Positions 1 through 64,000 are shown, numbered from the stretch's first letter. The stretch is 64,000 bases of DNA from Alphaproteobacteria bacterium (GCA_017533325.1 JAFXIF010000044.1:4345-68344), one strand, 5' to 3'. The notes: generated by a model not told the origin, from the sequence alone. Made by a program: numbers and translations.

Positions 1-161
1 TTATTGATTGGGAGTGTGCAAGATTAACAAAGCCGGATAAACCGCTTAATGCTTATGATACATTGATGAAATTTTATCCGGATTATAAAAAAATATATTT
101 ACCAATCATCAAAAAATATTTACCCTATCAAGTAAAAGAAAGAGAGTAGGGAAATAATGAA

Positions 162-737
162 ATGATTTTTGAACTGTTAGCTGCTATTTTTGGATTGATA
201 CAAGGCTCATTATCGCTTTTGAATAAAAGGATTCATTGGTTTTTTTATCTTTTGCAATTAATTGTTTTAATTATATTTTCTTGGAATGAAAAATTATATG
301 GAGATGTGATTATTTCAATTGTATTTATGTTTTTTTGCATTGTTGGGTTCTTTTTTTGGAATTCAAAAGAATATAAACATATCACAAGTTGCACTATCAA
401 AGAGCGGTTTGGTTATTCAGGAGTTGTTTGTTTGGGAACTTTTATTGTTTATTTATTTTTAGATCAAACAAATGATCCGTTACCTTTTTTAGATGCTTTT
501 ACAACCGTTTTAAGCATTGTGGCTCTTTTTTATATGGTAAAACATAAAATTGATACATGGTTTTTATGGTTTACGGCAGATGCGGTTTATGTTGTGCAAT
601 ATGCTTCGCTTGAAAACCCTGCTTTGTATTTGTTAAGCCTTTATGTCATATGGACGCTGATGGCTATAGCATCTTATTGGTATTGGTTTTTAGTGTTAAA
701 GAAAGAATCAAAAGAAGTTTTTATTCATAAATCTTGA
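162..737 (+). CDS. pnuC: Nicotinamide riboside transporter PnuC
   Basis: 191 aa polytopic protein. It carries PnuC-like blocks (PFLDAFTTVLSIVA, WFLWFTADAVYVV) comparable to E. coli PnuC. Its 3' end overlaps convergent nadE. Confidence 0.75.
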   Translation: MIFELLAAIFGLIQGSLSLLNKRIHWFFYLLQLIVLIIFSWNEKLYGDVIISIVFMFFCIVGFFFWNSKEYKHITSCTIKERFGYSGVVCLGTFIVYLFLDQTNDPLPFLDAFTTVLSIVALFYMVKHKIDTWFLWFTADAVYVVQYASLENPALYLLSLYVIWTLMAIASYWYWFLVLKKESKEVFIHKS

Positions 738-1488
738 TTACCGGAGGCATTTGTTCGCGTTTAAAAGCATTTTTTTGGAATCTTGATTTTATTTCAGACA
801 CCAGTTTTTCTTCCTCTTTTAAAACAGGTTGATTATCAAAAATATGATCTTTTAAAATATGGTCTAATACATCATACTCGGGTAAAGAATCTGTATCTTT
901 TTGGTTTGTTTTAAGTTCGGCTGAAGGAGGTCTGTTGATAATTTCTTGTGGAATGATTACCTCTTTTTCATGGTTAATTAAATCAGCTAATTTATAAATA
1001 TCAGTTTTATATAAATCACCGATAGGTGCTAATGACCCGGCCATATCGGCGCCATAAAGAGTGCAATATCCCATGGCTGCTTCTGATTTATTTCCGCAAG
1101 AAAGAAGCATCCAGCCTTTTTCATTTGCATAAGCCATACCGATAACAGTTCTGATTCTTGCCTGAATATTTTGTTCCGTAACTTCATTTTTTAATTCGAA
1201 TGGCAAGATTGAAGAAAAGTTATCCACAAGTTCTTGAATATCAATTTCTTGATAGTCAACTTTATTAAGTAAAGCAATTTCTTTTGCGAGATCTAAACTT
1301 TTTTGAGATGTATATTTTGTTTTCATCATTATCCCATGGACATGTTGCGCTCCTAAAGCTTGAACGGAAAGAGCTAAAACAAGTGCACTGTCAAGACCTC
1401 CCGAAAGTCCGAAAACAACATCTTTAAATCCGTTTTTATCACAAAATTTTTTTAACTCTAGTATAATTTTTTCTTTTGTTTTTTTCAT
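721..1488 (-). CDS. nadE: NH3-dependent NAD+ synthetase
   Basis: 255 aa. PP-loop GLSGGLDSALVLAL (SGGxDS) with NadE-like length and layout. Confidence 0.85.
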   Translation of the reverse strand: MKKTKEKIILELKKFCDKNGFKDVVFGLSGGLDSALVLALSVQALGAQHVHGIMMKTKYTSQKSLDLAKEIALLNKVDYQEIDIQELVDNFSSILPFELKNEVTEQNIQARIRTVIGMAYANEKGWMLLSCGNKSEAAMGYCTLYGADMAGSLAPIGDLYKTDIYKLADLINHEKEVIIPQEIINRPPSAELKTNQKDTDSLPEYDVLDHILKDHIFDNQPVLKEEEKLVSEIKSRFQKNAFKREQMPPVIKIYE

Positions 1489-1503
1489 GTTTTACCTCTT
1501 TTA

Positions 1504-2970
1504 TTAATTTCTGTCATGGGATTGAATTTCATTTTTTAAGGCTTTTTTTCTTAAATCGTTTCTCAAAATAAACAAACCTTTTTCAAGTCCGGCAATATAT
1601 GTATGTGAAGATTTCAGCCTCAAATGAGATTCATCCAAACGAGATAAGTTTTTTTGTGTATATTCTCTTATTTGTGCAAGTGGTTTAAGCATTTCTTCTT
1701 TGTTAACTTTTCCGTTTTTAATCACCTCAATCATGGGGCGATATGCTTTTTTCCCTTTTAAAAATAATTTAAGGTGTTCATTATCAATTCGAATGGATTC
1801 TATGTTTTGAGAAAGAGTATTGTTATTTAAAAAAGTTTTTCCCTCTTGGCAAATAATGTCACCGGCATATTGATTATTTTCATCAATAACGCGAATCACA
1901 TCGGTTGCCCCCGGTATAGTTGTTTTGATGGGCAGTTCCGAAACTTTAATAACTTCTCTGTTCTTTGTTTTTTTTAGTTTATATACCCCACCTAAAGCCG
2001 GTTGGTCAAAACTTGTTGCCAACATTGTGCCAACACCAAAAATGTCAATGGGTGCTTTTTGTTCTAAAATAAGGCTTTGAATGGTATATTCATCTAGGTC
2101 GTTTGAAGCTGTTATTTTTGTGTCATAAAAGCCTTCATTGTCTAAAAGGGCGCGCACTTTTTTGGATAAATAGGCTAAATCCCCCGAATCAAGACGAACA
2201 CTTTTAAGGGGAATTTTTGTTTCTTTTGATGCCTGAATGGCATTTTTAGCTCCTTGAATGGTATCATAGGTGTCGATAAGAACGCTTGCTCTTTTGGGAT
2301 CGGAAACAAGATAATTTTTAAAAGCTTCTTTTTCTTGTTCTTCTCTCATAATGAGGCAATGCGCCATCGTTCCAACAGCCGGAATATTATAATATCTTGC
2401 TGCTTCAACATTTGAGGTGCCGTCAATTCCACCGATATAAGCGGCTCTGGTTGGTGTAAATCCTTGGGTATCTTGAGCTCGCCTTAAGCCCATTTCAAGA
2501 ATGGTTCTTTTTTTCCCATCCGCTTGACTGGCTCTAACAATACGGCTTGCTTTTGTTGCGAATAAACTTTGCGCATTGATAATGTTTAAAATCCCGGTTT
2601 CTATCATAACTGCCTGCCAAGCCGGTCCTGTTACTCGAACAATCGGCTCGTTTGGGAAGACGATTTCGCCTTCTTTAAAAGCGTGCATATCAATTTCAAG
2701 ATGTGACTCTTTAAGCATTGTTAAAAAATCTTCTTTAAATCCGAGAGATCTTAAATAATCAATATCTTCATCTGAGTAATGCCAATCATTTAACCATTCT
2801 AAAACTTCTCCAAGTCCGGCAGCGATTAAATAAGACCCTTTGAAAGGATTTTTTCTAATGAACATTTCGTATGTTTCTATATTATTATGCGTTCCTTGAT
2901 CAAACATGGCTTGAGCCATTGTTAAATGGTATAAGTCACAAAAAAGAGGGGAAAATTTGTTTCTAATCAT
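1504..2970 (-). CDS. pncB: Nicotinate phosphoribosyltransferase
   Basis: 488 aa, NAPRTase family by length and N-terminal pattern. Lies between nadE and the adenylyltransferase in an NAD salvage operon. Confidence 0.8.
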   Translation of the reverse strand: MIRNKFSPLFCDLYHLTMAQAMFDQGTHNNIETYEMFIRKNPFKGSYLIAAGLGEVLEWLNDWHYSDEDIDYLRSLGFKEDFLTMLKESHLEIDMHAFKEGEIVFPNEPIVRVTGPAWQAVMIETGILNIINAQSLFATKASRIVRASQADGKKRTILEMGLRRAQDTQGFTPTRAAYIGGIDGTSNVEAARYYNIPAVGTMAHCLIMREEQEKEAFKNYLVSDPKRASVLIDTYDTIQGAKNAIQASKETKIPLKSVRLDSGDLAYLSKKVRALLDNEGFYDTKITASNDLDEYTIQSLILEQKAPIDIFGVGTMLATSFDQPALGGVYKLKKTKNREVIKVSELPIKTTIPGATDVIRVIDENNQYAGDIICQEGKTFLNNNTLSQNIESIRIDNEHLKLFLKGKKAYRPMIEVIKNGKVNKEEMLKPLAQIREYTQKNLSRLDESHLRLKSSHTYIAGLEKGLFILRNDLRKKALKNEIQSHDRN

Positions 2971-2986
2971 ATAAAACTCCTTTTAT

Positions 2987-3451
2987 TTAAATAAGAGAAT
3001 GAATTGCTTTAGGAACATCTTGTTTCCATGAAAGGTCATGTAACTGAATTTTTTTTCGAATTAATGTTCCTGAAATTGGTAAAATATTGCGATCAAATTG
3101 TTTGATTTTGATTCCTTTTTTTTGAAATAAATCTCCATCCTGTCCATTTCCGCAATAATAAATATCAAAAGGGCAATGAACTGTATCTTTTACATAATCC
3201 ACCCATTTGGGAGGGTTATTAATATCCTTGATACCTCTAACAATTAATTTTTTTGAATGAATGGCATCAGAATATATTTTTTTAACCATTTTAAGCCGTT
3301 TTTCGAATGAATAGGGGTTTTTATTATCTGTTTTGTTAATCGAACCAATAAGAAGAATGACTTGATTGTTTTCTTGTAACATTGTATCTATAATTTTTTT
3401 GTGACCATTATGAAAAGGCTGTAAGCGCATTATAGTTAGAGCTGTTGTCAT
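2987..3451 (-). CDS. nadM: Nicotinamide/nicotinate mononucleotide adenylyltransferase (NadM-type cytidylyltransferase fold)
   Basis: 154 aa with HxGH nucleotidyltransferase motif (PFHNGHKKII) in an operon with pncA/pncB/nadE. Subfamily assignment is an inference. Confidence 0.65.
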   Translation of the reverse strand: MTTALTIMRLQPFHNGHKKIIDTMLQENNQVILLIGSINKTDNKNPYSFEKRLKMVKKIYSDAIHSKKLIVRGIKDINNPPKWVDYVKDTVHCPFDIYYCGNGQDGDLFQKKGIKIKQFDRNILPISGTLIRKKIQLHDLSWKQDVPKAIHSLI

Positions 3452-3453
3452 GG

Positions 3454-4068
3454 CTATCCTCTTTGGCGTTGTAGTTTTTTTAAAAATTCTAAACTTGTTG
3501 TCGTTTTTATTTGTCCTTTTAAAACGGCTTTTTTAAATGGTTCTTCTTGTAAAACTTCTTCTGTTTCTTTATAAATTCCTCTTGTTAAATCTGTTAAAAT
3601 TGTAACAGGCATATCTCTTTTGATCCAACCAAGAAGAGCCGCTTTATTGCAAAAATCAGAGGCCACACCACATAAAACAACTTCATCCGTATCTTGAATA
3701 ATCGGCTCATAAACAGCATCAATGCTGGCAGCCCACATGTCGTAAGTTGATTTTCTTAAATGTTGAATGGCTCTTATTTTTGTTGTGAGATTTCCTTTGT
3801 TGATGGCTAATAACCATCCGATAGTGCCCTTTTCGCAATGAAGTGGAAAGTTCTTTGCTTCTTCTGTTTGAAAATAAGTGTCTTTATAATGTGTATCATA
3901 AGTAACAATACCGTAAGCAAACGCATTTTGAGGCATTTTTTCAAAAAAGTTTTCAGCTCTTTGAATTAAAGAGGGATCACCTTTTTTGTTATCAAAAGTA
4001 AGCGCCCCGTTTGGAGCAACGAAATCATTTTGAAAATCAATAAGGTTTAAGGTAAGTTTCTTTTTCAT
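3454..4068 (-). CDS. pncA: Nicotinamidase / isochorismatase-family hydrolase
   Basis: 204 aa with an N-terminal DFQNDF motif typical of nicotinamidases. First gene of the minus-strand salvage operon. Confidence 0.75.
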   Translation of the reverse strand: MKKKLTLNLIDFQNDFVAPNGALTFDNKKGDPSLIQRAENFFEKMPQNAFAYGIVTYDTHYKDTYFQTEEAKNFPLHCEKGTIGWLLAINKGNLTTKIRAIQHLRKSTYDMWAASIDAVYEPIIQDTDEVVLCGVASDFCNKAALLGWIKRDMPVTILTDLTRGIYKETEEVLQEEPFKKAVLKGQIKTTTSLEFLKKLQRQRG

Positions 4069-4094
4069 GTTTTTGCTTCTTGTTATTATTTTTC

Positions 4095-4150
4095 TGTTAT
4101 TAACAATTTATTATTAACATAAAGATAAAAAGATGTCAAGAGATTTTTTA
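4095..4150 (-). promoter_or_regulatory. Promoter plus palindromic operator upstream of pncA (copy 1 of a conserved 56-nt element)
   Basis: Minus strand reads TTGACA (4139-4134), a 17-nt spacer, then TAATAA (4116-4111). Two TGTTATTAACA-type palindromes overlap the -10 and +1 regions. The element is nearly identical (4 mismatches in 56 nt) to 35121-35178. Confidence 0.5.
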
Positions 4151-4252
4151 TATATAAAAATATCAAAAAATAGAATAAAGGGGATTGTTATTTAAAAAAC
4201 AATATGTTATTATCAAAATGATTTTAACAAAAGATATTTTAAAGAGGATAAA

Positions 4253-5023
4253 ATGTTTATCAAAAAGGCAGAAAAAGCATTTTTAAAAACATACGATTCG
4301 TCTGTTTTTGAAAAATTATCAGTTACAACAGATTTGCTTGTTTTTAGTATTTCTGATTTAAAAACAAATAATTACAGAAAATTATCAAATAAAGTGATGA
4401 GTGTTTTTTTAGCGAATCGTGATCAATTCCCCTTTAAAGATTGTTGGAGTCTTCCAGGCGGTTTTGTTTCGCCAAAAGAAACATTAGAAGAAACGGCAAA
4501 ACGTGTTTTAAGAGAAAAAATACATGTGGATGATTTATATCTCGAACAATTATATACATTTGGTGAGGTTGAACGCGATCCGAGAATGAGGATTATTTCA
4601 GTCGCTTATATGGCGTTGGTTGAGAGATCAGATTTGCCTTATTCTCTTCAACAATCTGATAATTGGTTTAATATTTTTAGAGAAGATAATAAAATTATCT
4701 TGAGAAATGAAAAAGATTCAGGTGTGGAATTTGATTTAAATATGCCCTCGGTTTTAGCATTTGATCATCAAGAAATTATTAAAATTGGGTTAGAGCGATT
4801 AAAAAATAAAATTGAATATACTGATTTAGCTTTTCATCTTGTTCCAAATGAATTTACACTAACTGAGCTTCAAAATGTTTATGAATCTGTATTAGGTAAA
4901 AAACTTTTGGCTCCTGCTTTTAGGAGAAGTATCAAATCAAAAGTTATTCCAACCGGTAACATGACTTCCGGTAATGGACATAGGCCATCGGAATTATATT
5001 GTTATAAAAATAATGAAGCGTAA
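4253..5023 (+). CDS. nrtR: NrtR-like regulator (Nudix domain plus C-terminal winged-helix)
   Basis: 256 aa with Nudix signature region (LPGGFVSPKETLEETAKRVLREK) followed by ~100 aa of C-terminal extension. Divergent from the NAD salvage operon, as is typical for NrtR. Confidence 0.65.
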   Translation: MFIKKAEKAFLKTYDSSVFEKLSVTTDLLVFSISDLKTNNYRKLSNKVMSVFLANRDQFPFKDCWSLPGGFVSPKETLEETAKRVLREKIHVDDLYLEQLYTFGEVERDPRMRIISVAYMALVERSDLPYSLQQSDNWFNIFREDNKIILRNEKDSGVEFDLNMPSVLAFDHQEIIKIGLERLKNKIEYTDLAFHLVPNEFTLTELQNVYESVLGKKLLAPAFRRSIKSKVIPTGNMTSGNGHRPSELYCYKNNEA

Positions 5024-5068
5024 TTTACGGCTTATTTTTATTAAATAAAAAGCATCTAATACTGCTTG

Positions 5069-6274
5069 TTATAGATTTTTTCTGGGTGTGCTTTTTTTTG
5101 GGGCGTTTTTATGAGTTACATATTCGCCTTTCATGACACAGCACCACATCTGTGTTAATAAATTATTCCAGAATGAAATCGTTTGAATTGTAAAGAAAAA
5201 AGCAACATAAAAGTAAGCCCATATCAGATGCATGAATAAAAAGAAAATAATTGTTGCATGAATGGAAAGATGATGAGCAAACATGGAATAAATAATGCCG
5301 GAGGGAATGATAAAAAGGATGGATAATTTTACCCATAAAGCATGTTTTCTTGGTATTAAAATATAACAAAATGCATAAACAACCAAAATACCCAGCATTG
5401 AGGATAAAGAGGCAAGGGATTTGGCGTCTAGTAAAGCAGTGTATCCAACTTTTAAAAGCGGTAAAGCGGCGGTTTTTGTGTAATAGAATAAAATACCGAC
5501 AAGAAAGACATTAAGAATTATACCAATCCAAAATTTAATAACATACAGTGGCTTTTTTAGGCCCTGCCAAAAAGCTTTTGAAACAAGTCTAAATCTGAGG
5601 GGACCGGTTAAGACCAAGGTTAAAATTGTGAAAATATAAGATATACAGCAAATAGGAATAAGATATAAAATAGCTTGAGGTATTTGATTTGGTTCGATTG
5701 ACAAAATATTTGAAATGCCGGGCTTTTGTTTTAAAACGTTGATAACGAAACTCGACCAAAGCCAAATAATACTTGAAAACCAAGTATAGGTCGAAATAAG
5801 TAATAAAAAGGATTTGAAGATATATCTTTTAAACGAAAAAGCACCGTATGTTTGTTTTACTGATGTGAACGAAAAATAAGAGAAGAAACTAAACCAAAGG
5901 GCTTGCCAAAAGGCATACATAAAAGTTATCACCAAATAAAAATAAACACCGTCTTGAATTTTTTTGTTTTCGATAAAATAAACAAGTTGCAAAAAACATT
6001 CCGGTCGACCCCAAATAAGTCTGAACAGCATAACTAAAATTGTTGAAGCAATCAGCAAAAAAAGAAATGTTGCCATAAAGGATAGCGGACTAAATGAAAA
6101 TTTGAAAGCTTTAAAAATTGAAAATTTTTCCAAATCGATTAAAGATAAATTGGTTTGGTGAAGTTTTTGATGTTTTAAATTTAATGCTTTCTTATGGCAT
6201 TGATAAGCTTTTTCAGTTATCATGCCGTTTTTTAACATAAAATCCAAATTTTCAAGTTCTTGTCTGTCAACCAT
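5069..6274 (-). CDS. Polytopic inner-membrane protein, function unknown
   Basis: 401 aa with ~10 hydrophobic segments after a 40-aa cytoplasmic N-terminus. No recognisable catalytic motif. Confidence 0.5.
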   Translation of the reverse strand: MVDRQELENLDFMLKNGMITEKAYQCHKKALNLKHQKLHQTNLSLIDLEKFSIFKAFKFSFSPLSFMATFLFLLIASTILVMLFRLIWGRPECFLQLVYFIENKKIQDGVYFYLVITFMYAFWQALWFSFFSYFSFTSVKQTYGAFSFKRYIFKSFLLLISTYTWFSSIIWLWSSFVINVLKQKPGISNILSIEPNQIPQAILYLIPICCISYIFTILTLVLTGPLRFRLVSKAFWQGLKKPLYVIKFWIGIILNVFLVGILFYYTKTAALPLLKVGYTALLDAKSLASLSSMLGILVVYAFCYILIPRKHALWVKLSILFIIPSGIIYSMFAHHLSIHATIIFFLFMHLIWAYFYVAFFFTIQTISFWNNLLTQMWCCVMKGEYVTHKNAPKKSTPRKNL

Positions 6275-6336
6275 ACCAGTCCACCCCTCTAAACAAAGAG
6301 GACACTAGCATAAAATATTATAAAAAACAAGAAAAA

Positions 6337-6834
6337 TCAAAAAAACGGATTATACGCCCATTGAAGCAGCGCTTGTCGTTGCTTTTTTCGGCATTGAGTG
6401 TCAAATGGAAGGCAATTTTTTTCAATTTGTATTTTATGTCTTTTAAATGAGCGCCATCGTTTTATTTGAATGGCATCTATTTTCTCAATGCGTCTGCCTA
6501 AATAATATCGGCAATACCATTGAAACCACCCTCTTGGATCGGGTTCAAATATCCAGCCTTTTGATTGCCATATAAGCAAGCTTTGTCTTGATTTAACTTT
6601 AAAACAATTGCATGAAATGTCCGGTTCTTTGGGTGAAAGTTTTGCATTGGTAAACCATTCGTGTGGAAATTCATTTTGACAGTCTGTTAAATATTTCCCT
6701 TCAAAAACCCCTAACTCTAGCATTTCTTTTGGTGTTAATTCAGGTTGAAACAATGAAGAAAAATTTTTCCCTTCAGGTTCTGTTGTTTCATAAGAATAAT
6801 TTTTTTGCATTTTGTCACAACCAATTATTTTCAT
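6337..6834 (-). CDS. Hypothetical protein (Cys/Trp-rich, 165 aa)
   Basis: Intact ORF. No signal peptide and no motif I can assign. Confidence 0.4.
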   Translation of the reverse strand: MKIIGCDKMQKNYSYETTEPEGKNFSSLFQPELTPKEMLELGVFEGKYLTDCQNEFPHEWFTNAKLSPKEPDISCNCFKVKSRQSLLIWQSKGWIFEPDPRGWFQWYCRYYLGRRIEKIDAIQIKRWRSFKRHKIQIEKNCLPFDTQCRKKQRQALLQWAYNPFF

Positions 6835-7073
6835 TAAGTTAATATGGTGACTAAAAAAAATTTTTAAATAGATAAAAGTATTTTGATTTTTTTATTTTTG
6901 TATTATCCTTTTAATGTGTGTTAAAAATATAATGAATTAACCATTAAAACAACATGAGGAACGATTTAAAAAAAATGTTTTTATATTTCAATAGGAAAAT
7001 AAAAATCCGTTGATTTTTTGTCAAAAATATAGTATAATCAAGTAGTTTAATTTAAAATGGCAGCGGGATTAAA

Positions 7074-7811
7074 ATGGAAAAAAAAGAAACTCTTAATGAT
7101 GTCTCTTTTTGTTTGCGAAAAATAAAAAAAGAGGCATCTAAGAATACATTGCAATCAGGTGTTTTTGAAAATGTATTAAAACTATCTTACTTGTTGATAA
7201 GAGCGTTGGATAATAAAAAAACAACAACATTGGAAATAAAGAAGCAATTATTACAACTGGATGTATCCGGTGTAAAATTTTCTCCTTTTGTAAAGCGGTT
7301 TGTTCTTCAAAATTTACCTCTTTGTATAAAGGAAATTTCGCCTGTGGATGAAAGAGAAAATAAAGTATTAAAGTGGATGCATCATAGGGCTTTAACCGAT
7401 AAAACATTATTGCATATTGATTTTGTTGAATATAAAAGAAGTCTTGCAAAAAATTTTGATTCCTCTGATAAAGATGACTTTTTAAGTATTTGTTCTGTAA
7501 CTGAACAATTAATTTCTTCCGATTCTAAAAAAACATTGTTTAAATCTCCGGATGCTCGTATTCGTGAAATTGAAAATGATACTTTTATTAATGTATCTGA
7601 AGGCGTTAGAAACGCTATAAAAACCGGTTTGTTTTTCTTTAAAAGAGAAAGAATTCATTTATCACATAAACAAACGCCTGTTTGGGTGGAAAATTATGCG
7701 CTTTTGAAAAAAATGTGTCAAAAATATTATGTTGATATGTCGTCAAAGGCAAAAAAATCTCCATCTAATAGTAAAAAAAATGGGTTAGGGAATGAGAGGG
7801 TAAAATCATGA
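7074..7811 (+). CDS. Hypothetical protein (245 aa)
   Basis: Its stop overlaps the start of the next ORF by 4 nt (ATGA), suggesting translational coupling with the 1204-aa protein. Confidence 0.4.
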   Translation: MEKKETLNDVSFCLRKIKKEASKNTLQSGVFENVLKLSYLLIRALDNKKTTTLEIKKQLLQLDVSGVKFSPFVKRFVLQNLPLCIKEISPVDERENKVLKWMHHRALTDKTLLHIDFVEYKRSLAKNFDSSDKDDFLSICSVTEQLISSDSKKTLFKSPDARIREIENDTFINVSEGVRNAIKTGLFFFKRERIHLSHKQTPVWVENYALLKKMCQKYYVDMSSKAKKSPSNSKKNGLGNERVKS

Positions 7812-10800
7812 CAAATAAAAAAAACAGTTTGCTGCCGTTTAATATAATTTTTTTAGATGAACCGTTACCTTCTTGTTTTCATCAACGAAGCGGAATGACT
7901 TTTAAAGATCTTTTATCCGTTATTGGACGTGAATTTAAAAATACATATGTTCAAGGTCAACGCGCTGAAAGAGGAAAGAAAAAGGAACAGGTTCAAAATA
8001 ATGAAATTTCCAGAAAAGAGATTTTTGATAAAATTCGAGAAGAACTTGGGGACTCGGAATATGAAAGATTTCTTTCTGTTTTTAAAGATTTAGAAACGGA
8101 AACGGATTACCAAGCATTAAAAAGTAGTGCTTATATCGGAAATTCAAAAAATGCCAGAAATCACATGGGGGCAAATAATCTTTTGGAATGGATGTTCAGT
8201 GCTGATGGCAGAATTGATGCTTGTTTTATCCAAAAAGACGGGGTTAAATTTATCTTTATTATGGATGTGCGGTTGAGTAATCATTATAATAAAAAAGATG
8301 CTCAGTTGCATGAATTAAACAGGGATATTGCAAAAGTTATTGCGGATTCTTTTGATGGCAAAAATGGAAATGATCCTCAAGGAATTTTAAAAAATGGTTT
8401 GTTAGCTTATCAACACGAGCTTTTGCAAAATACAAACACTGTTTCGGCTCAGTTTGAAACTCTTTTGATTACAATTGAACAATTAATTGCCTCAAATGAC
8501 TCTGTTCTGGAAAAGATTGAGTTGTTTAAAAGGGATTTATCTGTTTGCTTAAGACATGTATCTGAAGAAGAATTTGATAACTATATTAAAAAACGTTTAA
8601 TTACGGGGCCGATTAAGAATTATCAAAAAGAGCTTTTTGATAGATTGTATAGCTATGAATATGGGAAAGATAAATTAACAAATGAAATTGAAAATACTTT
8701 TACCGGTATTCAGGCTGTTAAAACATTGGCGCCGTCATTTTTTAACAGAGTAAAGGATTTACTTGAAAAAGAGGAAAATGAAAAAACAGAACGTGAATGG
8801 GCTCAAGATACATTAGATTGTTTCCGTGTTTTTCACAAAATATCTCCGTCATATATCTATATCTTAGAAGAAGAGATTGATGATTTTTGTTCTGATATCG
8901 AATCGGATGAATTAAAACAACAGCTTGAATATTTTGTTGGAGAATTAAAAAATTTAAAAGTAAATTATCGGTTTGTTGATGGGAATTCCCCTTATAAAGA
9001 ATTTAAAAAACTTCTTAACAATGCTAAAAAGTCAAGATTTCAACCATTAAATATGGGTGAAAATGTTCTTGAAAAAAAAGATGTTTTGGTTGATTTATTA
9101 AAAACGGACATTTCAGAATTAGCTGATTTAAAGGCTGTGGATAAAATTGCTGCAGCTTTAATTAAAATTATTGTTGAAGAAGAGTATTCTTCTGTTTCGG
9201 AGTTTGTTCAAGAACATAAATCTTTAATCCCGTCTGCAAATAAAAACAGCGTTTATAGACAAGTTCCAAATCCGGAAAATACGTTTAATGCTTTGTTAAG
9301 AGAAATTTTAAAAAACAAAAAAATTCAATCTAATTTGTGTCAAAAATATCCATATTTAACTGAATATGTTGACCAGCTTCAAAAAGAAGGAGTTGTAACT
9401 TCTCAAGATGAGTTAAATACGATATGCGAATATTATCGGGAGTATGCTTATACAGGAGATGAGGAGTTTTTTGTTGAGGCTAACAAAGTGTTAAAAACTA
9501 TGCCTGAAGCAAAGCGCTCGTTATATAAAGGCTATCTGCAACATGTTTATTCTCTGTCCCCTGAAAATTCGGAAATTTTGGAATTGGCAACCGGTTCGTT
9601 GAATATTATTGATGAACTGAAGCGCATTGAAACCATTAAAGATAAAATAGAAATAAGTTTAGGGCAGGAAGAAAAGAAAATCACCCCAATACAACAAAGT
9701 GGCAGATTTGCTTTTGAAAATATTTTTAGCGATTTTTTAATGGATATGGGAAATGTTGATTTATATGAAGAATTGCAATCAAAAGCAGCTCAATTAACTC
9801 AAACTGATTTAGAAGAATTAAGAAAAGCTGATGGTGAAATAGGTGAATTTATCAAGGATTATATTAAATATTCTTCAAAAAAGAAAAAACCGGCTTTTTC
9901 AACATTGATTGAAAATGTTTTAAAACGTGAAGAAATAAAACGAAGAGAACGTTTTGAACAAGCACTTTCTAATTATTTTGTTTCATTAGATCGTAAACAA
10001 GCTAAAACAGATTTAGGGTTAAGTTGTTTAACTCTTGAACCGAAAGATGTTGATTATTTTCTTACAAAATGGAAAGCAAATGAAAAACAAAATGAATTAA
10101 AAATTTTATTTTTGCAAACATATAAAGCTTCTTCATTTGAAATAGCAATGAAAAGAATTGATACTAAAATTATTAAAGAGAAAAAAGCCATTTTAGATGC
10201 ATTTATAAAACAATATCATGAGATTATTAAGGAGGGAAATAAAGATAATTTAAATGATTTTGTTCAATTTATCCTTCAACTAAAAAATGTTGATTTAGAT
10301 ATGTTGACGTATATTCATGAAGAGCAAGAAAATGCACAAGTTTGTTCTTTTTTAGAGAATATTAGTAAGATAAAATCAAAAAACAACAAAAATGCAACAA
10401 AAGAAATTCAAGAGATAATTCTAAGCACTGAAAGACGGTCAGGCTTTAAACAAAAAATGTATGATTATTTTATTAAAAACCCTGGAGAAGAAACAAAAGA
10501 AATCTTAATACGGGACATTTTTAATTTGAATAAATCAGATATAGATGCCTTTTTCAGTGATAACACAAACAGTCATCCGTTCAAACTGTTTTTTGGTAAA
10601 TTACGTAATTTGAGAAACAAATTAAAGGCGCAAAATATGGAAAACGAAGTGTCTAATATAATAGATGCAACAAAACGGCGCTTGTATTTTTATAATACCT
10701 TATATAGCTATTTGCATAATGCCGAGGCAGATAAGTCCCAGGCTGAAGTTTTGGCGGATTTTTACTTAGCGTTAACACCTCAAGATCAAAAAGATATTGA

Positions 10801-11422
10801 GCAGGAACAATCAAATCAGATGCTTTTCCCTGTTTTATTTTCAAGATTAAATGCAATTAAAAAAGAAACAGGTAATGATAAACAAGAAATTGTAAACTAT
10901 TTTGTAAATAATCGTTGGGAACAAGATTTTTACTTTGCTTTTGATATGTTGCATCGTGAGGATGGTTTATTACCATCCAAAGAAGACAGAATGGTTTTTG
11001 TTTCTATTTTGTCGACATTAAATTTTGATCAGGCATATAGTTTATTGCTTCAAAAAGATGTTAAAAAGCCAAAGGCTTTATCAAGTGGTTTAAAAGATAA
11101 ATGTTTTATTGATGCTTATACTGAGTTTATGGATGATCAAACAAATGATGAGGCGCAAAAACGTTTGAAAAATATTTCTGGTATGTTAACTTTGCCGGAT
11201 GTTAAAACCATGCTTGATAAGGCTGATGACCCAAAAATGGTTGATTATTTGTTCAGATTATATGAATGTTTGAATATGTCAATTTCTCCTTTACAAAAAG
11301 AATCTGCTGTTCATAGGGCTATTACAGGTTTTATTAACAGAGCTAATCATAACATGGTTCATGATTTGAAGGGCGTTAATTTATCTATGTTAAGAAATGG
11401 TGGAATGGGACCAAAAGAATAA
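7808..11422 (+). CDS. Large hypothetical protein (1204 aa, soluble, alpha-helical/K-E-rich)
   Basis: Long uninterrupted ORF with coding-like composition. No signal peptide, TM segment or known motif. Candidate secreted effector (inference). Confidence 0.5.
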   Translation: MTNKKNSLLPFNIIFLDEPLPSCFHQRSGMTFKDLLSVIGREFKNTYVQGQRAERGKKKEQVQNNEISRKEIFDKIREELGDSEYERFLSVFKDLETETDYQALKSSAYIGNSKNARNHMGANNLLEWMFSADGRIDACFIQKDGVKFIFIMDVRLSNHYNKKDAQLHELNRDIAKVIADSFDGKNGNDPQGILKNGLLAYQHELLQNTNTVSAQFETLLITIEQLIASNDSVLEKIELFKRDLSVCLRHVSEEEFDNYIKKRLITGPIKNYQKELFDRLYSYEYGKDKLTNEIENTFTGIQAVKTLAPSFFNRVKDLLEKEENEKTEREWAQDTLDCFRVFHKISPSYIYILEEEIDDFCSDIESDELKQQLEYFVGELKNLKVNYRFVDGNSPYKEFKKLLNNAKKSRFQPLNMGENVLEKKDVLVDLLKTDISELADLKAVDKIAAALIKIIVEEEYSSVSEFVQEHKSLIPSANKNSVYRQVPNPENTFNALLREILKNKKIQSNLCQKYPYLTEYVDQLQKEGVVTSQDELNTICEYYREYAYTGDEEFFVEANKVLKTMPEAKRSLYKGYLQHVYSLSPENSEILELATGSLNIIDELKRIETIKDKIEISLGQEEKKITPIQQSGRFAFENIFSDFLMDMGNVDLYEELQSKAAQLTQTDLEELRKADGEIGEFIKDYIKYSSKKKKPAFSTLIENVLKREEIKRRERFEQALSNYFVSLDRKQAKTDLGLSCLTLEPKDVDYFLTKWKANEKQNELKILFLQTYKASSFEIAMKRIDTKIIKEKKAILDAFIKQYHEIIKEGNKDNLNDFVQFILQLKNVDLDMLTYIHEEQENAQVCSFLENISKIKSKNNKNATKEIQEIILSTERRSGFKQKMYDYFIKNPGEETKEILIRDIFNLNKSDIDAFFSDNTNSHPFKLFFGKLRNLRNKLKAQNMENEVSNIIDATKRRLYFYNTLYSYLHNAEADKSQAEVLADFYLALTPQDQKDIEQEQSNQMLFPVLFSRLNAIKKETGNDKQEIVNYFVNNRWEQDFYFAFDMLHREDGLLPSKEDRMVFVSILSTLNFDQAYSLLLQKDVKKPKALSSGLKDKCFIDAYTEFMDDQTNDEAQKRLKNISGMLTLPDVKTMLDKADDPKMVDYLFRLYECLNMSISPLQKESAVHRAITGFINRANHNMVHDLKGVNLSMLRNGGMGPKE

Positions 11423-11432
11423 AAGGAATAAA

Positions 11433-12014
11433 ATGTTTGTCATAGGATTAACCGGTGGTGTCGCCTGTGGTAAATCATTGGCGTCAACATATTTAAAAGA
11501 AAAAGGCTTTGCTGTTATTGATTGTGATGAATTGAACAGGAAATTACAGTTGACCCATTCTTTGGTCCATCTTATTTTAAAAGAAAATTTTCCTCTAGCT
11601 TTTGATAATGGAAAGCTTAATCGAAAAAAATTGGCGCAACTTGTTTATCAATCCGAAGAGGGGTTAAGTCATATCAATCATTTGATGTTGCCTTTTATCA
11701 TAAAGGAAATTCAATCGGAGCTTTGTTTGTTGGAGCAATCTAAAACGCCTGTTGTTTTTATTGACGCTCCCTTGTTGTTTGAAAATGGGATAGATAAGTT
11801 TTGTCAAAAAACAATTTGTGTTTATATAGAGGAAAAAATTTTTAAAGAAAGATTTTTAAAAAGACCTGATATGACACCTGAAATCTTTAAAAAAGTTATT
11901 TTAGCCCAGTTTTCGATTGAGGAAAAAAAGAAAAGAGCGGATGTTACTATTTTATCTGATAACAAAAAAGATTTTTTTGATAGGATAGATTTATTTTTAA
12001 ATACACTGAATTGA
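11433..12014 (+). CDS. coaE: Dephospho-CoA kinase
   Basis: MFVIGLTGGVACGKS P-loop at the N-terminus. Start set at internal ATG 11433 with RBS AAGGA. The ORF track shows an upstream extension from 11397. Confidence 0.8.
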   Translation: MFVIGLTGGVACGKSLASTYLKEKGFAVIDCDELNRKLQLTHSLVHLILKENFPLAFDNGKLNRKKLAQLVYQSEEGLSHINHLMLPFIIKEIQSELCLLEQSKTPVVFIDAPLLFENGIDKFCQKTICVYIEEKIFKERFLKRPDMTPEIFKKVILAQFSIEEKKKRADVTILSDNKKDFFDRIDLFLNTLN

Positions 12015-12120
12015 ATTTTATAAAAAAATTGACATAAAATAAAAAAAACTGTATACTATCAAAAGTTAATTTGGTATGGGTGTGTTTTTTATTCCGAAAG
12101 AGAATAAAAAAGGAGGAAAT

Positions 12121-12942
12121 ATGTTTTATACTTCATCATTGTTAAAAGATAATGAACATTATTATAAAGCTTATCACATGACTTTTGATGAAAAAAGTAT
12201 GAAGGATTTTTCCGAGAAGGGTTCTTGTGTGAAGCTAACCAATGGTATGGGCGGACAAAAGGGCGGTGTTTTTTTCTGGATTAATCCAAAAGGAGTTCAT
12301 TATTGGCTTGATCGTTTTTTGGCCTGTGAAAAACAAGCCAATGAAACAGGGATTGGTAGTGCTAAAAAAGTTCCTGAAAAAATATATGTTTTGGAATTTC
12401 GCATTCCCAAAAAAAATTTTTATTATCCGGATTGGCAGGTTGATTTTGCCTTGTGTGGAAAATATTTAATCCCTTTAATTTCAAAATATTACTATAAATT
12501 GTATAAAAAGAAGTTACTGGATAACAATGAAGTTTCTTTATATTTAAATTGTCCTTTAGTTCATGATAAAAAATATTCAAAAAAAATAAAAGGGATGATT
12601 TTTAAAGAAAATGGAGTTGTTTTGAGTTTGGAAAATAGTGAAATGAATTTTTCGGTATTAAAAAGAAATAGCGCCTACTATTCCGGAATTTTTCAACGCT
12701 TGCATGATTTTTTATATGTAAAATCAAAAGGCTATTCCGAAGCATATAATCATTTTATGAAAAAGGTTTTTTTGAAAAATACAATTGGTGCAGTCAAATA
12801 TTGCGGTGGAGAAAGTTTGAAACCGGTGGCTATTGAAGTTTGGGATGCAAGAACAAGAGCCATGATTTCCCGTTGCGAAAATATAAATATTCAAACGCAA
12901 TCAAAAGGAATGCATTCGCAAGTTCAAAAAGAAAAAAATTAA
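12121..12942 (+). CDS. Hypothetical protein (273 aa from the SD-supported start)
   Basis: Strong Shine-Dalgarno AAGGAGG sits 7 nt before ATG 12121. No recognisable domain. Confidence 0.45.
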   Translation: MFYTSSLLKDNEHYYKAYHMTFDEKSMKDFSEKGSCVKLTNGMGGQKGGVFFWINPKGVHYWLDRFLACEKQANETGIGSAKKVPEKIYVLEFRIPKKNFYYPDWQVDFALCGKYLIPLISKYYYKLYKKKLLDNNEVSLYLNCPLVHDKKYSKKIKGMIFKENGVVLSLENSEMNFSVLKRNSAYYSGIFQRLHDFLYVKSKGYSEAYNHFMKKVFLKNTIGAVKYCGGESLKPVAIEVWDARTRAMISRCENINIQTQSKGMHSQVQKEKN

Positions 12943-12943
12943 A

Positions 12944-13285
12944 TTATACTTGGGCATTTCCAAATCGGTTTGAAATGTTTTTTCCTTTGATGAAAGGAAG
13001 AATTAAAATCGGTAAAACACAAAGAATCCACCAACCGCTTAAATTTAAATCATGCAATCTTCTGATGATTAAGCCGCCAACAATCCATGGCATAAATATA
13101 ATAAAGTATAGCAGATAAAGCATATTGATAATTGTGATGTTATTTAAGGATGCCATAAAAAGGGGAAGGGCAAAATAAACAGTTAAAATTGTCCAAAATT
13201 CCAAAAGATCAGCTCTTGATTTGATATCAAAAAATTTGTTACCGAAAAAGCTTATAAAAACAATATGAATAATTTTTTGAATCAT
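12944..13285 (-). CDS. DUF805-family small membrane protein
   Basis: 113 aa with 3 TM segments and an RRLHDLNLSGWW motif characteristic of DUF805/YhaH-like proteins. Confidence 0.55.
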   Translation of the reverse strand: MIQKIIHIVFISFFGNKFFDIKSRADLLEFWTILTVYFALPLFMASLNNITIINMLYLLYFIIFMPWIVGGLIIRRLHDLNLSGWWILCVLPILILPFIKGKNISNRFGNAQV

Positions 13286-13406
13286 GAGGTATCCTTATTT
13301 TTTTTATTATAACATAAAAAGTTTATAAGGATTTTTAATAAAAGTCAAAAAATATCTTAAATAAAGAGTTCTTCTATCTTCAAGGATAGAAGAATCTTTT
13401 TATATT

Positions 13407-14078
13407 TTAAATTTTTGTATGAAATTTTTGAGTTGCTTTTAAAAACGGTAAAGTGCTCTTCATGATTGTTTTTGGATTAAAAGAAAGACTTCCGCTTGAT
13501 AGGGTTTGAGAGATAGTTTTATCAGAGGATGTTGGCACTTTGATATCCCATAAAACAGTTGTTGGAGAAAGAATTTTCTCTCGATAGTTTTTAGAGTTGC
13601 TTTCTTTTTTTGAAATTTTAGTGGCATCTTTATTTTTTTGAAAAGCATAACCGGTTAAAAAACCGCATAGAATCGCTAAAGGCGCAGACCATGGAATAAT
13701 TTTATCATCTCCTTTATCTTCAGTTAAATGAGTGGCTATTGTGGCTCCTAAACTGACAAGAGCCCCGATAAAAGAAACTTTTTTAAGTATTTTCCAAAAT
13801 TTAGAGGGTTTTCCCAATTTTTCATCAACGGTTTCTTTCTTTTTTTGACTGCATCCTGCAACGCCGGCTGCAACAACGGATAGTGTATATCCAGCCGGAA
13901 CCAAAAAGTCATCTTTTTTTGTCTCTGTTAAATCGCCATATACGCCGGCACAGGCTCCTAAAACAGCAAGTGAGAGAGAAGTTTTGCGTATACGACCCCA
14001 TTTTTTTGATTTTTTTATTTCTTTTGATAAATTATTATCTTCATCTTTTTTTAAAGATTCAAATTCGATATTTTCCAT
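13407..14078 (-). CDS. Hypothetical membrane protein (glycine-zipper TM segments)
   Basis: 223 aa with three Gly/Ala-rich hydrophobic segments and a lysine-rich N-terminus. Confidence 0.4.
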   Translation of the reverse strand: MENIEFESLKKDEDNNLSKEIKKSKKWGRIRKTSLSLAVLGACAGVYGDLTETKKDDFLVPAGYTLSVVAAGVAGCSQKKKETVDEKLGKPSKFWKILKKVSFIGALVSLGATIATHLTEDKGDDKIIPWSAPLAILCGFLTGYAFQKNKDATKISKKESNSKNYREKILSPTTVLWDIKVPTSSDKTISQTLSSGSLSFNPKTIMKSTLPFLKATQKFHTKI

Positions 14079-14227
14079 ACGACCTCTTTTAAAAATTTAA
14101 GCAAATTGTATCAAAAACTTATGTTTTTGTCAAATGTTTTATTAAAAAGATTTATTTTGTTTTTTTATTGACGTTGATAAAGTTTTTTGCTTAAGTATGG
14201 GTTGTTAATTATTAAAAGAGGTGGAAA

Positions 14228-14521
14228 ATGAAAAAAAATATTATGTTTATTTTGGGTGTTTGTTTATTAACGGCTTCTTGTGCATCATCAGATGTAACAA
14301 ACTTATCTACAATGGGAAAAATGAAAAATTGCTTAACGGAAAAAGCAATGCAATCTTTGACAGATGGAACGCTTTATGTAAATGGTGTTTCCTCAACAGC
14401 TAAAACAATTTCAAACGGATGTATTAAATCTCTTGCTATGGAACATTTGGGTATTGATACACAAACAACTCAAATGGCAACAACAATTTTATCAGCCTTA
14501 AAAGCATCTAATCTGCAATAG
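14228..14521 (+). CDS. Small lipoprotein
   Basis: Signal peptide with lipobox LLTASC. 97 aa. Confidence 0.5.
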   Translation: MKKNIMFILGVCLLTASCASSDVTNLSTMGKMKNCLTEKAMQSLTDGTLYVNGVSSTAKTISNGCIKSLAMEHLGIDTQTTQMATTILSALKASNLQ

Positions 14522-14545
14522 AGATTTTTCTATTGAAAGATTTCT

Positions 14546-14578
14546 CCCTCTTCTTGCTTTAAGAAGAGGGATTTTATT
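14546..14578 (+). terminator. Rho-independent terminator
   Basis: Hairpin CCCTCTTCTTGC/TTTAAGAAGAGGG followed by ATTTTATT. Confidence 0.6.
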
Positions 14579-14658
14579 ATATAATATTTTTATATATTTG
14601 TTGACAAAAACTTGCTTTTTGGCTAGACTTTTTTATATATTTAATAGGAGGTTGTGTA

Positions 14659-15693
14659 ATGAGAAAGAAGCAAGGAAAGAAACCGGTTATTTCGGTTATT
14701 ATGCCGGTATTCAATACAAAAGAATCGTATCTTCGTGCCGCTATTGAAAGTATTTTAAATCAAACATTTAAAAAATTTGAATTTATTATTGTTGATGATT
14801 GTTCCGATAAAGTTGATGTTGAAAAAATTGTTCGCTCCTATCAAGATTCGCGAATCCGATTCGTTAAGCAAGATAAAAATCAAGGAGATGCTGTTGCCAG
14901 AAATCGAGGGATAAAAATGGCAAGAGGGGAATTTATTGCTATGCAAGATAGTGACGATATTTCCAGACCGCAACGTTTTGAAATTCAGCTTGATTATATG
15001 AAAAATTATCCGGATGTCGGTGTGCTTGGAACGGCGTATAGCGTTTTTCCAAGGGCAAAAGAACAAGTTTGGAATAAATTTGGTTCGTCTGAATATTTAA
15101 ACAGTTATGCCTTATTTCATAATTCTCCTTTTGGGCATTCAACGGTTATGCTTCGTTCAAGTATGATAAAAGAGTTGGGCATCGGATATAACAAAAATTT
15201 TATTTGCAATGATTTTAAATTGTGGATGGATTTAGTTGGAAAAACAAAATTTATGAATGTTCCGAAAGTGTTACTTGATTATCGCGTCCATGGAAATAAT
15301 ATCTCGCTTCAAAAAGCTGATATCATGAATGAACAAGTTGCTCAAATTCGTGTTCAAGGATGGATTGATGAACTTAAATTGCCGGTTCAAACAAGTGGCT
15401 TGTTGATTAAGTTTTTAAAGGGTGAAAAACTTTCATTGCCCGAACAAAGAAAATCCATGAATATTGTTTGTCAGGTATTTGATGTATATCGGAAAAAAGA
15501 AAAGGATAAAAACCCAAGAGCTTTTATAATGCTTGATTATTTAATTCAAGGTGTTAAAGAGAGGGCTTTAGCTCATGGGAATAAATATGACGATAAAATC
15601 TTGGATTGGAGAGTTTTCTATACCCCAACACAAGTTTATCGTAAAAAACCTTTAAAATATATGATTCATTCTGGAAAAGAATATTCAAGATAA
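14659..15693 (+). CDS. Family-2 glycosyltransferase
   Basis: N-terminal GT-A fold signature (VSVIMPVFN, DDCSDK, DSDD). Confidence 0.8.
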   Translation: MRKKQGKKPVISVIMPVFNTKESYLRAAIESILNQTFKKFEFIIVDDCSDKVDVEKIVRSYQDSRIRFVKQDKNQGDAVARNRGIKMARGEFIAMQDSDDISRPQRFEIQLDYMKNYPDVGVLGTAYSVFPRAKEQVWNKFGSSEYLNSYALFHNSPFGHSTVMLRSSMIKELGIGYNKNFICNDFKLWMDLVGKTKFMNVPKVLLDYRVHGNNISLQKADIMNEQVAQIRVQGWIDELKLPVQTSGLLIKFLKGEKLSLPEQRKSMNIVCQVFDVYRKKEKDKNPRAFIMLDYLIQGVKERALAHGNKYDDKILDWRVFYTPTQVYRKKPLKYMIHSGKEYSR

Positions 15694-15782
15694 AATTAAA
15701 TAAAACAATATGTTGTGTGTTTGACTTGTTTTTTGTCTAAAGATATGATATAATAGTATCATTGTCTATTTTGGAGTTTAAT

Positions 15783-16061
15783 ATGCCAAATAAAACATTT
15801 AAAGATGAGTTAGAAGAATGTAAAAATGATCCATATTTAACAAGGTTATGGTATCGGTATTGTCAGTATCTTGAAATAGGTGGAACGCATTGGCGCGATT
15901 CTATGGCTGAAAGCAAAGAAGAAAAAACATCAGATTCCATGTTTGATCATCTTCCCAAATCAAAAGATTTTGAAATTGAACAAAAACTTATTGCCCAAAA
16001 TCCGAATGTGGATGTAAATCAATTGCGCCTTCAAATGAAATATGGTTCAAGATCCATGTGA
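15783..16061 (+). CDS. Hypothetical small protein
   Basis: 92 aa from ATG 15783 with a GGAG RBS. Confidence 0.35.
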   Translation: MPNKTFKDELEECKNDPYLTRLWYRYCQYLEIGGTHWRDSMAESKEEKTSDSMFDHLPKSKDFEIEQKLIAQNPNVDVNQLRLQMKYGSRSM

Positions 16062-16084
16062 ATATAAAGGCAAACTTATTTTTA

Positions 16085-16127
16085 TAAAAAAAACACCTTT
16101 GATAAAAATCAAAGGTGTTTTTTTATT
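16085..16127. terminator. Bidirectional rho-independent terminator
   Basis: Perfect hairpin CACCTTTGAT(aaaaa)ATCAAAGGTG flanked by an A-run and a T-run, lying between convergent genes. Confidence 0.6.
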
Positions 16128-17223
16128 ATTTTTTAATTGTCCATATATTGTCTTTTTTTTCAAACGTCTCTGTTCCCCAGTCATCCCATTTAATTGTCAT
16201 TTTATCTGATGTTTTTTCTATAATTGTGGCACAATCTTTCGAGTCATGTCTGCAAACTCTTTCATTTTCAAAAACAAAATGACCTTCCCATTGCGGATGG
16301 TTGACTTTTTCTGCATTCTCTGGAGGACAAATTTTCATAACATGAGTTTTTAAAAGAGCGTGGGGGATAAGATTTAAATTTTCATTTTTTTCAACCATTT
16401 TTCTCATAATGCTACAATTATCAAGATTTTCAAATTCTTCTTTAGAGGCAAATCTGGGCAAAATTTCATTATGGAAAAATTTGTGAGCATTTGAGATTTG
16501 ATTTACATAATACTCATAAGGATTCGTTCCATGAAGCCTGAATAATAGTAAAACTTCCGGAATGTTGGTTATTTTTCCGTCAGCGTCCATGATATCTAAC
16601 CAAAATTTTCTGTCTTCAGCAGCTTTATATTCATTGCTGTATGTAATATTATGTTGTGTTAAAAAGCTTCTTCTTATAAAAGCAGCTGGATGAGAGATTG
16701 GAACGGAATTTAAGTATAAAAACATTTTAATTTTTTCAGGATCTGTTTGATCGTGAAACCCCCATTTTTGGTTATTATCGGGATTTCCAATCCAAGATCC
16801 TGCAACCGCAATATCAGGATTTTTCTCCATAAAATCATATTGTTTCATAAATCTGTTTGGTAAGGAAATGTCGTCATCATCCATGCGGGCGATATATTTA
16901 CCTTTCGCTTCTTCAAGTCCTTTGTTTAAAGAATAAATGAGGCCTTTATTCGGGTTGTTTGTTATCACTCGAATGCGTTTGTCTTTTTTTGCATATTCAG
17001 CCAAAATTTCCGGTGTTTTATCTGAGGATCCATCATCAATAATAATAAATTCAAAATCTGTAAAAGTTTGATTTAAAATTGAATCAATCGCGCGTGATAA
17101 CAATGGTGCACGATTATAAGTGCTCATAACAACTGAAATAAGAGGAGGATTTTTTTGTTTAAAGATGAAAAATGAGCCAATACATAAAACTGATATTAAT
17201 AAAATAAAAATAAATTTTTTCAT
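16126..17223 (-). CDS. Family-2 glycosyltransferase with N-terminal TM anchor
   Basis: 365 aa carrying ISVVMSTYN, DDGSSD and DDDD GT-A motifs. Confidence 0.8.
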   Translation of the reverse strand: MKKFIFILLISVLCIGSFFIFKQKNPPLISVVMSTYNRAPLLSRAIDSILNQTFTDFEFIIIDDGSSDKTPEILAEYAKKDKRIRVITNNPNKGLIYSLNKGLEEAKGKYIARMDDDDISLPNRFMKQYDFMEKNPDIAVAGSWIGNPDNNQKWGFHDQTDPEKIKMFLYLNSVPISHPAAFIRRSFLTQHNITYSNEYKAAEDRKFWLDIMDADGKITNIPEVLLLFRLHGTNPYEYYVNQISNAHKFFHNEILPRFASKEEFENLDNCSIMRKMVEKNENLNLIPHALLKTHVMKICPPENAEKVNHPQWEGHFVFENERVCRHDSKDCATIIEKTSDKMTIKWDDWGTETFEKKDNIWTIKK

Positions 17224-17790
17224 GACAAATCCTTATACTTTTTGTTTCCCATATAATTTGTTTATCATACAATATAATAAAATACTATAAAAATAGTTGG
17301 ATTTTTTATATTTTTTTACCTGTTTTATTGAATAAAAAAAATATGGAAAAATAAATATAAAAAAGGATTAATTGGTGTAAAATTACAATATCCATTAAAA
17401 AAAACTTCGCTTTATTATCATGAAAACTCTTGCTATATAAGGGTATTATTTTACCAGTTGAATATATTTTGGCGGAATAACACCATTTTTAACAATAATA
17501 AAGTAATAACGAATAAAAGCAAAACGCCACCCTTTTTCATCATCTCAAATACTGTAATTATTCGGTGTAAAATCAATTTCTGTTAAATCAGAAAGTTGAT
17601 ACAATCCTTCATCATTTTTATTTTTTGGTTATTTTTCTAATATAGAAGGGCTCAGATAAATCGATTCTGTCAACCCGTTTTTTTAAGGGCGGAAATATCA
17701 ATTTTAAATAAATCTGATGTTTTTATAAATTTCCTTATGCTAGGTGTGTTTTGAGTGTGTTGCAGTGGTTCAATCAATAACCTAATGCCA

Positions 17791-17863
17791 CAACTCAGCC
17801 AACAAAAAACGCCCCTTTCGGAGCGTTCTTTTATTGGCTGGAGAAGTCTGGTAATACACGGAG
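17791..17863. repeat. Copy A of a ~70-90-nt terminator-containing repeat that is homologous to the tRNA-Gln 3' flank
   Basis: CAACTCAGCCAACAAAAAA, a hairpin, then TTCTTTTATTGGCTGGAGAAGTCTGGTAATACACGGA. The same architecture recurs at 19188-19282 and 20575-20645. Confidence 0.5.
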
Positions 17864-18038
17864 TATTATTATGTTGTATTGTTAAAAAATAATATAAATT
17901 CATCTTGACAAGATAAGATTTTTATAAAAACATATTGATATAATTAGGTTGATTTATTTTTGTTTTGTTGTCTATTTATCTGTATTTAAAAGAATTTTTA
18001 GTTAATTGATTTTTACTGGGAGTAAAGAAGGGTTTCAA

Positions 18039-18644
18039 ATGAGCGTATATCAAAATAAATTAGAGTTTGTTTATCACCCACTAAAACGGATATATGAAAT
18101 TTTTGCTATAATTATATCTTTTTTATATTCTGTTTGTTTTTTTATTTTTTCTTCATTATTTTCAAGTTTTGATTTTATATGGATTTTTCTAGGTTTAGGA
18201 TTTTTATCTGCTTCAGTATTTATGGGCATTAATTGTTTAAAAAAAGAAAATAAAATAGTTGTTACTAAAAAAAATATTGCGCGAGAAATAGTGACTCAAA
18301 GTAATTATAAAGTAATGAAAATAATTTCAACAAATATGAATAGGAAATGGGGTGTTTTATTAAAAGATGGATATTTGTTATATATGTTATTGATTCCATT
18401 ATTGTTCATTTTAATTCCTTTTATTTGCATGATAACTTTTGTGAGGTATTGCTTGCCTAAATCTTCATTAAAAAAATTACAAATAGATGATGTAATTGAT
18501 GTTCAATATAAACAATCTATATATGGAAAAATATTTAATTATGGCACAATTATTTTTGTTTGGAAGAATAAAAAAAGATATTTCTTAATGATTCAAAATC
18601 CACAAAAAGTTTGTGAAGAAATTAAATTATTTTTAAAAATATGA
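18039..18644 (+). CDS. Membrane protein with bacterial PH (bPH_2/YdbT-like) domain
   Basis: Two N-terminal TM segments, then a C-terminal segment (IYGKIFNYGTIIFVWKNKKRYFLMIQNPQKVCEEI) resembling bPH_2. Start set at ATG 18039 (GAAGGG RBS). Confidence 0.5.
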   Translation: MSVYQNKLEFVYHPLKRIYEIFAIIISFLYSVCFFIFSSLFSSFDFIWIFLGLGFLSASVFMGINCLKKENKIVVTKKNIAREIVTQSNYKVMKIISTNMNRKWGVLLKDGYLLYMLLIPLLFILIPFICMITFVRYCLPKSSLKKLQIDDVIDVQYKQSIYGKIFNYGTIIFVWKNKKRYFLMIQNPQKVCEEIKLFLKI

Positions 18645-18722
18645 TCTGTATATACAAATAGTTATCATTTTGTTGTTGATTTGGTATATTGTGTTAAATA
18701 TAGTATACTAAAGGAGCAAAAA

Positions 18723-19151
18723 ATGGCATATGACGTAAAAAAAGTTTCTGTTGTTTGTATTATTGAAAAAGATGGAAAGTATCTGTTTTTAAAAAGAAGC
18801 AACACGGGAAAAGGTGATGGTTTTTATATGTTGCCAGGAGGACATGTGGATGCAGGGGAATCTGTTTTGCATGCTGCAATTAGAGAGTTAAAAGAAGAAT
18901 TGGGAATTGATGTAAAAGAATCTGATTTAGAGTTTAAGCTTGTTGAACCAATTAAAACATATATCACATTTTTCTTTCGTGTTAAAAAATTTGATGGGAT
19001 ACTTCAAAATATGGAACCAGAAAAACATGGAGAAATGGTTTATTTGCCTATAGATGCGAAAGACATTCATCCTTTTTCTAGGCGTGAGTTAGAGTTAATA
19101 AAAAATGGTGTTTCTTTTTTGCCAAATGATGATGTGGATTTATCATCTTAA
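18723..19151 (+). CDS. NUDIX hydrolase
   Basis: Canonical Nudix box GGHVDAGESVLHAAIRELKEELGI. AAGGAG RBS before ATG 18723. Confidence 0.8.
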   Translation: MAYDVKKVSVVCIIEKDGKYLFLKRSNTGKGDGFYMLPGGHVDAGESVLHAAIRELKEELGIDVKESDLEFKLVEPIKTYITFFFRVKKFDGILQNMEPEKHGEMVYLPIDAKDIHPFSRRELELIKNGVSFLPNDDVDLSS

Positions 19152-19187
19152 ATGCATTATGCTTGCTTATTAAAGGAATAACATATT

Positions 19188-19282
19188 CTGCTTGTTGCTC
19201 AAATTCCTTTAGTTTAGTCAACAAAAAAAACTCCACAAGGGAGGTTCTTTTATTGGCTAGAGAAGTCTGATAATACACGGAA
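19188..19282. repeat. Copy B of the tRNA-Gln-flank repeat
   Basis: TTGTTGCTCAAATTCCTTTAGTTTAGTCAACAAAAAAAA, hairpin CTCCACAAGGGAGG, then TTCTTTTATTGGCTAGAGAAGTCTGATAATACACGGA. It aligns with copy C over ~80 nt. Confidence 0.5.
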
Positions 19283-19343
19283 TGATTTTAATATTGAAAC
19301 CATTTAAAAATAATGCTAAAGTTTAACACAAAGGAGTTTAAAA

Positions 19344-20258
19344 ATGGCACTAAATTTAACTAAAACCATAGTAAGTATATTGAAAAATAATCCTAACAAA
19401 TACTTTACAGCAAGGCAACTGGCAGTATGGATATGGGATAATAAACAAGATGAATGTAAAGCTAAAATGGAGAGAAGTAAAGCAACCGTTATTCCTGTTG
19501 ATACTGTTGAGGCGCTAATAAATCAGCTTGTAGCTGAAATTGGTTCACAAAAAAACAATATTTTATCTTTATCATCCAATATTAAAATTACTGCTGAACG
19601 TCCAAGAAAATATTACTATTCAGAAAAAAGTGATGCTCAGGAAATTAAAGATGCTGAGAAAGTCTCAAAAACAAATGGACAGCCAGAACATGATTCGTAT
19701 CCGAAATTATGCGAATATTTGCATAATGAGCTAAATATATATCCCAAAAGAATAGATGAAAAAAAATCTTCAAATTCAAAAGGCAACAATGGGAACAAAT
19801 GGTTGCATCCGGATATAGTAGGGTTAAAAAATCTTTCAGGTAGTTGGAATGCAGATGTTGTTTCTTGTGCTAGTAAACATGCTTTCAATAAAACATCATT
19901 ATGGTCATTTGAAGTAAAAATAAAGATTAATTTGTCAAATGTAAGAGAATATTTTTTCCAAACTGTTTCAAATTCAAGTTGGGCTAATTTTTCATATCTT
20001 GTAGCTCAAACGATCGATGAAAAAGCCATGGATGAGTTGCGTATTTTATGTAGTGGCCATGATATTGGACTGATTCAATTAGATTGTGAAAACCCATCAG
20101 AAAGCCAAATATTAATTCCCGCAACAGAGAAAAAAGAGCTTGACTGGGATATGATTGATAGAATTGTCAAGGAAAATCCTGATTTTAAGGATTTTATTAA
20201 TTTAATCACAGAGTTTTATCAAACAGGAAAAATAAAAGATAAAGAATGGGATATTTAA
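19344..20258 (+). CDS. Hypothetical protein with N-terminal winged-helix-like region and a PD-(D/E)xK-like nuclease core
   Basis: 304 aa. WLHPDIVGL followed by SLWSFEVKIK fits a PD-D/ExK pattern. Family assignment is an inference. Confidence 0.4.
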   Translation: MALNLTKTIVSILKNNPNKYFTARQLAVWIWDNKQDECKAKMERSKATVIPVDTVEALINQLVAEIGSQKNNILSLSSNIKITAERPRKYYYSEKSDAQEIKDAEKVSKTNGQPEHDSYPKLCEYLHNELNIYPKRIDEKKSSNSKGNNGNKWLHPDIVGLKNLSGSWNADVVSCASKHAFNKTSLWSFEVKIKINLSNVREYFFQTVSNSSWANFSYLVAQTIDEKAMDELRILCSGHDIGLIQLDCENPSESQILIPATEKKELDWDMIDRIVKENPDFKDFINLITEFYQTGKIKDKEWDI

Positions 20259-20476
20259 CATTCTTTTTTGCATCAAAATTTAGCTTAATCACCCCCTACT
20301 ATCTCTAGGAGGAATTTTTGACATCCCAAGACAGAAGTATTGTAAAATAAGGCTTTTTTTAATTTTGAGTCCGTGTAGGGCTGAAAAAGAGGTATTTTAA
20401 AAAACGCTGTACACGGACCAATATAAGTGCTTGTAAAATAATAAAAAAGTCGCTATTTCTAGCGACTTATCTGTTT

Positions 20477-20494
20477 TGGCGGGCTGGCTGGATT
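20477..20494 (-). repeat. Partial duplicate of the tRNA-Gln 3' end (att-like)
   Basis: Minus strand reads ATCCAGCCAGCCCGCCA, which matches the last 18 nt of tRNA-Gln (ATCCAGCCAGCCCAGCCA) apart from 1 indel. It lies ~150 bp downstream of the tRNA. Confidence 0.45.
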
Positions 20495-20574
20495 GTAAAT
20501 TGCAAAGCAATTTATCCCTCGTAAACTCGGGACCGCCTAACGGCGTCGTTCGCTTTCGGCTCACCGAACCAACT

Positions 20575-20645
20575 TCATGCCATTCGTTGCTCAAATCCCC
20601 TCAACTTAGCCAACAAAAAAACCTCCGCAAGGGAGGTTTTTTTAT
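20575..20645. repeat. Copy C of the flank repeat, the native 3' flank and terminator of tRNA-Gln
   Basis: TCGTTGCTCAAATCCCCTCAACTTAGCCAACAAAAAAA, hairpin CCTCCGCAAGGGAGG, then TTTTTTTATTGG, running straight into the tRNA 3' end. Confidence 0.55.
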
Positions 20646-20720
20646 TGGCTGGGCTGGCTGGATTCGAACCAACGAATGACGGTATCAAAAACCGTTGCCT
20701 TACCACTTGGCGACAGCCCA
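20646..20720 (-). tRNA. tRNA-Gln (anticodon UUG)
   Basis: Minus strand reads TGGGCTGTCGCCAAGTGGTAAGGCAACGGTTTTTGATACCGTCATTCGTTGGTTCGAATCCAGCCAGCCCAGCCA. Cloverleaf with a GGTTCGAATCC T-arm and encoded CCA. Anticodon loop TTTTGAT. Confidence 0.85.
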
Positions 20721-20861
20721 ATTTTTCATTGGTAATCGTATTTATATTCCATTTTGGTATAAAATGCAAGTGTTTTTTTTGCTTTTTGTAAAAAAATATT
20801 ACAAATAGTTATATTTTTTGTTTTTTTGAGCACTATTTGTGTTCTTTCCCTTTTGATTAGT

Positions 20862-21171
20862 TGGCGCACTTGTCTCGATTATTCGCTATCGCTCACCCAT
20901 AAAGGGCTGTCTCATTTCATTCGACATTGGCTCGGGCATAAAAGCCCTTGCCCCGAACTCACTTTGCGAGTTCTTCTCTCGCCAAGTATAAAAAAACCAC
21001 CCCTAAAGGTGGTTTTTGGCGCACTTGTCTCGATTATTCGCTAACGCTCACCCATAAAGGGCTGTCTCATTTCATTCGACATTGGCTCGGGCATAAAAGC
21101 CCTTGCCCCGAACTCACTTCGCGAGTTCTTCTCCCGCCAAGTATAAAAAAACCACCCTCAAAGGTGGTTTT
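20862..21171. repeat. Tandem 155-bp repeat (2 units), each ending in a copy of the tRNA-Arg 3' end
   Basis: Units at 20862-21016 and 21017-21171 are ~95% identical. On the minus strand each unit ends in ...CGAATAATCGAGACAAGTGCGCCA (compare the tRNA-Arg 3' end CGAATCTCGCCAAGTGCGCCA). Each unit also has its own AAACCACC(ttt)GGTGGTTTTT terminator hairpin. The units are comparatively GC-rich. Confidence 0.8.
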
Positions 21172-21248
21172 TGGCGCACTTGGCGAGATTCGAACTCACG
21201 ACCCTTGCCTTCGGAGGGCAATACTCTATCCAGCTGAGCTACAAGTGC
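21172..21248 (-). tRNA. tRNA-Arg (anticodon CCG)
   Basis: Minus strand reads GCACTTGTAGCTCAGCTGGATAGAGTATTGCCCTCCGAAGGCAAGGGTCGTGAGTTCGAATCTCGCCAAGTGCGCCA. Anticodon loop CTCCGAA. Confidence 0.85.
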
Positions 21249-21305
21249 ATAAATGTTGCTCTTCTTATACGATATTTTCTTAAAAAAAGCAACAAATTTA
21301 TCTTT

Positions 21306-22571
21306 TTATTGATTCATACTTTCAAAAAATTCGTCGTTTGTTTTTGTTTGTTTTAATTTATCCATTAAAAATTCCATGGAATCTGTAACACCCATTGGCA
21401 TTAAAATTCGGCGCAAAATCCAAACTTTCGGAAGTTTATTTTTATCAACAAGCAAATCTTCGTTTCTTGTTCCGGATTTGATGATATCAATAGCCGGGAA
21501 AATGCGTTTATCAGAAACTTTTCGATCCAAAATAATTTCGGAATTACCTGTTCCTTTAAATTCTTCAAAAATAACTTCATCCATTCTGGAGCCTGTTTCA
21601 ATTAATGCTGTTCCGAAAATAGTGAGAGAACCTCCTTCTTCAACATTTCTGGCAGCACCAAAGAAGCGTTTTGGTTTTTGAAGCGCATTTGCATCAACCC
21701 CACCGGTTAAAACCTTTCCTGAACTTGGAATGACGGTATTATAAGCGCGGGATAAGCGCGTAATCGAATCAAGTAAAATAATAACATCTTTTTTATGTTC
21801 AACCAATCGTTTTGCTTTTTCAATAACCATTTCGGCAACTTGAACATGGCGAACGGCAGGTTCGTCAAAAGTTGAGCTGATAACTTCTCCTTTGATTGAG
21901 CGAATCATATCCGTCACTTCTTCTGGTCTTTCATCAATAAGCAAAACAATTAAATGAGCTTCCGGATGATTTTTTTCAATGGAGTGGGCAATGTTTTTTA
22001 ACATCACTGTTTTCCCTGTTCTTGGAGGAGCAACAATCAAACACCGTTGTCCTTTACCTTGTGGACAAACAAGGTCGATAATTCTTGGCGTTAAATCTTT
22101 AGAAGCTTTCGGATCGCCATTGCCATATTCCATAACAATCGGTTGATTTGGATAAAGTGGAGTTAAGTCGTCAAAATTAACGCGATAGCGCAATTCTTCC
22201 GGTTCTTGATAGTTAACGGTATTAATTTTTGTAAGTGAAAAATATTTTTCACCATTTTTAGGAGCAATAATTTCGCCGATAATTGTGTCGCCGGTTCTTA
22301 ATCCCCATTTTTTGATATGGTGTGGTGCCACATAGATATCATCAGGACCGGCCAAATAATTGGCTTCGGCGGAACGTAAAAAACCAAAACCATCTGCCAT
22401 GACCTCTAAAACCCCTTCGCCTATTAAAGACGCTTCGGATTCAGAAAGCTTTTTTAAAATGGCATACATTAAGTCTTGAGTTCTTAAGGATGAAGCGTTT
22501 TCAACTTCTAATTCTTCTGCATAGAGCAATAACTCGGCAGGAGTTTTCTTCTTTAAATCATTAAGTTGCAT
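21306..22571 (-). CDS. rho: Transcription termination factor Rho
   Basis: 421 aa with an N-terminal RNA-binding domain and a RecA-type ATPase carrying Walker A PRTGKT. Confidence 0.9.
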
Positions 22572-22767
22572 GTGAACCTTATATAAAAAATGGGAAAATA
22601 AAAATTAAGGATAACTCGAATTGGCATAAACAGATGTGGCCAAATTCCATAATATATATCTTAGCTGAAAAAAGTTTATCTGTCAACGAAATAATTAAAA
22701 ATAACTGGACTTTAATGCTTTTTTATGGGAAGATATAAAGACTGACGAATAAAGAAGGGGTGTCAAA

Positions 22768-23907
22768 ATGGAACTTTGCGAATATCAAAATAAAAGGTTA
22801 CTCCGAGATAATAAAATCCCCGTTTTAAAAGGGGGGGTAGCCTATACGGTTGAAGAGGCCGTTCAAATCGCATCAGATATGAATGCTCAAAGTTATCGAT
22901 TGCATGTTCAAATTCCGCAAGGCGAAAAAATTTTAAAATATATTCCCTCCGTTAAAGGAAATTTGGATGCTCATTCAATAGAAGAAGTTGAAAAGTTGGC
23001 AACCAAGTTATTTCAAACAAAAGTTGTTACCATATCTAATCGAGAATATCCGGTTCAACGAATTTATATTGAAGAATTATGTCAAATTGAAAAAAGATTA
23101 TCATTTTCAATGAGGGTTGACACGCAAAAACAAAAGATGATTTTTTCATTTTTTTGCAAAAAAAAGAAGAATATGGAATGTGAAATTCCTTTGAAAAAGC
23201 CAACGGTTTTGTTTTGGTGCCGACTATTAAAAATTTTTGAATTTCAGGGGATGCAAAGTGCTGCTTTATTGCCGATTTTGAAAAATATGTATTCCTTTTT
23301 TATGAAATACAATGTTGTTTTTATGGAATTTGATCCGTTGGTTTTAACCAAAGAGGGAAAGTGGATTGTGCTTGATAGCCAAATCCAATTTGATGATGAA
23401 GCCTTGTTTTTGCATCCTGAAATTTCTAAATTAAGAGAAACGCCGAAAGGTGAGGAATCTCAAGAAAGGGCGCGTCTTTATAATTTCAGATATTTACCGT
23501 TTGACGGGAATATCGCTTGTTTGGTTAATGGGTCGGGTTTAGGGGCGGCCACAATTGATATGATTGTGGAGCACGGCGGGCGACCGGCTTGTTTGTTGGA
23601 TGTTGGAACCGAACCGACAAAAGAATCGGTTTTTCAGGCCTTGAAATTAGCTTTAAGCGAGCCGAATGTTGAGGGTATTTTTGTGAATATCTTTGGTGGA
23701 ATAACCCGTTGTGATGTGATTGCGGACGGATTAATTTCCGCTTCTCAGGAAATATCGGTTGGTATGCCTTTAGTTGTTCGTATGGATGGAACGAATGCTT
23801 TGGTTGGGTCAAGGCTTCTTTTTGATTCGCGTTTACCTCTCATTGTGATGAAGGAATTTGATGAGGCTGTTAAAACGATTATTAAACAGGTGGAGGATTT
23901 GTTATGA
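22768..23907 (+). CDS. Succinyl-CoA synthetase beta-subunit-like protein (divergent, ATP-grasp motifs degenerate)
   Basis: Aligns along its length to SucC, with NIACLVNGSGLGAATIDMIVEHGG and NIFGGITRCDVIADG blocks retained. The N-terminal ATP-grasp GGRGK-type loop is absent. Confidence 0.55.
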   Translation: MELCEYQNKRLLRDNKIPVLKGGVAYTVEEAVQIASDMNAQSYRLHVQIPQGEKILKYIPSVKGNLDAHSIEEVEKLATKLFQTKVVTISNREYPVQRIYIEELCQIEKRLSFSMRVDTQKQKMIFSFFCKKKKNMECEIPLKKPTVLFWCRLLKIFEFQGMQSAALLPILKNMYSFFMKYNVVFMEFDPLVLTKEGKWIVLDSQIQFDDEALFLHPEISKLRETPKGEESQERARLYNFRYLPFDGNIACLVNGSGLGAATIDMIVEHGGRPACLLDVGTEPTKESVFQALKLALSEPNVEGIFVNIFGGITRCDVIADGLISASQEISVGMPLVVRMDGTNALVGSRLLFDSRLPLIVMKEFDEAVKTIIKQVEDLL

Positions 23908-24758
23908 CGATTAAATTTCCTAACAAAAAAACGCCGATTTTGTATCAAGGAATTACAGCAAGTTCCGGAGCAACCCATGTTGAAAAAGCAATTTTTTATG
24001 GTTCAAATGTTGTTGCCGGTGTCAGTAAAGATAAATCGGTTACAATGTTTCAAAATGTGCCTGTTTTTCAAACGGTAAGAGATGCCGTAAAAAAAACAAA
24101 ACCGCAAATCAGTGTTATCTTTTCAAGTCCGCAACGGGCACTTCAAGATGTTGAGGAGGCGGCAAAGGCTAGAATTCCTTTAATTATATGTCCGACAAAT
24201 CATGTGCCTTATAAAGATGTGTTGGAAATGAAACAATTAGCTCTCAAATATAAAGTGGAACTGATTGGTCCTTCAGCGCCGGGTCTTGTAACGCCGGGGC
24301 AATCGGTTGCAGGAACGGTGCCAGCACATTTGTTTCATAAAGGTAATATCGGAATTGTTTCAAGATCAAGCTCGTTAACATACGAAACCGTGCAACAATT
24401 AGCCAAATATGATTTAGGAGTTTCCTCATGTGCAGCTATTGGGTCTGCTGCAATTCTTGGAACGGGGTTTATTCCGATTATTGAGGCATTTTTAAAAGAT
24501 AGTAAAACAAAAGCCATTTTAATTATCGGAAAGGCATCCGGTGATTTTGAATATGAATTGGCGCATTATTTAAAAAAGAAAAAACATTCAAAAAAAATTG
24601 CACTTTATATTCCAGGTCGTTTTTCAAAAGATGATGAAATTTCTTTAAAAGAAAAAGCGCTTGAAAAGTGTGGCGTTTATATTATTCGTTCCGGTGGAGC
24701 TATTGGAAAAGAAATTAAAAAAATTATAGAGGGAGAAAATATGAACAATGAAGCTTGA
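23904..24758 (+). CDS. Succinyl-CoA synthetase alpha-subunit-like protein lacking the phosphohistidine loop
   Basis: CoA-binding N-terminus (ILYQGITASSGATH) and GIVSRSSSLTYE are conserved. The MGHAGAI catalytic His segment is deleted. 4-nt overlaps with both neighbours. Confidence 0.6.
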   Translation: MTIKFPNKKTPILYQGITASSGATHVEKAIFYGSNVVAGVSKDKSVTMFQNVPVFQTVRDAVKKTKPQISVIFSSPQRALQDVEEAAKARIPLIICPTNHVPYKDVLEMKQLALKYKVELIGPSAPGLVTPGQSVAGTVPAHLFHKGNIGIVSRSSSLTYETVQQLAKYDLGVSSCAAIGSAAILGTGFIPIIEAFLKDSKTKAILIIGKASGDFEYELAHYLKKKKHSKKIALYIPGRFSKDDEISLKEKALEKCGVYIIRSGGAIGKEIKKIIEGENMNNEA

Positions 24759-25290
24759 AGAAATTCTTGTTACAAAAATGAGTCATGATTTAGCTGGTGC
24801 TGTTGGTGCATTGGATAATATGGCTGACTTGATTTTAATGGATGACTCATTTGTAAAAGAAGGGGGAATGTTGTTGAAGAAAACAACATTTACTTTGATT
24901 TCAAGATTAAAATTTTTTAGAGCTCTTTTAGGTATTGAAACAAAAATTGATTTTGAATTAGCTGATAATTATTTAAAAACACTTTCAAGTCCGATTGCTC
25001 TTGAAGGGGATATTTCAAAAAAACTTCATTTGATGTTTGTTTTGTTGGCGGCCTCAATTTTGATTGACGGAGGGTCTTTACAAATCAGTGATGAAGGGTT
25101 TGTTTGTATGGGAAATATAACTATTTCTGATGAAAAAAAATTTCATCTGTTAAATCGTTCAACAAATTTAAATATTGATAATGCATTATGGGTTTGGCTA
25201 TCGAATTGGATGATTGAAAATAAATTAAAAGCAGATATCTATCATGCCGGAGATGTTTTTTCATTGAGGTTTTTGTCTGAAACTTTGTAA
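24748..25290 (+). CDS. ChpT-like histidine phosphotransferase
   Basis: N-terminal LVTKMSHDLAGAVGALDNMADLIL matches the ChpT H-box region (LAARLCHDFISP..G.LDLL). 180 aa. In an operon after the sucCD-like pair. Confidence 0.5.
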   Translation: MKLEEILVTKMSHDLAGAVGALDNMADLILMDDSFVKEGGMLLKKTTFTLISRLKFFRALLGIETKIDFELADNYLKTLSSPIALEGDISKKLHLMFVLLAASILIDGGSLQISDEGFVCMGNITISDEKKFHLLNRSTNLNIDNALWVWLSNWMIENKLKADIYHAGDVFSLRFLSETL

Positions 25291-25398
25291 AATATCTTTG
25301 AAATAAAATATTTTTGCTTGATTTTTTTAACTTTTTTTGGCATACTCTACCTCCGATAAACATAGGAAACATTTTGTTATAAAGTAAGGAAAAGAAAT

Positions 25399-28300
25399 AT
25401 GTCACAACAAAAATATTATCCACAGTTAAATTCGCGTATCAGTTTTCCCGAAATGGAAAAAGAAATAATTGCTTATTGGGAAAAAGAAAAAACATTCCAA
25501 AAGTCGATTGATATTCGAAAAGAAGCCGAAGAATTTGTTTTTTATGATGGACCTCCGTTTGCAAACGGATTACCCCACTATGGGCATATTATGATTTCCT
25601 ATGTTAAAGATACAATTGCCCGTTTCCAAACAATGAACGGTAAGCGTGTTGAACGTCGTTTAGGGTGGGACTGTCATGGTCTTCCGGCAGAAATGGCCGC
25701 GGAAAAAGAGTTGGGTGTTTCCGGTCATAAAGCCATTGAAGAATTCGGTATTCAAAAATTTAATGATTTTTGTCGCACAAACGTTTTAAAATATTCAACG
25801 ATTTGGACAGATATGTTCCGCCGTATCGGTCGTTGGGTTGATTTTGATAATGATTATAAAACGATGGATCTTTCTTTTATGGAATCCATTATCTGTAACT
25901 TTAAACAATTATATGATAAAGGATTGGTTTATGAAGATTATCGTGTTCAACCATATTCTTGGTGTGCTCAAACACCGGTTTCAAATTTTGAAGTGAACTT
26001 GGGCTATCGTGATAAAACAGATACGGCGATTACAGTTTTGTTTAAACTTGAAAATGACATGAATATTCTTGTTTGGACAACAACACCGTGGACACTTCCT
26101 TCAAACTTAATGTTAGCGGTTGGTGAAGATATTGAGTATGCCGTTATGCAAGAAGGTGATGAAAAATATATTTTAGCCGAAGCTTTGCTTGGAAGATATA
26201 AGCAACAATTACAACATGCTGAACGTGTTGGAACAATGAAGGGTTCAGAATTGGTTGGGCTTTCCTATACGCCAATGTTCCCTTATTTTAAAGATTTGAA
26301 AGAAAAGGGTTGCTTTAAAGTTTTAAAGGGCGAATTTGTTTCTGTTGAAGACGGAACGGGTATTGTTCATATTGCTCCTGGTTTTGGTCAAGATGACTTT
26401 GATGTATGTCGTTCACTTAATCCGGAATTTCCGGTTGTTTGTCCGGTGGATGAAGCCGGGTGCTTTACTTCAGAAGTCCCAGATTATCAATCCAGACAAG
26501 TTTTTGATACAAACGAAGACATCATGACTTGGTTAAAAGAAAATCGTCTTTTGGTTAAAAAAGAACAAATTACACATAGTTATCCATATTGCTGGAGAAC
26601 AGATACGCCGCTTATTTATAAAGCAATGAGTGGTTGGTTTGTAAAAGTTTCTGATTTCAGAGATGAAATGGTTGCTTTAAATGAACAAATCACATGGACG
26701 CCGGATCACCTTAAAAACGGTCGTTTCGGAAAATGGCTTGAAGGTGCAAGAGATTGGTCAATTTCAAGAAATCGTTTTTGGGGAACACCGATTCCTGTTT
26801 GGAAATCCGATAATCCTCAATTCCCCCGTATTGATGTTTTTGGATCAATTGAAGAAATTAAGGAAAAAACAGGAATCGAAGTTAAAGATTTGCATCGACC
26901 GATTATTGATGATGTGGTTTACCAAAATCCGGATGATCCTTCAGGAAAAACGATGATGCGTCGTGTAACGGATGTTTTTGATTGTTGGTTTGAATCAGGA
27001 TCAATGCCGGAAGGACAATTGCACTATCCATTTGAAAATAAAAAATGGTTTGAAGAACATTTTCCGGCGGATTTTATTGTGGAAGCCATTGACCAAACAC
27101 GCGGTTGGTTCTATACACTTCATGTTTTAGGAACAGCCCTTCATCATAAACCGGCGTATAAAAATTGTTTATGCACAGGGTTGATTATGGCCGAAGGTGG
27201 CGTGAAGCTTTCTAAAAAATTAAAGAACTATCCGGATCCTTATGTTGTTTTAGATTCAATGGGTTCCGATGCTCTTCGTTGGTTCCTTGTTTCTTCACCG
27301 GTTATTAAAGGTGGTAACGTGATGATTGACCAAGAAGGGAAAGAAGTTTCAAAAGCTGCTCGTAAAGCATTAATGCCACTTTGGAATGCTTTTTATTTCT
27401 TCTGTTTATATGCCAATGCTGAGGGAATTAAAGCAACTAAAACTGTTGGTTCAGATGATGTGTTAGACAGATATATTTTATCCAAAGTAAAAGTTTTGGC
27501 ACAAGATGTTAAAAAGTCAATGGAAGAATATGATATTAACCAAGCCTGTGCTGATTGTGCTGAATTTTTGGATATTTTAAACAATTGGTATATTCGTCGT
27601 TCACGCACTCGTTTTTGGGATGGAACTGATTTAACAGCCTTTAATGTTTTATACACTGTTTTAATCACAATTGCAAAAGTGATGGCTCCGTTAATGCCAA
27701 TGATGTGTGAATATGTGTATCGTTCATTAACGGAAAAAGAATCCGTTCACTTAAGATCATATCCGGATGTCAGCGCTTTAACTCAAGACGTTGAATTGAT
27801 GGAAAAAATGGATTTAGTGAGAACAATTTCTTCAACAGCAAAGGCTATTCGTGAAGAACATCGTTTGCGCAATCGTTTGCCATTGCGTTCAATGACGATT
27901 GCCGGTACAAGTGTTGAAAAGCTTTATGAATTTGCAGAAGTTTTAAAAGAAGAAGTCAACGTTAAAGATATTGTTTTCAAAACAGATATTAATGAAGTGG
28001 CTGATACATTCCTTTATTTGAAAACACCGCTTATCGGAAAAAGATTAGGTCGTTTTATGAAGGATATTATGGCTGAATCCAAAGGAAATAATTGGAAACA
28101 AAATGAGGACGGAACTTTGTCAATTGCAGGTCAAATTTTAACTCAAGAAGAATATGAATTACGTCTTGTTTTAAAAGAAGGATTGCAAGGTCAAGCTTTA
28201 CCGGATAATACCGCTGTTATTCAATTAGACACACAAATTATTCCGGAACTTGAAAAAGAAGGAATTGCCAGAGATTTTGTCCGTATGATTCAATCTTTAA

Positions 28301-28506
28301 GAAAAGAAAAAGGGTTTGATGTTTCAGATCGTATTCAATTAACTTATACAACTGATTCTTCGTTGGTCAAAGAAGCGATCGCCGAACATGAAGCTTATAT
28401 TAAGGATCAAGTTTTGGCCGTTGAAATTAAAGAATCCACTGACTCTTTATTTAAACAAGAAGAGTTGGGCGATTCAAATATTTCATTTGATGTTATAAAA
28501 AATTAA
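25399..28506 (+). CDS. ileS: Isoleucyl-tRNA synthetase (type 2)
   Basis: 1035 aa with HIGH-type motif PHYGH and KMSKS-type KLSKKLKN. Eukaryote-like type-2 architecture. Confidence 0.9.
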   Translation: MSQQKYYPQLNSRISFPEMEKEIIAYWEKEKTFQKSIDIRKEAEEFVFYDGPPFANGLPHYGHIMISYVKDTIARFQTMNGKRVERRLGWDCHGLPAEMAAEKELGVSGHKAIEEFGIQKFNDFCRTNVLKYSTIWTDMFRRIGRWVDFDNDYKTMDLSFMESIICNFKQLYDKGLVYEDYRVQPYSWCAQTPVSNFEVNLGYRDKTDTAITVLFKLENDMNILVWTTTPWTLPSNLMLAVGEDIEYAVMQEGDEKYILAEALLGRYKQQLQHAERVGTMKGSELVGLSYTPMFPYFKDLKEKGCFKVLKGEFVSVEDGTGIVHIAPGFGQDDFDVCRSLNPEFPVVCPVDEAGCFTSEVPDYQSRQVFDTNEDIMTWLKENRLLVKKEQITHSYPYCWRTDTPLIYKAMSGWFVKVSDFRDEMVALNEQITWTPDHLKNGRFGKWLEGARDWSISRNRFWGTPIPVWKSDNPQFPRIDVFGSIEEIKEKTGIEVKDLHRPIIDDVVYQNPDDPSGKTMMRRVTDVFDCWFESGSMPEGQLHYPFENKKWFEEHFPADFIVEAIDQTRGWFYTLHVLGTALHHKPAYKNCLCTGLIMAEGGVKLSKKLKNYPDPYVVLDSMGSDALRWFLVSSPVIKGGNVMIDQEGKEVSKAARKALMPLWNAFYFFCLYANAEGIKATKTVGSDDVLDRYILSKVKVLAQDVKKSMEEYDINQACADCAEFLDILNNWYIRRSRTRFWDGTDLTAFNVLYTVLITIAKVMAPLMPMMCEYVYRSLTEKESVHLRSYPDVSALTQDVELMEKMDLVRTISSTAKAIREEHRLRNRLPLRSMTIAGTSVEKLYEFAEVLKEEVNVKDIVFKTDINEVADTFLYLKTPLIGKRLGRFMKDIMAESKGNNWKQNEDGTLSIAGQILTQEEYELRLVLKEGLQGQALPDNTAVIQLDTQIIPELEKEGIARDFVRMIQSLRKEKGFDVSDRIQLTYTTDSSLVKEAIAEHEAYIKDQVLAVEIKESTDSLFKQEELGDSNISFDVIKN

Positions 28507-28528
28507 AAAATTCATTTTGTATTTTTAA

Positions 28529-28566
28529 TACTCTGTGTTTTAAAAAAAGGCACAGAGTATTTTTTT
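28529..28566 (+). terminator. Rho-independent terminator after ileS
   Basis: TACTCTGTG(ttttaaaaaaagg)CACAGAGTA followed by a T7 run. Confidence 0.7.
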
Positions 28567-28617
28567 ATGAAAAAAACTTCGTTTTTTCATAAACTTCTTC
28601 TTGCATAAAAAATAAAA

Positions 28618-28632
28618 TTAACTTATTGTTAA
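28618..28632 (+). promoter_or_regulatory. Candidate CtrA box (TTAA-N7-TTAA) upstream of ctrA
   Basis: TTAACTTATTGTTAA lies 37 nt upstream of the ctrA start. The motif can occur by chance in AT-rich DNA. Confidence 0.3.
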
Positions 28633-28668
28633 GAAAGGTTAATAAAGTCTATCTAAAAAAGGGGCGAT

Positions 28669-29355
28669 ATGCGTATTTTACTTATCGAAGACGACAAAAC
28701 GGTTAGTCAAAATATCTCATTGATTTTAAAAAGAGAAAATATTGTTGTGGATTGTTCTTTCAAAGCGGAAGATGGCCTTGAAGATGCAAAACATTATGAA
28801 TATGATTTAATCATTTTAGATTTAGGGTTGCCGGATATGGATGGATGTGAAGCTATTCGGAAACTTCGCGGTATGCAAATTTCAACACCGGTATTGGTAT
28901 TATCCGGAATGGCGGCAATTGATAAAAAAGTGAATGCTTTAGCTTTTGGTTGTGATGATTATTTGACAAAACCTTTTGATACCAGAGAATTGATTGCAAG
29001 AATTAATGCACTTGTCCGCCGTTCTAAAGGCTATTGCGAAAATGTTATTCGAACCGGCGATATGGAAGTGAATTTAAATTCAAAAATTGTAACCATAATG
29101 GGAAAAACGCTTCATTTAACAAGTAAAGAATATGCTCTTTTTGAGTTGCTTGCTTTAAGAAAAGGGGCAACAATTAATAAAGAACAATTTTTAAATCATC
29201 TTTACGGAGGAATGGATGAACCGGAAGGCAAAATCATAGATGTTTTCTTGTGTAAAATTCGCCGTAAGATTGAAAAAATATCCCCGGAAGAAGAATATAT
29301 TCAAACTGTTTGGGGTAGGGGATATATTTTAAAAGATTTGCCCGTTCTTCAATAA
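28669..29355 (+). CDS. ctrA: Cell-cycle response regulator CtrA (OmpR family)
   Basis: 228 aa. The receiver and winged-helix domains track Caulobacter/Brucella CtrA closely (MRILLIEDD, LSGMAAIDKKVNALAFGCDDYLTKPF, LIARINALVRRSKG). Confidence 0.8.
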   Translation: MRILLIEDDKTVSQNISLILKRENIVVDCSFKAEDGLEDAKHYEYDLIILDLGLPDMDGCEAIRKLRGMQISTPVLVLSGMAAIDKKVNALAFGCDDYLTKPFDTRELIARINALVRRSKGYCENVIRTGDMEVNLNSKIVTIMGKTLHLTSKEYALFELLALRKGATINKEQFLNHLYGGMDEPEGKIIDVFLCKIRRKIEKISPEEEYIQTVWGRGYILKDLPVLQ

Positions 29356-29402
29356 AAAATAAAGTTTTTTATAAAAAGTATTTTTATCTTTTAGCCAATA
29401 AC

Positions 29403-29440
29403 AAAAAACGCCTTCTTAAAAAAGAAGGCGTTTTCGTTTG
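29403..29440. terminator. Bidirectional terminator between ctrA and the OMP gene
   Basis: CGCCTTCTT(aaaaa)AGAAGGCG flanked by an A-run and T-run. Confidence 0.6.
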
Positions 29441-29455
29441 AACACTTGTTCTTAA

Positions 29456-30250
29456 TTAGAAACCAAGGCGTAATCTTAAACCGATTTGATTGCCGTGAAT
29501 GTCTTTTTTGTGTTCTTCACCATCAATGATATAGGCACCGTATGCGCTAACTGCAACATTCTTTGTGACATGGTAAGCTGCTTCAATGCCGTATGTATAA
29601 AGACGGGTTTCATTCCATTCGTCATAATCAACGCTTAATTGATGATCAACAGAAACTTTCATTTTCGGGCAGTATGTGTATAAACCGGCTGTTCCTGTGT
29701 ATTTAATTTCATTGTCATCGCGATCGCTTTGCCAAACAGGAATTTCGGCTGTACCTGATAAATATGGTGTCCAATATCCCATTTTATAACCGATTTTGGC
29801 GCCGACTTTAGCATATTTATAAGCACCTAATTCAGCATAATCTTCTTTTTGACCATAAGCCAAAATAGATTGAACTTTTAAAGCGCCATCTGAAACAAGG
29901 TTGTATTTTGATGTGATTTCAAAATTAATATTTTTGTCATCGCTATCTGTTGTTGAATATAAATCAACGTAATCAGAATATGTGCCTTTCAACCATGAGT
30001 TAGAAACGGTAACGCCCAATGACCAAACATCCGACAAACCATATTCAAGTGTTTGTGTGGCTGTGTGAGCATAACCTTTTGCGCGAGTACCGGCATAATC
30101 ATTTTTTACTGTTACGGTTGAATAATCATAAGATGTTGTTGAAGCCCATCCTCCTTCTTGCGGAACATAGAATGGGTTTGTTAATTCAACAGCGCCTGCA
30201 GATGTTGCAAGGCTCATAACACCTAATAACAAAAATGCTTTTTTAAACAT
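29456..30250 (-). CDS. Outer-membrane beta-barrel protein (Omp25/porin-like)
   Basis: Signal peptide followed by alternating amphipathic beta strands rich in Y/G/T. C-terminal aromatic residue (…RLRLGF). Confidence 0.6.
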   Translation of the reverse strand: MFKKAFLLLGVMSLATSAGAVELTNPFYVPQEGGWASTTSYDYSTVTVKNDYAGTRAKGYAHTATQTLEYGLSDVWSLGVTVSNSWLKGTYSDYVDLYSTTDSDDKNINFEITSKYNLVSDGALKVQSILAYGQKEDYAELGAYKYAKVGAKIGYKMGYWTPYLSGTAEIPVWQSDRDDNEIKYTGTAGLYTYCPKMKVSVDHQLSVDYDEWNETRLYTYGIEAAYHVTKNVAVSAYGAYIIDGEEHKKDIHGNQIGLRLRLGF

Positions 30251-30655
30251 AATTAACTCCTTTTATAAAAGTTTGATTGTTACCAATCTTATTGCAGGAC
30301 CCTCCTGCTGATATCTACTTTAGACAATCATAACAAAATATGCAACAAAAATATCATATTTTACGAATCGCGATTCTTTTTTTTCGATTCGGAAGCGTTC
30401 GAATTGATGAAATTGTCTATCGCTTTTTAAAATCAAGACTTTTTGAAAAAAAGTCATTTTTTGGTCTCTTTTTTAGTCTAAATAAACACCTTTTGTGTGT
30501 AGAATAAAAAATATAAAAATTATTATATTTCAATAAGATATAAAAAATAGAAAAAAGCTATTGACAATCAAAGTTTAGTCTTTGTATGAATAATTATAAG
30601 ATAGGTCCAACGGACTAAAAAAGTTTAAAAACCCAAAAATAGAAAGGAAGAAAAA

Positions 30656-30841
30656 ATGACAGATGCAGAAATCTTGAAAGCAAATGAAAATGAACGTCAA
30701 TCTGTTGAATGTTGGACAAGAGTTATGGGTTATTTCCGTCCATACAGTCATTTTAATAAAGGTAAAAAATCAGAATTTGAAGAAAGACAATGGTTTATTG
30801 AAGAAAAAGCCTGTTGTTCATGCGAAATCAAAGCCGCTTAA
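30656..30841 (+). CDS. Small ORF resembling the glycyl-radical C-terminal segment of anaerobic ribonucleotide reductase NrdD
   Basis: 61 aa with TRVMGYFRPYSHFNKGKKSEFEERQW, which fits the NrdD pattern R-V-x-G-Y…FN-x-GK-x-x-E…R. It has its own AGGAAG RBS and a downstream terminator. Confidence 0.35.
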   Translation: MTDAEILKANENERQSVECWTRVMGYFRPYSHFNKGKKSEFEERQWFIEEKACCSCEIKAA

Positions 30842-30861
30842 AAATTCTCTCTTGATGAAAA

Positions 30862-30887
30862 ATGCCCTTTTAAAGGGCATTTTTTTG
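30862..30887 (+). terminator. Rho-independent terminator
   Basis: ATGCCCTTT(ta)AAAGGGCAT followed by a T7 run. Confidence 0.6.
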
Positions 30888-30938
30888 TTGTGAAAAGCAA
30901 AGGTTTTTTATATCTTAAAATATAAAGGAGTTTTTATT

Positions 30939-31703
30939 ATGTTTAAAATTATAACTTTTTTATTATTTGTATTGTTAACACCTTTTGCTTCATTTGCAAA
31001 TTACGCTGAAGTTGATTTAAGGGCAAAAAACGTTCCTGAGCGTTATGAAAAAAGATTAGAGGACTTGGTTAAATATCTTATTGAACCATATAAAAAGAAT
31101 GATGAGCTAAAAGCACGAGCAATTTTTGCTTGGATCGGATATCATATTGAGTATGATATGTTTAAGTATGATGTTATCAGTGAAAAAAAGAAAGGAGCCC
31201 GTTATACAAAAAGAAAAATGCGCACAGGTGATGCTTTTAAAACAAGAGTGGGTGTTTGTGGGGATATTGCTGATTTATATGAACGGATGGCAAAATCTGC
31301 CGGATTGGAAGTCGAATATATCTCCGGATATGCTGGCAATAATTTAACAATGGATGATTTAGATGATTCTGGTCATGCATGGAATGCTGTTAAAATTAAC
31401 AAAAAATGGTATTTTGTTGATGCAACTTGGGGCGTGAGCGGTGATTATACGGCTTTTGATAATGTTGATTCTTTGGCCAAACATAGAAAAGAAATTCGAA
31501 AACGGCGCCGTGGAGATGTTGATGTAAGCAAAAATAGAACATTGAACGATAATTGGTTTTTAGTTCCGCCGGAGCGTATGGTTAAAACTCATTTTCCAAG
31601 AAGAGAAAAAAATCAACATTTATCACGACCGGTTGATATGAAAAAAGTTTTAAGAGAAAATAAAAGACGTATGGAAAAAGAAAAACGAGGTAAAAAAAGA
31701 TGA
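30939..31703 (+). CDS. Secreted transglutaminase-like cysteine protease superfamily protein
   Basis: Signal peptide. Cys-His-Asp core spelled VGVCGDIADLY … SGHAWNAVK … FVDATW. Confidence 0.6.
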   Translation: MFKIITFLLFVLLTPFASFANYAEVDLRAKNVPERYEKRLEDLVKYLIEPYKKNDELKARAIFAWIGYHIEYDMFKYDVISEKKKGARYTKRKMRTGDAFKTRVGVCGDIADLYERMAKSAGLEVEYISGYAGNNLTMDDLDDSGHAWNAVKINKKWYFVDATWGVSGDYTAFDNVDSLAKHRKEIRKRRRGDVDVSKNRTLNDNWFLVPPERMVKTHFPRREKNQHLSRPVDMKKVLRENKRRMEKEKRGKKR

Positions 31704-32767
31704 TTTATTCTCAATCTGTTTTGTTAATCGACTTAAATGCCTTAAAAGAAAATTATTTGTTTTTAAAACAGACGGCACCTAATAGTATTTGTGCGGCCGT
31801 TGTTAAGAATAATGCCTATGGGTTGGGGATTGAACGTGTTGTGCCGGCGCTTAGAGAAGTCGGATGTAATGATTTTTTTGTTGCTTTAGCTGTGGAAGGA
31901 GAACGAGTTCGATCTGTTGCTCCTCAGGCGAATATTTATGTTTTACAAGGAATTGGAGACGATTCGGTAAAATTATTCCAAGATAACAAATTAATACCGG
32001 TTATTTCTACACCGGCGATGTTTAAATTTTGGATGAAAAATAAAATTGACGGAATAAAACCCGTTTTAAATATTGAAACAGGTTTAAATCGTTTGGGATT
32101 TAGAAAAAAAGACGTTATGGCACTAACAGAAGATGAAAAAAAAGAATTTTCCTATCTTTTATCCCATTTGGCCTGTGCTGACGAACCATATCATTTTATG
32201 AATCGGCATCAAATTAAAGAGTTTGATGAAATGAAAAAAATGCTACCGAATTTAAAGTCAACATTATCTGCATCCGATGGTGTTTTTTTAGGGGAAAATT
32301 TTCAAAAAGATATGGTGCGATTAGGCGCTGCAATGTATGGGTTAAATACGGCGCCGGACAGACAAAATAAGATGAAAGCTGTTGTTCATTTAAAAGCACC
32401 CGTTCTTCAAATTGCTAATGTTTCAGATGGAGAATATATCGGTTATGGAGCTTCTTATAAAACCAAAAAAGAAATGAAAATAGCAATCGTTTCTATTGGT
32501 TATGCGGATGGACTACCTCGCTCATTAATGGGTCGGGGAAGAGTGTTTTTTTTAGATCAGGAAATAAGGCTTATCGGTCGATTATCGATGGATAACTTGA
32601 TGTGTGATGTAACGGATGTAAAAGGACTAAAAGAAGGAATGTTTGTTGATGTTTTAAACAATCATTACACTGCTGATGATATGGGTGCTGATGCTGGAAC
32701 AATCGGTTATGAAATTTTAAATGGTGTTTGTAAATCAGGTAGAGTTCAAATAATTGAAAAAAAATAA
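31700..32767 (+). CDS. alr: Alanine racemase
   Basis: 355 aa with a PLP-lysine region AVVKNNAYGLG and Alr-like length. Confidence 0.8.
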   Translation: MIYSQSVLLIDLNALKENYLFLKQTAPNSICAAVVKNNAYGLGIERVVPALREVGCNDFFVALAVEGERVRSVAPQANIYVLQGIGDDSVKLFQDNKLIPVISTPAMFKFWMKNKIDGIKPVLNIETGLNRLGFRKKDVMALTEDEKKEFSYLLSHLACADEPYHFMNRHQIKEFDEMKKMLPNLKSTLSASDGVFLGENFQKDMVRLGAAMYGLNTAPDRQNKMKAVVHLKAPVLQIANVSDGEYIGYGASYKTKKEMKIAIVSIGYADGLPRSLMGRGRVFFLDQEIRLIGRLSMDNLMCDVTDVKGLKEGMFVDVLNNHYTADDMGADAGTIGYEILNGVCKSGRVQIIEKK

Positions 32768-32800
32768 AAGAAACGGCACTTAGAAAAAGTGCCGTTTAAA
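32768..32800. terminator. Bidirectional terminator between alr and the recombinase gene
   Basis: AACGGCACT(tagaaaa)AGTGCCGTT. Confidence 0.6.
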
Positions 32801-32804
32801 GTTT

Positions 32805-33413
32805 TTAATAGCCTGCGTTTTTTAAATAGTTATATATTGTTTTAGAACTAACGCCTAATCTTTGAGCAATTTTTGTTTTGGCAAGGCCTTGTTTGTAAAG
32901 CAAGATAATCTCTCTTTCTTTTCCGTCGAGAATATGTTTTTTATTTTTTGAACCGGGGGTGCGACCAAGTCGTTTCCCTGTTGATTTTAATCTTGCCAAA
33001 GCTTCTTTTGTTCTTTGACTGATTAAATTTCTTTCAATTTCAGCAGAAAGGGAAAAAGCGAATGCTAAAACTTTACTTTGGATGTCGGATCCTAAACGGT
33101 AATCATCTTTAACAGTCCAAACTTTAATATTGCGCTGCATACAATAATTTAAAATAGTCATAACTTGAAAAAGATTTCGACCTAATCTTGAAATTTCAGT
33201 GCAAATTAAAATATCACCTGCTTTTAATTTTTTGATATATTTACCAAGTTTTCGAAATTCAACATCTTTTGTTCCGCTGACTGTTTCGCTTATCCAACCG
33301 GAAATTAAAATATTTTCTTTTTTTGCGAATTCAATAAGTTCAAATTCTTGATTTTTGTGAGTTTGCTTATCTGTGCTAACACGAATATATGCATAATTCA
33401 TATCCATCTCCAT
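32805..33413 (-). CDS. Serine recombinase (resolvase/invertase family)
   Basis: N-terminal catalytic YIRVSTDKQ with Ser nucleophile, plus a C-terminal HTH (KTKIAQRLGVSSKTIYNYL). The start could be ATG 33401 instead. Confidence 0.85.
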   Translation of the reverse strand: MEMDMNYAYIRVSTDKQTHKNQEFELIEFAKKENILISGWISETVSGTKDVEFRKLGKYIKKLKAGDILICTEISRLGRNLFQVMTILNYCMQRNIKVWTVKDDYRLGSDIQSKVLAFAFSLSAEIERNLISQRTKEALARLKSTGKRLGRTPGSKNKKHILDGKEREIILLYKQGLAKTKIAQRLGVSSKTIYNYLKNAGY

Positions 33414-33427
33414 TCATAATATGCATA

Positions 33428-33494
33428 AAAAAACCTAAACATTGTAAGTTTAGAAACAAAAAGTATGTAAAACTTAAAAAAAGCTTTACATACT
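33428..33494 (-). terminator. Tandem hairpin terminators between the radical-SAM gene and the recombinase gene
   Basis: 10-bp perfect inverted repeat AGTATGTAAA/TTTACATACT and 6-bp CTAAAC/GTTTAG, each followed by a T-run on the minus strand. Confidence 0.5.
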
Positions 33495-33535
33495 ATATTA
33501 TACCCTAAAAATTCATTATCCGGTTAAAAAAGATT

Positions 33536-34492
33536 TTATGCTGAAGCAATTAAGGCATTTCCGCATGTAATACGATCGCTATCTTCCTCATGACTGGGGA
33601 CAAAAACAATCACATCCCATCCTTTTTTGACAAGCGGTTGTTCAAATTCGCGGTATACGTCATAATCATCATAGCTTGTTGTCACATCAAATCCATTTTG
33701 AATGGCTGAATTTGTTTCATGAATAGGCGTGATCTTAACGATAAACATTTTGGGATCAAAAAGTTCTGTTAATCGGTCAGCATCCAAAATAGTATCTTTT
33801 GTAACGGCAAAATTAAGTGTATATTTTCTGCCGACAGGCTGAGGTAATTCTTTGGCTAAAGCAGAAATTTCTTCTAAGCTTAAACTGTTGGAATTAAACT
33901 GAGCCTCACGTTGAGCGTTATCGGTTGAATTAATTGAAAATTGAAGTCCGGCTTCTCCGTTATAATCAATATTTTTGATATTGCACCAATCTAATATAAA
34001 TTGTTTTAATTTTTTATTTTTCTTTGGAAGCATAGTGGAAACAACCGGATGAATTGTTTTGGCTGTGATATATTTTTTTGTTATATCGCGTAAATGATTT
34101 TTTGCAAATTCCAAAACATTTTCATTGAATGTCGGTTCACCCATTCTGGCAAAATGAACATTAAATCTGTCTGTGTTTTTTATTGTTTCATTTTTTAAAA
34201 TGGTTTCAATCTCAAAAGAGAGTTCTTCAACAGATGCATTTCCGAAAAATCCGAATTTTGGACAGTCACAGAATTGACATTTCATCGGGCACCCTTTTTG
34301 AGTGCTGATTGTTGCGACCCATTTTTTTGTTAAATCAACTTCTTTATGTTTAACGCCGTTAATTTCGGTATGTAACCCTAAAAAATCGGCTTTAATATTG
34401 TTTTCTTTACCATAATCGCCAACTGTTAAAAATTCTAAACGATGTTCGGTGTCAACATAAATTTTTCCGGTATGAGTGTGAACAATTTGCAT
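33536..34492 (-). CDS. Radical SAM enzyme, family unassigned
   Basis: 318 aa with CPMKCQFC (CxxxCxxC) at residues ~68-75 and a downstream GEP SAM-binding motif. No SPASM or other auxiliary Cys cluster. Confidence 0.75.
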   Translation of the reverse strand: MQIVHTHTGKIYVDTEHRLEFLTVGDYGKENNIKADFLGLHTEINGVKHKEVDLTKKWVATISTQKGCPMKCQFCDCPKFGFFGNASVEELSFEIETILKNETIKNTDRFNVHFARMGEPTFNENVLEFAKNHLRDITKKYITAKTIHPVVSTMLPKKNKKLKQFILDWCNIKNIDYNGEAGLQFSINSTDNAQREAQFNSNSLSLEEISALAKELPQPVGRKYTLNFAVTKDTILDADRLTELFDPKMFIVKITPIHETNSAIQNGFDVTTSYDDYDVYREFEQPLVKKGWDVIVFVPSHEEDSDRITCGNALIASA

Positions 34493-34549
34493 AATTTTCC
34501 TCCATAAATTGTTTTTGTTTTAAAAGTACATCATAATACACATATTTTG

Positions 34550-35104
34550 TCATTCATTTAGTTGAAAAAGGCCAAAAAGTGTTTCATTTGTTTTATCATC
34601 TTCAATATTTTCATCAATTAAATAAAGGTGATAAAATTCGCCGGCATTTTTTCTGCAAATAACAGCATAATTTTCGGGATATTGACCTGTGGATAACTTT
34701 TTTGCTGCTAAAGCAGTATCTTCTGCTTCTAATTCTTTAATATCAGGAAATTTTTCTTTTCTGTATTTAACAGTTTGTTTTAATGCTTGAATATGAGAAG
34801 TAATAGAATCGATTTTAGAGTCTTTGTTTTTTATAAATAATGAATGATGAATTGGAAGCGTAAGTGTATCTATCATTTTTATTTTATTACTCAAAGCATT
34901 TAAAGTTTCTTGAACCGGTCCCGCAATTTTGTTTTCAAGAGCCAAAACGCCATAATCAATTTCCTTGTTTAAAAGCGCGGTTACAACCTTTCTTGATGAA
35001 ATTAAAGGAATGAAACAAGGTGTTTTTATTTTATGAATTTTTGAAAATTTAAATGCAGCTTCTTCAGAATTTGAAAATAAATCACCTTGAAATCCGATTT
35101 TCAT
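34550..35104 (-). CDS. Stand-alone prephenate-dehydratase (PDT) catalytic-domain protein without ACT domain
   Basis: 184 aa aligning to the PDT domain (KIGFQGDLFSNSEEAA, DYGVLALENKIAGPV, LPIHHSLF, SHIQAL). Confidence 0.7.
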   Translation of the reverse strand: MKIGFQGDLFSNSEEAAFKFSKIHKIKTPCFIPLISSRKVVTALLNKEIDYGVLALENKIAGPVQETLNALSNKIKMIDTLTLPIHHSLFIKNKDSKIDSITSHIQALKQTVKYRKEKFPDIKELEAEDTALAAKKLSTGQYPENYAVICRKNAGEFYHLYLIDENIEDDKTNETLFGLFQLNE

Positions 35105-35120
35105 TTTTTCTCCTTTAAAT

Positions 35121-35178
35121 TGTTATTAATAATTTGTTATTAACATAAAGATAAAAAGATGTCAAGATGTTTTTTATT
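35121..35178 (-). promoter_or_regulatory. Promoter/operator copy 2 (near-identical to 4095-4150) upstream of the PDT-like / radical-SAM operon
   Basis: TGTTATTAATAATTTGTTATTAACATAAAGATAAAAAGATGTCAAGATGTTTTTTA. The minus strand gives TTGACA, a 17-nt spacer and TAATAA, with a perfect palindrome TGTTATTAACA. Confidence 0.5.
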
Positions 35179-35282
35179 AAAACAAACGGAATGCATTAAA
35201 TAAAAGAAAAAATCTTGACATTTTTAAAGAAATACAGGCATATTGAGAAGAGAATTTGATATAACATCATCAGAAAAGGGTA

Positions 35283-36305
35283 TTGTTTATGTTTAGTATT
35301 TCCGAATTTATTAAAGTGAACAGAGTATATTTTATTTGGGCTGTTTTTTTAAGTACACTTTATTTATTTAGAAGTATGTTCGGTCTTGTTTTTATGACAT
35401 TTATCATGTGTTTTATTTTTGCAAGTATCGGTCATAAAATTCGAAGAAAATATCATTGGAACAGAAGAATGATAGTTATATCTCTCTATTTGTTTTTTTT
35501 GCTTTGCGAAATTTTGTTTATTGCGGTTGTGCCAAGTAAGCTTGTAAGTGAAACGCTTAATTTTACCGCGCAATTACCGGACACAATTTCTTTTTTAAAA
35601 AAATGGATTAATACGCAAGCCCAAGGAAATGAAATCATTGCCAGGATTGTTGATCAATTCTCTGTAAATATTTCTCCGGCTGATGCCTTGACATGGGCCT
35701 GGAGTTTATTAAATACGGGGATTCATTATATAGGATGGTTCTTTTTGGCCATGTTGTTTAGTTTTTTGATTCTTTTAGATTTACCGACTTTATCTTTAGG
35801 AATTAGACGCCTTCGTGATACCAAATTGGCGGAGACATATAAAGAGATTTCCGGAAGTGTTGTATTATTTGCTAAAGTTGTGGGTGAAAATTTTAGAGCC
35901 CAATTAATTATTTCTGCAATTAACACTTGTTTAACCGCCATAGGGCTTTATTTCCTTGGAATTAAAGCAATTGCGCTTTTATGCACAATTGTGTTTATTT
36001 GCGGATTAATTCCGGTTTTGGGTATGATTATTTCTTCTGTCCCCATTGTTTTAATGGCTGTTAATACCGGAGGAATGGCTTTAGGTTTATGGGCGCTGGG
36101 GATGATTATTCTTATCCATTTATTGGAAGCTTATGTTTTAAATCCGAGAATTGTTTCTTCCGTGATGCATATCAACCCTGTCATGACATTAATTATTCTT
36201 TATATTGCTCATAGCTTTTTGGGATTGTGGGGCATGTTATTAGGGGTTCCGATTGCGGTTTATTTTTATCGTAAAATCAATATTCATCAAACAAATCAGA
36301 TATAA
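35283..36305 (+). CDS. AI-2E/PerM-family (UPF0118) membrane transporter
   Basis: 340 aa with ~8 TM segments and the typical glycine-rich central region. Confidence 0.5.
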   Translation: MFMFSISEFIKVNRVYFIWAVFLSTLYLFRSMFGLVFMTFIMCFIFASIGHKIRRKYHWNRRMIVISLYLFFLLCEILFIAVVPSKLVSETLNFTAQLPDTISFLKKWINTQAQGNEIIARIVDQFSVNISPADALTWAWSLLNTGIHYIGWFFLAMLFSFLILLDLPTLSLGIRRLRDTKLAETYKEISGSVVLFAKVVGENFRAQLIISAINTCLTAIGLYFLGIKAIALLCTIVFICGLIPVLGMIISSVPIVLMAVNTGGMALGLWALGMIILIHLLEAYVLNPRIVSSVMHINPVMTLIILYIAHSFLGLWGMLLGVPIAVYFYRKINIHQTNQI

Positions 36306-36364
36306 CAAATATCTTAAAAATAAAAGCACTTAAAAAGTGCTTTTATTTTTCTTGATTTTAATTT

Positions 36365-36811
36365 TTAATGTTCTTGTGACATATTGATATATGCACTTTC
36401 ATCAAGGTAATACATGTCGCCGGTTATTGGGTCAATGATTAAATAACCAAGCAATCCGCCAACCACTAAATTACCGACATAATACCAACCGCTCACATGC
36501 CAATCAATAATTTTTTGTTCGGTTTTATATCCGTTTTTTGAAGCAATAACCGTATATTTTTCCGGATTAAAATATCCGTTTGCAGATGTTTTTAAATTAA
36601 TGGTTGTTGGAGTTTTGCCCTTGAAAACAACTTCGCCATTTTTATTAAGAACTTTGATATCAACTTGATCAATATTAGACCTAATGGAAACATTTTGAGA
36701 GTTTTCGCGCATAATGGTTGCACAAGCTGATAAAAATGTTAAAGTCAAACAAACTGTCAATGCAATAAAAATTTTTTTCATTTTTTTATCCTTTAATAAA
36801 GTTAACAACAA
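36365..36811 (-). CDS. Lipoprotein, function unknown
   Basis: Signal peptide with lipobox LTFLSAC. 148 aa. Confidence 0.5.
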   Translation of the reverse strand: MLLTLLKDKKMKKIFIALTVCLTLTFLSACATIMRENSQNVSIRSNIDQVDIKVLNKNGEVVFKGKTPTTINLKTSANGYFNPEKYTVIASKNGYKTEQKIIDWHVSGWYYVGNLVVGGLLGYLIIDPITGDMYYLDESAYINMSQEH

Positions 36812-37251
36812 AAAAAGCCGCCTTGAAAGGCGACTGGAAGTTGGTAACTATAGTAGAATAGTGCGACATATTGACTAGGAAAGCTTATTTTGCCGCCTTC
36901 CAGCCATTTTTAATGACCAGAAAGCGTGCAAAGTTTCGTCTTTACACAGAACGTCTCGTAAAAGGTTACCACACCTTTAGATACAGCCTGCCGTATCCTT
37001 TTCAAATATAATTCAGATACATAAAATATGTCAAATGATTTTTTTTATTTCATAAAATAGCAATAAAAATTTTGATGTAAGAATATGTTAAAATAGGAAC
37101 TTTTTTTAAGTTTACATTGCGCCTTGTCGATTCGCTCTTCATATTTGAAACAAAAAAGTTCTTTTTTTTTGTGATTTTAAGATGAACGAGGATGATTCAT
37201 ATCTGTTGATGCCGCTTAAAATAAAAAAAACACCTTTCGGCGTTTTTATTT

Positions 37252-37326
37252 TGGCGACCCTAACGGGATTCGAACCCGTGTACCAACCTTGAGAGGGTTG
37301 TATCCTAACCACTAGATGATAGGGTC
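37252..37326 (-). tRNA. tRNA-Glu (anticodon CUC as read)
   Basis: Minus strand reads GACCCTATCATCTAGTGGTTAGGATACAACCCTCTCAAGGTTGGTACACGGGTTCGAATCCCGTTAGGGTCGCCA. Anticodon loop CTCTCAA. An upstream terminator hairpin lies on the same strand. Confidence 0.8.
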
Positions 37327-37407
37327 GTGATGGTGCTTATTTATCATATTTTTTTTGAAAAATCAAATAAAAAAATAAGGCGGAGAATATCCGCCCCATT
37401 TTAAATT

Positions 37408-39831
37408 TTAGTTAACCAATTTATTCCACCAGCCTTTTTTACGAGGACCTGAAGATTCGGGCTCGGTTTCATTTAAGGGGGTGGGAGTTTCAACCGGTTT
37501 TTTTGTTTCTTGAACAGGTTTTTTTGAGGCTTCTGCAACATCTTTAACCTCTTTTGAGACACTCTTTCTTTTTGAAGGTGTCTTTTCATCCGTCTTTTTG
37601 GTGTCTTGACCTTGTTTTTCTTTTACCTGTTTTGTTTTTGCCGGTTTTTCTTTTGGCAATTCTTTTTTGATTTCTTTTTCATCAGTTACAGGTTCAGTTT
37701 TTGCTTTTTGTTCAGTTCCGGTATCCGATTTTAAAGAAACATTTTCTTCTTTTTTAGAAGGTTTCTTTTTGCCCTTTGCAGAAGATTTTTTCCCTTCTTT
37801 TTTATCGTTTTGAACGTTTGTTTGTTCGGATTCGATTTTGGGTAAGTCTTCTTTTTTGAATTCAGAAAAATCTTTTTGTTCAACAACGGTGAATTTTTCT
37901 TCACTATTTATTGGTTTATTTTCTGATTCTTCAGCAGCGGCTTGTCTTTGTTTTAATCTGGCAAGCATACGTTTTTCTTTGCGGCGTTTGCGCCATTCAC
38001 TGCGTCTTTTATTTTTATTCTTTTTTTCTTGATTTATTTCCGGTTGCTCTGGAGCTTCCGCTTCTTTGACTTCTTTTTGATCCGGTTCAATTGCTTGCGG
38101 TTTTTCATGTTTTTTATGATCTTTATCAAAAGGCATACGCAAGAAATCTTGTTTTCTTTTTTCTTTTTGTTCGTGGCGAGCAGGTGCATTCAAGTTAACA
38201 TGCAAACGCTCTCCATCTTCTCTGATTCTTTCCAATTTGAAATCAGAAGAGCGCAACAATGTTTCGTCAGGAATAATTTGAATGCTGACTTTATATTTTG
38301 TTTCTAAAGATACTAAATGCGAACGTTTGATGTTTAATAAATATGTGGCCACATTTTGTGGAAGTGAAATTAAAAGTTTGTTGCTGATATTTTTAAATGC
38401 TGCTTCTTCCAAAATGTGTAATGCATGCATAGCACAAGATTCAACCGAACGGATAACACCTTTTCCGCCACAATGCATACAAGGTTGATAACTGCTTTCC
38501 AAAAAGCTTGAATGTAAGCGTTGTCTGGACATTTCAACCAATCCGAAACCAGACATTTTTCCAACTTGAATCCGTGCACGATCTTTCTTAAGTGCTTCTT
38601 TTAAACGACGTTCAACGGCGGCATTGTTTTTTGCTTCTTCCATATCAATAAAGTCGATTACAATAAGACCGGCCATATCGCGCAAACGCAGTTGTCTTGC
38701 GAGTTCATCGCAAGTTTCAAGATTTGTTCGCAGGGCAGTTTCCTCAATATCGTGTTCTTTGGTGGCTCTTCCTGAGTTTACGTCAACGGCAACCAATGCT
38801 TCTGTTTGATCAATGACCAAATATCCGCCGGATTTGAGTTGAACAATATTATTATGAATACTTTCAAGCTGTTGTTCAACTTGATGAGCAACAAAAATCG
38901 GTTCAGCCCCTTTATATTGTTTGATTTTTTTTGCTTGAGCCGGCATTAACATTTTCATAAATTCTTTTGCTGATTTGAAAACGGCTTCGCCTTCTACCCA
39001 AATTTCTTCAATATCCGGTGTGAAAACATCCCTTAAAGAACGTTTAACAATGTCGCCTTCTTCATGAATAAGTTTCGGGGCTAAAGATTCAAGGGTTTCT
39101 TCACGGATTTTCATCCAAGTTTTAATCAGATAATCATAATCGCGTTTGATTTCTGTTTTTGTTTTTCCTTGACCGGCTGTGCGAATGATAACGCTCATTC
39201 CTTCGGGAATTGAAAATTTATCGATAATGGTGCGTAAAGCTTTTCTGTCTTTAACATTGGTAATTTTTCTTGAAATTCCACCGCCTTTACCGTTGTTGGG
39301 CATCAACACACTGAATCTACCTGCTAAAGAAAGATAAGTTGTGAGCGCGGCCCCTTTGTTACCGCGTTCTTCTTTGACAACCTGCACAAGCATCACTTGA
39401 CCTTGTCTGATAACCTCTTGAATTTTATATTTTTTGATAAAAGAAGGGTAAACTCTTGTGCGAACATCGTTTTCGGTTTCTGAAACAACTTCAACATCAG
39501 AAGTGTTTTCATTTTCTTCGGTTGTTTCAATTTCATCCTCATCAGCTTTTTTAAGCATTGCTTTTAAAGCTTCTCTGTCAGCAACAGGGATTTGATAATA
39601 ATCAGGGTGAATTTCGCTAAAAGCCAAAAAACCATGACGATTGCCGCCGTAATCAACAAAAGCAGCTTGTAAAGATGGTTCAACGCGAACAACTTTAGCT
39701 AAATAAATATTCCCTTTGATTTGTTTTTTTGTGGAGGTGTCGACATCTAATTCCTCCACTCTTGAGTTTTCTGATACAACAACGCGGGTTTCCTCGGGAT
39801 GCGTTGCATCGATAAGCATCTTTTTTGACAT
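37408..39831 (-). CDS. rne: Ribonuclease E
   Basis: 807 aa. N-terminal S1 and catalytic domains with Zn-link CMHCGGKGVIRS, plus a long K/E-rich low-complexity C-terminal scaffold. Confidence 0.85.
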   Translation of the reverse strand: MSKKMLIDATHPEETRVVVSENSRVEELDVDTSTKKQIKGNIYLAKVVRVEPSLQAAFVDYGGNRHGFLAFSEIHPDYYQIPVADREALKAMLKKADEDEIETTEENENTSDVEVVSETENDVRTRVYPSFIKKYKIQEVIRQGQVMLVQVVKEERGNKGAALTTYLSLAGRFSVLMPNNGKGGGISRKITNVKDRKALRTIIDKFSIPEGMSVIIRTAGQGKTKTEIKRDYDYLIKTWMKIREETLESLAPKLIHEEGDIVKRSLRDVFTPDIEEIWVEGEAVFKSAKEFMKMLMPAQAKKIKQYKGAEPIFVAHQVEQQLESIHNNIVQLKSGGYLVIDQTEALVAVDVNSGRATKEHDIEETALRTNLETCDELARQLRLRDMAGLIVIDFIDMEEAKNNAAVERRLKEALKKDRARIQVGKMSGFGLVEMSRQRLHSSFLESSYQPCMHCGGKGVIRSVESCAMHALHILEEAAFKNISNKLLISLPQNVATYLLNIKRSHLVSLETKYKVSIQIIPDETLLRSSDFKLERIREDGERLHVNLNAPARHEQKEKRKQDFLRMPFDKDHKKHEKPQAIEPDQKEVKEAEAPEQPEINQEKKNKNKRRSEWRKRRKEKRMLARLKQRQAAAEESENKPINSEEKFTVVEQKDFSEFKKEDLPKIESEQTNVQNDKKEGKKSSAKGKKKPSKKEENVSLKSDTGTEQKAKTEPVTDEKEIKKELPKEKPAKTKQVKEKQGQDTKKTDEKTPSKRKSVSKEVKDVAEASKKPVQETKKPVETPTPLNETEPESSGPRKKGWWNKLVN

Positions 39832-40079
39832 AAAATAAATTCCTTTGACAATTTAAAATAACGCTCATTCCGTTTAAAAAAGAATGGCATTGTGGCAAAA
39901 CATAATCCGATGTCTATCAGATAAAAAGCATTCTGAAAATAATTTGACGTTGTAAAAGCACTCATTGCTAACCCATCGGATTAAAAAATAACTCTTGGGC
40001 AATCATTTTTGATTGCATTTTTCATTATATAGGTATAAAAGAAAATAAGCAAGTTTTTTTATACAAAAAATAAGGTGAT

Positions 40080-41282
40080 ATGAAAATTAAAACGTTTTTA
40101 TTCTTTGTTTTAAGTATATTATTTGTTGTGGGAAATGCTTTTGCCACCACGATTTCTGACGTTCGACTTTCCACATTTTCTAATGGAACAGGACGAATTG
40201 TTGTCGAATCGGAAAAAAAAATTGACCCAAAAATTTTCACATTGGAAAATCCAAAAAGATTGGTGTTGGATATTGATAAATCCAAAGTTTTACCCAGCGT
40301 TGCAAAAAAGACTTTTAAAACAGGCCAAGTTGTTTCAAAAGTCAGATTTGGAAAGCCTCAAAAAGATGTTTCCCGAATCGTGATTGATTTAGGAAATAAT
40401 GTGACGGAAAGTCATTTTACATTGCCTCCTGAAAATAATAAGGGCATTTGGCGTTTTGTTTTGGATTTAAAGCCAAGTCATCCGGTTAAAGCGGGTGAAT
40501 ATAAATCTACGGCATCGGCAAAGGTTTTGTCTGATGCTTCAAAGATTCAACAAAAAACAGCTGCAACACCTTCATTAAAAACAAAAAGTGGGTTATTGCC
40601 GTTTGGTAAAAGCAAAAAAATTATTGTGTTAGATGCCGGGCATGGTGGCCAAGACCCTGGGGCCATTTCAAAAAATGGTCATTTTGAAAAAGATTTAACA
40701 CTTAAAATGGCAAAAGAAACAAAAGCGCTTTTAGAAAGGGCCGGTTATAAAGTTGTTTTGACACGGGATAGAGATATTTTTATAACGCTTCGCGGGCGCG
40801 TAAAAAAAGCGCATGAAGCAAAAGCTGATTTGTTTATTTCCATTCATGCGGATAGTGCAAGGAACACAAAAGCAAGAGGTCTTTCAATTTATACGATTTC
40901 TGAAAAAGCGTCAGATAAAGAAGCGGCTGCTTTAGCTGAACGAGAAAACAAATCAGATATTTTGCTAGGTATGGATTTAGATGATTATCAACAAGAAGTG
41001 AGTTCTGTCTTAATTGATTTAGCGAAACAAGACACAATGAAAGAATCCAGAGTTTATGCTGATTTGGTCGTTAAAGAAATGCAACGAACGGTTCAGTTGT
41101 TGCCAAATGCCCATAGATTTGCCGGTTTTGCTGTTTTAAAATCGCCAAATATTCCATCTGTTTTGTTGGAAATGGGATATATGTCTAACCGTCATGAAGA
41201 ACGCGAAATGCAAAAAGCAGCTTATCGCAAAAAATTGGGGCAAGCTTTGGTTCGTGCGGTGGATGCTTATTTTGGAAGATAA
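40080..41282 (+). CDS. amiC: N-acetylmuramoyl-L-alanine amidase (AMIN plus Amidase_3, AmiC-like)
   Basis: Signal peptide, N-terminal AMIN domain, and a catalytic domain with VLDAGHGGQDPGA and SIHADS. Confidence 0.8.
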   Translation: MKIKTFLFFVLSILFVVGNAFATTISDVRLSTFSNGTGRIVVESEKKIDPKIFTLENPKRLVLDIDKSKVLPSVAKKTFKTGQVVSKVRFGKPQKDVSRIVIDLGNNVTESHFTLPPENNKGIWRFVLDLKPSHPVKAGEYKSTASAKVLSDASKIQQKTAATPSLKTKSGLLPFGKSKKIIVLDAGHGGQDPGAISKNGHFEKDLTLKMAKETKALLERAGYKVVLTRDRDIFITLRGRVKKAHEAKADLFISIHADSARNTKARGLSIYTISEKASDKEAAALAERENKSDILLGMDLDDYQQEVSSVLIDLAKQDTMKESRVYADLVVKEMQRTVQLLPNAHRFAGFAVLKSPNIPSVLLEMGYMSNRHEEREMQKAAYRKKLGQALVRAVDAYFGR

Positions 41283-41446
41283 TGTGTGTTTTTTTTATTT
41301 TAACTAAAAAAATGAATTTTTGGCAAATCTAAAAAAGTTGATATAAAAAATCTTTGTTTATCAATATATTGATTTTATTAAAAAAATATAAAAGTTTTTA
41401 TTTTTTTTAACAAAAAAACTCTTTTATATCAAAGAGTCTCTTTACA

Positions 41447-41477
41447 ACAAAAAAGGCGGTCAATGACCGCCTTTTTA
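41447..41477. terminator. Bidirectional terminator between amiC and pgm
   Basis: GGCGGTCA/ATGACCGCC hairpin flanked by A5 and T5 runs. Confidence 0.65.
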
Positions 41478-41491
41478 ATACATGTTTTCTT

Positions 41492-43120
41492 TTATGTTAT
41501 CACGGTTGGCGCATCTTTTCCGGTATAGTCTTTAATGCGCATAATTTCATTGGCAGCAGCGATGAAATCTTTTAAAGCATCAACCGCTTCCAAATTAAAT
41601 TTTTCTTGATTTTTCGTTTCGCATGAATAATACATTCGAAGTGTTGCGCCACTGCTTCCGGTTCCGGAAAGTCGCGAAAAAATGCGACCATCTTCAAATT
41701 GAATAATGTAACCTTGATTATTGGCCGTATCACCTGTTACAGGGTCAATATAATCAAAAATGCCCGTTTCAATAACTTTATGCCCATAAAATGTTTCGCC
41801 GATTAAGCTTTCAAGATTTTCTTTAAGGGCTGTCATCATTTTATGAGTCGGTTCAACTTCAAGGCCTTCATAACTTTGTGTTGAAGTAAAGACTCGGCCG
41901 TATTTGTGCCATAAGTCATAGTTTAATTCTTCAACGGATTTTCCGGTTAACGCAATGATATTAAGCCAAAATAAAACAGCCCAAATACCATCTTTTTCGC
42001 ATAAATGGAATGAGCCGGTGCCAAAGCTTTCTTCACCGCATAAAGAGATTTTTTTTGCATTTAAAAGAGAGCTGAAAAATTTCCACCCTGTTGGTGTTGC
42101 AAAAACTGGCAATTGCTTTTCCATCATCACTTTGTCCACGGCAGGGGCTGTCGGCATGGATCTTGCAACACCATAAAATTTTCCTTTATAAAAAGGAATT
42201 TGTTCCATATATTCAGCAATAATAGCTAAACTGTCAGACGGGGCAACGAAAAACTTTTTGCCCAAAATCATGTATCTGTCCCCATCGCCATCAGAAGCCG
42301 CACCAAAATCAGGGGCGTCATCCTGATACATTTTTTCAACAAAATGTTTCGCGTATGTTAAATTTGGTTCCGGATGAAGTCCGCCGAAATCAGGAAGAGG
42401 TGTTTTATTTAAAACGGTTCCTTCTTCTGCACCCAGCAATGTTTCAAAAATATAGGATGCATAAGGACCAGTAACGGCATTTAATGCATCATAAGACATT
42501 TTAAACCCATTTTTGAAGAGGTTTGAAATGGCTTCAAAATCAAAAATTTCTTGCATATAAGAGGCATAATCTCTGACCGAATCAACAACTTCAATAATGG
42601 TTGAACCAATAACTTGTTCTCCGATTTCAGAAAGTTTGATATCTCCAATATCTGCCATCCAATAATGGTTAATAACTTTGGTTTGCTCGGTTATTTTATC
42701 TGAAATATTTTGAGGAGCAGGGGCTCCGTCAGCCGTATCAAATTTAATACCAAAATCGCCATTTGGTCCTCCGGGATTATGACTGGCTGATAGAATAATT
42801 CCACCAAAAGCATTTCTTTTTACAATCAGGTGAGAAGCGGCCGGTGTGGATAAAATTCCGTTTTGCCCGATAATTAAGCGCCCAAATTGATTTGCAATGG
42901 CAATTTTGATGATTTTTTGAATAGCCGTATTGTTGAAATAACGCCCGTCACCACCGATGACAAGCGTTTTTCCTTCAAACCCCTCAAGTGAGTTAAAAAT
43001 CGATTGAACAAAATTTTCAAGATAATTTTCTTGCTTTACAACAGAAATCTTTTTTCTTAACCCGCTTGTGCCGCAAATTTGATCGTCATAAGGCGAAGTT
43101 TTGATTGATTTAATATCCAT
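41492..43120 (-). CDS. pgm: Phosphoglucomutase (alpha-D-phosphohexomutase, PGM1-like)
   Basis: 542 aa with active-site SASHNPGG and eukaryote-type PGM length. Confidence 0.85.
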   Translation of the reverse strand: MDIKSIKTSPYDDQICGTSGLRKKISVVKQENYLENFVQSIFNSLEGFEGKTLVIGGDGRYFNNTAIQKIIKIAIANQFGRLIIGQNGILSTPAASHLIVKRNAFGGIILSASHNPGGPNGDFGIKFDTADGAPAPQNISDKITEQTKVINHYWMADIGDIKLSEIGEQVIGSTIIEVVDSVRDYASYMQEIFDFEAISNLFKNGFKMSYDALNAVTGPYASYIFETLLGAEEGTVLNKTPLPDFGGLHPEPNLTYAKHFVEKMYQDDAPDFGAASDGDGDRYMILGKKFFVAPSDSLAIIAEYMEQIPFYKGKFYGVARSMPTAPAVDKVMMEKQLPVFATPTGWKFFSSLLNAKKISLCGEESFGTGSFHLCEKDGIWAVLFWLNIIALTGKSVEELNYDLWHKYGRVFTSTQSYEGLEVEPTHKMMTALKENLESLIGETFYGHKVIETGIFDYIDPVTGDTANNQGYIIQFEDGRIFSRLSGTGSSGATLRMYYSCETKNQEKFNLEAVDALKDFIAAANEIMRIKDYTGKDAPTVIT

Positions 43121-43150
43121 CTAGTCTCCTTGCAAAATGAAAAAATGTTA

Positions 43151-43957
43151 TTAAACATTTATATCATTTGCAGGGGCTGTTTGCAAGTCTCTTTGAAAAA
43201 TATTTTGAAGAACATTAATGATTTCTTGACGACCGCTTAAGGCAGACGGAGATGTATGCATATTTAAGCCGTTTTCTTTCAAATCCATCATTGTTAATCC
43301 TTTTAAGAACAATTCTCTGTAAATTACACGATCTGAAACACCGGCAGATAATGTGTAATGAATGCGTCTTGAAAGAGCATTTAAAAGAGTTGTCATTAAT
43401 TGAGAGTTTTTGCTCTTCGTATATGTTAAACGGTTGCGAACGATAAGCCAGTGAAGCGGTGGTTTACGCTCAATCATGCGTTGTTGACGTGTTGACCAAA
43501 CTTTTTGTGAAAAATGGCTTGGTCCTTTAATGCGCAAAGACCCTGTATCCACTTGAGCCAAAACATCAAGGTCAATTAAGCTGTCATTTAACGGCGTGAT
43601 CAATGTATCGGCCAAAACCATAGCTTCTTGAGAATAATCACTGCTGCTACCTGGGGTGTCAACAATAACAAAATCAGCTGTTTCTTTTGCTTTTTCGATT
43701 TGACCGCGAATGGTATAAATTTTTGCCATTTCATCTGTCCAATGTGTATGAACCGGCATTGGAATCGGTGTGCCCATGTTTTTTAAAAATTGTTCTCTGT
43801 TTTCAAGATAGTGAGTAAGAGATCCTTGCGGATAATCTAAGTCAAAAGAAACAACTTTTTTTCCAAGGCGTAACAAAGCAACAATAATATGCATGGCAAG
43901 GGTGGATTTCCCTGTGCCGCCCTTTTCATTTGCGAATACGATTACATGAGCAGTCAT
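43151..43957 (-). CDS. ParA/MinD-superfamily P-loop ATPase
   Basis: Deviant Walker A KGGTGKST. Start set at ATG 43957 (GAGGGAAG RBS). The ORF track extends to 44041. Confidence 0.6.
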   Translation of the reverse strand: MTAHVIVFANEKGGTGKSTLAMHIIVALLRLGKKVVSFDLDYPQGSLTHYLENREQFLKNMGTPIPMPVHTHWTDEMAKIYTIRGQIEKAKETADFVIVDTPGSSSDYSQEAMVLADTLITPLNDSLIDLDVLAQVDTGSLRIKGPSHFSQKVWSTRQQRMIERKPPLHWLIVRNRLTYTKSKNSQLMTTLLNALSRRIHYTLSAGVSDRVIYRELFLKGLTMMDLKENGLNMHTSPSALSGRQEIINVLQNIFQRDLQTAPANDINV

Positions 43958-44227
43958 TTTTTCTTCCCTCAAAATAAAGTGGATGTATAAGCGATTGTTT
44001 ATTAAAGTCAAAAAAATTGTTTTCCACAATAAAGAAAACAAACGCTTATCACAATTTTCTTCAATTTTTTGTTATAAATATCATAATTTTTATTAAAAGT
44101 CAACAAGGATATTGAAAAAAGAAATAACTTGTGGTATGCACGAAAAAAAGAAGAAATAAGTTTTTGATAGGTTCTTGAATTTTAAATAAAACTGCTTATA
44201 TATGTATGCATAAGATGAAAGGATAAA

Positions 44228-46087
44228 ATGATGACTGAAGAAAAAATAGAGTTTAAAGCCGAAGTGAGTAAAGTTTTGGATATTGTGATTCATTCGTTAT
44301 ATTCAAATAAAGAGATTTTTTTAAGAGAATTAATTTCGAATGCTTCCGATGCTTCGGATAAATTGAGATATGCATTATTATTGCATCCTGAACTTGCATC
44401 AAAAACAAGTGAATTTAAAATTATTTTAACACCGGATAAGCAAAACAAAACTTTAACGATTACCGATAATGGAATTGGTATGAATAAAGAAGATTTAATC
44501 AATCATTTGGGAACGATTGCAAGATCCGGTTCGGCTGAATTTATAAAATCATTAACGGGTGATAAACAAAAAGACATGGCTTTAATCGGCCAATTTGGTG
44601 TTGGTTTTTATTCGGCATTTATGGTGGCAGATAAAGTAACTGTAAAAACAAAAAAAGCAGGGGATGAAAAAGGTTATATTTGGGTATCATCGGGGGCAGA
44701 ATCATTTACCATTGAGGAAGATGATTCTTTGCCGATTGGAACAAGCATTATTCTTTCATTAAAATCAGAAGATGAAGAGTTTTTAGAACCCATTCGTTTG
44801 CGTCATTTGGTGCGCCAATATTCAGATCATATTTCAATCCCCATTATTTTGAAGGAGGGCGCAAAAGAAGAAACAATTAACTCTGCAAGTGCTCTTTGGA
44901 CAAGACCAAAATCAGAAATTACCACTGAACAATATAAAGATTTTTATCAATCTGTTTCTCATGCTTTTGATGAACCATGGATGACAATGCATTATAAAGC
45001 TGAAGGGACAATTGATTATACGGCGTTATTATTTGTGCCGACGAAACCGCCGTTTAATTTATTTCAACCGGACAGAAAATCAAATTTACAACTTTATGTA
45101 AATCGCGTTTTTATTTCGGATGATTTGCCGGAATTGATGCCGTTTTTCTTGCGGTTTATGACCGGTGTGATTGATACAAATGATTTACCTCTTAATGTGT
45201 CCAGAGAAATGCTTCAAAAAACACCGGTGATGCAAAAAATTAAAAAGGGGATTGTAAAGCGTATTTTAAATGAACTTAAAAAACGCGCTGAAGATAAAGA
45301 GGATTATAAAAAATTCTGGGAGTCGTTCGGTATCGTATTTAAAGAGGGGCTTTATGAACCGATTGACGAAAGAAAAGAGGTTGCTGATTTATGCCGCTTT
45401 AATCACACAGCTGATGAAAATTTAATCAGTTTTGATGAGTATATTGCCGGTATGAAAGAGGGGCAAGAAAATATTTATTATTTGACGGGAACGAATATTG
45501 AATCTCTTAAAAATAATCCGCAATTGGAAGGGTTTGCAGCTCGAGGTGTTAATGTATTATTGTTAACGGATCCGATTGATGAATTTTGGATTCAAACATA
45601 TACGGAACATAATGGTAAAAAAATTATTTCTGTTATGCATGCCGGTTCCGATCTTGAAAAAATTAAGCTTGAAAATGAACCAAATGAACAACCGATTGAT
45701 AAAGAAAAAGAAAAACTTTTGATTAATCGTATTAAAGAAACATTGAAAGAGAGTGTTAAAGATGTTCAAGTAACGGATAGATTAACAAAAAGTCCGTTTG
45801 CATTGATAACACCATCCGGTATGATGAGTTTAAATCTTGAACGTTTGATGAAAGCTCATGGGCAACAAATTGCCATGAACAGTGACAGGATTTTGGAAAT
45901 TAATCCGCGTCATGAGGTGATTCATAAACTTGCCGAGATGTTAGAGAATAAAGAAATGAATGATAAAGTAAATGATGCCATTTTAGTATTATTTGATCAA
46001 ACATTGATTGCCGAAGGAGAACCATTAAAAGATCCGGCTGCTTTTTCAAAAAGATTAACCTCTTTTGTTTTAAGTGGATTGGCTTAA
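44228..46087 (+). CDS. htpG: Chaperone HtpG (Hsp90)
   Basis: 619 aa with an N-terminal GHKL ATPase fold (ELISNASDA, GQFGVGFYS). Confidence 0.9.
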   Translation: MMTEEKIEFKAEVSKVLDIVIHSLYSNKEIFLRELISNASDASDKLRYALLLHPELASKTSEFKIILTPDKQNKTLTITDNGIGMNKEDLINHLGTIARSGSAEFIKSLTGDKQKDMALIGQFGVGFYSAFMVADKVTVKTKKAGDEKGYIWVSSGAESFTIEEDDSLPIGTSIILSLKSEDEEFLEPIRLRHLVRQYSDHISIPIILKEGAKEETINSASALWTRPKSEITTEQYKDFYQSVSHAFDEPWMTMHYKAEGTIDYTALLFVPTKPPFNLFQPDRKSNLQLYVNRVFISDDLPELMPFFLRFMTGVIDTNDLPLNVSREMLQKTPVMQKIKKGIVKRILNELKKRAEDKEDYKKFWESFGIVFKEGLYEPIDERKEVADLCRFNHTADENLISFDEYIAGMKEGQENIYYLTGTNIESLKNNPQLEGFAARGVNVLLLTDPIDEFWIQTYTEHNGKKIISVMHAGSDLEKIKLENEPNEQPIDKEKEKLLINRIKETLKESVKDVQVTDRLTKSPFALITPSGMMSLNLERLMKAHGQQIAMNSDRILEINPRHEVIHKLAEMLENKEMNDKVNDAILVLFDQTLIAEGEPLKDPAAFSKRLTSFVLSGLA

Positions 46088-46098
46088 AAATAAAAAAA

Positions 46099-46128
46099 AA
46101 CGGGGCGTTTTCAGCCCCGTTTTTTTAT
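46099..46128 (+). terminator. Rho-independent terminator after htpG
   Basis: CGGGGCG(ttttca)GCCCCG followed by a T7 run. Confidence 0.75.
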
Positions 46129-46191
46129 GCACAAAAGTCGAGGTTGTGAATATTTTTTTTAGCTCTATTTAAAATAAAAAAGGAGCAAAAA

Positions 46192-46926
46192 ATGTCAGAA
46201 AATAAAGATGCGGTAAATCAAAATTTTTCTTGCTTGGGAATAGGGGATAAAGCCCCTTCATTTGAAGCTGACTCAACTCTTGGAAAAATATCTTTTCCGG
46301 TTGATTTTGAAGGGTATTGGGTTATTTTGTTTTCGCATCCATCTGATTTTAGCGCTGTCTGCACAACGGAATTTATTTTTTTTGCTGAAATGATGAAGGA
46401 ATTTGAACGCTTAAATACAAAATTGCTCGGATTATCGGTTGATGGGTTAGCCAGTCATTTAGAATGGCTTTATAAAATTGAAACAGAAATTTCTTTTCAT
46501 GGAATTACGAATACAAAAATTAAATTTCCGCTTATTGCTGATTTGTCCGGTGAAATTGCATCTAAGTATGGGATGATTCACCCAAATATATCAAAGGTAA
46601 AGGCGGTTCGAAGTGTTTTTTTTGTTGATCCCAATGGTATCATCCGTGCAATTTTATTTTATCCTTTTTCAACCGGAAGAAATTTTGATGAACTTAAACG
46701 TGTTTTAATCAGTTTGCAACTTTCAGACAAATTAAATATCTCAACTCCCGCCAATTGGCAACCGGGGGATGATATTGTTCCGAAAGCACCGGATAATATC
46801 AACGAAGTCAATAGTCTGGCTAATGATGTTCGCAATAAATCCGGTGCATGGTTTTTATCACTGGAAGAGCTTTCAAAAGAAGATATTGAAATAGCCCTTC
46901 ACTCTAAAAGACAAAAATTTAATTAA
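46192..46926 (+). CDS. Peroxiredoxin (1-Cys/Prx6-like)
   Basis: 244 aa with peroxidatic Cys in FSAVCTTEF. Confidence 0.8.
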   Translation: MSENKDAVNQNFSCLGIGDKAPSFEADSTLGKISFPVDFEGYWVILFSHPSDFSAVCTTEFIFFAEMMKEFERLNTKLLGLSVDGLASHLEWLYKIETEISFHGITNTKIKFPLIADLSGEIASKYGMIHPNISKVKAVRSVFFVDPNGIIRAILFYPFSTGRNFDELKRVLISLQLSDKLNISTPANWQPGDDIVPKAPDNINEVNSLANDVRNKSGAWFLSLEELSKEDIEIALHSKRQKFN

Positions 46927-47206
46927 TTGTTTTTCGTTTATATGGATTTCCATAACTAAGACCAACAGGCGCGTTTTCGCTAATCATACAGTCAAAAAGA
47001 AAATAAGGCTCTCCTTGACCTGAAAAAAGTTCATCAAGGTAATATTTTATTTCTTCTTCAACTGATTGTTCCAATTCCCTTGGGGGAATTTTGTGTAACG
47101 GACATCTAAAATCAATCATCAAATCATCTTGAATGCGTTGTAATTTTTTTTGAATGCCGCGTTCAATAATATCGTATCGTTGTGCTTTTTCTTCAAGTGT
47201 TAACAT
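46919..47206 (-). CDS. Hypothetical protein (95 aa)
   Basis: Intact ORF downstream of the T4SS operon terminator. No recognisable motif. Confidence 0.3.
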   Translation of the reverse strand: MLTLEEKAQRYDIIERGIQKKLQRIQDDLMIDFRCPLHKIPPRELEQSVEEEIKYYLDELFSGQGEPYFLFDCMISENAPVGLSYGNPYKRKTIN

Positions 47207-47290
47207 TTAGCCTCCTTAAAATGTTGATTGTTGTTATATATTATACATATAATACAATATTTACATAAGTCAAGAGAAAAATGTATAAAA

Positions 47291-47328
47291 AAAGAGATTT
47301 TATAAAAAATATAAAATCTCTTGGGAAA
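47291..47328 (-). terminator. Rho-independent terminator closing the T4SS operon
   Basis: AAGAGATTTTATA(ttttt)TATAAAATCTCTT followed by a T7 run on the minus strand, 30 nt after the virB11 stop. Confidence 0.6.
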
Positions 47329-47354
47329 ACAACAATACTGAATATAAAAAGAAG

Positions 47355-48344
47355 CTATGTGACTTCTGTCACCGCGCGGATATTTCCATCTCGGTTGATT
47401 TGAACGACTCTTAATTTTTCTTTCATTTCACGATAGGTTTTTTCTCTATCTGTTGTCGGATAAGAGTGTAAAATACGTCCGATAAAAGCTTTATAAGCCG
47501 CATCCGGGTTTTCGGCATGGATAGTGGCAAAACAGTTTTCATGACCTGAACCCATTAATTCCCATAATGCACCTGCGTTGGAAGTTGAAATTTCACCACC
47601 GATAATGGCATCAGGGGTAAAGCGAACGGCAAGGTCAATCACTTTTTTATAGTCAAAATTATTTGTAAGTTCCGTTCTTGGTAAGACAATATGAACTCGA
47701 TTTTTATGCGGCACAATAAGTTCGCGTGTATCTTCAATGGTTAAAATACGTTTATGTGGGTCCAAGACCTTAATTAAATTATTTAAAAAGGTTGTTTTAC
47801 CAGTTGCCGTTGCCCCGGAGATTAAAACATGGTCACCGCGTTTAATAGAAAGCATTAATCTTTCAAAAGGATCATCTGGGTCTTCAACTTGTTTTAATCT
47901 GTTCAGCGGACGTAATCTTTCGCCGACACTTAAACCAAAATCGCTCATTGAAATATTAACGTCTTCTTTATAAACACGAATCGCCATAGCGATACCGCCG
48001 GTTAAATCGTTGTTATCATACATAACGTTTCTGCCGGCAATTCCGGTAAAACGATGTCCGCCTGGGAGCGTTGCATAAACAGTTGGTGTCCCTTGTGTCG
48101 GGTCAAAAGCATAATCATAAGAATTGGCAATAATATACATGATATTATTTAAATATTCTCGTGTTAGTTTTGGATCTTCATAGTAGTGCCATGGATGTGC
48201 ATGACGCCCGCGTAAGCGTAACCAAATACCGCCGGGAGAATCAACCGCAACTTCCTCAACATTATCTTGATTATACCAATAGGAAAGTGGGCGTAGAGCC
48301 GATTCTAAAACCCTATAGGTATCTGCAATCGATAATTCTCCCAT
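47355..48344 (-). CDS. virB11: Type IV secretion ATPase VirB11
   Basis: 329 aa with Walker A ISGATATGKTT and VirB11/TrbB-like length. Last gene of the operon. Confidence 0.85.
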   Translation of the reverse strand: MGELSIADTYRVLESALRPLSYWYNQDNVEEVAVDSPGGIWLRLRGRHAHPWHYYEDPKLTREYLNNIMYIIANSYDYAFDPTQGTPTVYATLPGGHRFTGIAGRNVMYDNNDLTGGIAMAIRVYKEDVNISMSDFGLSVGERLRPLNRLKQVEDPDDPFERLMLSIKRGDHVLISGATATGKTTFLNNLIKVLDPHKRILTIEDTRELIVPHKNRVHIVLPRTELTNNFDYKKVIDLAVRFTPDAIIGGEISTSNAGALWELMGSGHENCFATIHAENPDAAYKAFIGRILHSYPTTDREKTYREMKEKLRVVQINRDGNIRAVTEVT

Positions 48345-48360
48345 TCTTTATCATCCTTTT

Positions 48361-51300
48361 TTAAAACAATCTGTCAGAGGAGCCTGTTTTTGGTAGAACA
48401 GGTGTTACTTTTCTTTCCTCTACAGGTTGTTTTTCAACGCTGTCCCCAGTATAAATCGGTTCATTTGAATCTTCGTCAGAAGAGCCATCTTCATTATTAT
48501 ATTTGTCAGATGGTTTATAGTATTTACTATCATCAACTTCAGAGTTTTCGTCCTCATTAGTTTCTTCGTCTGATTCTTCCTCTTCTTCTTCGGATTTTTC
48601 TTCTTTAGATTCCTTTCGCGTGTCAACCCAAGAAGACGTATCCGGTGTTTGTGCTTCAGTTGAAACTTCTTCAGCTTCTTGGATGTCATCTTCTTCAGAT
48701 CTTAACCATAAATCTTCATTCGGGAAGACGGTTAAGCGCGTGCCTGACGGAACATAAATAACAACAGGAATATTTGCGGAATCTTCGATAAGTTGATCAA
48801 AGATTGTTTGCATAGATTCAATGAAGTTTTCTCTGGCATCATTTGCAGCTTCAGTTTTAGATGAAGTAATCGTGTTGCCATACATATCTTGATACATATC
48901 ATCATTTGTTGCCATCATGTAGGAAATAGCTGATGTAACAACGCTGGTCATAATCGGTTTACCGAATTTTTTAACCAATTCATCATCAAGATAAGCTGCA
49001 ACACCACCACGTCCTTGAGCATCACCTGATGTCCCTTCAAAGGAGAAAGCTCCTCCATCAGGACGGATAAGTCTTTGCCATGTGATTTCAAGTTTTGCCG
49101 CGCGTTTATCATTGCCTTGTTCACCGGCAAATGTTCCAATCAATCTGGAACCGGCCGGAATGATGATATTTCTTCCTTTTTCAGAATAAATATGTCTTTC
49201 AACAATGGCTGTAACAGGCATATCGGCATATCTGGAATCGATAGATCTTGTTAAGACTGCCGGAATTGCTTTGTCTTTCAAAATCATACGAGACATATCA
49301 ACAGGATAAGAAGATACAATTTTATTTACACCGATTGATTTCCAGTCCGCATCAGCTTTTTTACGAGCCATTGCTTTAATTTTTGAATTTGGTGTAATCA
49401 ATCCTCTTGATGCCATGCCGGCTTTCATTCCTTCTCGTTTTTGAGAAAGAATTTCTTGCATTTGTTGAATTTGTTCCGGTGTCGGTTTCAATTTTTTATC
49501 TGCAAAATTCGGACGAATACGACCTTGATCGTCACCTTGAGTGCTTAAGGGGCGTCCATCTAAAGTCATTGGTCTGCCATCTTGCATAAAGCCGACAATT
49601 TCATTTTGGTCATCTAAAATAGAACCATCCGGTGTAACTTGATATAATTTATTTCCGAATGAAATACGGCGTGTTCCGGCTTGTCCGGCTCCTCCTTGTG
49701 CATTTCTTAATGCTTCTAATTCTTCTTCAGAAAGTCCTTTAATACCACATTTATCCAAGCGAAGATCAAGGCCTTTAATTTTACCCATATCATTACCATC
49801 TTTATCTTTCAATAATCCGTTTTCATGAATGGTTGCATAGATTTCGCCATTCAACCCGATAATGGAGCCGTTTGGCATAATAGAAGCAATTTTTTCATTT
49901 TGAAGATTTAAAACATCACAACCTGAAATTTTTCCGAATGTATTTCCGTTGGCATCTACAAGTAGTCCGCTTTCAATATCACTTGGTAATTCGCCGTTTT
50001 CGCCGAGTTGTCCGATAACATTGCCATTTTCATCAACAATGTCTCCGTTTGGTAAAACCTGAGCAATAAATTTTCCTTCTGCATCTTTGATAACACCCTC
50101 AGAAGATAATGTCCCTTTAATATTACCTTTTTCGTCAAACAATAACTCTTCGTCACGGGAAACATTACGACCGATGATTTCACCTTTTTCGTTAACAACG
50201 TTGCCATCTGCGCGTAATACACCGATTTTTTCTCCGTTTTTGTTTACAACGTCCCCATTTAATTTAATTCGGCCGATTGGTTTTCCGTCTTTACCTAAAA
50301 CAAGCCCGCGTTCATGTGTTGCACCGATAACTTCGCCGGTTTTATGATCAACAACAGAACCGTCATTTCGGCTACATCCGATATTGATTCCGTTAACATC
50401 AACCACAGTTGAGTCCGGCATTGTGCGTCCGATATATTTTCCTTCAGGCGACATAACGATACCATTTCTTGTTACGCGACCGATTTTTTCACCTGAAGCA
50501 TTAACCGCCCATTTATCCGGTAAAATACGGCCAACAACCGTTCCTTTTGCATCAATAACTTGACCATTAAAAGCAGCTTGACCGACAACTTTACAATCAT
50601 TTGTAATTAATGCAGAAGGGATTAAGGCCCCTGTAATTTTATAAGTTCCTTCTTTAACCGTTCCATTAACGGCAATTTTCCCTTTTAATCCTCCGTTTGG
50701 AGAAACAATTTGCCCATTATGAATCAATGTCCCCATGAAAGAACCATCTTGTGAAATGGCAGTATAGAACGGCAAAACTGCACCGGCTAACGGTTCATCT
50801 TTGCCTAAAATAGTTCCGTCATCCAAAATGCGTAATGTTTTGCTGTCTGTTGCATCCAAAATATCACCGGAAAGAGTTGTTCGACCCAAAACATCCCCGC
50901 GATATCCAAACGGTAATCCTTGTTGGACAAGGCCACCTTTTTGAGGCATTGTGTTATATAAAGAACGATCTTGGATATCCGCAACAGAACCATCACTAAG
51001 CGCTCTTCCCGTCATTTGATTTGCATTGCCGATAACAGCGCCATCTGCAGCAACAGTTCCAAGAATTTTTGCATCATCATCAACAGCTACACCAAATGGA
51101 GCTTTTCCACCAGCCCAAAGATTATCGGAGGTGAGTGCAAAACCAAGAGGTGTTTGAACGGCAATGTTTCTTTCATCTTGATTAAAGATGGTTGCAGCAG
51201 TTTGTGTTTGACCGATTAAAAGGCCTGATTTCCCGACAAAAGCAGAAACAGGTAACGTCATACCACGAATATTGCCTTTTTCATTATAAAGGGCTCTGAT

Positions 51301-54300
51301 ACCTGAAGTGGAAGATTCTTTTTTACCTCTTAAGAAAATTGTTCCACTTAAGCTTTCGCGACCAACCGTGTTTAATGCATTTGATACAGCCGGTCCTGAG
51401 TAAACAACATTTCCTTGGATTTGTTTAATTAAGTTTGTTGCAAATCCGTTTGTCATTACCGAACCGAGAGGTTTTGAATTTCCGATGGATAAAATACTTC
51501 CGTTTGTTGAAATGATTCCCATTGTTTTGGCCGTGCTGTTTTCCGCAACAAATAAATCTTTGTCAGCCAATCTGGCAATAAAGTTCCCATCTTTTGCAAC
51601 AGTTTGCGGTGCAATGACTAAACCTTTTACTTGTCCTTTCCCATCAATAGCTTCACCGTATTCATTGATGAGATAAGAAAATTGATTATTGTCACCATAT
51701 CCGACTGAATTTAATGGGATAAATGTGCCTGTTATATCTCCCTTTGCATTTGCAATTCGGTTGTCAGATAATACATGGCCTAATTGTGATTTTGAAAGTC
51801 CGATGCGTCCGTCAGATTGAAGCAGTCCGGCAAACTTTCCGTTATTATCCACAGCAATCCCTTGTGGCAAAACTCTTCCGATTACTTCATCCATGTTATT
51901 GTAAATATAGTCTGAAGCATAAAGATAACCGGTATCTTTTTCAGCTGTAATGGTGTTATTAATTGACATGTAGCCGAGTAATTTTCCATTTGGTTTAACT
52001 GCAATACCAGTTTTTACAAGATAACCGATTTGATTCCCGGCTTTATCCAGACCAATTCCATTTGACATTAATCTTCCGATAGATCTTGAATTTTTGCCGT
52101 ATAAATCTGCATCAAAACTTGTCCATCCAATTAATTCATTCTTTGTATCAACATAAACGCCGAATGGAATCATTCTTCCGATAACGCCTTCAGAATTGAT
52201 AACCAATCCAAATGGGGTTGCTTGTCCGGCAATATTCCCATTTTTATCCATTATAGCCCCTGTTACACTTGGATAACCGATTAATTCTTCCGGAGAAAAA
52301 GCAAGGCTTAAGCGTTTAAAAACACCCCCGATAATTTTTTCATCAGATGAAATGGCAATCCCGTTTGCAAGAATTTTGCCGATAACTGTTTTCTTTGGTG
52401 AAATCACTTCGCCTTTAGGTGTAACCGAGCCGATTTCTTTACCTAAAACAGATAAAACTTTTCCATGAGGCATTTCAAAACCGATTACTTTTCCGTCCTT
52501 ATCCGTAACGGTTTTATTTGCTCTGATTGCCCCGATAATATCTCCGTCAGCATTCTTTAATGTGCCATCAACACCCATAGTGCCAAGATAATTATTATCT
52601 AAATCAAGAAAGGCTGTTTTATCAGGAATGAGAGTTCCGATAATTTTTTGAGTTTCACCGCTTATAGCAGTTAAATTTGGTAAAACACGGGCAAATCTTT
52701 CTCCTTCTTGATTCAATGCAAATCCGATTTTTGAATTGTAACGACCAAGAATCATACCATCTTGAGAAACGATAACTCCATCAGGTGGGATAACACCTAA
52801 AAATTTTCCGTTTGATGCAGAAACAATACCATCTTGGTCAACAGTGCCGATTTCATTTCCGTGGGCGTCATAAACTTTATCACCCATAACGGTCCAACCG
52901 GTCGGATTTCCGTTATCATCTAAAACAACTCCGTTAGGTGTATTTTGATTTCCGGATCCGACAACAGTTCCCAAAATTTCTTTACCATTTAAAGAAATAA
53001 CAGATCCATCTTCTTGAAGACATCCGATAATCTTTCCTTTTAAATCCATAACTTTACCATCAAGGCGCACACGACCGATAACAACACCTTCATTGTTTTT
53101 GACAACACCTTTGATAGCTAAAGCACCGATAATTTTTCCATTGTTATCAACAACAGTTTTATCCGGTGTTATACAACCAAACGGTTCATTATTCGCATCT
53201 GTTAAATCACCACCAATTGTGACAAGCCCTAATAAACGACATCCGTCAGCAATGGCAGAGGCTCTTGGAACAACAACACCGATAATGCGGTTTTGATCAT
53301 TTCGAACATAACTGTCCGTCATCACTTTGCCAACTTGTTCAAGTGAATCGTTAATGGCAATCCCGTTTGGGAAAACAGACCCGACTTGTTGACACCCAAA
53401 TCCGATGACGCGACCTTTTGGTAAAACAGAACCCACAGTCTTTTTACCAGCTGTTACAGATCCGTCCGGATTGACACAACCGATAACTGCTCCTTGGGGA
53501 CCAACGGCTTTACCTTCTGAATTTATAAATCCGATTGGATTGCCTTTTTCATTAATAACAAGCCCTAATTGAATAGCGCCGCCAATGTCCGTGCCGTCAT
53601 TGTTAATAACGCTTCCGTCAATTAATGTTTTTCCGACAGTTTGATTATATGAATCACGAACTTCACCATTTTGCATGATTTTGCCGGTTAATTGACATCC
53701 CGGAGCAACGGCAACCCCTTGAGGAATAGTTCCGCCAATAAGATCATTTGTGCTATTCACAACTAATCCGTTTGGTTTAACCATACCGATAACATTATTT
53801 GCTGCATCCATAACTGAACCGTCCGGAACAATTCCACCGATAACGTTACCTGTTAAATCGGCAACCAAACCCCATGGTCTTAAAACCCCTACTACACGGT
53901 TATTCAAATTGGCAACGGCACCGTTTGAAAGCGGTTTACCGATAACGGCACCTTTTTCATTTACAATTGTTCCGTCTTTTAATAATTTTCCGATTACATT
54001 TCCTGTCATATCCATAACCGAAACAATTGGGATGGCAGCCCCTAAAACATTTAATTCGGTATCAACAATGGTGTCATCTCCTAACAACCGACCGAGTTTG
54101 TCCCCATTTTCGTTAATTACATCACCATTTGGAGCAATTTTTCCCATGACCTCATTTTTTAAGTTAAGAGGTAATTTTTCGGGAACGGCAATAGCAACGA
54201 TTTTACCGTCTTTGTTGATATATAATCCGTTTTCAGTTGGTTTTATGACTTCACCGTCAATAACAATGGAGCCGTCTTCACCAACCGGATGCAATTTTCC

Positions 54301-54984
54301 ATCTAATCCCATTGCATATTTTTGTTCTTTTTCAGCATCATCCTTTGAAACTGATTCGCAAATAACACAATCTTTTGAATCGGTTGATTGAGCTTTTACT
54401 TGAACGGTTGTTTTCTTTTCTCTGTCAGAAAAACCGGCGGCAGTTGCAGAATCTTCTTCCCATTGAATAGTCAAAACATTTTGGATTTGTCTTAAAGAAA
54501 CAGGATTCCATAAAACTTTAATCAAGCATTCTTGCCCACTTGCCAAAGATTCATTTTCTTTACAAGTTGTTTCCATTGAAAATCCGTCTTGTTGATTTTC
54601 AAGAAATGTTGCCCCCTTGTAAAGAACAGCTCCGTTTTCGGCAGTTAATTTAATCAGCGCTTCGACTTGTGAACCGATAACAACATTATTCATATCAATT
54701 TGTTCAGGGACAACTTTTAAAGTAACATCCCCTCTGGCAAATCCTTGAAATTGACCGCCTTGTTCGTCTTTTTGGGTTTGGTATTCATCACCCCAGTCAA
54801 TATTTGTTGTTGTGTCTTGAACGGGCGCTTTTTCAGAGATAAAGGAAAGCGCTACAAAAAATACAATAAGAAGAAACAAACCGCCGAATAAAAGTTTCCT
54901 GTTGCTTTTTTTTACATATTGCTCACTAGAGCTTAATCCTCTGTTTTCTTTCATTGCTAACCCATTTCTTTTCTGTCGGAACAA
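48361..54984 (-). CDS. virB10: Giant VirB10-family protein (CagY-like) with a ~1700-aa degenerate repeat region
   Basis: 2207 aa. N-terminal cytoplasmic segment and single TM, then >100 degenerate ~12-13-aa repeats (xDGxVxDxxGxxIGxV), a C-terminal VirB10/TrbI domain (IPAGSRLIGTFAGEQ…VVIYVPSGTRLTVF), and an acidic Ser/Glu/Asp tail. Confidence 0.7.
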   Translation of the reverse strand: MFRQKRNGLAMKENRGLSSSEQYVKKSNRKLLFGGLFLLIVFFVALSFISEKAPVQDTTTNIDWGDEYQTQKDEQGGQFQGFARGDVTLKVVPEQIDMNNVVIGSQVEALIKLTAENGAVLYKGATFLENQQDGFSMETTCKENESLASGQECLIKVLWNPVSLRQIQNVLTIQWEEDSATAAGFSDREKKTTVQVKAQSTDSKDCVICESVSKDDAEKEQKYAMGLDGKLHPVGEDGSIVIDGEVIKPTENGLYINKDGKIVAIAVPEKLPLNLKNEVMGKIAPNGDVINENGDKLGRLLGDDTIVDTELNVLGAAIPIVSVMDMTGNVIGKLLKDGTIVNEKGAVIGKPLSNGAVANLNNRVVGVLRPWGLVADLTGNVIGGIVPDGSVMDAANNVIGMVKPNGLVVNSTNDLIGGTIPQGVAVAPGCQLTGKIMQNGEVRDSYNQTVGKTLIDGSVINNDGTDIGGAIQLGLVINEKGNPIGFINSEGKAVGPQGAVIGCVNPDGSVTAGKKTVGSVLPKGRVIGFGCQQVGSVFPNGIAINDSLEQVGKVMTDSYVRNDQNRIIGVVVPRASAIADGCRLLGLVTIGGDLTDANNEPFGCITPDKTVVDNNGKIIGALAIKGVVKNNEGVVIGRVRLDGKVMDLKGKIIGCLQEDGSVISLNGKEILGTVVGSGNQNTPNGVVLDDNGNPTGWTVMGDKVYDAHGNEIGTVDQDGIVSASNGKFLGVIPPDGVIVSQDGMILGRYNSKIGFALNQEGERFARVLPNLTAISGETQKIIGTLIPDKTAFLDLDNNYLGTMGVDGTLKNADGDIIGAIRANKTVTDKDGKVIGFEMPHGKVLSVLGKEIGSVTPKGEVISPKKTVIGKILANGIAISSDEKIIGGVFKRLSLAFSPEELIGYPSVTGAIMDKNGNIAGQATPFGLVINSEGVIGRMIPFGVYVDTKNELIGWTSFDADLYGKNSRSIGRLMSNGIGLDKAGNQIGYLVKTGIAVKPNGKLLGYMSINNTITAEKDTGYLYASDYIYNNMDEVIGRVLPQGIAVDNNGKFAGLLQSDGRIGLSKSQLGHVLSDNRIANAKGDITGTFIPLNSVGYGDNNQFSYLINEYGEAIDGKGQVKGLVIAPQTVAKDGNFIARLADKDLFVAENSTAKTMGIISTNGSILSIGNSKPLGSVMTNGFATNLIKQIQGNVVYSGPAVSNALNTVGRESLSGTIFLRGKKESSTSGIRALYNEKGNIRGMTLPVSAFVGKSGLLIGQTQTAATIFNQDERNIAVQTPLGFALTSDNLWAGGKAPFGVAVDDDAKILGTVAADGAVIGNANQMTGRALSDGSVADIQDRSLYNTMPQKGGLVQQGLPFGYRGDVLGRTTLSGDILDATDSKTLRILDDGTILGKDEPLAGAVLPFYTAISQDGSFMGTLIHNGQIVSPNGGLKGKIAVNGTVKEGTYKITGALIPSALITNDCKVVGQAAFNGQVIDAKGTVVGRILPDKWAVNASGEKIGRVTRNGIVMSPEGKYIGRTMPDSTVVDVNGINIGCSRNDGSVVDHKTGEVIGATHERGLVLGKDGKPIGRIKLNGDVVNKNGEKIGVLRADGNVVNEKGEIIGRNVSRDEELLFDEKGNIKGTLSSEGVIKDAEGKFIAQVLPNGDIVDENGNVIGQLGENGELPSDIESGLLVDANGNTFGKISGCDVLNLQNEKIASIMPNGSIIGLNGEIYATIHENGLLKDKDGNDMGKIKGLDLRLDKCGIKGLSEEELEALRNAQGGAGQAGTRRISFGNKLYQVTPDGSILDDQNEIVGFMQDGRPMTLDGRPLSTQGDDQGRIRPNFADKKLKPTPEQIQQMQEILSQKREGMKAGMASRGLITPNSKIKAMARKKADADWKSIGVNKIVSSYPVDMSRMILKDKAIPAVLTRSIDSRYADMPVTAIVERHIYSEKGRNIIIPAGSRLIGTFAGEQGNDKRAAKLEITWQRLIRPDGGAFSFEGTSGDAQGRGGVAAYLDDELVKKFGKPIMTSVVTSAISYMMATNDDMYQDMYGNTITSSKTEAANDARENFIESMQTIFDQLIEDSANIPVVIYVPSGTRLTVFPNEDLWLRSEEDDIQEAEEVSTEAQTPDTSSWVDTRKESKEEKSEEEEEESDEETNEDENSEVDDSKYYKPSDKYNNEDGSSDEDSNEPIYTGDSVEKQPVEERKVTPVLPKTGSSDRLF

Positions 54985-55009
54985 ATATTTAAATGATTTT
55001 CAAAGAAGT

Positions 55010-56788
55010 TTATTGAACGCGAACAACTGAACATCCAAAGCCGCGACGGCCTAATCTTTTGCATAATTTGTCGGCCAAAGTGATATCCTTAATCGGACCG
55101 ACACGCAAACGGAATAATTCGCGCATATTACTGTCTGCTGTTGTATCAACAGAATAATATGGTTCATATCCTTTTAAAACATCAGAGTTCTTTTCAAGAA
55201 TTTTTTCCCAAATGCTTTCAAGTTCTGTAATGTCAGCGTGTGTGCCAAGTTCAATCGAAATGGTTTCGCTTGTTGCCAAACCGGAATTTCTTTGAGTTGA
55301 AATCGGCATTTGACTCATAACCCCAACAATACCTGCAGAGGCTTGAGGTGAATTCATAACATTTGCCGGAATAGATTGGATTGGAGCCATATCGCCAGAA
55401 TAAATTGATCCGCCTTGCGGTGCATATTGAGGAATATAGTTTCCTGCATAGGAATCATAAATCATTCCTTGAGGATACATATTGTTTGATTGTTGCGTAT
55501 ATGAATTTTGTTGATAAGAATTCATCATTTTTGGTGTTGGAGCTAACGGACTTCTTTCAACAATTTTTTCGCTTTCTGTTTCACTCATTGCAGTCGGATC
55601 ATAAGCCGGAGCATCTTGGCTCATAACACTCGGGCGACCTGTATAAGGTGAAACAGTCATATTTTCAGCACCACTGTAATCTGTATATTCAAGACCGGCG
55701 CTTGGATCTCTTCTGAGTTTTAAGCAAATAAGTTTTTTGCCGTTTCTTAAAACCAAATCACCAATAGCTTCAACAACAATTAAACGACTGTTTGGCCCGG
55801 TTGTTCTAAATCCGACCGGAACTTCCGTATCTTGAACCAAAAGGCTGACCACCGGACGTTGTGTCATCGTTAATGCTTTCGGGCCCAAGTCAATGTATGT
55901 GAAAATATTATCGCGCCATACATTATCCGGAGCAATATCAACATCAGATGGATTTGGAATATAAATATCTATGTCAAAACGAATGTTTTCAGGGTCAACC
56001 GGAATGCTTTGCAACCAGTTTTTAGGGCCGGTTGAAGCTGTATTAATGCCTAATTGCGGATTTTGTCCGCCACTTCTACCGATTGCCCAACCGGGAGCTT
56101 TGTTGGAATTTAAAAATCCGTTACCGACAGCTCTGTTTGTGGCGCCGTTCATTCCGCCTAAACGTCCACCATTTTCAACCGGTGTATATCTCGGGCCAAC
56201 TAACACGTCAACAACAGATTGTGAAATTTTTTCGGCATTGTAAGTTTCGCTTCTTAAATAGAAAACATATCGGTTGCCGGATCTACCAAAAATAATCATA
56301 TTACTGTCAACCCCGATATAAGAGGGATCAGCATATAAAAGAAGAGAGTTTGGTGCGGCAATTTCACCACCAAATGATTCCGGAGAACCGATATGAACTT
56401 TTTCAATTAATTCCCATGTCGGTAAGTTGATAAGTGTCATCATACCTTCTCTTAAACGAATGGGTAAAATCACATCAGGTGACCAAGCGTATTTTGAATA
56501 CCCCGGTTTTGATTGACCTTCACCTAAATGTGCCATCGGATCGTTCCATGCTTTTTGTTGCATGCCGAGTGAATGTAAGTAATTTGGGTTAACAGATTCA
56601 TAATCGCCGTTTGTTTGAGCGATAGCGTCGCTTAAACGTTCACTTTCAGCATCTGTAGGCAACCCCTCTGAATGTGCAACAACAGAAAATAAAACAAAAA
56701 TAGCAGCCGTTGACAGCCAACCTTGTCTGTGAAGTTTTTGTTTGAACATAGAATCTCTCCTCTTTATTTTTGTAATATATTTACACAA
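55010..56788 (-). CDS. virB9: VirB9-like (CagX-like) T4SS protein with a C-terminal SPOR-like peptidoglycan-binding domain
   Basis: 592 aa with a signal peptide. Sits between virB8 and virB10. The C-terminal 70 aa (FRLRVGPIKDITLADKLCKRLGRRGFGCSVVRV) resembles a SPOR domain, preceded by a Q/Y/P-rich linker. The VirB9 call rests mainly on position and size. Confidence 0.5.
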   Translation of the reverse strand: MCKYITKIKRRDSMFKQKLHRQGWLSTAAIFVLFSVVAHSEGLPTDAESERLSDAIAQTNGDYESVNPNYLHSLGMQQKAWNDPMAHLGEGQSKPGYSKYAWSPDVILPIRLREGMMTLINLPTWELIEKVHIGSPESFGGEIAAPNSLLLYADPSYIGVDSNMIIFGRSGNRYVFYLRSETYNAEKISQSVVDVLVGPRYTPVENGGRLGGMNGATNRAVGNGFLNSNKAPGWAIGRSGGQNPQLGINTASTGPKNWLQSIPVDPENIRFDIDIYIPNPSDVDIAPDNVWRDNIFTYIDLGPKALTMTQRPVVSLLVQDTEVPVGFRTTGPNSRLIVVEAIGDLVLRNGKKLICLKLRRDPSAGLEYTDYSGAENMTVSPYTGRPSVMSQDAPAYDPTAMSETESEKIVERSPLAPTPKMMNSYQQNSYTQQSNNMYPQGMIYDSYAGNYIPQYAPQGGSIYSGDMAPIQSIPANVMNSPQASAGIVGVMSQMPISTQRNSGLATSETISIELGTHADITELESIWEKILEKNSDVLKGYEPYYSVDTTADSNMRELFRLRVGPIKDITLADKLCKRLGRRGFGCSVVRVQ

Positions 56789-56905
56789 TAAAACAAAAAT
56801 ATTTAAAAAGTCTACAAAAAAATGAAAAAAGATGTAATTTTAATGGAAAAATTTTTTTTAGAGTTTTTTGTGAGTGTTTTTAGAGGAGTTTTTTTAAAAA
56901 AATTA

Positions 56906-57604
56906 TTATGAATCAGCTTTTTTTATCACGAGCTGAATAACTGTAAATCCAAGTGGGTTTTTAAGTCTTTCTTCCCAAGTTAATCCTTCACGAACGGGTT
57001 TGAAAGCAACATTCATTGTGACAACCCATCTTGATTTTTTCGGTTCGCTGGATAAGTGTTTCATTTCCGTAAATTCAACTTCTGCACGCCAAATGTTTTC
57101 ATTCTTGTTGGTGCGATAAGGATTAACAACTAAAATTTTGACATTACGGGTTAATCCTTCTTCTTTTGCTTGTTGGATCCAATCTTCGGCATATTCAGTA
57201 AATTTTGTATAGACCGTAGGTTCGCTCATCCAGTTAATTTCCCCATCAATTCCGGTTCGTCTTTCTAATTCTTGAATGTTTGAACCGATATTAAAATAGG
57301 AGAGCAAATATTGTCTGATAAAGGACTCAGTCAATGTTTGCATATTCATTTGACTAAAATTAGGTCGAACAACATTAACAACTTGTTCGTTTTTATTAAG
57401 TGTTGTTAAAAAAAATGGTTGAACTCTGACAATAGGCATTAAAGATGTAAGAGCAGTGATAAGCATAATAGTTGTTAAAGTTGAAACAACTAAAACAAGC
57501 GCAAACGTTCGCGCCATCCAAAGATAACGTCTTTCTTTAACGGCTTCTTCTGATAAATCTTGTCCTTGTTTTTTTTGTTGGACTTTTTGATTGCTCATTG
57601 TCAT
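56906..57604 (-). CDS. virB8: VirB8 (paralogue a)
   Basis: 232 aa. Cytoplasmic N-terminus, single TM, periplasmic NTF2-like domain pattern (ERRYLWMARTFALVLVVSTL…). Confidence 0.65.
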   Translation of the reverse strand: MTMSNQKVQQKKQGQDLSEEAVKERRYLWMARTFALVLVVSTLTTIMLITALTSLMPIVRVQPFFLTTLNKNEQVVNVVRPNFSQMNMQTLTESFIRQYLLSYFNIGSNIQELERRTGIDGEINWMSEPTVYTKFTEYAEDWIQQAKEEGLTRNVKILVVNPYRTNKNENIWRAEVEFTEMKHLSSEPKKSRWVVTMNVAFKPVREGLTWEERLKNPLGFTVIQLVIKKADS

Positions 57605-57622
57605 AAGAATAAATATTTCTTG

Positions 57623-57814
57623 TTAAGATAACCAATCCGGAAGAGCAGGGGCTTTTTCAAGTTCAAGGCATGCACAAGGTGATTTTTTTAATTCAGAATA
57701 ATCCGGACCGATTCCAACAGGTTCTTTTTCATAAACACTACCGCAAGCTGCAGCCAAAACGGTCAATCCTAAAACAAATAAAACAACAAAATATTTTTTC
57801 ATTTTTTTCCTCAT
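57623..57814 (-). CDS. VirB7-like small lipoprotein
   Basis: 63 aa with lipobox LAAACGS. Located between the two virB8 paralogues, as in rvh clusters. Confidence 0.45.
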   Translation of the reverse strand: MRKKMKKYFVVLFVLGLTVLAAACGSVYEKEPVGIGPDYSELKKSPCACLELEKAPALPDWLS

Positions 57815-57891
57815 ATTTTTGTGAATTACAAACTCAGTTTATCGAAAGAAAAATAATTAATCAACCAAAAAAAACATTATTTTAAAATATT

Positions 57892-58590
57892 TTATTTTTT
57901 GACAGCTTCATCATATTTTTGTATGTAAAAACCAAAAGGGTTGGCAAAGGTTCGTGAATAAATGTGTCTGTTTGGATAATGCCCGACGGTGATTGTTGCC
58001 ACCCGCTGTTGAACGCGCGGTTTAACAATCGGGTCATAAGGATTATAAATAAAAACATCAAATTCAATGGTATATGTATTACCAAGTTTTGAGATATTTG
58101 TGATTTCAACACTTTGGGTTTCTTTTGCCGTAGAAATTTGTTTAATCTTTTCTTGTATGTTTTTTGAAAATTTAGCATAAACAGCCGGGGAAGATAGCCG
58201 TCTGATTTCTCCGCGAGCTCCCCATCTGGATGTCATTTCATTTTTATCCGCAAAATAAGAAACTCTTCTGTCAATATAATATCTGATTAACATTTCATCT
58301 AACAATTCACGATTAGCCCGATTACTGTGAGATTTTGAATCCATTAATCTATTTGCCGGTAAAGTATCGATTTGGATGTGATCTAACGTATTCATGGGAG
58401 AGGGTAAAATTTGAGCAATCACTTTTAATTTTGGCGCCATTTGAACCAATGTTAAAACAATGAACAAGTTAATAGCAATGGAAATAGCCGTCAATGTCAT
58501 CCAAAATTTTGCCCAATAAAGTGCAAATTTTCCTCGAGTTTTTTGGTCCTTGATAAAATAAGAAAGCACTAAAGACCTCCTTCTAAACAT
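57892..58590 (-). CDS. VirB8 (paralogue b)
   Basis: 232 aa with the same topology as VirB8a (KFALYWAKFWMTLTAISIAINLFIVL…). Confidence 0.55.
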   Translation of the reverse strand: MFRRRSLVLSYFIKDQKTRGKFALYWAKFWMTLTAISIAINLFIVLTLVQMAPKLKVIAQILPSPMNTLDHIQIDTLPANRLMDSKSHSNRANRELLDEMLIRYYIDRRVSYFADKNEMTSRWGARGEIRRLSSPAVYAKFSKNIQEKIKQISTAKETQSVEITNISKLGNTYTIEFDVFIYNPYDPIVKPRVQQRVATITVGHYPNRHIYSRTFANPFGFYIQKYDEAVKK

Positions 58591-60122
58591 CTTTTGTTTA
58601 TTTTTGTGTTATATGCTTTTTTGATGTCTTCCTTGTTCTTTTTTTCAAGTTCTTCATAAAGGGCATTTTCTGCTTGTTTTTCTTTTAATAAATGGTCTAT
58701 TTCTTGAGCATTTATAACCGTAAAATTAACACTGCCGTTGATGTCTTTTTCAAGTGCATTAACATAATTAAAATCCTGATAGGCTTGAGAAAAATACATG
58801 ATATGTTTAAGCTGTCTGTATTCTTCAGAATCTTTTTCAAGCGAATCAAGAGCATTTAATTGCTCAATATAAGACATTTTTAAATAAGTTTTAAATGAGT
58901 CCGGCTTATTTTTTGTATCCCCAATATCGGAATGTTTTTTTGTTATTTTATCTCGAACAGTTTGAATGTTTTTGCTTTTAAGTTGTAATAATTCTTCTTC
59001 TAAACGACTAACAGATTCAATATTATCAGCTTCAATAGCTGTTTGAATGCCAAGATCTTTTAGTCTGCTGTTTAATTCGTTAACAGCGGAAGATTTAGCA
59101 TTACTTGTAACGTTTAATGTATTTTCTGCACTTGTTTTTTCTTTTTTTATTGCTTGATAAACATTTAATCTGTTGTTTTGTTGGCTGGCGTCCATATGTC
59201 TCATGTCTTCATTTAAGACCAAGCTTTTGGGCAAAAATGTTTTTGCCATTTCACCATTTTCATTATATGTGTTAAATCCGCTTTGAATAAATTTTTGCCA
59301 GGGTTGAGGCCATTGAGGAAAAACAGATTTTGATTTTGCAGGATCTTCAGTAAACCACATAATTTCATGAGCCGGCGGTAATGCTTTGGGTGGTTTGGGG
59401 AATGTTTTTTGTGTTTCTGATAATTTTTGAAGTTGATCCGGGGGCAATGATGATAAAAATGTTTTATAGGCCGATTCATTTTGTTCAAAATTATTTTCAG
59501 CAGTGATACCGTTTATTCGACCGGTTCTCCCTAAAATTTTATTTACATCTTGCAAAAAAGAGTTCACTTCGTCTGCATAGACATATTTTTGATCTTCCCA
59601 TAAATCAAAAGATTTCCCCTCTTTTAGTTTTCCATATTTCTCTGGATTTGCATAAACATCTGTTAAAACTTCTTTCCCTAAATACCAGTTGGCAAAAAGT
59701 TCTGTTTGTGCTTTTTTCCCTGTGTTTTTTTGTTGAGGCATACTGTTTAAAATATCAACTGTTAATTTGAGCTCTCTGTCATCATATTCTTGAGTGATAT
59801 TTTTCCAAGCCGTTTTGGGATCTTCATAGACATCGGAGAGCAAATTGATATTACATGCCTCCATTGAATTATATTTTTGATTTATTAAATCAACTTGAAG
59901 TTTTTCTTGCTCTTCTTCTTGGTATCGTTTTTTTAAATTTCTAACTTTAATTTGCATAGCATGCAGTTGTTCAAGATATATTATTTCTCTTGTATAATCA
60001 TCAGATTCAATGGCTTCTTCGGTTTCTTGAGAAGCAATTTCAATAGGAGCTGTTGCATGAGTAAAACTGATAAATGAAAAAAATGAAATACCTGATAATG
60101 CTAAAAATAAAAATGGTTTCAT
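58569..60122 (-). CDS. T4SS-associated secreted coiled-coil protein (517 aa from ATG 60122)
   Basis: Signal peptide MKPFLFLALSGISFFSFISFTHA. The start overlaps the upstream gene's stop in ATGA. The ORF track extends to 60161 with a TTG start. Confidence 0.45.
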   Translation of the reverse strand: MKPFLFLALSGISFFSFISFTHATAPIEIASQETEEAIESDDYTREIIYLEQLHAMQIKVRNLKKRYQEEEQEKLQVDLINQKYNSMEACNINLLSDVYEDPKTAWKNITQEYDDRELKLTVDILNSMPQQKNTGKKAQTELFANWYLGKEVLTDVYANPEKYGKLKEGKSFDLWEDQKYVYADEVNSFLQDVNKILGRTGRINGITAENNFEQNESAYKTFLSSLPPDQLQKLSETQKTFPKPPKALPPAHEIMWFTEDPAKSKSVFPQWPQPWQKFIQSGFNTYNENGEMAKTFLPKSLVLNEDMRHMDASQQNNRLNVYQAIKKEKTSAENTLNVTSNAKSSAVNELNSRLKDLGIQTAIEADNIESVSRLEEELLQLKSKNIQTVRDKITKKHSDIGDTKNKPDSFKTYLKMSYIEQLNALDSLEKDSEEYRQLKHIMYFSQAYQDFNYVNALEKDINGSVNFTVINAQEIDHLLKEKQAENALYEELEKKNKEDIKKAYNTKINKRCLEGGL

Positions 60123-60901
60123 TGTTGATTTTCCTCCGGCAACTCTTCTTTGGGGTTCCAATATGTTTTATGGCGTTTTGCAGTCGCAAGACCCAGAAGG
60201 GCATTGTATTGTAATTGTGCAGCTCTTAATTGTTTTTGAATCATGAGTAATTTTGCCCATGTAATTTTTGCAAAGGCAGTTGTCATTAAAAGTTTGGTTT
60301 TATTTTCATTGCTTTCCAATGCCCCTTGATTAGAAGCTTTTTTAGATGAATCATCAATTTTTGTTTCCATATCATCAATGATCTTAAATATTTCTTTTGT
60401 TTGGTGTTTTAATACCAATATTCTTGCTAATAACTGAAGATTGGCTTGTTGGCGTATATATTGTCTTTTTTTAACAAAATTATAATCCCCCTCATGATCG
60501 GCAAAAGGTTGATCCGCATAGACCTCCATATTGCTTTTCATAATATTTTTAATCGTTGATGTTGCAGGGTCAGCTCGTTTTACAACTATTTCTTTTGGGG
60601 GTGTTCCTTTGGGAACAAAATCGCCAGGGGAGGCGTTTAAAATATCTAAAATTGTTGTTGACCCGCCTTGAATTGTTGAAATCGTGTCATTTACAATGGC
60701 TGTTGCGCGTTCTGAATAATAATGGCCTTGTTTTAGTACTTCGGCTACTCCTCTTGAAGCAGTGTCAGTTACACTTCCGGGTTCCAAAATTGGCCCTCCG
60801 ACACCGGCAATCCAACAAGGGTCACACGGCAAACAAATAGAATAAGCCGATAAAGATGTTGAAAATGTTAATATAAAAAGAAGGGAAGAAATTATTTTCA
60901 T
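60119..60901 (-). CDS. T4SS-associated secreted protein (260 aa)
   Basis: Signal peptide, Cys-rich mature N-terminus (CLPCDPC). 4-nt overlaps on both sides. Confidence 0.4.
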   Translation of the reverse strand: MKIISSLLFILTFSTSLSAYSICLPCDPCWIAGVGGPILEPGSVTDTASRGVAEVLKQGHYYSERATAIVNDTISTIQGGSTTILDILNASPGDFVPKGTPPKEIVVKRADPATSTIKNIMKSNMEVYADQPFADHEGDYNFVKKRQYIRQQANLQLLARILVLKHQTKEIFKIIDDMETKIDDSSKKASNQGALESNENKTKLLMTTAFAKITWAKLLMIQKQLRAAQLQYNALLGLATAKRHKTYWNPKEELPEENQQ

Positions 60902-61614
60902 TTTTTATCTCCTTCAGTGTCTTCTGGCGCACCAATTTTTTTAAGTGTTAAAATAGTCGGTTGGTCTTTGATAAATTGTTGAACAACATCTACTTCCATT
61001 TGAACAATTTGCAAAATGATTTGCGAAGCAACCATTTTTATTTGAGCTTTAATATTTCGGTTGAGCATGGCATTGCTTTGTGTTTGATTACAACCTTTTC
61101 CGGAAGCAACTTGCATGGATTGCATGTCTTCAATAAAAAGAGGTCGAAGTTGCTGAGCAAGCGAGTAAGCTTCAGCTGCAACTTCTGAAGCAAAGTTAAC
61201 CCTATTTTGAAGTTTTGTTAGGGCAGATTCTTTATCCCCTTCTTGCAAAAAGAAGTTTTTTTTCAACATGTCCAAAGCTGTTTTATACTTTTCTTGTGGA
61301 GAAATATATGTTGATTCGAAAAGCTTCATAATATTTGCTTCTAAATAATCATAGGTCTTTGTTGTTATTTCTGTTTTTTTGTTTGAAGGTGCATTAGAGC
61401 AAGAGGCGTTTCCGGATCGAGTATTATTTGCGATCTCTTCTTGTGTAACAACTTCTGCGCCTAAACTTGTAGTCAGTTGTGTTGCAATATTACTGCCTGC
61501 AAGTAGAGGAATATTTTTTATATCAGTAACGAGGCATTGACTAAAGGCTGTATGACATAATAATCCAGCGGCTAAAAAAGAAGAAAACAGATGTATTTTA
61601 AAGTTTTTTTTCAT
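60898..61614 (-). CDS. Secreted alpha-helical protein, possible VirB5/TrbJ-like minor pilin paralogue (238 aa)
   Basis: Signal peptide, with size and helical/Q-rich character similar to VirB5. The assignment is an inference. Confidence 0.35.
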   Translation of the reverse strand: MKKNFKIHLFSSFLAAGLLCHTAFSQCLVTDIKNIPLLAGSNIATQLTTSLGAEVVTQEEIANNTRSGNASCSNAPSNKKTEITTKTYDYLEANIMKLFESTYISPQEKYKTALDMLKKNFFLQEGDKESALTKLQNRVNFASEVAAEAYSLAQQLRPLFIEDMQSMQVASGKGCNQTQSNAMLNRNIKAQIKMVASQIILQIVQMEVDVVQQFIKDQPTILTLKKIGAPEDTEGDKK

Positions 61615-61625
61615 TTTTTTCTCCT

Positions 61626-62384
61626 TTAATCTTCTTCAACGATTTTTCGTTGTTTATCTTGCATTAGTAATGTGCTGTTGATTTCTAAAATTGAGGATTC
61701 AATAACTAACAATTCATTAAGAAGAACAGCTATTTTTTTATCTAAAACCGATAATCCGTTTTCAAGGCTTTTGACATCTGTTCGGGCTTTTATATTGGAA
61801 GACATACTTTCTAATTCTTCTTTTTGTTTATCCATAAGAGCTAACACTTTATCAGCAATAGCTAATCCATGATGCAAAGAAACATATCGTTTATGCTGAA
61901 TAAATTCTTGGGTGTTAACATATTTTGCATCTTCAAATGGGTCAATTTTAACGATTGCATCACTTTCAAGGTCTATTTTATCTTTTTCATTTAGAGAATT
62001 TTGTGCTTGATAATCTACCAAATAAGTGCTTTTAACAATTTGATGGAGTTTAGAAAGATTGGGTTCCTCTTTTGTTGATTCTTGTAGAAACATTTGTGTA
62101 AAAGTTTCATCTGTATAAAAAGCAACATCATCGCCCGTTAAGAGCGGAGAGTTATCCGAAGTTATTATTTCATGTCTGATAACGCCGGGTTGACCATAAT
62201 TTTTGTTTGCAGCTTTTTGATACATGGCAATAAATTTTGCAATTGTTGCAGATAATCTTTGATACCCTGCTTGAACAGGTGCCAATGGAGCCATTAATAT
62301 GCTGGTTGTTACACCGGCTTGAACTGGTGTATTTAAACAGGAGAGAACGATAACTGTTAATAAGAATGATTTAAATTTCAACAT
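61626..62384 (-). CDS. Secreted alpha-helical protein, possible VirB5-like paralogue (252 aa)
   Basis: Signal peptide and predicted coiled-coil C-terminal half. Confidence 0.35.
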   Translation of the reverse strand: MLKFKSFLLTVIVLSCLNTPVQAGVTTSILMAPLAPVQAGYQRLSATIAKFIAMYQKAANKNYGQPGVIRHEIITSDNSPLLTGDDVAFYTDETFTQMFLQESTKEEPNLSKLHQIVKSTYLVDYQAQNSLNEKDKIDLESDAIVKIDPFEDAKYVNTQEFIQHKRYVSLHHGLAIADKVLALMDKQKEELESMSSNIKARTDVKSLENGLSVLDKKIAVLLNELLVIESSILEINSTLLMQDKQRKIVEED

Positions 62385-62393
62385 GTTATCCTC

Positions 62394-63158
62394 CTAATCA
62401 AAAAATGAACCAACAATTCCGCCGACAGCCTGTATGGCCATCCCACCAACCACGTCTTTAAAAGAGTTGTTAGTATCTGTAACGTAATCTGCAGAACTGA
62501 TGGCTGTCAGCATATTATTAGTGGCTGCTGTTAAAACAATTGCATTATAAATTTGAGCGGTACTCATTTTAACGCTGGTATTATTTGAAACAGTAGAAGA
62601 GTAATTTGTTGTTTTGTTTGTGGTATCAGACACTTGGTTATCAATATTTTTTTTGCCGCTTAAATTTCTAGAGGCCGCATTTTTATGAATGGCTGCTAAG
62701 GCGTATCCAAATGTTGCAACTTCAACCAAAGCTCTTTCTCTTTTATTTTGTGTTTCAGCACTGTTAATAATACCAGCTTCTTCGGCTCTGCTTTTCCCGT
62801 CTTCTGTTTGAGCCGGTAATAAGGTATTCTTGAAAAATTCACTTCCATTAATACCTTCAGGAATGGATTCAGTTGATTTTGCATCTTCAGAAGAAAGTGA
62901 TGCATTGACACCTTCGGAAGGTTTATTATTAGCTATAAATTCCAAAGAATCATTACTAAAATTGTTGCCAAGTTCTCTGTTTTTACTGGATGTTTCCAGT
63001 TGGGAATTATGTTTTTCATCCTCCGCATCTTTATCGGCATCTTTTTGAGCATTTTGACCACTCTTATATCCGCCACTGTCACTAATTGGAATGGCAAGGG
63101 CATTTTGAACGGCAAAAGAAAAGAAGACTAAAAGAAAAATAAAAACTAATTTTTTCAT
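62394..63158 (-). CDS. Secreted protein with C-terminal glycine-zipper segment (254 aa)
   Basis: Signal peptide, S/T/N-rich middle region, C-terminal VVGGMAIQAVGGIVGSFFD. Confidence 0.35.
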   Translation of the reverse strand: MKKLVFIFLLVFFSFAVQNALAIPISDSGGYKSGQNAQKDADKDAEDEKHNSQLETSSKNRELGNNFSNDSLEFIANNKPSEGVNASLSSEDAKSTESIPEGINGSEFFKNTLLPAQTEDGKSRAEEAGIINSAETQNKRERALVEVATFGYALAAIHKNAASRNLSGKKNIDNQVSDTTNKTTNYSSTVSNNTSVKMSTAQIYNAIVLTAATNNMLTAISSADYVTDTNNSFKDVVGGMAIQAVGGIVGSFFD

Positions 63159-63931
63159 TCAAGACCTCCATCTGCTTTAATCGCATTGATTGTTGAATAT
63201 ATGCTTAAGGAATTTAACTCAAGTGCTGATAAATCCAATGCAAAATAACTAGCCCCAATAACATTAAAAAGAATATCTGATTCAACTCGTTTTGTTAATG
63301 TTTCTGAAACTGTTTTCGGATCTTGATCATTTAAAGCGGATTCTGTAGCTTCAAAATTTGCGGTTGTATTAATAATCGCTGCTGCATCAGCATAGGAATT
63401 TGCGATACCTTCAAATTGAGCCTTGGTGACATGTTGATGAATGTCACCCACCTCCATGATGCCTGGTTTTTCGTCATTGTCAAGATAAAAACATTTTTTT
63501 ACACCATCCGGAGTTTTTAAATCATTGCATATTTTTTTATTTTCTTCTCTTTTTGTTAATCGATCGATCGGATTTAACTCATTAACCTTAGTCATAATGT
63601 CAGAAGTGCCCTTTTTGGGTTTAACAAAACCACTGCCTGCAACCTCTTCTTCATCAGATGAAAATAAATCACCAACATAGTCTGCTCCTTGTTCCGCCCA
63701 GCCTCCAACTGTATCCGTGGCACTTTCAATAGCGCCATCTAGAGTATTGGTGGCGGCTTGTGTGGCTGAACTGATAGCGGTTGTTGCAGTTCCAATAACG
63801 GTATCCACAGTTCCCACAACAGCATTTTCAACATTATCTATAGTTGTCATAGCTTTATTTGCAAATTGTCCTAAAGCCGATTGCTCAAAATAATTAGGCA
63901 ATCCATTTATCATATTCTGAGCTTGCATCAA
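63155..63931 (-). CDS. Hypothetical T4SS-operon protein (258 aa, Ala/Thr-rich N-terminus)
   Basis: Intact ORF with a 4-nt overlap with the downstream gene. No clear signal peptide. The operon may continue beyond the window edge. Confidence 0.35.
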   Translation of the reverse strand: MMQAQNMINGLPNYFEQSALGQFANKAMTTIDNVENAVVGTVDTVIGTATTAISSATQAATNTLDGAIESATDTVGGWAEQGADYVGDLFSSDEEEVAGSGFVKPKKGTSDIMTKVNELNPIDRLTKREENKKICNDLKTPDGVKKCFYLDNDEKPGIMEVGDIHQHVTKAQFEGIANSYADAAAIINTTANFEATESALNDQDPKTVSETLTKRVESDILFNVIGASYFALDLSALELNSLSIYSTINAIKADGGLE

Positions 63932-64000
63932 TCCCCTTAAATTTTCTTCCGTTGTGGCATGTTCAATGGTTGATTGCAGATTGGGTGTATAATTAAGATT

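Follow-up and report, generated by a model that had tools for sequence, protein, structure and literature searches.

A position-fixed array of six exported proteins, including five putative distant VirB5 relatives, beside a chromosomal T4SS gene cluster of an uncultured gut alphaproteobacterium

Five of six exported proteins encoded directly upstream of a chromosomal T4SS gene cluster in an uncultured gut alphaproteobacterium look like very distant VirB5 relatives, a reading by remote homology and not proof. The array was analysed in a window, that is, a stretch of DNA of 64,000 nucleotides, and its products are referred to as proteins A to F in gene order. The explanation that we favour, with somewhat better than even confidence, is that A-E are five old and fixed subunits of the VirB5 superfamily which, together with a new partner F, would serve as non-redundant components of the stalk, pilus base or tip. 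F, which is unrelated to A-E, is a new and entirely helical protein.

Results

Gene organisation of the locus

Six consecutive ORFs were found on the minus strand at 58569-63931 (window ORF listing), where the first-pass annotation had placed the array. Gene A (63155..64000) contributes its C-terminal 281 codons and passes the window edge; it is followed on the same strand by B (62394..63158, 254 aa), C (61626..62384, 252 aa), D (60898..61614, 238 aa), E (60119..60901, 260 aa) and F (58569..60122, 517 aa from the ATG at 60122). The genes had been described as translationally coupled, and their junctions are tight: A/B, D/E and E/F are 4-nt overlaps of the ATGA type, and B/C and C/D are gaps of 9 and 11 nt, with GGAG preceding each. 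No enrichment of promoter-like or terminator-like sites was seen.

The array is directly upstream of, and tightly packed with, virB8-virB7-virB8-virB9-virB10-virB11, all on the minus strand. VirB8 paralogue 1 (57892..58590, 232 aa; Pfam PF04335, E 6e-9) directly follows F, and its listed ATG start gives a 22-nt overlap with the end of F; it shares 24% identity with VirB8 paralogue 2 (56906..57604, 232 aa; Pfam PF04335, E 2e-14). Between them lies a VirB7-like lipoprotein (57623..57814, 63 aa) with the lipobox AAC and the motif KKSPCAC, homologous to the small lipoproteins preceding VirB8 in the Microvirga and Erythrobacter plasmid T4SS. The outer part of the machine is enlarged, comprising a VirB9 with a C-terminal SPOR domain (55010..56788, 592 aa; Pfam CagX, E 3e-12, and SPOR, E 1e-6) and a giant VirB10 (48361..54984, 2207 aa; PF21785, E 3e-63, and PF03743, E 5e-33) in which a C-terminal TrbI domain is accompanied by at least ten beta-flower repeats. 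The cluster ends with the gene for the VirB11 ATPase (47355..48344, 329 aa; Pfam T2SSE), whose best plasmid relative is from Microvirga pMVF16-3 (42% identity). No virD4 follows virB11 within the window, and virB4 and virB6 are absent from the window and from the flanks of the related loci examined.

Features of the encoded proteins

Hydrophobic N-terminal signal-peptide regions are present in B, C, D, E and F, and no TM-like segment occurs later in these five proteins (maximum Kyte-Doolittle 19-residue window ≤1.5 past residue 35). Protein A had been taken for a 258-aa protein lacking a signal peptide, but its reading frame is still open at the window end, base 64000, and its orthologues (315-317 aa) carry an N-terminal signal peptide; all six array proteins are therefore exported. 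Thus the reported lack of TM helices stood for B-F, whereas the count of five signal peptides was too low. The size cluster of 238-260 aa likewise holds for four proteins (B, C, D and E) and not for five, A being longer. Searches of Pfam, NCBIfam and PDB sequences gave no match for any of A-F, and neither Pfam nor NCBIfam detected an enzymatic or toxin domain. Also lacking in all six are the features of a typical core-complex accessory protein, namely a clear lipobox or a prediction rich in beta structure.

Protein A has two conserved Cys. Its C-terminal helical region, which is conserved as well, comes after a low-complexity stretch rich in G/T/S/V; this stretch matches its own sequence in reverse. 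In B, the signal peptide is followed by the mature N-terminus IPISD, then by a polar central part that is probably disordered, by the helix motif KRERALVEVATFGYALA and by a C-terminus rich in Gly. C consists of a signal peptide, a variable middle and a conserved C-terminal helix pair (NTQEF...LNELLV..S..LEI). D has a signal peptide, the mature N-terminus C-L/P-V-T-D, the conserved Cys pair C72 and C175, and the long-helix motifs R..(Y/F)A.EVA and GCNQTQS..NRN; AlphaFold models it as entirely helical, with three helices of 36-40 residues, the first and second of them separated by two short helices, at a confidence (mean pLDDT 41) too low for a fold search. E combines a signal peptide with a Cys-rich mature N-terminus (C.PC..CW..GGP) and conserved helices (KRRQYIRQQAN..ARILVLK; LL.IQKQ.EA..L.Y). 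Beyond its signal peptide, F is all-helical and contains long helical hairpins; C90 and C512 are conserved, and the sequence CLxGGL lies at the C-terminus. The AlphaFold model of F is confident (mean pLDDT 82.3, pTM 0.72), a Foldseek search with it found no PDB fold match below E 0.1, and profile comparisons revealed no link of F to A-E or to VirB5.

Conservation of the array across relatives

The gene order of the array is kept in at least 12 loci of uncultured gut Alphaproteobacteria, with the fixed succession folD, array, virB8, virB7, virB8, virB9 and giant virB10. The window itself does not display the head of the T4SS operon, where the array had been located; in the relatives, the array lies directly downstream of folD on the same strand, at a distance of ~50-100 bp. 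Six genes are found in most loci and five to seven in the most diverged ones. Variation in paralogue copy number, which the first-pass annotation had raised, was not seen among relatives at 55-98% identity, where the six-gene content is constant; numbers of 5 or 7 occur only in very distant loci.

In the nine loci nearest to the window, BLAST sorted the proteins into six separate groups, one per position, with L009_2 as the sole ungrouped protein. Family HMMs applied to the three most diverged loci with six or seven genes recovered D-F clearly and A-C only partly. A-C diverge fast (~14-30% identity between distant orthologues), and F is the most conserved member, its family comprising 19 clusters with identity down to 22%. 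An exhaustive profile search for D relatives yielded 64 representatives, and all three contigs that were checked carry the same syntenic array. In locus L011, the array still adjoins virB8 although the other genes of the cluster lie elsewhere. The array shows no trace of recent gene duplication or conversion. Judged by these comparisons, the six are old orthologue groups fixed by position across the clade, not recent sequence-variable copies, and with F unrelated to the rest the trwJ amplification in Bartonella proved an unsuitable comparison.

Relationships among proteins A-E

The earlier impression that the six proteins are paralogues failed at the level of simple comparisons: all-against-all BLASTP gave no pair with E <1, and in hhalign with shallow family profiles only the signal peptides matched. 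A relationship among A-E appears only with much deeper profiles, which were accompanied by decoy controls; these profiles connect A, B, D and E with one another, connect C to them less firmly, and leave F apart. The iterative searches drew on a small custom database whose proteins are helical, polar and alike in composition, with some profile drift possible, and the jackhmmer search seeded with Ea_251, an Erythrobacter plasmid protein, used 810 decoys and sequences from each of which 32 N-terminal residues had been removed. This search converged on families D, A and E with 0/810 decoys, and in a single-pass phmmer search from Ea_251, 11 real matches preceded the first decoy.

The individual links differ in kind. 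The B-seeded jackhmmer search merged with the D superfamily with 0 decoys, a merger that hinges on one bridging match and a ~20-residue motif, and hhalign gave 56% (E 1e-4) for B-D. Protein A reached 30-51% probability against the D superfamily in hhalign. For C and E there is one kind of support each: hhalign gave C-D a probability of 70% (E 4e-5 over 124 columns) and the C-seeded jackhmmer search stayed inside family C, and E was joined to the superfamily only by the Ea_251-seeded search (10 position-5 proteins included, win_5 at E 2e-18 after convergence), with only 2% for E against D in hhalign.

Comparison with VirB5

The proposal that the proteins are VirB5-like received real but indirect support, which comes through two plasmid proteins, Mv_273 of Microvirga and Ea_251, each encoded right after VirB4. 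Ea_251 passes the PF07996 (VirB5) gathering score (30.3 bits vs 24.7) and is a homologue of Mv_273 (tblastn E 2e-7). The D profile without signal peptides matched Mv_273 at E 7e-6 and Ea_251 at E 5e-5, no decoy falling below E 0.05, and in BLASTP, 159 C-terminal residues aligned between Ea_251 and the D orthologue L019_4 at E 5e-4. The T4SS of the Microvirga plasmid, which encodes Mv_273, is the closest plasmid system in terms of VirB11 (42% identity) and of a PCAC lipoprotein that is homologous too. As a precedent, it contains two neighbouring VirB5-like genes, whose products of 273 and 428 aa reach 40% in hhalign (E 3e-4); a Methylocystis plasmid T4SS likewise has two (222 and 238 aa).

The mature N-termini point in the same direction. 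Twelve plasmid VirB5 proteins start with G/Q-I-P-V-x-D (GIPVxD), and many B and D orthologues, and some of C and E, show hydrophobic-P-(V/I)-x-D immediately past the cleavage site. The variants include IPISD, GIPVSD and GIPITD in B, CPVTD and FVVTD in D, and V(T/I)ID and PVTD in diverged orthologues of C and E. A VirB5-type set of features, namely a Sec signal peptide, a GIPVxD-like mature N-terminus and a long helix, is thus apparent in sequence and is supportive only, the motif being short.

Curated and canonical VirB5 proteins gave a different picture. PF07996 was matched by none of the six window proteins, 29 orthologues and 65 D-superfamily members even at E 5, and no family reached any curated VirB5, TrbJ or other threshold (Pfam; NCBIfam including TIGR02791 VirB5 and TIGR02780 TrbJ); the B orthologue L009_2 had weak NCBIfam TrbJ and VirB5 matches (E 1e-4 to 0.04) far below the cut-offs. 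PDB sequence searches with the six family profiles found nothing, and the D-superfamily profile gave one marginal match, to TrwJ (E 0.016), mostly in the signal peptide; mature TrwJ scored 6.7 bits, which is decoy level. In hhalign, the mature D profile reached 2.7% against 12 canonical VirB5 proteins, compared with 87% when signal peptides were included, and without signal peptides the similarity to canonical TrwJ-type VirB5 is not significant. In position, too, the array differs from VirB5 genes, being flanked by folD and virB8 and not by virB4 and virB6.

In summary of likeness, the array proteins share with the VirB5/TraC/TrwJ/TrbJ family (PF07996; minor pilin and stalk pentamer of P-type T4SS) the Sec signal peptide, a length of ~220-270 aa, an all-helical prediction, the hydrophobic-P-V-x-D mature N-terminus, a gene in the virB cluster and the remote decoy-controlled links via Ea_251 and Mv_273. 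They differ in that five distinct, anciently diverged members stand in place of one, in the unmatched curated models together with the TrwJ-type comparison lacking significance without the signal peptide, and in the position upstream of virB8.

Discussion

The array would encode a 'VirB5 module' for the periplasm and surface, belonging to a P-type T4SS that is chromosomal, split and rvh-like. Proteins A-E (about 240-315 aa, Sec-exported and helical) may be very old paralogues within a VirB5-like superfamily, and F may be their lineage-specific partner. The VirB5/TraC fold, which A-E might share, is a three-helix bundle with a small globular appendage in the TraC crystal structure (PMC2653234). 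In canonical systems, a VirB5 pentamer on a VirB6 platform nucleates the pilus and ends at its tip (PMC12857230); by analogy, A-E probably form or decorate the stalk, pilus base or tip of the machine. Because position and identity have been retained by all six throughout a deep clade, we infer that they are non-redundant subunits assembling together, not interchangeable antigenic variants. The export signals, the operon structure, the conserved gene order, the orthologue groups and the remote sequence links are observations; the VirB5 fold, the place in the machine and the co-assembly are interpretation.

Three other explanations were weighed against this one. The strongest competitor, although still improbable, regards the six as lineage-specific accessory subunits of an expanded outer-membrane/periplasmic core complex, comparable to Cag3/CagM/CagT of Helicobacter or DotC/DotD/DotK/Dis of Legionella and unrelated to VirB5, with the sequence links being artefacts of helical, polar composition. 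The machine is clearly expanded, with its 2207-aa beta-flower VirB10 and SPOR VirB9, and the fold of F without a PDB match or a VirB5 link, the unmatched curated VirB5 models and the non-significant mature-sequence profile comparison with canonical VirB5 are all consistent with such subunits. However, decoy-controlled searches free of false positives tie D, A and E to Ea_251, which passes the PF07996 threshold, the mature N-terminal motif is of the VirB5 type, and the six lack the clear lipobox or beta-rich prediction of such accessory proteins. Less probable again is the view that the six are Sec-exported cargo, assembled in the periplasm and pushed out by the T4SS as in the pertussis toxin model. 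Pertussis toxin has five signal-peptide subunits, the ptx genes lie directly upstream of ptl, and the ptl system is without VirD4 and VirB5. The array resembles ptx-ptl of Bordetella in that five or six genes for signal-peptide proteins head a T4SS operon without an adjacent virD4, all six array proteins having Sec signal peptides and the window having no virD4 after virB11. The pertussis toxin subunits use the general secretory pathway and have been proposed as VirB5 stand-ins (PMC12857230), which would also suit a cargo role. On the other side, the array proteins carry no detected toxin or enzymatic domain and are not of the AB5 type but helical and VirB5-like; the remote homology leads to structural proteins of the VirB5 type; the set is conserved alongside structural genes over deep divergence, with A-C evolving fast like surface structures; and in L011 the array stays beside virB8 though the remaining cluster lies elsewhere. 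The effector set that the first-pass annotation had offered as an alternative is less favoured by the evidence than the VirB5-like reading.

The pilus-tip adhesins of that annotation fare worst when understood as interchangeable, antigenically variable products of gene amplification, as proposed for Bartonella trwJ/trwL, and we consider this very unlikely. Tandem VirB5-like genes, the fast divergence of A-C, the five to seven genes of the most diverged loci and the precedent of Trw, in which several VirB5-type genes occur per T4SS locus (PMC12857230), would agree with it. Trw copies, however, are recent and recognisably similar tandem duplicates, whereas the array paralogues are beyond BLAST detection, every position has its own conserved orthologue group throughout the clade, copy number is unchanged in relatives at 55-98% identity, and neither recent duplication nor gene conversion was seen.

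Within the favoured explanation of A-E as VirB5-superfamily subunits, a more specific and rather speculative arrangement, to which we attach a low probability, is one hetero-pentamer with a single copy of each of A-E that replaces the VirB5 homo-pentamer on VirB6, with F as an adaptor or cap. If so, the five-fold stalk and pilus tip of a T4SS would be made from five different gene products, in parallel to the four or five VirB6 paralogues of the Rickettsiales rvh, and the rvh relatives, long described as being without VirB5, would carry a VirB5 too diverged for standard tools.

The rvh systems have a small VirB7 gene between two virB8 copies. In the window cluster, VirB8 is duplicated with VirB7 between the copies, VirB9 is single, and VirB4 and VirB6 are absent from the contigs examined. 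Duplicated VirB8, VirB9 and VirB4, multicopy VirB6 and the lack of a VirB5 analogue are the hallmarks of rvh (PMC11077975). The present system is similar in being chromosomal, in having the virB8-virB11 block apart from virB2, virB3, virB4 and virB6, and in its duplicated VirB8 (PMC11077975, PMC2653234). It probably violates the 'no VirB5 analogue' feature, since it may have five such analogues, and it further differs in its unduplicated VirB9, its giant VirB10 and the lack of virD4 after virB11. Its hosts are also distinct, being uncultured gut Alphaproteobacteria with genes for LPS transport, peptidoglycan amidase and alanine racemase.

The expanded Cag T4SS of Helicobacter has several distinct pilus-associated proteins (CagL, CagI and CagH) and a giant VirB10 homologue, CagY. 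Cag and the array system would be alike in having several exported VirB5-like or pilus-associated proteins encoded together, a very large repeat-bearing VirB10 and an enlarged VirB9. Pfam and PDB sequence searches gave no similarity of the array proteins to Cag proteins, and the VirB10 repeats of the present system, unlike those of Cag, are of the beta-flower type.

Gene content and layout of the array

The stretch from 58569 to the window end is occupied by six head-to-tail ORFs on the minus strand, the products of which are termed A to F in gene order. Protein A (63155 to beyond 64000) is cut off by the window edge, and is followed by B (62394-63158, 254 aa), C (61626-62384, 252 aa), D (60898-61614, 238 aa), E (60119-60901, 260 aa) and F (58569-60122, 517 aa counted from its ATG). 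The A/B, D/E and E/F junctions are 4-nt overlaps of the ATGA type, and the gaps at B/C (9 nt) and C/D (11 nt) each contain a GGAG-type ribosome-binding site. Promoter-like and terminator-like sites were no more frequent than in shuffled sequence, which fits with a single long operon.

The six-gene array reported by the first-pass annotation is real, and two points of its description were corrected, namely, the signal-peptide count together with the length of A, and the paralogy considered below. Signal peptides had been assigned to five of the six proteins; the frame of A is stop-free from its listed start to the window edge and the A orthologues begin with a typical signal peptide, so that all six proteins carry one. 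The 258-aa length of A is an artefact of the window edge, given that its orthologues have 315-317 aa. The reported lack of transmembrane helices was confirmed in B to F, the N-termini of which are clearly hydrophobic and which lack any TM-like segment further on.

Protein A (63155-64000, minus strand) has a G/T/S/V/A-rich low-complexity stretch at about residues 50-110 (…VENAVVGTVDTVIGTATTAISSATQAATNTLDGAIESATDTVGG…). Reversed A sequences scored E values of about 1e-50 in profile searches, and the stretch is near-palindromic in behaviour. Longer D-like proteins, for example P0038 and P0045, have similar repeats at their N-termini.

Distribution and conservation

The same arrangement was found in at least 12 further loci using homology searches and contig look-ups, and the hosts are all uncultured Alphaproteobacteria known from metagenomes of gut or rumen-type origin, one example being a yak-rectum MAG. 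The gene order is constant: (xerD)-lptD-surA-folD, followed by the array, virB8, a small lipoprotein gene and a second virB8. The next genes in most loci are virB9 and the giant virB10; in two diverged lineages, L011 (6254-12579; array and virB8) and L019 (7607-14791; array and virB8-virB7-virB8), unrelated genes take their place, thereby indicating that the array keeps with virB8 even where the other cluster genes lie elsewhere. A metagenome scan added only one locus, and an exact-sequence look-up of window protein B returned no record. The E orthologue of the yak-rectum MAG is split between ORFs of 105 and 190 aa (L005 10741-11627), and a frameshift, pseudogene formation or faulty assembly could account for this.

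BLAST clustering divided the array proteins into six groups that correspond to gene positions, with no cross-links; one position-2 protein (L009_2) was left outside its group. In the diverged loci, family HMMs recovered the positional orthologues of D, E and F, and those of A, B and C only partly. Six genes are present in all relatives at 55-98% identity, and other numbers occur only in the most diverged loci, with five in L011 and seven in L018. The conserved positions and near-constant gene number are those of an old, fixed gene set and not of a recent amplification.

Searches against known families and structures

The six proteins, 29 orthologues and 65 members of the D superfamily (protein D and its distant relatives from profile searches) had no meaningful match in Pfam and NCBIfam, and the profiles of all six families matched nothing in a PDB sequence search. 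The cluster names of the distant D relatives were empty for all. Among the B orthologues, L009_2 had four TrbJ/VirB5 models of NCBIfam in its top five matches, all weak (E 1e-4 to 0.04). The F-type periplasmic Tra proteins (TraF, H, U, W, N and TrbC) were considered as an identity and set aside, as they had no supporting Pfam hit; the possibility that F is a diverged VirB9a was likewise set aside for want of a CagX signal.

The AlphaFold model of D (7 sequences) was all-helical and unreliable (mean pLDDT 41). That of F (20 sequences) was confident (pLDDT 82.3, pTM 0.72), with long helices and hairpins, and a Foldseek search of the PDB with it gave nothing beyond coiled-coil noise (best E 0.16). 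As modelled, F is predicted with confidence to be one new helical fold.

Relationships among the array proteins

The proteins had been described as paralogous-looking, which pairwise alignment did not bear out: BLASTP gave E > 1 for every pair of the six. BLASTP and shallow profile-profile hhalign between the six families were likewise negative, with the shallow orthologue-alignment profiles matching each other at signal peptides only. Deeper comparisons linked several families to D: hhalign probabilities were 70% for C (E 4e-5), 56% for B (E 1e-4), 30-51% for A and only 2% for E. A B-seeded search merged with D and drew in no decoys (reversed and shuffled sequences), and this merger hinges on a single shared helix motif, KRERALVEVATFGYALA in B and KRKRYASEVASKGYALA in D. 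F had no profile link to the other array families or to VirB5.

A jackhmmer search seeded with the plasmid protein Ea_251, in which 32 N-terminal residues were cut from every sequence, converged on all D, all 12 A and 10 position-5 (E) proteins, with 0 of 810 decoys.

A probable plasmid bridge to VirB5

An exhaustive D profile search yielded 64 representative relatives, and a second homology search added only two proteins; the three relatives that were placed on contigs all occupy position D in arrays of this type. The best plasmid match of the window VirB11 is in Microvirga pMVF16-3, with 42% identity versus approximately 28% for all others. The conjugative T4SS of this plasmid includes a small lipoprotein clearly homologous to the 63-aa protein of the window (motif ...PIGIG...LKKSPCAC) and two exported helical proteins encoded directly after VirB4, Mv_273 and Mv_428, a related pair by hhalign (40%, E 3e-4). 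The one other plasmid homologue of Mv_273 is Ea_251 from Erythrobacter aureus, also encoded directly after VirB4. Ea_251 exceeds the Pfam gathering score of the VirB5 family PF07996 over its full length (30.3 bits, E 7e-7).

Signal peptides were removed and reversed and shuffled decoys were included in the comparisons between the array and these bridging proteins. The mature D-superfamily HMM matched Mv_273 at E 7e-6 and Ea_251 at E 5e-5; none of the decoys fell below 0.05. Ea_251 also matched a D orthologue (L019_4) by BLASTP (E 5e-4 across 159 C-terminal residues), and in a single phmmer pass with Ea_251 the first decoy ranked behind 11 real hits, namely Mv_273, D relatives, Mv_428 and the second Erythrobacter protein Ea_453.

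Direct comparison with canonical VirB5 gave a different result. The top PDB match of the D-superfamily profile was TrwJ, the VirB5 of R388 (E 0.016); this match was rejected as homology because it lies mostly in the signal peptide, and mature TrwJ scored at decoy level. Similarly, an hhalign probability of 87% between the D superfamily and 12 plasmid VirB5 proteins was signal-peptide driven and fell to 2.7% with mature sequences. The array is therefore linked to VirB5 transitively, through Ea_251 and Mv_273, and not directly to the canonical family. A tblastn search with Agrobacterium VirB5 returned close Rhizobiaceae relatives only and was too narrow as a broad reference.

The 12 plasmid VirB5 proteins have G/Q-I-P-V-x-D directly past the signal-peptide cleavage site, followed by a long helix. 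The mature B orthologues start with IPISD, GIPVSD, GIPITD, VPAMD or WPISD, and those of D with CPVTD or FVVTD; V(T/I)ID and PVTD occur in diverged C and E orthologues.

The remaining T4SS cluster and window

Downstream of the array, and likewise on the minus strand, are two copies of VirB8 with a 63-aa lipoprotein between them, followed by VirB9, VirB10 and VirB11. The two VirB8 paralogues (57892-58590 and 56906-57604) are only 24% identical, and their arrangement around a small lipoprotein gene resembles the Rickettsiales rvh system. The lipoprotein (57623-57814; …AACGS…PVGIGPDYSELKKSPCAC…) shows clear homology to small lipoproteins just upstream of virB8 in the Microvirga and Erythrobacter plasmid T4SS (L016:15500-15676; L033:11416-11622), and with its conserved PCAC motif looks like a recognisable VirB7-like family. 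VirB9 (55010-56788, 592 aa) has a long linker rich in Q/N/S/Y and, at its C-terminus, a peptidoglycan-binding SPOR domain; the SPOR match recurs in several relatives. VirB10 (48361-54984, 2207 aa) has a TrbI domain at its C-terminus, no fewer than 10 beta-flower repeats (PF21785/PF21784) and hits to DUF3659, and its size is kept in relatives (approximately 2200-2540 aa). It recalls the repeat-expanded CagY, although the repeat type differs. The literature that was searched contained no mention of a giant beta-flower VirB10 and nothing on T4SS in RF32-type gut Alphaproteobacteria.

At 46192-48344, the cluster ends with virB11, which no virD4 follows; the next gene encodes a 1-Cys peroxiredoxin on the opposite strand. 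None of virB2, virB3, virB4, virB6 and virD4 was found within the window, and the coupling protein, if any, is encoded elsewhere. The remaining window has the content of an ordinary alphaproteobacterial chromosome, with MipZ, HtpG, RNase E, Rho, IleRS and alanine racemase among its products, and includes a 1204-aa ORF (7808-11422, plus strand) with no Pfam match at E 1e-5.

Interpretation of the array

The best-supported reading of these sequences is that A to E would be very old paralogues in a VirB5-like superfamily, with F as a new exported helical partner. The suggestion of VirB5-like proteins in the first-pass annotation has gained partial support of a remote, controlled and indirect kind, through Ea_251 and Mv_273, and A to E probably belong to the VirB5 superfamily; it gained none from mature canonical VirB5. 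The Bartonella-style amplification proposed with it is not supported, as the orthologue groups are position-bound and near-constant in number. Trw-like variable adhesins are the least likely rival, with a very low probability.

The array proteins are somewhat less improbable as Sec-exported cargo in the manner of Ptx/Ptl, a reading to which the six signal peptides conform and which we still consider unlikely beside the Ea_251 bridge. Accessory core-complex subunits unrelated to VirB5 are the strongest of the rivals, albeit an improbable one; the expanded machine, with its giant VirB10 and SPOR-bearing VirB9, and the non-significant comparison with mature canonical VirB5 speak for such subunits, and the decoy-controlled matches to a PF07996 member speak for VirB5 ancestry.

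The identity and position of each protein have been kept over deep divergence, which argues for non-redundant roles. In their simplest form, A to E, possibly with F, would co-assemble at the stalk, pilus base or tip. VirB5 acts in pilus nucleation and as a cap, and is presumed to contact the target cell; several T4SS lineages, among them Rickettsiales rvh, Ptl and ComB, have been described as VirB5-less. Canonical VirB5 forms a pentamer on VirB6 and is later found at the pilus tip (PMC12857230), and five distinct VirB5-like subunits that occur as a fixed set raise the question of a heteromeric five-fold stalk or tip. The window system shares with Rickettsiales rvh a chromosomal, split organisation and a duplicated VirB8, and differs in its giant VirB10 and SPOR-bearing VirB9. 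It also differs in having probable analogues of VirB5, the lack of which is a hallmark of rvh (PMC11077975, PMC2653234).

The six T4SS-associated families are unannotated, and the expanded T4SS to which they belong is undescribed. Six orphan families are hereby tied to an unstudied, enlarged, rvh-like T4SS of uncultured gut Alphaproteobacteria, and the analysis yields profiles for all of them. If the tracing of five families to VirB5 is true, VirB5 can diverge past the reach of standard annotation, and 'VirB5-less' systems merit re-examination.

VirB5-like gene pairs on plasmids

Two VirB5-like genes follow virB4 in several alphaproteobacterial plasmid T4SS, and the second, which is longer or more diverged, is annotated as hypothetical. 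Such pairs encode 273 and 428 aa in Microvirga pMVF16-3 (L016 12469-15336), 222 and 238 aa in Methylocystis pGW6_1 (L024 2338-3735), and 251 and 453 aa in Erythrobacter (L033 8923-11163).
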